Program-made: the position numbers and the translations under genes
Notes under the pieces: generated by a model
What the model was told of the DNA's origin: nothing
Databases searched by the model: none
What the model saw: the letters and a program-made list of their open reading frames with translations, nothing else
Part shown: piece by piece, positions 1 through 34,637 of the stretch
Position numbering within the stretch: the first letter of the stretch is position 1
Layout: each line of letters begins with the position of its first letter
Origin: Nemertoderma westbladi
Lineage: Eukaryota > Animalia > Xenacoelomorpha
Direction of reading: 5' to 3'
Length of the DNA stretch: 34,637 nucleotides
Assembly: GCA_032718475.1 (NCBI GenBank)
Contig: JAUCBJ010003510.1
Coordinates: 1 to 34,637, forward strand

Positions 1-1569
1 CTGCATCTGCCCGAGCAGGAGATCCATCCCCCGTCGTCTCTCGTCCACCCATTCGACCGCCGAAGCGGGAGTCGCCAACGTTGTAGCGGGCGGACGAGGG
101 ACAACGGGCGACAAATCTGGAATATTTCGCTCGGAGTCCAGGGTATGCACTGTCTCATGGACTGTTCTGCTGGGCACAGGTAGCTTAGTGCTGTGCAAAG
201 GGAATTGAGAAGTAGGTTCAGGGAGTACAGGTGTCTCTATTACCGAAGGGGTGATTTCAAGAACAGGCCTAATTATTTCAGGCTCATCTACTATAGTAGG
301 GAGTCTTTCTATTGTAATTATTTGGTCTGTGGGCTCTGTACTACCTAAGTTGGTGTTATTTAGTTGCCTTCTAACAGCTGGAGGCAAATCAGGCAATTTC
401 TGACGGTGGAATGTTCTTTTACGTCTGCTTAGGCGGGATCGATTTCCTCCGCCTTCAGCGTCGGTGGTATCGCCTTCCTCAGATGATGTATACCCCTGTC
501 TCTTGGGAGTAGATCGACTCATCATCTGCATATTGCTCGCTGTTAACTGTTTATTGAAGTTGTCTTGCTTCTCTTGAAGAATTTCCAACTCTAGTTGGGT
601 TGCCTCTTCAGATGCCCTCCGTTCTGCTTCTACCACTGCCTCTGCTATTGCCAGTGCCGCTTTTCTTTCGGCTTCTGCCGCTGCCACTGCTGCTGCCACT
701 GCCGTTGTCTTTCTATCTTCTATACGTTTTTTCTTTACTTGTTCTTCTTGTTCTCTAGCGATGCGGAGTTGTTCATCGAATTTAGCTTGGTTCGCCGCTA
801 ACCTATCCACATCAATCGCATCTAACACGAGTTTGGCTCCTTCGCTATTAGGGCTAAGTCCCTCTAGCCTTCTCCTCAACTCTTCATCTCCCAAAAAACG
901 CTGATAGTCTGACAGATAGATATCAATGGCATCCTTCTTATGCGGTTTCTCTGCCGTCGCTTCACTTTCCACTTGGGAAAAAGTAGCGTCCGTCGATTCT
1001 CCATGGGTTGAGCGCTCCTCCAACTGAGCTTTCCACCGAGCTGCTCCTTGAACCTGGCGACTCACCCGTTGAAACCAAGTTTTTACGGCAACTTGCAACG
1101 ACGTGTCTTGTTTTCTTTTAGAAGCCTCCTCAAAGGCGGATAAGATTAGCCTAATCCGCAAAACTCTTTCTCTAACTTGATAAAGCAGCGATCCCTGCTC
1201 TTGAGGTCCTTGAGGTTGTTGAAAAAGTTGCTTTTCTACTCGCTCCATAGAGCTGAAGAATCCCTGTGCGTATCCGGCTGCGGACCTCTTCCACACAGCT
1301 GGATCGATGGTTTCCTTGGCTACTCCCATCCGGTGTATGTCTTCCCAGGCAGCTTCTGATAAATCAAACGGGAGTCCGGGTCCGGGGAAGTTCCATTGCG
1401 ACTCGACAATAGACTTCAGTTCTTCACTCGTGTATCCCGCGTAGCTATCTCTAGTTGACCGTTGACTTCTCGCCCAATCGATCTGGTGTTCTTCCACCGC
1501 GATCAATAACCCAGCGAGCACGGCTGCAGGAAGGATGAGAAGGGGATCCGTATAAACCGCATCCGTCAT
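1..1569 (-). CDS. Long uninterrupted ORF (>=523 aa, runs off the window edge) with an Ala/Glu/Lys-rich coiled-coil-like segment and a Pro-rich segment; possibly a retroelement gag/ORF1-like protein
   Basis: Manual translation from the ATG at 1569 (MTDAVYTDPLLILPAAVL...EQEEQVKKKRIEDRKTTAVAAAVAAAEAERKAALA...VEWVDERRRGMDLLLGQMQ) has no stop down to base 1. GC is much higher than in the flanking 1890-5500. The frame stays open upstream to about 1719. The product call is inference only. Confidence 0.7.
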   Translation of the reverse strand, partial: MTDAVYTDPLLILPAAVLAGLLIAVEEHQIDWARSQRSTRDSYAGYTSEELKSIVESQWNFPGPGLPFDLSEAAWEDIHRMGVAKETIDPAVWKRSAAGYAQGFFSSMERVEKQLFQQPQGPQEQGSLLYQVRERVLRIRLILSAFEEASKRKQDTSLQVAVKTWFQRVSRQVQGAARWKAQLEERSTHGESTDATFSQVESEATAEKPHKKDAIDIYLSDYQRFLGDEELRRRLEGLSPNSEGAKLVLDAIDVDRLAANQAKFDEQLRIAREQEEQVKKKRIEDRKTTAVAAAVAAAEAERKAALAIAEAVVEAERRASEEATQLELEILQEKQDNFNKQLTASNMQMMSRSTPKRQGYTSSEEGDTTDAEGGGNRSRLSRRKRTFHRQKLPDLPPAVRRQLNNTNLGSTEPTDQIITIERLPTIVDEPEIIRPVLEITPSVIETPVLPEPTSQFPLHSTKLPVPSRTVHETVHTLDSERNIPDLSPVVPRPPATTLATPASAVEWVDERRRGMDLLLGQMQ

Positions 1570-1649
1570 CTCTGCTCCGCGCTCGGGTGTCAGCTCTACA
1601 GTATCCTCACTACTGGAGCTGCTGGGCTGCTGAGGAATAGAGTTCTTGA

Positions 1650-1886
1650 CTAGCGGGTTGTTGCTGTTCCGCTGCCTTGTTGGTCCCGCTTGACCTGAGC
1701 TCGGGTGCCTATGATAGACCTACGATGTTGGACCAGCCTAGGTTCTGTTATTACTACTGGAGGGATGACCTTCCTCACAGTGGGAGGTGAACTGGATTTA
1801 CGACCAGACGGTTGTACGTCTCTATCTGAGTCGCAGATAGTTACATCTAATATACTGTCTGACAGGTTCTGCTTAGTATCAGACAT
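1650..1886 (-). CDS. 78-aa upstream ORF overlapping the open frame of the long ORF; possibly its frameshifted N-terminus
   Basis: ATG 1886 lies at the AT-rich to GC-rich transition. The ORF overlaps the long frame over about 1650-1719, and a -1 shift would fuse the two. Confidence 0.35.
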   Translation of the reverse strand: MSDTKQNLSDSILDVTICDSDRDVQPSGRKSSSPPTVRKVIPPVVITEPRLVQHRRSIIGTRAQVKRDQQGSGTATTR

Positions 1887-3209
1887 GACTATGTATACCG
1901 CTGAATGTCTACTGCTGTATTACAGTCTGAGTAAGTCTAGTAACTCAGTATTAACTGCTAGCCTAGTAATTAATTACCGGTACTGCTACTCAGTGTAGCG
2001 TGATATATATATAATATATTAGAATACCGGTATGCTTATAGTATATATAACTATATAAGTATTATTACAGACTAGGTTTATCACAGAATACCGGTATAAT
2101 TTTAGCACAAATATATATAAATATATAATAGGCCTATCGGAATACCGGTATACAGCTTACAGTTTGTAGTATATATAATTCTGGAATAGAATTAATTACA
2201 AGTACCGGTATAATTTCAGCCTAGATTTATAGAAATAAGATAATAGGCCTATCGTAAATACCGGTATATCAATTATTTTGGAATAATTGAATTTCTGAAC
2301 TTTAGGGTTACTTGGTTACTTTAACTTACTTTATTACCGTTATTTAAGCAGTAATCCAACTGATATTGAGACCTAATGGTTGTATGGTAGGCCTACTATT
2401 TATAAATCGTTAGATTTGATTTATAATATATTTATACCCGTTTTAATGGGTTTTGTCAATGTTTGAAATAAATGTTATTATTTCTGGGGGTAATCACTAC
2501 ACAAAGCGGTGCGCTTTCAGTGAAGTGTTACTTATAGACACTAAAACAAATATTACTAATTTACCTAAGTTACTTAATACTACAAATTACGTACAATTCG
2601 GGTGAGATTACAATCTCTAAATAAATGCAAAAATTTACAAAAAACACAAAATACGAATTTTTAGGGTAATTTTACAAGAAGTCTACAAACCAGCCTAACA
2701 AAGGGTTAGAAAACTGGTTATTACAACGGACAGGGTACTGCGGTATTTGAAAATAATACGTAGTAGTAAATACACTGCGTTGTCCAGATAGAAAAATACC
2801 ACCGCCTGACGACCTATAGCCGTATCGCTATAGGTTCTACGTTATGTATCACGGAGTGTTCCTACCTAGAAGTTAATAGAGCTAATCGAATGTGCCTATC
2901 AACCACTTTACAACACAAATATAATGCCTACACTAATTATTTTCGGAAAGCACTGTACACTAAACCCTAAATTAGGTACGAGTACTTGTACAACAGATAA
3001 TCAGTAATTAAATATACTTGAACAGCTAAAAGAACCACGGCATCTGCTGGAGTGACCGATGCACAAAATCACCAGTCTTTACCTACGCCAAGCAGCCCGT
3101 GTAGTACCGAGGTTAATTTAACTATAGCGGTATGTATAACAAACACAATTACTGTAGGAACAAACTTGGGGACTTGAATGTTGCGAATAATCGCATAAAC
3201 TCTGAATAA

Positions 3210-3790
3210 TAAATATTACGCTACGCGTACAAACCACTCAAACAAAAATGCAGACTAAATACTGACAGACTACTATCAAGCCTAAATAAACTACAGGACA
3301 TGCAGACTCCGAAATAGTTAGGTAGTATGCGTTCTAACCCAGTAGTACGACTTATTCTTTAATTGGGGGTTTACTTTACAGCAATGGCTACCCCAACTTC
3401 CCAACCGTTCTTTATCGGACAAGGGCTCTACACACACTGCAATCCGTTCAGACCTAATAACAGACAGACAACTATCCAGCCTACAAATTATCTAAATGAT
3501 ATTATACGCTACCTGTACAGACTACACAAACAAAGTACAGACCAAACGATGGCAGACTACTCTCAAGCCTAAATAAACTACAGGACATGCAGACTCCGAA
3601 ATAGTTAGGTAGTATGCGTTCTAACCCAGTAGTACGACTTATTCTTTAATTGGGGGTTTACTTTACAGCAATGGCTACCCCAACTTCCCAACCGTTCTTT
3701 ATCGGACAGGTGACCTACACACACTGCAATTCGTTCGGACTTAACAGCAATCAGACAACAGCTCAGCCTACAAATTGTCTGTACAATATG
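3210..3790. repeat. Tandem duplication, period 287 bp
   Basis: 3266-3420 is nearly identical to 3553-3707 (cagactac...tttatcggac). Similarity decays on both sides. Confidence 0.9.
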
Positions 3791-5514
3791 ATCAGGCTTA
3801 CACGCCTTCTGTTCAATACTGGCCTACAAACAAATAAAACTTGACAGAAATAAGTAAAAATCTCAATAAAAAACCAGGGCGTGCAGTCCCTGATTAATTA
3901 TTAAGGCCTACCGGTATATAATAATCAAAATCGAATAATACTGCTGTAGGTACCGGTCCGGATGATCAGGCAGTCAGGCCTACTGGTTACCGGTCGACCG
4001 GTACTTTCGACTTTATTGCTTACTGCAATAAAGAAGCAATATCCGTTATTGTTCGCGCTTTCAGACCTTTGGCAGTTTAACCCGCCAAATTAGGATGTCT
4101 GTTAGATAATAAATCACTTTAGCCGATGACAAATATTTGATTCACTACACTAGTCGAAACCAATCTGTGCGCGATCATTCACCCGCTGGATAATTCCCGG
4201 GAGATTGGGTTCGACGGCTTAATTTTATTGCTATGTAAGCTTAATGTATTATTCGACTGACAGTATTATATAATCTCTGACAATATTATTCACCTTCGGG
4301 AATATTAACAGTTCCTTTAGGACGTGGCGCTTTATTTATATAAACAGAGTTATGACTTAAACTACTCACAACGATATGGCTTAATTATAATTCACATATA
4401 TGGCACATTCTTTAGGAAATGCTTCGTTATCAGTCTCACTCATACACAATGCTGCACAATACTGCACACTGATCTGCCGATCTTCACTGATTTTAGTCAC
4501 ATATAAAAGGAACACGGACTGACTCATGTAGGGGCTATCAAATAACATTAGATTCACTTCAAACCACTTTAACATAAGTCACAATCGTTATGTATAACCT
4601 TTCTCTCTTACCTTCAGTATATCAAGAATATTGGGTTTTCGGGGTTATTTATCGTTATTCCAAATATAATAATTCATCAACCAAATTATGAAGTACAGAC
4701 AGCAAATAGCAGTATAACAATATAAAGTATGCACAGTGTTACACAGTATGCAGTGTATGCAGTACTGCAGTATGCATTGATTGCATTGAGTTAGGTTAGT
4801 CAAGTTAGATAACGGATATATGTCCTTATGATTAAGCCTACTAGTGTACGGCTAAAACAGTAAAGCACAAAATACTTCCAAGCCGTTCTTTCTTTGGCTC
4901 AGGACTGAATGTAAACACTGCACATAGGCATTGCGTCATTTCTCGGAAATTTTCTGTACAAGGAGCCACAAAAACGCTCTAATTGGCTGACTGAACTGAG
5001 AGACGCCGTAGAACAAAGGAAATCAACACGTATGAATGTCAGCTGTTAACCGTAGTCATAGTAACTACTGTTCAAGAGTAGCTATCACCCCTTTGCGTCA
5101 CGAATTGCCATAGAATCATAAAATATGCCTTTCACAGTACACATACGGAGGAAATAGGTCTTAGATCCTCTAAAAACACCGATACAGCAATAATACGGTC
5201 TCTTACACTTATTAAATCAACTACAGAGTATTTTAATGTAAAAGATAATAAAAATAACGGGGCAATTCAGCAAAGGCTTTTACAAATCGAGATCAATGAG
5301 ATTCCCCGAAAAGATCCATAGAGTGTTAGGTTGCCCTTCTTGGGAATTAAGGGAGATGATGGTTAAGTTAAACTCGTTTTTTTATAAGAGTTTTAAAAAA
5401 GTGTCCTTTTCGAAATCCTCGCCATTCTTCATATTTGTCTTGTTTGTAAGTACACAGCGTTAGAAAACTTACGTTACACGGATTCCAAATATGTAACATT
5501 GATATATTTTGCGA

Positions 5515-5944
5515 AACATACCCACCGAACTCATACAACATACCCACCGAACTCATACAACATACCCACCGAACTCATACAACATACCCACCGAACTCAT
5601 ACAACATACCCTCCGAACTCATACAACATACTCACCGAACTCATACAACATACCCACCGAACTCATACAACATACTCACCGAACTCATACAACATACCCA
5701 CCGAACTCATACAACATACTCACCGAACTCATACAACATACCCACCGAACTCATACAACATACCCACCGAACTCATACAACATACACACCGAACTCATAC
5801 AACATACCCACCGAACTCATACAACATACCCACCGAACTCATACAACATACCCACCGAACTCATACAACATACCCACCGAACTCATACAACATACTCACC
5901 GAACTCATACAACATACCCACCGAACTCATACAACATACACACC
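5515..5944. repeat. 22-bp minisatellite (AACATACCCACCGAACTCATAC), about 19 copies
   Basis: Directly visible tandem array with single-base variants. Confidence 0.97.
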
Positions 5945-6037
5945 TACCGGGAAATCCTATACTCGATCTCACCTATCAATCATTGATGAGCGATTTAAAC
6001 TTATTATCAAGTTACCAAATCCCGGTTAATTTATAGC

Positions 6038-7443
6038 AATGTTACATAAAGGTTTACGGTGTAACAATGTTACATAAAGGTTTACGGTGTAACAATGTTA
6101 CATAAAGGTTTACGGTGTAACAATGTTACATAAAGGTTTACGGTGTAACAATGTTACATAAAGGTTTACGGTGTAACAATGTTACATAAAAGTTTACGGT
6201 GTAACAATGTTACATAAAGGTTTACGGTGTAACAATGTTACATAAAGGTTTACGGTGTAACAATGTTACATAAAGGTTTACGGTGTAACAATGTTACATA
6301 AAGGTTTACGGTGTAACAATGTTACATAAAAGTTTACGGTGTAACAATGTTACATAAAGGTTTACGGTGTAACAATGTTACATAAAGGTTTACGGTGTAA
6401 CAATGTTACATAAAGGTTTACGGTGTAACAATGTTACATAAAGGTTTACGGTGTAACATTGTTACATAAAGGTTACGGTGTAACAATGTTACATAAAGGT
6501 TTACGGTGTAACAATGTTACATAAAAGTTTAGGGTGTAACAATGTTACATAAAGGTTTACGGTGTAACAATGTTACATAAAGGTTTACGTTGTAACAATG
6601 TTACATAAAGGTTTACGGTGTAACAATGTTACATAAAGGTTTACGGTGTAACATTGTTACATAAAGGTTACGGTGTAACAATGTTACATAAAGGTTTACG
6701 GTGTAACATTGTTACATAAAGGTTTACGGTGTAACAATGTTACATAAAGGTTTACGGTGTAACAATGTTACATATAGGTTTACGGTGTAACATTGTTACA
6801 TAAAGGTTTACGGTGTAACAATGTGACATAAAGGTTTACGGTGTAACAATGTTACATAAAGGTTTGCGGTGTAACAATGTTACATAAAGGTTTACGGTGT
6901 AACAATGTTACATAAAGATTACGGTGTAACAATGTTACAGAAAGGTTTACGGTGTAACAATGTTACATAAAGGTTACGGTGTAACAATGTTACATAAAGG
7001 TTACGGTGTAACAATGTTACATAAAGGTTTACGGTGTAACAATGTTACATAAAGGTTTACGGTGTAACAATGTTACATAAAGGTTTACGGTGTAACAATG
7101 TTACATAAAGGTTTACGGTGTAACAATGTTACATAAAGGTTTACGGTGTAACAATGTTACATAAAAGTTTACGGTGTAACAATGTTACATAAAGGTTTAC
7201 GGTGTAACAATGTTACATAAAGGGTTACGGTGTAACAATGTTACATAAAGGTTTGCGGTGTAACAATGTTACATAAAGGTTTACGGTGTAACAATGTTAC
7301 ATAAAGATTACGGTGTAACAATGTTACAGAAAGGTTTACGGTGTAACAATGTTACATAAAGGTTACGGTGTAACAATGTTACATAAAGGTTTACGGTGTA
7401 ACAATGTTACATAAAGGTTTACGGTGTAACAATGTTACATAAA
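6038..7443. repeat. 28-bp satellite (GTAACAATGTTACATAAAGGTTTACGGT), about 50 copies
   Basis: Directly visible tandem array. Each unit contains the palindrome TGTAACA-A-TGTTACA. Confidence 0.97.
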
Positions 7444-7636
7444 TTTAATTTAATTTAATTGATATTCGTACATATGAATAAACGATAGACATAGTACACG
7501 GTACGTAGACATATTATTAGTAAAGTAGCACAATATTAATGACGTAGGCCTATGTAATGAATAACTGACAGAACACGCAGTAAATGACACGGCATCGAAC
7601 AAAATAATTATAGGCAATAATATAAAGAATATTTAA

Positions 7637-8818
7637 CTAACATGTAGTAATATAATTAAGGATATCAGTAATCTCATCAACATTAAAACCAGGTATATCA
7701 ATATTGCTACAACGACAATTAATTAATTCCCTACACAATTCTAATTTCCATCTATCAGCTACATCAAAAGGAACGTAGTTCAACTTATTAACGTGCGTAA
7801 CATTGATCGAGTTAATGAGAGGTATTTTACACAGATTTGCGATAGAACGTAAATTGCACCCACTTCGCGAACGACAATCATATAAAAATAATTTTGCTAA
7901 ATAACGAATGCTTGATTTTTCAGACTGCACTAAACTGGTACAAAATCTTATAAAACGTGAATATAACATAATACTGGGGTGTTTAAACTGCATTACATTT
8001 TCTACAATATATCTATGTGATGTAAAAGGCAATCTAAAAATAATCCTAATATTAATATTCCATGAACTGTATATACGAGTACACGATGCAGAAAAAAGAT
8101 CCCATAAATTACTACCGTAGAAGGATGTGCAATAAATACGCTGAATATTACTCAAAACATACAGATCAGAAAAATAGAATTCTTGTCGAAGTACATTGAG
8201 CTTTCCTATAAATTTTCCCCGTTTTCGTATAATATCAGACTCCATTGTGTTCTGGAAATCTAACATGTTTCCTAGATGCAACGCCTCCCTGACCCAAGGA
8301 AGTGGTCTCCCGTTCAGCATTACTGACGCTGTGGGTTTAAACCACACTCTCCCAAAAGGAATGCATTTGGATTTATCCGGATTCGGGTTTGTACTAAACA
8401 CGAGATGGTTTTCGGTTGCGAACTCCTCGCATAACTTGACCATAAACCGTAGTCCCACTATGGAAGGGCATAAAAGGAGAAGATCATCTGCGTAGCCGAA
8501 AATACCAAAATAAAAAGAACCAATATAACAGCCAACTTTAGATGACCTCAGTTTTGATATTAATTTATCCAATATAATACAGAACAGAATCGGAGATGCC
8601 ACTGAACCTTGACGAACTCCGTTCGTTAACGTAAATGACTCGGAATGGAAGCTGTTCCAGCGGACGCAACATGTTTGATTACTATAGATCCATAGCAGGG
8701 TTCGTAAGAAAAAAGGAGAAAACCCCTTCTTAATAAGTTCCAGAAATAGCTTGCACCATTCAACCATAACGAAGGCTTTCGATAGATCGAGAAGACATCC
8801 AAATACAGGAGTTGCGTT
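7637..8818 (-). pseudogene. C-terminal half of LINE ORF2 (RT catalytic core with YADD, to the stop codon)
   Basis: The frame of ORF 7637..8767 extends upstream to 8818 as NATPVFGCLLDLSKAFVMVEW. The conserved AFD reads AFV here. Confidence 0.9.
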
Positions 8819-9054
8819 TACACCTTTAATTACAGTTGCAACAGCTCATCTCCAATTTATTTAATTAATATCACCTGGCAGCAATACCGAGCTGAATATT
8901 TATTTATTTGTACTTCCCTCCTGTTTCACTCTAGCATACTTGAGGCCGTTAGGTCCGCTGTTAGAGATAGAATATTTGCAACTTAAGACTGCCCGTTCAA
9001 TAGAAGTGGATTAGGTGGGACTGCGAGTGTCAGGGGCTAGTGGCTGAGCTGGTT

Positions 9055-9100
9055 AGCGCTACTGATGAGGCCTGTTAGGCCGAAACGTGCGTATAGCGCT
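9055..9100 (+). ncRNA. Minimal type I hammerhead ribozyme, copy 1 (predicted cleavage after GUA at 9093)
   Basis: Stem I AGCGCUA/UAGCGCU; core CUGAUGA; stem II GGCCU-GUU-AGGCC; GAAA; short stem III AC-GUGC-GU; H17=A. Confidence 0.93.
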
Positions 9101-9394
9101 GGTTCAACCCCCGGTGACGCGCTCCCATTTTTTCCACTTCTGAACAAACCCATAATATTACACCTTTAATTACAGTTGCAACAGCTCATCTCCAATTTAT
9201 TTAATTAATATCACCTGGCAGCAATACCGAGCTGAATATTTATTTATTTGTACTTCCCTCCTGTTTCACTCTAGCATAATTGAGGCCGTTAGGTCCGCTG
9301 TTAGAGATAGAATATTTGCAACTTAAGACTGCCCGTTCAATAGAAGTGGATTAGGTGGGACTGCGAGTGTCAGGGGCTAGTGGCTGAGCTGGTT

Positions 9395-9440
9395 AGCGCT
9401 ACTGATGAGGCCTGTTAGGCCGAAACGTGCGTATAGCGCT
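9395..9440 (+). ncRNA. Minimal type I hammerhead ribozyme, copy 2 (predicted cleavage after 9433)
   Basis: Identical to copy 1. Confidence 0.93.
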
Positions 9441-9735
9441 GGTTCAACCCCCGGTGACGCGCTCCCATTTTTTCCACTTCTGAACAAACCCATAATATTA
9501 CACCTTTAATTACAGTTGCAACAGCTCATCTCCAATTTATTTAATTAATATCACCTGGCAGCAATACTCGAGCTGAATATTTATTTATTTGTACTTCCCT
9601 CCTGTTTCACTCTAGCATACTTGAGGCCGTTAGGTCCGCTGTTAGAGATAGAATATTTGCAACTTAAGACTGCCCGTTCAATAGAAGTGGATTAGGTGGG
9701 ACTGCGAGTGTCAGGGGCTAGTGGCTGAGCTGGTT

Positions 9736-9781
9736 AGCGCTACTGATGAGGCCTGTTAGGCCGAAACGTGCGTATAGCGCT
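9736..9781 (+). ncRNA. Minimal type I hammerhead ribozyme, copy 3 (predicted cleavage after 9774)
   Basis: Identical to copy 1. Confidence 0.93.
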
Positions 9782-9843
9782 GGTTCAACCCCCGGTGACG
9801 CGCTCCCATTTTTTCCACTTCTGAACAAACCCATAATATTACA

Positions 9844-11050
9844 CCTAGAATAGAAACCGAGAACCTCTGTAGCCGCCCAGGTACATTGGGACGTACTGGA
9901 ACCACTTTGGAACCCGAATTGCAACTCATCCAAATGTAAGCACTCAGCCTGCGAGATCAGCATGACCCACTCAAACAACTTAATCAGAAGGGAGGATAAG
10001 GCAATAGCCCTGTAATTACTGGAAAGGGAATCGTCACCTAATTTATCTTTTATCAAAGGAATAATGACACACGTCAGTAAGAACTGTGGAACAAAGCCGT
10101 GAATGAGAAAACTGTTGAACAAATCACTTAAATGTGAACATAATTCTGGAGGACCATTGATCAGGCAATCAGAATCAAAATCAAAAGTTACGTCTGTTTT
10201 AGAGCTTTTTAGCCTATGTAGACCTTCACTGACCAAATCCGGAGTGATATGCGGGAAATCAGCTGAATCACATCCTTCGAGTTTATCGGTAATCTGCGAT
10301 CTAACGAACTCTAAATCGGAATCATACGGTTGATTATATAGATCCGAATATATACTGGCGAATCGGTCGGCTATCGATTGTGGGTCTGTACAACCATCAA
10401 TGGTCGAAGTCACAGTGTTCGGTGTGGATCTAAGTTTCTTTATTTCTTTAAATATATCACTATTATTCCTTAAACACGCCTGGAGGAGTTTATCTCGACG
10501 CACATTATCTACTGAACGTTTGAGCCGTCTGACGGCATACTTATACTGCGCGCGAGACACCCGTCGCATGTGAAAAAGCTGACTATTTTGTGAAGCATTT
10601 GGACACCCCGCCGAGACCCACAAGGAATGCCATAGGATAGCTTCATCTCTAAATGGTTTAACTCGCTCCGACCAACCGGGAAGTTTAGGGCGATTATTAG
10701 CAGCACGGGGCTCACCATTATAATTATTATTTAAACTACTACAGCTGATATCAATGCATTCAAGAATATCTAAAACATATTTTTCAATAAACAGTCTATG
10801 AGTAAGGTCCGCACAAAAAATATTACCACATGTTATACAACCTGACTCAACCTCAATGTCATCCAATTTATTATGTAGATTGTTTACAAAGTCATGTTGC
10901 TGTTCAATAGAAGCTCGCTTAAATTTAATTTTACCATTACCAGTAGCATCACCTGAGCTATAATTAACACGTGGTAAATCTACACCACTAACTTTCAACT
11001 TCAAAAATATTGGGTCATGAAAAGATAAATTAGCACCAGAATGTATGTTC
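9844..11050 (-). pseudogene. N-terminal half of LINE ORF2 (end of APE endonuclease, linker, start of RT)
   Basis: ORF 9718..11085 is LINE-like up to ...WAATEVLGFYSR. Its last ~40 codons are read-through into the inserted repeat. Confidence 0.88.
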
Positions 11051-11218
11051 GCGCTTTTGAAGACCTTTAGCAGTATTACACGCATAATTAGCGTTGTTAT
11101 GTTGTTTTATATTAAAGCAATGATGATAATTGTAATTGTAAAGCAATGAGTGTAATTGGTGCATGTTATTTATCAACGTGTCTACAATGATTACTCATAA
11201 TGCGTGGAACAAAACCAA

Positions 11219-12398
11219 TGTGGGGCGAGCCACGAAGTGAGTGAGCCTTAGCGTAGTGGTACCATTAATCAACCTGTCGTTCTGTCGTTCTGTCGTTCTG
11301 TCGTTCTGTCGTGTTCAATTTTAAACGTTAATAACTCGGCCAATCTTTGATGAAATCTATCCAAACTTGGTACACATGTTGTTTGGCAAAAGTTTAGAAA
11401 TTTTCCAAGTAGAATTTCAGTGTGGCCTTCGAGAAGCTAAGATAATAGCAGTTAATTAGTTAATTAAGTTATTACGGTAAAAACACCATTTTCAACCTGC
11501 CTTTTAAAGGAAATTAATTGTTTTACACGTTCGTGGGGCCTTCGCGCAGCACGAGGCCCAGTTATGAGATACAAATTAAAATTGAGCGACTGTATCACAA
11601 AATCAGGTTTTGAGAAATTTACCCACACCACCAATCAATCAAAGAAAGGGGGACAGTACGTGTTCACCCCTTTTAATCCCCCCCCCCCCCCCCACCCTTC
11701 CCAACCACCAATACATAACCGCGACATCTACCACCCACGGAAGGGTAGCACGAACTTATTTCCAATCGCACGTTCAATATGCAAAGCCAGGTGGTTTATA
11801 GGAATATAATAAACGCAGTACTCGTATTCATTATAAGCCTCGTTGCGTTCGTCCTGTTTTGTATTTAAATATATTTCTTAAACGCAGGCTAGGACGTTCT
11901 TTATAATAATAATAACTAGGGATGCGATCAATATGTGAAGCCAGGTGGTTTATATAATAATTTAGTCAACGCAGTACTCGTCTTCATTATATGCCTCGTT
12001 GCGCTCGTCGCTTGTCCTGTTTTGTTATAAAATATTTTTCCTAAACGCAGACTGACGATCTTTATACAGTTATAACTATGCGAAGTTTCGAAACTGTGCG
12101 AGTAACTGTTGATACATCTATGTGGATATGTGTGATATGTGGAGATGTGTGATACAACGCCAACGCATCTTATGCCGATGTAGTAATATGGGTATTGAAA
12201 TAATATTAAATTAATGTACACTCTTAAAGCTGCAGCGAAAAAATGTAGCTAATTTCCTAGGTTACATATAAAATAATAATATTATTTTTAAGAACATTAA
12301 TTTTACTACTTTGCAAAAATTCAATTAAAAAATAACCAGACATATACATTGTGGAATAAACTATTTCAGAAGCCTACACAACAGCCATGCCATGGATA
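11219..12398. mobile_element. Rearranged Helentron/DINE-like (HINE-type) copy: 309-bp 5' end in + orientation fused to the 875-bp 3' end in - orientation
   Basis: 11219-11527 is the reverse complement of 14189-14497. 11524-12398 is a direct repeat of 12912-13786. The junction shares TACA. Confidence 0.7.
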
Positions 12399-12911
12399 CT
12401 ATGAAATTTCCCCGCTCAAGATAGCTAGTAAATTCCACCTGCCTTGCCAATAGTATAGGACCCCTTAATTTTGTTACTACCAGTCAACCAGTTCCGGTAC
12501 CCAAATAACTATGTATGTCATTCAACTCACTTTGAACACCAGTACTAGTAGTCAAGTAGACAGTACCGACCACCGTTCAAATTGGGTATGACTGCAGTTT
12601 TTTTTGCTGAAAGTGTTAACTTGTATAAACCATTTGAAATTATGTTATATTTCACATAGTCCGCATTGAGCAATTTTTTCTAGAACACTATTTATCTTAA
12701 CGACAGATTTTTTACATAGCAACAATAATGAATGAACACACAAGGGTATATTTATCTATTTAGACACTGGTCAATCATAAATAAGGAGAAACCAAGCTCG
12801 AGAAAATAAAAATGTAAGGAATAAGGATTATGTTTGCAGTTATGAGTTACAAATTTTGTAACATTGCAGTGTTATGGCAAACACTGTTACTGGTAGTGAA
12901 CTTGTAATACA

Positions 12912-14497
12912 TACACGTTCGTGGGGCCTTCGCGCAGCACGAGGCCCAGTTATGAGATACAAATTAAAATTGAGCGACTGTATCACAAAATCAGGTTTTG
13001 AGAAATTTACCCACACCACCAATCAATCAAAGAAAGAAAGGGGGACAGTACGTGTTCACCCCTTTTAATCCCCCCCCCCCCACCCTTCCCAACCACCAAT
13101 ACATAACCGCGACATCTACCACCCACGGAAGGGTAGCACGAACTTATTTCCAATCGCACGTTCAATATGCAAAGCCAGGTGGTTTATAGGAATATAATAA
13201 ACGCAGTACTCGTATTCATTATAAGCCTCGTTGCGTTCGTCCTGTTTTGTATTTAAATATATTTCTTAAACGCAGGCTAGGACGTTCTTTATAATAATAA
13301 TAACTAGGGATGCGATCAATATGTGAAGCCAGGTGGTTTATATAATAATTTAGTCAACGCAGTACTCGTCTTCATTATATGCCTCGTTGCGCTCGTCGCT
13401 TGTCCTGTTTTGTTATAAAATATTTTTCCTAAACGCAGACTGACGATCTTTATACAGTTATAACTATGCGAAGTTTCGAAACTGTGCGAGTAACTGTTGA
13501 TACATCTATGTGGATATGTGTGATATGTGGAGATGTGTGATACAACGCCAACGCATCTTATGCCGATGTAGTAATATGGGTATTGAAATAATATTAAATC
13601 AATGTACACTCTTAAAGCTGCAGCGAAAAAATGTAGCTAATTTCCTAGGTTACATATAAAATAATAATATTATTTTTAAGAACATTAATTTTACTACTTT
13701 GCAAAAATTCAATTAAAAAATAACCAGACATATACATTGTGGAATAAACTATTTCAGAAGCCTACACAACAGCCATGCCATGGATAGTATTTATGTTATG
13801 ATATCTGTCATTCACCTGAGATAGCAATACAACATTTATAGTGAATTTAAAGAATGCTGTCTGGGCTGGAATAGCAATACTGGTTGTCTATTACTATTCC
13901 TCTCTAGTTAGTCTTAGCAACAACTCCCAGCCAGCAGCAGAGACTTGACCAATAATCATTCCCAGCAACTGGGAATGACACACACATCCCATCTATGTAC
14001 CAGCATGTTGGCCAATAAATGAGCAGTATTTAATGAGAATACATTTTTTTTGCCGTTTTAATTACTTTAGATCAATTAAAGACACAATTATTAAAGCAAA
14101 TCACTTGAACTAATTAAAAACTATAATAGAATGGCGTATGTGGATTACATCTGTATAATTTTTAATTATAATTATTTAAATCTTATACTGTAAAACAATT
14201 AATTTCCTTTAAAAGGCAGGTTGAAAATGGTGTTTTTACCGTAATAACTTAATTAACTAATTAACTGCTATTATCTTAGCTTCTCGAAGGCCACACGGAA
14301 ATTCTACTTGGAAAATTTCTAAACTTTTGCCAAACAACATGTGTACCAAGTTTGGATAGATTTCATCAAAGATTGGCCGAGTTATTAACGTTTAAAATTG
14401 AACACGACAGAACGACAGAACGACAGAACGACAGAACGACAGGTTGATTAATGGTACCACTACGCTAAGGCTCACTCACTTCGTGGCTCGCCCCACA
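12912..14497 (-). mobile_element. Non-autonomous Helentron/DINE-like (HINE-type) element, apparently full length
   Basis: Short subterminal inverted motif GTGGGGC/GCCCCAC, (CTGTCGTT)n microsatellite near the 5' end, GC-rich hairpin GGGCCTTCG...CGAGGCCC at the 3' end, no TSD and no real ORF. Confidence 0.65.
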
Positions 14498-15589
14498 AGG
14501 CTCGGTGTGCAATTTGGAGCTCATCACTGTGGCCAAGTAATGCACCGGCATACCTGTCTGTCAGGAATATATGCTGTCAGCACCCTAACTCTCGCTAGAC
14601 ATGTATCCCCAAGAACTGGTGGAAAATATGTTAATTCGAATGTCGACTTTAAAGGCCGACGCATTTATGGACAGAATGGCGCAGGTTTATCTTTTTCGAA
14701 GTACTGTAGCAGTGGTTACCAAAACTGAGATGTTGTTTCTGTAATCGTGTGATGTCCGGTATTACCAGTGGACCGTGAAATGAAAGGTGAAAGACTGTCG
14801 ATGAAACAACTTCTGCATTTGCAGTAATTACTTTTAGTTGAATGTTTGATAATATATTTATTAACACGTTATCACTGTCCTTGTTCGCACACTTGCAATA
14901 AAAATTGAAAGCCCAATTTACAAATTGCTCCCACATCCAACCAAAGTTTGTAGGCTATAGTGGCGGCTGCCGGCTGCATATTATCTACAGCCGCTCTCCA
15001 GAATAATACTTGCGAGCCCGCTCTTCTTATATTCATTCTTGACTGCTGCAGTTTCCTTTAATTCTAAATTTTACATCTGAAATAAATAATACTTTCATTA
15101 TATTTTGTGCAAGATAATTCGCAATGCTAGGTTAGCTTTGCAGGAATTAAAAGTTCTAGGAATTCGAATAATATATCAATATCTGCATTATACAATAGTA
15201 AAAAAAGCCAATCAAACAGTCGGACTGAAGGCATCTCTTCGAAGATAGGGAGGACCTTTAGTCGCAATCAAAATTCATCCCTCTCCAGGGAAAAATCGAC
15301 GCAAATAACAGCTGGTTACTCCCAAAAATAAAACTGTAACCTGTTCTGTTGACTTTCGTTTATCATTTTGGTTAGAATAACGTGCCACTGTAACATGCTT
15401 CTGTCTCCCTCTTCAGTAGCTGCCACCCGAAGGTATGACTGGTGGTACTCCATCCAATAACGTCCATCCACTTCCAGTCTGCAAATTCAGCAGAAAGCAA
15501 TTCGGTCAAAGTTTCAATTGGTTGAGTATGAATTCTCCTAAGTCCATTTACACTTCTGACACTAAACCCCATCGAATATAAAAATTCCA

Positions 15590-16360
15590 GGATCATAAAC
15601 TAATATAATTACAACATTTTTGATGGGAATCACAAGACAACAGCAATGTGTTGCTACAGTCCAACCAATAATGCATCAGAGCCAGAACAAGCAGTCAAGG
15701 GCTATAAGATCTGAATGGAGTCATTGATACCTACAAACACCACATTCGAAAAGAGTAAGGATGGACATTTAACTACGAGGCATACAGTAGTCAGCTCGTT
15801 CAACCTAATTTGTTCGGACCAGACCAGACTGCAGAGCTCAGATTCAGTTTGAGAGTCAGTAAACTCAGGACAAGCAAGCAAATCAACTATAACTGGGAGA
15901 AACGCAGAACTGACAATGCAGTAAAGGAAGCTCACACCGTAGAAGTTCAAAATCGCAAGAGAGAAGATGTTAAGATACTCCTACTCCAAAGTAAGAACTG
16001 AACAACCAACAGCCGAAAACATCAACAAGGTTGAGAAAGCTAAACAACTAGGCACCTGCCGAACTCCAAAGAAGTATTAAAAGCATGTCCAATTATAAAG
16101 CGAGTAGTGGATTAGGTGAAATCCCTGAAGAGGTATGGAAAACCGGAGTGCTAAAAAGACCATTTTCGGATGATTGCAACCAGATGTTAAAAGGGGACAA
16201 TCCACCACCAATTTGGACTAAAGGTCAACTAAAGCCTCTCCCAAAGGAAGGAGCCCTCGGCATACCAACAAACTATCGTGGGATCTGTCTGCTTGTGGTT
16301 GCTGCCAAAATATACAATAAAATGATTCTATATAGGGTTAGGCCCCACTTAGAGAATGTT
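15590..16360 (+). pseudogene. Decayed, internally deleted RTE-like LINE fragment (APE remnants and RT N-terminus)
   Basis: CYSPTN at about 15653 and EIPEEVWKTG...PLPKEGALGIPTNYRGICLLVVAAKIYNKMILYRVRPHLE in ORF 16085..16414. Frameshifts and deletions lie between these motifs. Confidence 0.8.
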
Positions 16361-17432
16361 GCTCTTTTATGTTGCGTTTTATTCACATTTTTTTTATATA
16401 GGCATATGTTATAAACAAATAAAGTTGAAAAAATATTTCTACCATAACAAAAAAAATCTGCCATATTTTAAAATAAATAAATAAAATCTGAAATATTAAA
16501 AAAAATACAATAATATTGTATAAATGTTGGGTAAAGGCAATATGTTTCAGAACATTTATATGTATCAAAACTTAAAAATAGCTACATAAAAAGTATTATA
16601 AAATGATCAATAATGCTTGATAGGGCCGTGGTGATGGAGACGTTTTAAAATTCTCTTCCAACAACAATTGTAAAGCGAAAATACAAGTATTTTTAAATAT
16701 AAGTATTATACAATATTCTATATATTAAATGGTGGTGTACATAAAGTATATTACCTTTAAAATTGACGTAACAACTTCGATAGAATCGGGTTTCCAAAAT
16801 AGTTAGGTCTTCAAGCTCACCATCTCCCAAATCCAACGGAATCATCAAATTTCCATCAACTTCTTCGTATCGCGGCAATCTTGTTTCGCAAATCAATGGC
16901 AAAAGTCCTTTCTCATATTGCTATCGCTGCATTTTTCTTGCGTTTCCAACTTTTGGATTTTTTGGATCTATCGCCTTACATAAGGCGGTAGATCCAGATA
17001 AGGCAATCTTTCTCAAACCTAAATGTCACTATTAATCACAATATTTTTTAATTATTTTCTCTTTAAGAAAATCTCTCTTTAAGGTTATTTTCATTGCCTA
17101 AATGTAACTTATTACTGCAATGTTTTGAATCATAAAAACATAATATTCTAGAATGTTTAATGTTGTTGCTAACACATTCTCTACATAGATTAACATTTTT
17201 TTGGTAATTTTGTTATGATTTTATCCTCCAAACAAACGGCAATAAAAAAAATTGCTCAACCTTTCCCAAAGTCTTTATAGCGAAAATTTATTGTTATAAT
17301 GTTGAACAACATCATGAGCAAATAAAATTGCAGTCATACGCTGGAGAACGGTTCGTCAGTAAAATGTACCAAGCGTCTACTCGACTATAGTAGGCGTTAG
17401 TGTTAGTTACATTAGTGGCTAGAGCTCCGGGC

Positions 17433-18210
17433 TAGAGTTCCGTATTCCTCCCCATTTGATATTTTGGTAACATTAATTGAAATAATAGATATACTTACAC
17501 TGTAATGTCCTCCTATATTTAGCGCAACTTTTAAGAAGAAATTTTGTGTTCTAGAACATTAGCAAATCAGCTAGCTATTATTTTGGGAACAGTTCCGTAT
17601 GCAGTCGCATTTTTATTACATAAATCATTGTTACCATGGCAAAATTGTAGAGTTCTAGAACAAAATATAATTACTATACACTGTTCTAGAACATAAAAAT
17701 AAAATAAAAAATATAGTTCTAGAACATATAGCTAGTCATTTTCCAAATTTAAAATGGCGAATAATTTAAAATAAAACTACATTTTTATAACATAAATCAT
17801 TGTTGCCTTGCAAAAAATGGAAACTGCTATAATTTCATTAATATTTTTTTACATTACGGTATGGGTATATGCATCAGTGTAAACCTGAAATATCAATGTT
17901 TTCAAATTTTTTTTATAATTACAAAAAATACTAGCTAGTAAAAAAACACTAGCTACCATAAAAACATATCTACCAATGTTCTAGAACACAAAAAAATTGC
18001 AGTATTTTTAGAAATTTCCAAAAAAAATGTTTATATAAAATAAATCATGTTTTGTTAAATTACTAGCTAGTCGATTAGCTAATGTTCTAGAACACAATAT
18101 TTTTTTTGAAAAATGTTGCAATGAAGTTAGTGGTGATATTACTATGCAAAAAGTACATAATTTCATTAATTAATATCAAAATATCAAATGCGACTGCATA
18201 CGGAACTCTA
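17433..18210. mobile_element. Non-autonomous TIR element (MITE-like) with repeated TGTTCTAGAACA palindromes
   Basis: TAGAGTTCCGTAT (17433) and ATACGGAACTCTA (18210), with imperfect inverted arms continuing inward. An internal segment 17585-17785 is repeated directly at 18478-18712. Confidence 0.65.
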
Positions 18211-19834
18211 ACCATTATTTTACAAAATATTGTTTGAGTCTTTGACTTTTCTGTGATGTTCTCATTGAGCGGGTCTAGTTGTTATTTAATATAGCTACCG
18301 GTAGTGTTATTAATGTTGTAGCCATTGTTTTAAAAAATATTTTTCTTTTTTGGTGTTATGTTATTGAATAATGTTTTAAGCAACACTGAAACTATTTTTC
18401 TTGTAACATTAGCTAATGGGGTGCAATCACTTGCCTAATTTGCCATTTGCCCAATGAGTCACTTGCCCAATAAAAAAGGGAACAGTTCCGTATGCAGTCG
18501 CATTTTTATAACATAAATCATTGTTACCATGGCAACATTGTAGAGTTCTAGAACAATATAATATATAATATGTAATTATTATACACTGTCTCGAACATAA
18601 ATAAAATAAAAAATATAATGTTCTAGAACATATTTATTTTATTATTCATTTATTTGTTTTATATATTTATTCAAATTTAAAATGGCTAGTAATTTAAAAT
18701 AAAACTACATTTGGCATTACTATGTTATGTGTACCAACTTTTTGACCATTTATTCGACCATGTTAATGGCTATTATCATGAAATTTTTTGTTTTAGAACA
18801 TAAATGTCATCTTCTATGAGACGTTACCTAGTAGGTACACAGTATTAATTCTACATTTAAATATAATTAAAGTTTATTGGAAGTTTTCCCCTGCATGGAT
18901 GTGATAAATCGTTAGTCCATCTTGACTATAGTCGACTGAAGCAAACTGATTCACCGTCTGTGTCCGTTCAGTTTTACTGAACACTGTCGTCGTCATATCT
19001 TGCTTTGGTCATTATACTGTCTTCTATTGGACGTTTCGCCATAATGGAATACAGTACACGTTAAATAATTATTTACATACAGTAGCTAGTCCCGTCACTG
19101 CAAACTGGATAATAAAGCAGCACTCATTAACATAAATGGAAATAATACATTCTGGAATACGGTAGTTTAAGTTGTTTCTATGTCTTTGAATACTTTGCAG
19201 CGTTCCGTCCTATAGGCCGCAACGCTGTAAAGTAGTACTTTGCAGCGTTACGAGTAATTCACCAGAACGCTGTTAAGTTGACATAATGTAACAAAAATGA
19301 TAAAATACCGCTGGTGTCGTCAAATGAAAAAATAGGGAAAAAATCCATTCATGGAGATAATAAAAGCAACCTACTATAAAATTTTCCATTTCTTGAAAAT
19401 GTGCTAGAACAAAATTAACGTGTTGTAGATCATAATAAAAAAAATCTATTATGTTTCTATCACAATTTACACAATCACAATCTATTACAATTTACACAAA
19501 CACTAAAAGGTAACAGTTAGCAAACTTGTACATTTTGGTAAAAAATTAAAATGGGGGACGGGCGGTACTCTAGCCATTAATTTCTCCATAATAGAGAAAC
19601 AATTATATTTTTAAAAATACTAGCATGTAAACCAATGCACAATAATAATTATGTTAAAAAACACACTTATAAATCCTGAAAAACCTATCAAAAACACTGG
19701 CTATAATAAAAAAAAACACTAGCTACCACTTTAAAATTATTAGATGTCGTACTGTACATACAGAACATAGAATTTGATGTCTTAACATCATCGTCTCAAA
19801 GCAAAATGAGAAAAAGTAAAGAATAACTATTTAT

Positions 19835-19960
19835 TATATCGTGTATGACTGTATCACACGCTGGTCCCAAGTGTTAATATTTACAAGAACGAGCGGTGCG
19901 AGTGAGTGAAATATTGAAACGAGGGACCGAAGTGAGATAAAGGTACATTATACACAATAT
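19835..19960. repeat. Imperfect long hairpin (about 125 bp) centred on a CGAGCGGTGCGAG-type loop
   Basis: Paired arms GTGTAT/ATACAC, TATCACAC/GTGAGATA, GGTCCC/GGGACC and AATATTT/AAATATT. Confidence 0.6.
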
Positions 19961-19994
19961 ACCGGTAATCCAGAAATTTACAATAAAAACACTA

Positions 19995-20319
19995 AAGGTC
20001 CGTTTCCGCGCAGCTTTTTTTTGAGCTTTATTTCAAACTTTTTTTAGTTAAACCAAATATTAATTGCTTCAAGATGAATCTGAGAAGTTTCGAATGCTAA
20101 AACATAAAATATAGAATAAAGCTCAATAAAAAGCTAGAAAAAAAGCTCACAAAAAGGTTTGAAAAAAAAACTAAAAAAAGCAGGGTCGAATATCATAATT
20201 ATCTAATTCTAGAACATATCTTCATTCTAACTGAACGTTAGAAAAGGCATATCAAGCTTGTAAAAAAGCTAAAAAAAAGCTTGAAAAAAGCTAGAAATAA
20301 AGCTCAAGAAACGGACCTT
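19995..20319. mobile_element. MITE with 12-bp TIR AAGGTCCGTTTC, flanked by TA
   Basis: TA|AAGGTCCGTTTC...GAAACGGACCTT|TA (an alternative reading is a CTAA/TTAA target), with internal AGCTTTTT/AAAAAGCT subrepeats. Confidence 0.8.
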
Positions 20320-20442
20320 TAAGCACCATTTTCGTTACCAATTAAATGTTATTTATTTGTGTGGAATTAATTTCGCACTACCAAATTGCCAAGGCGACAT
20401 ATTTTCCAACTGTACATCGCAGTGCGACAAGACGTTCTAGAA

Positions 20443-21113
20443 CTACAAGGCCAAAAAATCATGGAAAAGGCAATCCAGGATAGGGCAGATTCTTACATAG
20501 ACCAGGTACTCACAAATCTAAATGGGCTTTGACTCTGCACAGAAGGTCAGGTGTATGACCATAACGAACTCAGGAATGGATCAGACCACAGCCCAGTATC
20601 AATTAAACTATATCCTATTTTAGGAATAGAGAGAGGCGAACACCACTAATCTCAAAGCACTCCAGGAAGAGTACGGCAATAACCCTATTATTTGGACAGA
20701 AAAGACAATGAATGCGTATCTAGAGAAAGTGACACACACCATCCAGCAAGCAGCTTCAAAGTTTATCATGAAAATCACAATCAGAAAGAAAACCAAAAAC
20801 CTTAGAATAATAAACAAGAAGCTCAACTCTCGGAGCAAAACAACAAAAGGTCTATACTCATCCCAAATCACATACCAAACCAATAATAAACACAATTTAC
20901 TGATTATATTATACTTATATTTGCACATTTATTGTATATACGCCTATGACGTCTTATTATCAATTGTAATCTGTGCAATTATTCAATTTTAATTTGTATC
21001 TCAGTATATCTTATACCGATTTTGATATGTGTCAATCTGGTAGACTTTTATTATATGTTCTTGTGCAATTTATGTAAATTTTATTTCATTACAACAATGA
21101 AATGAAATGAAAA
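20443..21113 (+). pseudogene. LINE remnant: APE endonuclease C-terminal motifs followed by a (TGAAA)n-type tail
   Basis: Translation SYIDQVLTN...*...RNGSDHSPVSIKL, and aatgaaatgaaatgaaa near 21097-21113. Confidence 0.55.
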
Positions 21114-21377
21114 ACTTTTAAGAATTTTTATACAACTTTTGCTGACGAAAATGGTGCTTCAATAATGAACCGTAAAACTGTTCAATAAAGTGGGGCCGGC
21201 CAAGTAATTCCATAGAAACAAATCTAATAGAAAATTGAATACAATTTAAAAAAATGGGGATACAATATCTAATAGTACGACGAATATTTACAAAGCAATA
21301 ACTAATAGATTTGTTGTAAAAACAATAATTAAGATAAATAATTAGTTTGAAACCAATTGCACGTATACTACAGTATA

Positions 21378-22010
21378 ATGGATCGAAAAGGGAAGGGAAA
21401 ACAGTTAAAAAGAAAACAAGTTCAATCCAATGATGATTCAGAGAATGAAGATGGTATTAGTGGGGAGCCTAAAACTAAAGTAGAAAGAAAAAGTAGTTTA
21501 ATATTAGCAAAACCCAATAATAATGAAGAATTAAACAATAAAATAATATCATCAGAAGATCTCTCGAGAATACTCGAGTTCGATAAAGATCTGGAATGCT
21601 CGATTTGTCGCGAGGTACTCATTGAGCCGTTACTTCTCAACTGTTCGCATTCTTTCTGCTGTCACTGCGTGGCAGTCTGGTTGAAACAGAAGCCTAATTG
21701 TCCGGCGTGTCGGGAGCCTGTCCACAAAGCCACGAGATCCGCCGCACTCGACATATTAGTGGGGCAAATCGTCGCCCAACAGGACCGAGCCACTATTCGG
21801 GCCAGAGAGACAGTGCAGAAGAGCCGGAATGTAGATAAAGTTGATCTCCCCAAAGTATGCGATAAGTGCGGCCACTTCGTTGTGGAGGTAAAAAACGAGG
21901 AAGAATATGATGATGCAGATGTGAACGAGATGATTGATGCAGCTCTTGAGATTTCGCGGCAGATTGCTTCTCGTATTGCGGACGTTATTCACAGTTACGT
22001 GACGGAATAA
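21378..22010 (+). CDS. C3HC4 RING-finger protein (RNF8-like E3 ubiquitin-ligase domain), 210 aa, intronless, no FHA domain
   Basis: LECSICREVLIEPLLLNCSHSFCCHCVAVWLKQKPNCPACR has all eight Zn ligands, and the following SAALDILVGQIV...RARETVQKSR resembles the post-RING helix of RNF8. First ATG at 21378, basic NLS-like N-terminus, AATAAA overlapping the stop. Confidence 0.85.
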   Translation: MDRKGKGKQLKRKQVQSNDDSENEDGISGEPKTKVERKSSLILAKPNNNEELNNKIISSEDLSRILEFDKDLECSICREVLIEPLLLNCSHSFCCHCVAVWLKQKPNCPACREPVHKATRSAALDILVGQIVAQQDRATIRARETVQKSRNVDKVDLPKVCDKCGHFVVEVKNEEEYDDADVNEMIDAALEISRQIASRIADVIHSYVTE

Positions 22011-22490
22011 ATCGCGTCTATCCGCCCATTAACAGATGATATAACCTGATTAAATTAGAATAGATAAGTTTGGCTTAATAATATTCGGTCAGATTTCTAA
22101 ATATATTGCCAGGTAGATAAGTTTTCATTCACTATTCAATTTTTTCATAGAATTACCAAAAACAACTAATCTGTGGGTACCGGTACTGCTTTAGAACGGT
22201 ATAAATAAACCCACTACTATAGGACGCCTCGCCACCACAGATCATATCCTCTATATTATAGCGCAATATTATTGCACGTCTTTTTACATATTGTGTGTAA
22301 CATTCTAAATTTAAACTGAGTTTGATGAAGGACTGTTTGTTAAAATATTGCTCGCTAATCATAATTTTCATAATAATCATAACCATAATCAAGTTCGTGA
22401 GAAATAGCTGCGTTATGGGCATTCGAAAGTTCCATGTTTGTAGGCCTATTTTTTTTGCTTCCGCTGCAGGCCACTTATTTCCATTTAATA

Positions 22491-22727
22491 AATATACCAT
22501 ATTCTGGAACATTTTGTTTATCGCATTCGTAGCTGGGCAACAATACAATACCTCTTTAGTCATTAATCATACTATTACGTAGCTAATTCATACATAAAGA
22601 AATGTTATAGAATATGTAGTTTATATTTAATAGAATAAAATAGCCTCGCACAGGCGCAATCCCATGCAACTTTATAATGCTCATATCTCAGCTATTTTAC
22701 AACGAAATTCAGATTGTGTTACATATT
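22491..22727. mobile_element. Diverged internal fragment of the CAC...GTG TIR family seen at 32172-33365
   Basis: Colinear similarity with about 33055-33284 (tattctggaa...cgtagctgggcaacaat...gctcatatctcagctatttt...tgtgttacatattt). Confidence 0.75.
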
Positions 22728-22974
22728 TTTTTTCTATTTGTTATATTGTTATTGGGATATATATTTTTGCTTTATAATACTAATTTGGTTCCGGCTATGG
22801 TTTCATTATGAAAAACAGGAACATAGTCGGCAGATCTATTGACAGCGCTTACTCGTCCACTCTTTATCCCCCGCCATCCTAGTCTTCTCTCGATTCGCCA
22901 CAATCACGTCGCATCGTGAATATTACCAATACAGTAACCCCTACACATTACCCTTACAGTAACTTTTACAATAC

Positions 22975-23235
22975 TGAATGGGAGAATCTTTTAGGCTCGT
23001 TAAGCCAAGGAATGCCTGTTCACCACCATGGGTGATCTTCCACAGTAAACCCTTCCACTCTGTTTCCCAAGTTGCCTTGGTTCCCATTTATCGACCACTG
23101 AAGGATGAAAGCCGGGGTTGGGCTAGGCTGCAGCATTTAAAGCTCTGTGCCCAAACAGTGCCGCCCCATCTAGGGATCGAACCCGGGCTCCCTAATCGGA
23201 AGCACAGTAATGTCACCACTAGACCAAGCTGCTGC
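22975..23235 (-). mobile_element. tRNA-derived SINE, full length
   Basis: Pol III A box TGGTCTAGTGG (23226-23216) and B box GGTTCGATCCC (23183-23173), followed by a non-tRNA body. A second copy lies at 28320-28524. Confidence 0.88.
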
Positions 23236-23999
23236 TTTTTTTAGTTTGTTTTCTACCAGGCTTTTGATTTACAGGCCTCTTACTAACCTGCCCTACAGAC
23301 TGCCATATAATGAATTATATAAGACCCCATGTCCTAAGATAAGAATCTACAGTGGACAGTGGAAATTAGATTCTTCCAGGCTTCCAGATTCTCCATAGTT
23401 GTCGCTATTATTATCATATAGCATGACGGAACGCTGCAAAGAATCAATAATGACCTGGAAACAACTCCAATTACCCTATCCAGAATGTATAATTTCCATT
23501 TAAATTAATGAGTGCTTCTTTATTATCCAGTTTACAGTGACGGGCACGGCATTAGCTACTGTATGAAGATGGATCAAAGATTTATCACATCCATGCAGGA
23601 GACTTAATAGATATCATATAATGAAAGGATGCAATAAACTTTAATTAGATTTAAATGTATGATTATACTGTGTACTTGTTAATAAATTTCACATATATTC
23701 GAAATAGTACATGATTAAAATGTTTAAATGAGCATCCATAAAATTCTTCCTTCACATACCGAACGCTGATAAGTTGACATAATGCTGCATGTCAGGCTAC
23801 TAATGCAGGACAAACGCTGCGAGCGCAGCGAGGGAGGTTTACATAAATAAATAAGGGTCTTTAACGCTGAAAAGTGACCTTTTTAAGCAATGATGTATGT
23901 AATTTTGTTACATTATGTCAACATATCAGAGTTCGGTATGTGAAGAAAGGATTTTATGGATGCTCATTTAAACATTCGAATCATGTACTATTTCGAATA

Positions 24000-25900
24000 G
24001 GCAGTGATTTTTTATGTCCTTTTATTTGACTTTTTTTGTCCTTTTTTTTACGAATTATGCATAATGACTTTTGTTGTCCTTTTAATGACTTTTATTGTCC
24101 TTTTAATGACTTTTTATGTATGTATTTCTTCAAACTGTCAGACTGCTGATTTCTGGACTGTCAGACAGTTGATTTCACTATGCCTGTGCCAAAACATTCC
24201 ATGATTCCATGATTTATAGACTATGAGATAGATTTCCATATGCGCCTGTGGTAAAAAGACTCTATATTTAATAGTTTGTGGTTGTTGTCGATAATCGATT
24301 ACCACATGACGTAGCAAAACACTCATTTTATAGCCAAAAACAATTACCAATTGATGGAAAGGAGCAGGTTAAGGCCGAGTTTTCTAACCAAAACAATAAA
24401 CCGTCACTTTACCAAATCAGGGAAAGGAGCAGGTTACAGAGACGGGATTTTCTAACCAAAACAATAAACGATCACTTAACTAATTGAAGGAAAGGAGCAG
24501 GTTACAGAGGCGGGATTTTCTAACCAAAACAATAAACGATCACTTAACTTATTGATGGAAAGGAGCAGGTTACAGAGGCGGGATTTTCTAACCAAAACAA
24601 TAAACAGTCACTTTACCAAATCAGGGAAAGGAGCACGTTACAGAGACGGGATTTTCTAAACAAAACAATAAACGATCACTTAACTAATTGAAGGAAAGGA
24701 GCAGGTTACAGAGGAGGGATTTTCTAACCAAAACAATAAACGATCACTTAACTTATTGAGGGAAAGGAGCAGGTTACAGAGGCGGGATTTGCTAACCAAA
24801 ACAATAAACGATCATTTAACTAATTGAGGGAAAGGGACAGGTTACAGAGGCGGAATTTTCTAACCAAAACAATAAACGATCACTTAACTAATTGAGGGAA
24901 AGGAGCAGGTTACAGAGGCGGGATTTTCTAACCAAAACAATAAACGATCATTTAACTAATTGAGGGAAAGGGGCAGGTTACAGAGGCGGGCCTTTCTAAC
25001 CAAAACAAAAAACGGTCACTTTACCAATTCAGGGAAAGGAGCAGGTTACAGAGGCGGGATTTTCTAACCAAAACAATAAACGATCATTTAACTAATTGAG
25101 GGAAAGGGGCAGGTTACAGAGGCGGGATTTTCTAACCAAAACAATAAACGATCATTTAACTAATTGAGGGAAAGGAGCAGGTTACAGAGACGGGATTTTC
25201 TAACCAAAACAATAAACGATAACATTACCAATTGAGAGAAAGGAGCAGGTTACAGAGGCGGGATTTTCTAACCAAAACAATAAACGATAACATTACCAAT
25301 TGAGGGAAAGGAGCAGGTTACAGAGGCGGGATTTTCTAACCAAAACAATAAACGATCACTTAACTAATTGAGGGAAAGGAGCAGGTTAAGGCCGGATTTT
25401 CTAACCAAAACAATAAACAGTCACGTTACCAAATCAGGGAAAGGAGCAGGTTATCCGTAATACTACTCAGACAGTAGTCATGATCCATTATTGACTATAA
25501 AACTAATATAGTAATAGGCCTAAAGTATGTGAAAGGTATATCCACATTTTCCACAATCCTGCAATCCAGTTTGGCCTATCAATTATTTAAAATTTATTAG
25601 CACAACCGGTAGGCCTACCATTACCGTATTTAAATGGTAGGCTACACAGTAGGCCTATAGCAGTACCGGTGCCGGTACCGGTACTAAAATACAGAAATAC
25701 CTGCTTTATACCTACATCTGTACATACAATACAGCAAAATAGTGCTATATATACTAATACCGGTACTGATAGCCTGAGAGAACAGCAGTCAGGCAGTAGA
25801 GAAACCGGTAGCATGGAACCTAACATTAGACTTTTGGAGGACAAAAAAAATAAAAAAAAGGACAAAAAAAGGATTTAAACGGACAATAAAAATTATTGCG
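24000..25900. mobile_element. Non-autonomous Mutator/MULE-like element with about 50-bp imperfect TIRs and a 9-bp TSD, carrying a satellite
   Basis: TSD TTTCGAATA (23991-23999) and TGTCGAATA (25901-25909). TIRs at 24000-24050 and 25850-25900 contain TGTCCTTTT motifs. Confidence 0.7.
24331..25453. repeat. 68-bp tandem repeat, about 16 copies
   Basis: Unit GGAAAGGAGCAGGTTACAGAGGCGGGATTTTCTAACCAAAACAATAAACGATCACTTAACTAATTGAG, starting at 24421, 24489, 24557 and onward. Confidence 0.96.
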
Positions 25901-25995
25901 TGTCGAATATAAGTGCAATTTATTAACAGGTACACTACGGTCAGACGGTGGCTGAAAGCGGCCAAACAATATTAATTAAGCGTTTTTTTTTTTAA

Positions 25996-26064
25996 TTTCA
26001 ACCCGGGTTGAAAATAATATCAACCCGGGTTGAAACTAATATCAACCCGGGTTGGAAATAATAT
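25996..26064. repeat. 22-bp tandem repeat with palindrome TCAACCCGGGTTGA, 3 copies
   Basis: Directly visible. Reverse orientation of the array at 29652-29813. Confidence 0.9.
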
Positions 26065-26065
26065 T

Positions 26066-26158
26066 GTCTGTCTCCGACAACCCCTCCCCCGGCTCCGACC
26101 ATACCATCGCCACGTCTGTCTCCGACAACCCCTCCCCCGGCTCCGACCATACCATCGC
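26066..26158. repeat. Direct duplication, period 48 bp
   Basis: GTCTGTCTCCGACAACCCCTCCCCCGGCTCCGACCATACCATCGC occurs twice. Confidence 0.9.
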
Positions 26159-26265
26159 GAACATTTTTAGAGCATTTGATTCGCCCAGTGGTTTTTTGAT
26201 GACCATGCTCTCAATTTTACTTTGGTTGTAAATGTCTCCTTGACCTTGACCAATTTTAAACTTCA

Positions 26266-26703
26266 CTATAACAACTTTAGTCGTTGTAGTTGGTCGGCCT
26301 CGGCCTGTCGGCCCTGGCCCAGGCGTGAGTTACGACGACTGGAACTCAGACCAGCAATGATGGGCCTATGCATGCGGGAAGACGTGCTGGTCGATTCGAA
26401 ATCGTCGTCGTCATGAATGTCACCGGCACCAGCAGTTACCGGTACAAATAAGCCTCCCGCTCCCTGTAGCGGGGCGCCATCCGCTTCTGCGAATGGATTA
26501 CCGGTAACAGCTGCTTCGGGTTCTCGTTCACGGCTTTCACGCCTATTATTCATCTCGATCTCGTTTACACGGTCGTTGATGGCTCTCCTTAAATCGGATA
26601 GTTCTTCCCTTCGCTGCCTAGATAAGGGTCCTGATAATATCATTTCATTTAATTCAAAATAAAGAAGGCCTACCTGCCTATGCCCTACCGTACTGCAGTG
26701 CAA
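26266..26703 (-). CDS. GC-rich ORF or exon of unknown function (helical N-terminal part, acidic/Ser-rich C-terminal part)
   Basis: Local GC island with a protein-like translation (RREELSDLRRAINDRVNEIE). No recognisable domain. Confidence 0.35.
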   Translation of the reverse strand: MHCSTVGHRQVGLLYFELNEMILSGPLSRQRREELSDLRRAINDRVNEIEMNNRRESREREPEAAVTGNPFAEADGAPLQGAGGLFVPVTAGAGDIHDDDDFESTSTSSRMHRPIIAGLSSSRRNSRLGQGRQAEADQLQRLKLL

Positions 26704-28319
26704 ATCAGCAGGTACCGGATAAGGATAAGGACAGAAGGAAAGGATAACCTATTACTACAGTAATTATAACCTATGCCTGTATGCTGCTATGCCAGTACAG
26801 CAGTCTGGCACTGGCAGTACTGCAGTATATCTGTACTCTGTATGTGGAATTTCGGACATTGCATCTATAGGGGCTGTTGCGCTGTCAGTCAGAGAGGTAA
26901 CAGCCCATGGGGTAAGGATTTACCCATGGGGCGCTTACTATCAGATAGTCTGATACCAACTGTCAGACAGTCTTTTTCAACTATCAGATAGATGATCGCC
27001 CAGTTACAAGTTGCCCGATAGTTGTATTTTTTAAACCCCGAGTGTTGTTGACGGAGTCTGTTACTTCCGAAATCGTGGTGCCGGTGCCGGAATTCTGGCT
27101 TTGATTAAAAACACTGAACTGCTGAACGATGGCGGAATCTACGAAACCCGGCCGGATTCCTAATCCGAGGAGGCGACGGAGTCAATTACACGTAAACAAT
27201 GAAACAATCGCGATGGACAATGGAGTCTATTCAATGTATCGAGAACGATACGATGGCGACGGAGTCTATTACAGTATTAAACACGCAACCAAAGCGATCA
27301 GACGATGGCGAAGTAATCTACAAAACAGAGAACGACAGGAAGGCGATGGAGTTTATTAAACCCAGTAAGATGGTGCATAGCAGCATAGCGAAGCGATCGA
27401 GACGGATAACGGAGTCTATTACAGTATTAAACCTGGAACGAAGACGGTGGAATCTATAGGCCTAAACCTGGAACAATGCGAACAAGGCTACTGTAAAGTT
27501 AGACTAGACTGGTTTGTGAGATTAACTTGCCAATACTAAACTCAATACAAGTTGCTTTCTTCGAATTCCTTCTTCTCGAAGTCTTGTCAATGTATAAGAT
27601 TGCTAAAGACTAAAGAGCTAACTTTAGGAAAATCTGCCTTATATTTTTAGAATTATTATAATTAATTTTGTTATGTATATAATGAATTGTATCTTTTGAC
27701 AGACTACTTGATGCGCGACCGTGATAATAAAATTAAATGGTGCCGAAATATTTTCACTTAACTGCAGGTAGGGTGGGGGGGGGGGGGGGGGGGCGCAATC
27801 AATATTCTTCCCTCTCCAGGTGAAAATCGACGCAAATAACAGCTTGTTTACTACTAAAATAAAACTGCATCCTGTTCTATAGGAAAAAACATTATAGGGG
27901 GGGAAACTTTAGCAAGTTGTGTTTATTTTAGCCGATAGACAAAGATTACATGTTTGCCAAGTTTGGTATAATTTAGTCAAAGATTGAATGAGTTACGATT
28001 TTAAATTATCAGTGGAGGGTGAAGGCGGTGGGCCAGGATTCAGTTATGTTTGAATAAAGAATAGTGATTAAACCAAGGGATACGCGATATATGACACTGC
28101 TGTATAAGTTCATTGAATGACTGTTGATTTCGAAACATTTAATTCAAAACTATATAAATGTTTATATAATGTTGGATTTTTTTTTTGTAATAATTAACAA
28201 ATGAATTATATTTCATTAATTTATTTTTTTATCTAATCACATTATTAAATAACGAAGCACAGAAATAATACCAAGATTGAATATTGAATTGAGGGTACAG
28301 TACCGAATTGAATATTTGA

Positions 28320-28524
28320 ATGGGGGAATCTTTTAGGCTCGTTAAGCCAAGGAATGCCTGTTCACCACCATGGGTGATCTTCCACAGTAAACCCTTCTTC
28401 CACTCTGTTTCCCAAGTTGCCTTGGTTCCCAATCGACCACTGAAGGATGAAAGCCGGGGTTGGGCTAGGCTGCAGCATTTAAAACACTGTGCCCAAACAG
28501 TACTGCCCCATCTAGGGATCGAAC
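28320..28524 (-). mobile_element. 5'-truncated copy of the tRNA-SINE with a 13-bp TSD
   Basis: Truncated within the B box. ATTGAATATTTGA is duplicated at 28307-28319 and 28525-28537. Confidence 0.9.
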
Positions 28525-28641
28525 ATTGAATATTTGAGATTGCATAAGATAAGAGCATTGAATATCTTCGGCCGTCATCCCGTTGGTGACTCTATTCTGC
28601 CATTGGCAACCATTTCGACAGTTTCGATTGGTTTCGGCTCT

Positions 28642-28971
28642 TCAGTGCCCGAATAGACCGATGATCGGCGTGGTTGCTGTCCCCATGACTGAGGCTGCAA
28701 TACCAACCAAAATTGCAATTTCCACTAGGCGCTGGAGCAGAAACTGGTGTGACCGCGGTTCGTGGGTGGCTCTGTGGAGACGATCCCCGATCTCCCGGAG
28801 GAAGGTGGATGTCTCTGGACCAGGGCGGCCAAAGGTCTCAAAGGCCATGGGGTGAAAGAAATGGCCCGGTCCATTAGGTCGCGATACTTAGAGTTTTAAT
28901 GCGCTCCGCCCCCTCAGCTGAGTGCCCCCCAGCAATGATGGTTTGTTGAAGGTGGCTGGGGGACAGTGGAT
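28642..28971 (-). pseudogene. 3' fragment of a CRE-like (restriction-like endonuclease) non-LTR retrotransposon
   Basis: PLSPSHL...KYRDL...PMAFETFGRPGPETSTFLREIGDRL...FLLQRL...AASVMGT, with frameshifts. Confidence 0.78.
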
Positions 28972-29651
28972 CTAGTAATAATTAACGCAAACTGGCAAAG
29001 ATATGATTAGGTAGGCCTACGTGATATTAGTTTCTCAAACCAAACCTATCCATCCATTGACCGTCCAAATATATCCAATTTCTCAATCCATACTAATCAG
29101 TCAGTATGCAGTATGTAATAATGTACACTGTAATGCTATACCGGTAATATCAATGTCCAACCAAACAATGCGTTGAATGTTATCGGACCAGCCGCCAAGA
29201 AATGTTAGGCTAACGGCACCTCGCTCTGTCGCATCAGTTTTTGTAGTGGTCTAGTTCCAGGCTACCAGAATCCGTTAGGCCTAGTGCATGATATAGAATC
29301 AGCACATCCTGACATCTGTGCAACTCCTGAACTCACGCGAGCATTTTACATATGGTCTTCTACCACGAAACCGTGTATTATTTACAGATGTAGGCTAAAT
29401 TTCGGGTCATGTACCGTGCACAGTACTGGTGGGCCTACACAGCTACTGCTATTTTGCCTAATACAGGTCCCAGAGGTAAATCCTTACCCCACGGGCTGTT
29501 ACCTCTCTGACTGACAGCGCAACAGCCCTCTCTCCATTGCATTGCTGCATTGGCTGAGTGATACCTACATATATATATTATATTTATATTTCCCGCCACA
29601 CCTCATCAACAAAAGAGTTCATAGAACGAATTGTCATTGGTCACATGCAAG

Positions 29652-29813
29652 TATTTTCAACCCGGGTTGATATTATTTTCAACCCGGGTTGATATTATTT
29701 TCAACCCGGGTTGATATTATTTTCAACCCGGGTTGATATTATTTTCAACCCGGGTTGATATTATTTTCAACCCGGGTTGATATTATTTTCAACCCGGGTT
29801 GATATTATTTTCA
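29652..29813. repeat. 22-bp tandem repeat (TATTATTTTCAACCCGGGTTGA), 7 copies
   Basis: Directly visible perfect array. Confidence 0.96.
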
Positions 29814-30091
29814 TAATATCGATTAAGCCGAATTTTTTTTTACAATATTTTGATATTTTGACATGTGGAGAGTTCTATAAATTTTGATTTGCTGCAATTT
29901 GGTCAACGGACGTAATTGTAGCCGCCTCGTTAAGTAAGATACAAAAGTACAGTAGCTAGGGTTTTAGGTAGGTTTAGCTAGTAATTTCAACAGTACAGTA
30001 CATGTCAACTAGTGGTTTCGACATCCTATTTCCCTCTATAAATAAATATTTTATAGTAGGTAGTTCTTTACTAGTACTATTAGTACTCTAT

Positions 30092-31432
30092 TACTATGTC
30101 CTGGATAGTGTCGTTATTCAAGTACCTGCCCCCCCCCCCCCCCCAAAAAAAATTTGTTTTTCTGCAAATCTTAACGAGATTGCATGAAATTTGAAACAGA
30201 GATAGTTTCACCTCCTTCCTCCTCCTTGCTGGGTGAACCAGAATTTATATTTTCGCTTTCATTCTTTTGCTACAAGCGTTTGAAAAAGGTGTCTCTGGCG
30301 ATATTTCACAGGTCACAGTGCAATCATTCTTCAACCTTATAGTCGAGTCAATCTAGCAAAAAACCCATAAGTATTTCGCAATTAATCCGAACCACATATT
30401 TTGGATTCTATATTATCTTATTAATGACCAAAAAAAGTCTACAAATTTTTTTTTTGCGGATCATATGTTTATTCATGGAAATTCTGCGTAAATTTGCATA
30501 ACACAAGCCAAACAAAAGGAACAGTAGGGAAAAGTAAGTAGCAAATTAGTAATGTTCCAGAATAATTTAATTAATTTCACAATAAGCTGTGATTCAATGG
30601 GATATTAGTAATATTTACACTGGCGTGTTACACCTTACTTGCTATATCTCGGAAACTAGAAGTCGCATCAATTTTTTAAATATATCAGAAACTTCACGAT
30701 ATATTAAGGTAACTGTTGTAAAAAAATTATACAATTCCACCGCAAGGAAATTTCATAATTTCCATTAATGTTAGGGAAGATTTTTCACATAATTAAATTG
30801 TGATTGCTCTATTGATTTTAGGTGTAATTTATTTATTTGTTTTAGTTGAGAAACCACAATAGTTTATCATAAACAAATAAATTTTTTGGGGATAAGGGTT
30901 TTTGAGGTCGATAAATCCGATGGGCGAGGTTACATCCACCCGTTTAGTAGAGAAGTTGTGTAAATAAGTATTGTACCTGTATTGTACCAGCGAAATTGGT
31001 ATTAAAAATTGTTAAATTATTAGACAAATTTCCGTTGCTCTGGAAACTAAATTGGTAACTATATAGAAGTTGTCTGTACCAAATTTGGAGAAAATCCCAC
31101 CAATAGACCCCTTGTTGCTATGTAAAATCCATGTTGCTAAGGAAATAAACATGAAATTGAAGGTGATCCGCATAATATATTTTTATAGACTTTTTTGTGG
31201 GTATTAACAAGGTAATTTAGAATAAAAAAAAACTGGTTTGGACGAATAGTGAATTTGTTATGGGTTGACCCCCTTTTTCGGCTAGATTGACTCGCCTATA
31301 GTGATTTGATGGTACCAATAGAAAGCTGCCCATGCAAGGATTCCAAATATGTAACATAATCTGAATTTGGTTGGAAAATAGCTGAGATATGAGCGTTCAA
31401 AAGCTGCATGGTTTTGCCTCTGCATGAGGATA
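30092..31432. mobile_element. Diverged left part of the CAC...GTG TIR family, split by a nested insertion
   Basis: 30092-30341 plus 31297-31432 are colinear with 32172-32538. Confidence 0.72.
30342..31296. mobile_element. Nested non-autonomous TIR element with a TATA target duplication (termini can also be read TAG...CTA, Academ-like)
   Basis: TATA|GTCGAGTCAATCTAGC...GCTAGATTGACTCGCC|TATA with about 120-bp imperfect arms. The empty site with a single TATAG is visible at about 32402. Confidence 0.8.
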
Positions 31433-32171
31433 GGGATAGTTATATAAAATATAGGATAGGGTGCTACTTTGTAAGTACCATCTGTAACCACTAATATTGG
31501 CCTTGGGGAAGTTTGGCATCGACGGTTTTTTTAAATGGCTTCATGTGCTAATAATATTGGTCGATGATTCTATAATATTGGCAACCAGCCGGGAGTGACT
31601 AATTGAGAAGCTGAATAAGTTATTTAAGAACTGCGCTGAATATGGAATGGTAATAAACGCTAAGACAACCAAATTTATTTTATTTGTCTCGTGTGACGAA
31701 TCTGACAGGAATGATATTGTTCTAACAGCGCCACAACAAAAACAGATTATTATTAAAAACTGTACATAGTTTACTTGAGCTCGGTACCAGTTCACCATTC
31801 ATTTACTCAAAATGGAAGACTTATTTCGGTTTTCATAATCCAAATATCTGAAAAAACAAACACATTGCAAAGTTTTATGGTTTATTAAATAAACACCCAT
31901 TGATGCCAGTATCTTTGGAACTGTTAGTTTTCCGTGCGGCTATAATATCTGCTATTTTCGAGCAGCAGTAAATATTGGCTCGGTTCCAAGGCAAAGAAAC
32001 TGATAACTACAGTAAGTATAATAAGATGCTTTGTACCTGTTTGGGAGTACGTCCTAACACTTGCCGTTACTTGGTGTACATTGAGTCAGGTTTCCCAACA
32101 CCGGCGTCATTTATTCTAGAACAGCAAACTCGGTTATTTGGATTCCATGATGTTGGAGCCTCACCTGCATA

Positions 32172-33365
32172 CACAATGTCCCAGAATATAGTGTCGTAAT
32201 TCAGTGACACGCCCCCCCCCTAATTTATCTACAAATCTTAATGAGATTGCATGAAATTTGAAACAGAGATAGTTTAACCTCCCGACCACTGACTGGCTGA
32301 GCCGGAATTTTTATTTTTTATTTCAATCTTTAGCTACAAGCGTTTAAAAAAAGTGTCTCCAGCGATATTACACCAGTTACACCGCAGTTATTCTTCTATC
32401 TTATAGCTGTTTGTTGGTACCAATGGAAAGTTGGCGATGCAAGGATTCAAAATATGTAACTCAATTTGAATTTCGTTGAAAAATAGCTGAGTTATGAGCG
32501 TTCAAATGTTGCATGGTTTTGCATCTGCGCAAGGCTATTTTATTCTATTTAATAAATGCATCATATTCTAGTTTATTACATCCAATCAACCACCTATAAT
32601 ATAATTTGATCGGTGGGTAAATATTATAAAAGTAATACTTTCAGTGTTCATAAATCACAATAAAATGTATATTAAATATATATAGTCCAGGTGCCGGAAG
32701 AGGTGCTATCTAGCTGCCTAGGATATCGAATAGGCCCTCTGACGGAGATTCAACTGTACCGAGGACTGCGGCCGAGTTCCTAACGAGTATTGCGACCGCG
32801 ATGCGCTGAAGCAGGAAACGATGGGAGCGAGGATCCTGTGTCGATGAATGTATCCTCCTACCGACCTCCTTCAGGAAAACTTCCGTTGCCGGACCGCGGC
32901 GACCAAACGTTTCAAAGGCGACTGGCGTGAACAGGAAACCCTGGTCAATAAGCTCCTGATATTTTCTGATCTTGAGGGTTTCCTGGTTTTCAGCAGCACG
33001 TCCGCCCCGTATGTATGCTTGTTGCCAGGTGGCTTTGGGCGAGTGGGTGTATTCTGTATTATATTCTGGAATATTTTGTTTATCCAAATACGTAGCTGGG
33101 CAACAATGCATTACATCTTTAATCATACTATTATGTAGCTATTCATACATTTAAAAAATGTTCCAGAATATGGTTTATTTATTAAATATAATAAAATAGC
33201 CTCGCGCCGGTGCAAAACCATGCAACATTTGAACGCTCATATCTCAGCTATTTTTCAACCAAATTCAAATTGTGTTACATATTTGGAATCTTTGCATGAC
33301 CAGCTTTCCATTGGTACCAACAGTGCGTGTCACTGAATTACGACACTATATTCTGGGATATGGTG
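32172..33365. mobile_element. Non-autonomous CMC-type (EnSpm/Chapaev/Transib-like termini) DNA transposon with 41-bp TIRs and a 3-bp ATA TSD
   Basis: ATA|CACAATGTCCCAGAATATAGTGTCGTAATTCAGTGACACGC...GCGTGTCACTGAATTACGACACTATATTCTGGGATATGGTG|ATA. A second inner inverted pair lies at about 32412-32556 and 33180-33322. Confidence 0.82.
32710..33050 (-). pseudogene. Second CRE-like endonuclease C-terminal fragment, nested in the CMC-type element
   Basis: GGRAAENQETLKIRKYQEL...PVAFETFGRRGPATEVFLKEVGRRI...DPRSHRFLLQRIAVAILVRNSAAVLGT. The first ~25 codons of the listed ORF come from the host element. Confidence 0.82.
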
Positions 33366-34316
33366 ATATAATGTTCGCCATTGCGCTCTGTATGACTGCC
33401 GGCACACCAATAGCGAACAGGATAGAAGAACTGATCAATAATACTAGCAACAAGAAAAACCTCTGCATATCTGCCGGCACACCAATACCCAACAGGATAG
33501 AAGATAGAAGGGAAACACTTACACATTTATTTCTAAATGATAGGGAGCACCCTTGATCAATCCCATAACCATTATACATTACTGTAGTTCGTAATTTATT
33601 ATATTTCGAATCCAAATTGTTGAATATACCGGTCCGAGAAAATAATTCTGAAACCTATTTCGAGGCGCAAGTTTTCGGTTTTTGGAAAGGTAGATCTTCG
33701 CAGTTCATATCTGGTACGCCATGCAGCGATGGTACTGTATATCCACATTGACCTCAAACAGATAACTCAGAATCGGTTTATTGGGACATTCTATCCTGCG
33801 AATGAGGCTCCAGTTACCATTCTCGACGTGCGTATAGAGATGAAACTCCAGGCTGCCCTGCGTACTATCTTCCAAAACGCGGTCGGAAATCGCTGAAATC
33901 CCAACCAGAACCCTGAAGGCTTCACGATGCGATAGCGCCATATCCATAAACTGTTCCTAGAATCGCGATGTCGTACGAGTTGTCATCGAAACCGCAATTC
34001 TTAAAAAACTTTTGGAAATACTTGGAGTAAATGGGTTTTTGACTGGTTTTCCGCATCATCCCGTCACTCCTTTCCGTCGCGTGAAGTTCTCCCTGGAAGC
34101 CGTCCTTTTTGTGGAGAAGTTCCCCAATAACTCCGGTGTGCTAGTTTCTATAGAATCCCCCTGAAAAAAGACTCCCTTGATTGGGGATTCATTCGAACAT
34201 AGGTTGAAATGAATGTCCTTCGAAGATTGGGTACTAGTTTGTAATGAATCCCATATAAAATGACTCCCAAATAATTTAAGCCTTGGTTTAAAAGAATCCC
34301 CATTCATTTCAACCTA

Positions 34317-34637
34317 GGTTTAAATGAATCCGTTGATCAACGGGATTCAATACAACCTACTGTAGGTTTCAAAGACGTCTCAGGGTTTAAATGAATCCGT
34401 TGATCAACGGGATTCAATACAACCTACTGTAGGTTTCAAAGACGTCTCTGGGTTTAAATGAATCCGTTGATCAACGGGATTCAATACAACCTACTGTAGG
34501 TTTCAAAGACGTCTCTGGGTTTAAATGAATCCCTTGATCAACGGGATTCAATACAACCTACTGTAGGTTTCAAAGACGTCTCTGGGTTTAAATGAATCCG
34601 TTGATCAACGGGATTCAATACAACCTACTGTAGGTTT
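34317..34637. repeat. 67-bp tandem repeat rich in palindromes, at least 4.8 copies, runs off the window
   Basis: Units start at 34317, 34384, 34451 and onward. Each contains GAATCCGTTGATCAACGGGATTC, AACCTACTGTAGGTT and AGACGTCT. Confidence 0.96.

Follow-up and report, generated by a model that had tools for sequence, protein, structure and literature searches.

Organization of the Locus

The window, meaning the whole stretch of 34,637 nt of DNA that was analysed, contains a tandem array of three retrozyme units inserted in the open reading frame (ORF) of a LINE. The LINE ORF is located on the minus strand and the array is antisense to it (Table 1). In agreement with the preliminary description of this DNA, the array was found within the reverse transcriptase (RT) region ahead of the DLSKAF motif, 10 codons before its D.

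Table 1. Features of the retrozyme array and of the LINE copy that carries it.
Feature	Position	Strand	Basis
Probable LINE 3′ UTR; short pentanucleotide AT repeats form its end, next to a 28-bp satellite	7444..7636	-	by eye
LINE ORF, C-terminal half (RVT_1, YADD present)	7637..8818	-	Pfam, homologues
Junction homology T (1 nt), RNA 5′ side	8818..8818	+	
Retrozyme tandem array, three units, junction homologies included	8818..9846	+	TRF and unit comparison
1025-nt insert as defined by the inferred empty site (three turns and a further 4 nt, TACA)	8819..9843	+	homologue spacing
Type I hammerhead 1 (CTGATGA core at 9062; GTA triplet ending at 9093, predicted cut after it)	9045..9106	+	core letters and stem pairs
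Predicted 28-nt open AC-rich loop, monomer positions 53–80 after the cut	9146..9173, repeated 9486–9513	+	folding
Type I hammerhead 2 (CTGATGA core at 9402; GTA triplet ending at 9433, predicted cut after it)	9385..9446	+	core letters and stem pairs
Type I hammerhead 3 (CTGATGA core at 9743; GTA triplet ending at 9774, predicted cut after it)	9726..9787	+	core letters and stem pairs
Junction homology CCT (3 nt) common to target and unit, on the RNA 3′ side, where priming likely took place	9844..9846	+	
LINE ORF, N-terminal half	9844..11090	-	homology to relatives of 1014–1032 aa

TRF analysis gave a period of 340, 3.0 copies and 99% matches for positions 8818–9846. The sequence TTACACCT occurs at positions 8818, 9158, 9498 and 9839, giving head-to-tail units of 340, 340 and 341 nt. 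The units show two differences in all, namely one substitution in unit 2 and one extra T in unit 3, each private to one unit. The GC content of the unit is 44.7%, which is below the 50% limit for metazoan non-LTR retrozymes. The array contains no stop-free frame of 120 codons except for the read-through from the LINE halves, and no LTR-like flanks were found around it. No further copies of the 340-nt unit were revealed in the window; TTACACCT also occurs at 30628 and 30820, and these two sites were rejected as additional copies since their number is at chance level (1.4 expected in the window). In addition, a Pfam scan of the 76 window ORFs revealed no Penelope ORF, GIY-YIG or second RT.

Each unit carries a hammerhead ribozyme motif, which was assigned to type I on the basis of the core letters (CUGAUGA/GAAA) and of the named stem pairs, Watson–Crick in 13 of 13 cases. 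Stem I consists of 7 bp, a 4-nt bulge and 6 bp, stem II of 4–5 bp, and stem III of 2 bp with a tetraloop. The motif is identical across all three units and its cleavage triplets are antisense to the LINE ORF. The search against Rfam gave no match at the gathering threshold; below it, weak matches to Hammerhead_3, a type III model, were obtained with an E-value of 0.19. Scanning with an exact hammerhead pattern resulted in 0 matches both for a narrow pattern in viral and metagenome contigs and for a wider pattern in prokaryote genomes and metagenome contigs. According to these sequence features, the 340-nt repeat is an animal retrozyme of an already known class; it is itself new and appears unrelated to anything in the collections searched.

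Self-cleavage and circle formation are predicted for the retrozyme unit. When the active hammerhead fold was forced, its predicted energy was 2.6 kcal/mol above the MFE of the circle, and this small difference makes an uncut trimer less likely as a template. The monomer did not fold better than its shuffles, with a z of −1.2 in the linear form and −1.3 in the circular form.

The LINE Target

The RT domain of the LINE was detected with PF00078 (E-value of 7.9e-14), and LINE-1 ORF2p and R2 RT were matched in the PDB with an E-value of about 1e-8. The LINE copy has KAFV where KAFD was found in 163 of 168 homologues. No near-identical copy of this LINE was found in protein searches, in which the best full-length identity was 50% and the best local identity was about 61%.

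All 13 full-length relatives (1014–1032 aa) align to the window only from their residue 217–245. In the six relatives scanned, the N-terminal 240–260 residues gave exo/endo/phosphatase matches, mostly weak, and a profile HMM of the relatives' first 240 residues showed no significant match to the six frames of the window. Judging by these alignments, the LINE copy lacks about 220–240 N-terminal codons, that is, nearly the entire APE endonuclease. Truncation of the 5′ end at LINE insertion is the usual cause of a missing N-terminal end. Because nearly all of the endonuclease is missing, the LINE was probably already dead or non-autonomous when the retrozyme arrived, and was most likely a bystander target, provided that the events took place in the order we infer. 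For the same reason, the suggestion in the preliminary description that one mobile RNA had disabled another is doubtful. The insertion provides no evidence of one mobile RNA targeting another and represents a single event in a probably dead LINE copy.

Both LINE halves are stop-free; such open frames limit neutral decay to about 3% (P 0.03 at 3%), and the LINE and the retrozyme are therefore both young. Dating of the LINE by changed conserved residues was rejected: 5 of 92 near-invariant columns differ, and three of these five residues are not one base change away from the consensus and may be family traits.

Empty Site and Junctions

As had been anticipated, the LINE frame of about 800 codons is restored by either of two removals. 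Removing positions 8819–9843 (1025 nt) results in one open frame of 815 residues, and removing 8819–9840 (1022 nt) in one open frame of 816 residues. If exactly three units are taken out (1021 nt, with one TTACACCT kept), the frame is shifted and 38 stops appear. To gauge the empty site, the QFGF motif and the D of DxSKAF were used as landmarks and the distance between them was determined in 240 homologues, 58 of which did not span the region and 13 of which had no anchor. The spacing fits the 1025-nt removal in 168 of the 169 measurable homologues, and the remaining one has an extra residue. The residues flanking the break, R and N, are the modal ones (109 of 168 and 63 of 168 homologues, respectively). 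In tblastn searches with full-length relatives, positions 9844 and 8818 were joined by consecutive residues (e.g., 634/635 of P0244, 619/620 of P0252 and 627/628 of P0255). From these relatives, which are distant (at most about 61% identical over local stretches), we infer the empty site GCGTT^CCTAG. Relative to this site, the insertion would have been accompanied by neither duplication nor deletion of the target, and the TTACACCT present at both ends of the array would be mostly unit sequence (three turns plus 4 nt).

The repeat TTACACCT was also considered as an 8-bp target duplication and was rejected because of the frameshift and the wrong spacing. It is the sole flanking repeat, and no target duplication longer than 4 bp, an optional trait of metazoan non-LTR retrozymes, was found. 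The GC content of the target is 43% within 15 nt on each side versus 38% for the LINE, and there is no ATT at the break.

A 3-nt match to the target is possible at only 5 of 340 registers, which speaks for some primer pairing. It had been proposed earlier that the 8-nt microhomology at both ends first primed and then resolved the insertion. The 3-nt CCT match at the RNA 3′ end fits the priming part of this model; the 8-nt homology at both ends does not stand, since the empty site deduced from 168 of the 169 measurable homologues lacks TTACA/ACACCT and the three-turn removal shifts the frame. Half of the CCT/ACACCT match on which the model depended was thus recovered: in the inferred empty site CCT is present and ACA is absent.

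End Register and Predicted Open Loop

The first predicted cut lies 276 nt from the start of the array (about 275 nt in the preliminary description) and the array ends 72 nt past the last cut, which confirms that it is permuted relative to the ribozyme-defined monomer. Since a Penelope RT starts internally and its copies end there, such a permutation is expected for copying of the Penelope type and is no proof of a circle.

Counted from the ribozyme cut, the array ends correspond to monomer positions 65–72, and both fall inside a predicted open loop. At 28 nt, this loop (positions 53–80) exceeds every other unpaired run predicted for the circle, and the 20-nt window 53–72 ranks first of 340 for unpairing at 15, 25 and 37 °C. 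In AC-richness, the 20-nt window that ends at 69 belongs to the top 3 of 340 and the one that ends at 72 to the top 9. The loop is predicted to be equally open in the linear trimer (0.85), and another CCT, at position 164, is predicted to be just as unpaired (0.97). Note that the loop was spotted only once the ends were known and that it covers 8% of the unit, which is the chance level for hitting it. A random stop would fall 0–8 nt past the start register in 2.6% of cases and within 8 nt on either side in 5%.

Two further resemblances were considered and rejected. The ATT at the 5′ end was not accepted as support for endonuclease resolution, as 24% of registers are at an ATT. A short stretch of the stem foot here resembles the loop region of PAc, the Penelope/Poseidon element of Anolis carolinensis, as drawn in a supplementary figure; by rough arithmetic, this resemblance is within chance.

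Proposed Mechanism of Insertion

Rolling-circle copying is a published hypothesis for the retrozyme class (PMC7229834). The proposal in that paper is that target-primed reverse transcription on a circle yields tandem cDNA, with Penelope elements as likely helpers, and the same model of circular RNA and target-primed multimeric cDNA made by Penelope-like enzymes is given in PMC7761336, PMC4209133 and 10.64898/2026.07.22.740005. Frangieh et al. (PMC11167929) reported that the anole Poseidon RT starts within its own RNA at an AC-rich stem-loop (ORF 111–118). With the hammerhead cut at +26, this start lies, by subtraction, 85–92 nt after the cut, and genomic copies end at the starts. Tails and multicopy non-autonomous insertions have been described in PMC8557442.

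The account that we tentatively prefer, while holding it at less than even confidence, is that a Penelope-type RT started internally in the AC-rich loop and copied an RNA circle from a target primer. The RT would have started inside the predicted open loop of the repeat, with the 3-base match to the target likely helping. The bottom-strand 3′ end AGG may have been paired with CCU at monomer positions 70–72. Elongation would then have proceeded, likely for three laps round the RNA circle, through three hammerhead sites. The far end would have been joined 4–7 nt past the start register, which is the weakest step of the proposal. It could have arisen by capture on a CCT overhang with a 4-nt bulge kept, by cleavage at the loop ATT, or by chance (2.6–5%). 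Capture of the cDNA by a CCT overhang would be a weakened form of the earlier microhomology idea, and five CCT sites would be available for it. Since the circle would have been converted into an RNA:DNA hybrid by the end of the first lap, the loop itself could not stop the third lap.

By analogy, the Penelope account is favoured by the array end being located 69–72 nt after the cut, compared with 85–92 nt for the Poseidon start. Against it, the target is not AT-rich, and there is neither a 30–40-nt tail nor an inverted second arm. Furthermore, it concerns one insertion only, and the 76 window ORFs scanned include no Penelope ORF. According to PMC11167929, the Poseidon enzyme has a preference for ATT in AT-rich DNA, starts independently of homology and used unprocessed RNA.

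Alternative Explanations

Several other courses of events could have produced the same array. A trimeric DNA circle might have been looped out of a larger array, opened once and end-joined into a break in the LINE with no RNA step, which we consider unlikely. The whole-turn length follows directly from such a circle and is explained by it better than by the Penelope reading. The partial end units sum to one monomer within 4 nt, and this is a published signature of eccDNA: Sproul et al. (PMC7403614) described that reintegration of eccDNA leaves truncated first and last repeats that together form one monomer. The homology of 1–3 nt, the lack of a duplication and the target that is not AT-rich are also in line with end joining. 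However, such a circle does not explain why the opening point should fall within the predicted AC-rich loop and about as far from the cut as a Penelope start (about 8% by chance), and 4 nt would have to be gained, not lost. Somewhat less probable is a Penelope-type internal start on an uncleaved linear multimer transcribed from a donor array, in which the fixed end is that of the element and no circle is involved. Poseidon used unprocessed RNA in vitro and its hammerhead mutants left insertion unchanged (PMC11167929), 8 of 9 Xenopus dimers were uncleaved in vitro (10.64898/2026.07.22.740005), and the loop is as open in the linear trimer as in the circle. This reading is opposed by the canonical hammerhead with a two-pair stem III, a kind that cleaves co-transcriptionally in coral and mussel (PMC7229834), and by the in-register 5′ end, which demands that transcription started in the same loop.

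We regard as improbable the insertion of one lap plus a few bases by an RT that stalled at its own start, followed by expansion of the monomer into three units, with the 8-nt terminal repeat seeding slippage or unequal exchange. It would give in-register ends without recourse to chance, and local amplification by unequal crossover was proposed by Li et al. (10.64898/2026.07.22.740005). Yet the locus is very young and would have had to undergo two subsequent duplications, the first of them starting from just 8 nt of repeat, and both differences are private to single units and thus record no stepwise history. A relay is an outside possibility of about the same standing: a Penelope-type RT that began in the open loop of a retrozyme circle would stall a few bases past its own start on each lap and re-prime seamlessly in the open loop of a fresh circle. 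If true, this would account for both ends lying in one loop; the length of an insertion would come to whole turns and a few extra bases, and the units would be copies of different RNA molecules. Such a mechanism is absent from the literature examined. The literal form of the earlier model, in which TTACACCT was present in the target, served for priming and, exactly three turns later, resolved the insertion, is very improbable. An extra-codon LINE variant with an added T at the left junction would yield the sequence, as the 1022-nt removal opens the frame, and an extra residue was seen here in 1 of 169 homologues; but the exact three-turn removal shifts the frame, no extra residue is present in the other 168 homologues, and R and N are the most frequent residues on their respective sides of the break. 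An assembly chimera is hardly credible, since the LINE halves are codon-contiguous across the array and the units differ at two places, which a misjoin would not yield; at worst, the number of units could be in error. Capture by a CCT overhang, the DNA circle, one lap with growth and the relay all account for whole turns, and one locus cannot separate them.

Significance of the Locus

The entry of retrozymes into new sites has been hypothesised (PMC7229834), and its mechanism was described as "to be elucidated" (10.64898/2026.07.22.740005). Here the insertion lies in a conserved ORF, and the target can thus be inferred to the base. The junction is unusually readable: it shows no duplication, homology of 3 + 1 nt and a length of three turns with 4 nt added, and the ends fall in a loop positioned like the Penelope start site. 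Such a junction pattern makes a sharp genome-wide test of Penelope-primed RNA copying versus reinsertion of a DNA circle versus relay. A single locus settles nothing alone. No tabulation of the end registers of animal retrozyme arrays was found in the literature covered, which excluded most subscription journals.

Comparison with Known Systems

Non-LTR retrozymes were defined by Cervera and de la Pena (2020, PMC7229834), who showed circles in coral, mussel and axolotl. Li, Clavereau and Pollet (2026, 10.64898/2026.07.22.740005) linked retrozymes to Penelope pseudo-LTRs and favoured local amplification. As characterized in these two sources, metazoan non-LTR retrozymes share with the array a non-coding tandem unit of 150–450 bp with a type I hammerhead in each, a GC content below 50%, a two-pair stem III with a tetraloop and a circle that is predicted to be self-paired. 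Dimers as well as trimers are found among them, and the array analysed here is a trimer. The differences are that their target duplication, when present, is longer than 4 bp whereas none was found here, and that the interrupted ORF allows the empty site to be inferred to the nucleotide.

The target itself resembles LINEs with APE and RT domains: it contains RVT_1, and its relatives of 1014–1032 aa carry the N-terminal exo/endo/phosphatase domain. Unlike them, the copy in the window is without residues 1 to about 220–240.

With PAc (PMC11167929), the array shares a copy end in an AC-rich loop 3′ of the cut, at 69–72 nt here versus 85–92 nt. According to that source, PAc is coding, its preferred targets are AT-rich with ATT, its start does not depend on homology and its insertions carry a 30–40-nt tail, in contrast to the non-coding unit, the target with 43% GC, the 3-nt match, the 4-nt overlap and the single arm found here. 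The Rsp-like satellite of Drosophila simulans and D. mauritiana (PMC7403614) is similar in that its truncated end units sum to one monomer and its junctions show microhomology. It differs in that its spread was proposed to be DNA-based (eccDNA) and its targets are in the 1.688 satellite; a ribozyme is not mentioned in the accessible text of that report. Lastly, the Penelope-type element Pen2_Av of Adineta vaga, which interrupts a non-LTR element (PMC3846280), likewise has a LINE as its target, an empty site known from a related element, no TSD and a microhomology junction. Pen2_Av is, however, an autonomous partial tandem, and its microhomology is described at the 5′ junction.

Other Repeats and Open Reading Frames

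Next to the LINE, a non-LTR retrotransposon copy on the minus strand, the window contains an element with inverted ends. It starts about 130 nt past the point where the LINE is cut short on its 5' side and is bounded by perfect terminal inverted repeats of 309 nt. Its interior carries a direct duplication of about 880 nt (98.9% identity) with a spacing of 1388 nt. Inspection by eye did not reveal an obvious target duplication. The element has the appearance of a DNA transposon that is young and non-autonomous. Note that a loose hammerhead-like pattern (CTGACGA...GAAA...GTA) occurs twice within it, at 12,052 and 13,440; the stems appeared poor when examined by eye, and both matches are probably due to chance. 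At its 3' end, the LINE is adjoined by the 28-bp satellite.

Features of the window other than the LINE and its retrozyme array
Feature	Position	Strand	Characteristics
Coiled-coil-like ORF	1–1719	-	at least 573 codons, continues past window end
22-bp satellite	5515–5944		19.5 copies
28-bp satellite	6037–7443		50.5 copies
Element with inverted ends	11,219–14,497
Non-LTR-like frame	16,052–16,414	+
RING-finger ORF	21,351–22,010	+	single open frame, 219 codons, C3HC4 RING finger
68-bp tandem array	24,349–25,453		16 copies
Inverted clusters of 22-bp unit	25,993–29,813
Non-LTR-like frame	32,710–33,138	-
67-bp tandem array	34,317–34,637		at least 4.8 copies

The inverted clusters, located about 3.6 kb from each other, are built from a 22-bp unit whose core is palindromic. 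The region also has additional internal inverted arms and is possibly a non-autonomous transposon.

A search against Pfam gave no match for the coiled-coil-like ORF or for either non-LTR-like frame, and the plus-strand frame also had no PDB match. In their motifs (NYRGI; F.P.A.ET.G), these two frames resemble fragments of other non-LTR elements.

Follow-up and report, generated by a model that had tools for sequence, protein, structure and literature searches.

How does a short, non-coding repeat that carries a self-cleaving ribozyme come to be transcribed, and which enzyme puts it back into a genome? Transcription without promoters and the identity of the inserting enzyme are both open points in the biology of retrozymes, and a locus in Nemertoderma westbladi bears on the two of them. 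We have analysed a stretch of 34,637 nucleotides (contig JAUCBJ010003510.1 of assembly GCA_032718475.1; the window in what follows, to which all positions refer), where three tandem units interrupt a LINE gene. The repeat is very probably a mobile element of the retrozyme type. The explanation that we favour for the locus as a whole, and consider reasonably probable, is one recent insertion, free of target duplication, of three tandem units of a likely hammerhead retrozyme in which the ribozyme is flanked by exact matches to tRNA-type promoter boxes.

Structure of the array

The array was delimited by TRF at 8818-9846, with a period of 340 and 3.0 copies (99% matches). The units measure 340, 340 and 341 bp; unit 1 differs from unit 2 by a single substitution and from unit 3 by one inserted T, which is missing from units 1 and 2 and present in unit 3. 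The GC content of the unit is 0.45 and its longest ATG frames have 34 codons on the plus strand and 38 on the minus strand, i.e., it is without protein coding capacity. An earlier note on this DNA had described a triple tandem array of near-identical 340/341-nt units, and both TRF and the alignment of the units confirm it. The bounds given there, 8819-9846, have to be corrected to 8820-9844, the outer bases belonging to the host LINE.

The host is a LINE read from the minus strand (7637-11045), whose ORF is split by the array into a 5' part at 9845..11045 (43% identical over 257 aa to P0001) and a 3' part at 7637..8819 with the reverse transcriptase domain (RVT_1, E 8e-14; 708 homologues, the best 49% identical). 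Both halves align to the same homologue, and the PDB matches of the RT part are the R2 and L1 RT structures. In contigs of the DNA runs X2, X3 and X4 (X2 and X3 are one sample, and the three runs together two samples from two studies) position 8819 is joined directly to 9845 with no shared bases. The insertion is therefore 8820..9844 (plus strand), 1025 bp made up of three units plus ACAC, without target-site duplication. These empty-site contigs represent alleles or other copies of the LINE, and no listed contig spans the filled junction or the whole array. Removal of 8820-9844 restores a stop-free LINE frame of 814 codons that reads FYSRNATPV, with the spacing found in the homologues; the motif of this region is present in 73 of 120 LINE homologues (15 listed).

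Two other interpretations of the ends were considered and rejected. An 8-bp repeat (TTACACCT) at both ends looks like a target duplication, but the empty site has only its outer bases, and the repeat is apparent because the TT and CT of the target match the unit bases flanking ACAC. Insertion by a DNA rolling circle of the Helitron type came into consideration since there is no duplication, and was discarded given the terminal overlap and the presence of a ribozyme, neither of which that mechanism predicts. As for the LINE copy itself, it is ca. 99% like the copies in X2-X4, which follow the window as far as 11045, and lacks 6 bp at 8364 relative to them. The copies diverge past 11045, so that the 5' end of the host LINE has here been replaced by another high-depth repeat. 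Summed contig depth, which is not a copy number, was 3e4-4e5 for the unit and ca. 110-420 for the LINE.

The hammerhead ribozymes

Each unit contains a type I hammerhead on the plus strand, at 9046..9105, 9386..9445 and 9727..9786. The CUGAUGA cores start at 9062, 9402 and 9743, the GAAA motifs lie at 9082, 9422 and 9763, and the GUA motifs end at 9093, 9433 and 9774, after each of which cleavage is predicted. In all three, stem I has 8 pairs and is extended, beyond a bulge of 4 nt, by a distal helix of 4 pairs; stem II has 4 bp and is closed by a UGUUA loop, and stem III has 2 bp and a tetraloop. For unit 2 the predicted elements are stem I (9394-9401/9434-9441), the bulge (9390-9393), the distal helix (9386-9389/9442-9445), the core (9402-9408), stem II (9409-9412/9418-9421) and GAAA (9422-9425), with stem III and its tetraloop following. 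When both strands were scanned with a descriptor of the type I fold, the window gave no sites other than these three, and 200 local shuffles of it gave an average of 0.03 hits each. Among the Rfam models, Hammerhead_1 matches units 2 and 3 with 23.4 bits (E 0.0097) and the clan model matches unit 1, while the search at gathering scores gave 0 matches in the window, because 23.4 bits is below the gathering score of 34. The earlier note's complete hammerhead in every unit, with stems I and II paired, is thus borne out by the descriptor and the motif positions, and the comparison with Rfam models that it had proposed as a check recovers units 2 and 3 with Hammerhead_1 and unit 1 with the clan model, although not at the gathering score. 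The monomers that it had predicted also agree, by arithmetic from the predicted cuts: one of 340 nt from cut 1 to cut 2 (9094..9433, plus strand) and one of 341 nt from cut 2 to cut 3 (9434..9774, plus strand).

According to the descriptions in PMC4209133, canonical metazoan hammerheads have a helix II of 4 bp and a helix III of 2 bp with a small loop, and in the minimal form of Penelope elements helix II has 7-8 bp. By these descriptions the ribozyme of the unit fits the canonical metazoan build and not the minimal Penelope form.

When the contigs of the family were aligned to one 341-bp unit, 37 variants reached at least 3%. Four of those within the ribozyme are common, and they fall in loops or preserve pairing: G9429A, which makes loop III a perfect palindrome and accounts for 94% of the summed depth in X3 and 84% in X5; G9388A, which turns a G.U into an A-U pair; T9415A, within loop II; and C9421T, which turns G-C into G.U (C>T changes automatically preserve G pairs). 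Among the rare variants, A9408G changes the core and G9418A breaks a pair. The pattern is compatible with a maintained ribozyme, although statistically not strong. One of 12 positions varies in the A box described below and none of 11 in the B box, against 36 of 341 overall, and conservation of core and boxes alone is not significant.

All three copies in the window carry the minority G in loop III. In folding of four contexts the probability of stem I was 0.04-0.39 with this base and 0.90-0.95 with the majority base; in a two-unit context of 681 nt it was 0.14 at most (0.04-0.14 or lower) in every version tested, pairing between the copies being the competitor. Dimers are also predicted to form through loop III, in either of its forms (-8.8 and -9.8 kcal/mol). 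The minority base of the window array is thus predicted to disfavour the active fold, and the array may cleave less well than a typical member of its family. The stability of the circular monomer was not above that of shuffled sequences (z -1.5 and -1.2), which leaves a rod-like circle unsupported.

A large family with a recurrent terminus

One 341-bp unit compared with the 2.5 million contigs of run X3 matched 1473 of them, 438 at 99% identity or more, 415 at 95-99%, 391 at 90-95% and 229 below 90%. Run X5 contributed 107 matching contigs, and the two runs together range from 80 to 100% identity. The near identity of the three units had been read in the earlier note as the mark of a young family. 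This is not borne out, with 620 of the 1473 X3 contigs less than 95% alike; the family is large and diverse, and therefore only the insertion in the window is young. Its three units share minority alleles and so derive from one template. Exact motif scans gave 0 hits in metagenome contigs and 0 in viral contigs, and blastn against phages found no match.

The 3' terminus of the insertion (9815..9844, plus strand, equivalent to 9474-9503 in unit 2) is rich in A and C, with 22 of its 30 bases (rank 2 of the 341 windows of this size, by a statistic picked after reading the paper on the anole Penelope element, PMC11167929), and it ends 70 nt beyond the predicted cut, as internal priming of the Penelope type would lead one to expect. 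Among 12 of the 298 rows of loose ends, those at 9503, which is the phase of the right end of the insertion, have mixed flanks and recur in at least five X3 contigs and at least one X5 piece; others, also with mixed flanks, are found at 9453 in at least three X5 contigs. Base composition and the recurrent ends suggest that reverse transcription would start here. Folding predicted no local stem-loop at the terminus.

We also observed a contig of 2247 nt in X3 (depth 104) that ends in a diverged, ca. 82% identical copy of the ribozyme region (aligned on 9330-9459). It is possible that it is an autonomous partner or a nested insertion.

Candidate promoter boxes around the ribozyme

In each unit the hammerhead lies between an A box and a B box on the plus strand, at 9041..9051 and 9101..9111 in unit 1, 9381..9391 and 9441..9451 in unit 2, and 9722..9732 and 9782..9792 in unit 3. 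They are exact at every position to the published consensus sequences (TRGYNNARNNG and GGTTCRANYCY) and 49 nt apart, within the spacing of 30-60 nt given in the same source (PMC12498455). The boxes had initially been spotted by eye and were then scored against the published consensus. The predicted distal stem I draws four bases from each box: in unit 2, 9386-9389 of the A box make up its 5' strand and 9442-9445 of the B box its 3' strand. The paired pattern turned up in 1 of 50,000 shuffles of the unit, in 8 of 200,000 permutations that left the complete hammerhead in place, and once among 100 shuffled versions of the window. The real window has a single further match, at 23226, in the head of a tRNA-type SINE. 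ARAGORN reported 0 tRNAs. The one common variant in the A box retains the consensus, and no position of the B box varies at the 3% level. Judging from the sequence, it is likely that the boxes have their origin in a tRNA promoter, while their use by Pol III is in our opinion an even call. If used, they would give a known kind of animal element its own promoter.

The main difficulty is a run of six Ts 17 nt past the B box (9128..9133, 9468..9473 and 9809..9814, plus strand), a candidate Pol III terminator, placed as in a Pol III gene, and the sole run of four or more Ts on the plus strand of the unit. The scarcity of such runs is not significant, because 14% of the shuffled units have at most one. 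The run argues against simple Pol III multimers, as it would end a transcript of ca. 100 nt, and Pol III would have to read through it, since the 3' terminus and the following ribozyme both lie beyond it.

Run X1, which is RNA by guess only, provided one contig of 371 nt (341+30, depth 5.5) identical to 9430-9800 and thus covering the 341-nt monomer. Its first and last 30 bases coincide, so that it describes a closed cycle of 341 nt with the same variant as the window. Uniform tandem DNA would yield the same contig as a circle, and therefore we take this cycle as a hint only. X1 also covers 11219-11500 of a high-copy inverted-repeat element and does not cover the LINE, and runs X7 and X8 had no contigs on the unit; neither observation is evidence of expression either way.

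Other features of the window

At 11219-14497 lies an element of 3279 bp with perfect terminal inverted repeats of 309 bp that include an 8-bp microsatellite, and with an internal duplication of 1388 bp. It has no Pfam match and no clear target duplication, its ends reach the highest depth in the DNA runs, and it is likely a non-autonomous DNA transposon. The SINE mentioned above (23240-22975, minus strand) is of the tRNA type with A and B boxes, and a second, 5'-truncated copy (28524-28317, minus strand) begins at the B box. Satellite arrays were found at 5515-5944, 6037-7443, 24349-25453, 29652-29813, 25993-26064 and 34317-34637 (periods of 22, 28, 68, 22 and 67 bp); the second-listed 22-bp satellite is near-palindromic and is also present, inverted, at a second site.

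Among the open frames, an uninterrupted one of 219 codons (21351-22010, plus strand) encodes a C3HC4 RING finger; comparison with 215 candidates of about the same length revealed no homologue at E<=0.001. Another of 573 codons (1-1719, minus strand) runs off the edge of the window and has a charged, coiled-coil-like middle and no Pfam match. Two related frames (32710-33138 and 28642-28887, both minus strand) share the motif FETFGR.GP, also with no Pfam match; we presume that they are similar to the endonuclease region at the C-terminus of early-branching non-LTR retrotransposons.

Comparison with known systems

The element has much in common with the non-LTR retrozymes of metazoans as they are described in PMC7229834 and bioRxiv 10.64898/2026.07.22.740005: tandem non-coding units within 170-400 nt, GC below 50%, a canonical type I hammerhead in each unit, no LTR, PBS or PPT, and a large dispersed family. 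A retrozyme-type architecture had been proposed in the earlier note, and the non-coding tandem units, the type I hammerhead in each, the dispersed family and the empty site support it; to the note's description the analysis adds the host LINE, the lack of a target duplication and the tRNA-type boxes. By the definition in this literature a target duplication is longer than 4 bp when present and may be absent; here the absence is demonstrated by the empty site, and the element is known from DNA. As the definition requires, we find tandem hammerhead units, no coding capacity and a mobile multi-copy family. It departs from the lack of an internal promoter (an impression given in PMC7761336), since exact matches to an A and a B box, a candidate promoter, enclose the ribozyme. 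The word promoter appears in the main text of Cervera and de la Pena 2020 (PMC7229834) for T7 constructs only and is absent from the text of Li et al. 2026 (bioRxiv 10.64898/2026.07.22.740005), where one of nine predicted retrozyme dimers of Xenopus was cleaved in vitro.

A second likeness is to Sm-alpha and Sj-alpha of Schistosoma (PMC6765202, PMC2770079, PMC2220036), which are also tandem and dispersed repeats with a type I hammerhead, having a Pol III promoter where our element has candidate boxes. In both cases the cut monomer would lose a usable promoter, so that tandems are needed. The review of PMC6765202 draws the Pol III promoter of Sm-alpha ahead of the ribozyme. Unlike this layout, which we take from the legend of the review, the ribozyme lies here between the boxes and borrows from both for its distal stem I, with the T6 run after them.

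With Penelope-like elements the unit shares a hammerhead near the end and a 3' end that appears to be fixed, within an AC-rich stretch beyond the cut. In the anole, the Penelope RT begins copying at an internal, AC-rich site 85-92 nt after the hammerhead cut, and needs neither homology to the target nor its cleavage (PMC11167929); unlike that site, the terminus in the window has no predicted stem-loop. In the Penelope literature (PMC11167929, PMC3846280, PMC8557442, PMC4209133) there is also a precedent for a duplication-free insertion in a LINE, joined by microhomology, in Pen2 of Adineta vaga. In contrast to Penelope-like elements, there is no RT/GIY-YIG ORF between pLTRs in the window, the hammerhead is canonical and the locus has no inverted arm. 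Our literature searches listed no paper in which a hammerhead sits between A and B boxes, the Schistosoma elements being covered there through reviews and the 2020 paper through its main text. The class is that of the known and common animal retrozymes, from which the nested layout of boxes and ribozyme sets the element apart, as far as those descriptions go.

Proposed life cycle and alternatives

The life cycle that we propose would begin with the binding of TFIIIC to the boxes and the start of Pol III ca. 7-20 nt upstream of the A box. Most Pol III transcripts would end at the T6 run, after ca. 100 nt; those that read through, made by Pol III or by another polymerase, would span two ribozymes and be cut to monomers of 340/341 nt, which a host ligase would circularise. 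The cut falls between the boxes, and therefore a linear monomer has its promoter split, which only a circle or a tandem copy rebuilds. A Penelope-type RT/endonuclease would then prime internally on the RNA, in the AC-rich stretch 70 nt beyond the cut, copy about three rounds and join the far end by a microhomology of 2 bp. The linkage to Penelope-like RT/GIY-YIG ORFs that the earlier note had suggested looking for was not found within the window, where none of the 106 ORFs of at least 62 aa outside two satellite regions has either domain. The mobiliser is thus something that we infer, and we lean towards a Penelope enzyme. A bolder version, which we put forward as tentative and think rather doubtful, is that the unit is a Pol III gene descended from a tRNA, with a hammerhead in place of the anticodon region and with boxes that double as distal stem I; once self-cleavage had split the promoter, it would take circularisation and the rolling-circle activity of a Penelope enzyme to rebuild it.

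The simplest alternative would be an ordinary promoterless retrozyme, its boxes being relics of a tRNA-SINE or driving only an RNA of ca. 100 nt, with the circles coming from read-through by other polymerases. Retrozymes do seem to be promoterless and to rely on read-through (PMC7761336), the T6 run comes immediately past the B box, and the pairing of the ribozyme constrains part of both boxes. Yet the boxes remain exact in a family whose members are down to 80-90% alike, and the conformity of the sole common A-box variant to the consensus and the invariance of all 11 B-box positions at the 3% level point in the same direction, statistically not strong as these arguments are. We regard this alternative as unlikely. 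We would say much the same of the idea that the trimer was not produced by rolling round a circle: another array would have supplied a linear, multimeric transcript as the template, or the units would have been amplified locally in tandem after insertion. Independent rounds on one circle do not account for the T that distinguishes unit 3 from units 1 and 2, uncut RNA is the main insertion substrate of the anole element (PMC11167929) and local amplification is favoured in bioRxiv 10.64898/2026.07.22.740005. Against this, no host DNA has been duplicated along with the units, and both ends lie 4 nt apart in the same phase (ca. 9/341 positions, by arithmetic), which suggests that copying started and stopped at one site of the RNA.

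It could also be argued that the unit is just the terminal repeat of a Penelope element, debris that has multiplied, rather than a dedicated circular-RNA element. The 34-codon frame runs from an ATG in the ribozyme core to the terminus, which is the geometry of the anole element, and the 2247-nt contig has a diverged ribozyme region at its end. The frame is however unremarkable and is interrupted by insertions of 1-2 bases in subfamilies, the ribozyme has the canonical build instead of a helix II of 7-8 bp, and the Penelope literature cited above mentions no Pol III boxes in pLTRs; we consider this origin quite improbable. Least probable by far is an artefact of the assembly, in the number of copies or at a junction. 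Such an error might go unnoticed where no listed contig spans the array or the filled junction, but the three units differ from one another, the right end falls on a terminus that other contigs of the family share and the LINE frame rejoins exactly.

Our preferred reading, a recent insertion of a retrozyme with tRNA-type boxes, makes direct tests possible. In the element, a candidate promoter that is short and open to mutation forms part of the ribozyme, and the clean pair of filled and empty sites pins the integration junction to the base. If the tRNA-derived version were true, this would be a self-promoting circular-RNA retroelement, originating from a SINE rather than from the end of a Penelope element, and the locus would preserve the record of three rounds of copying that began and ended at a single AC-rich site.
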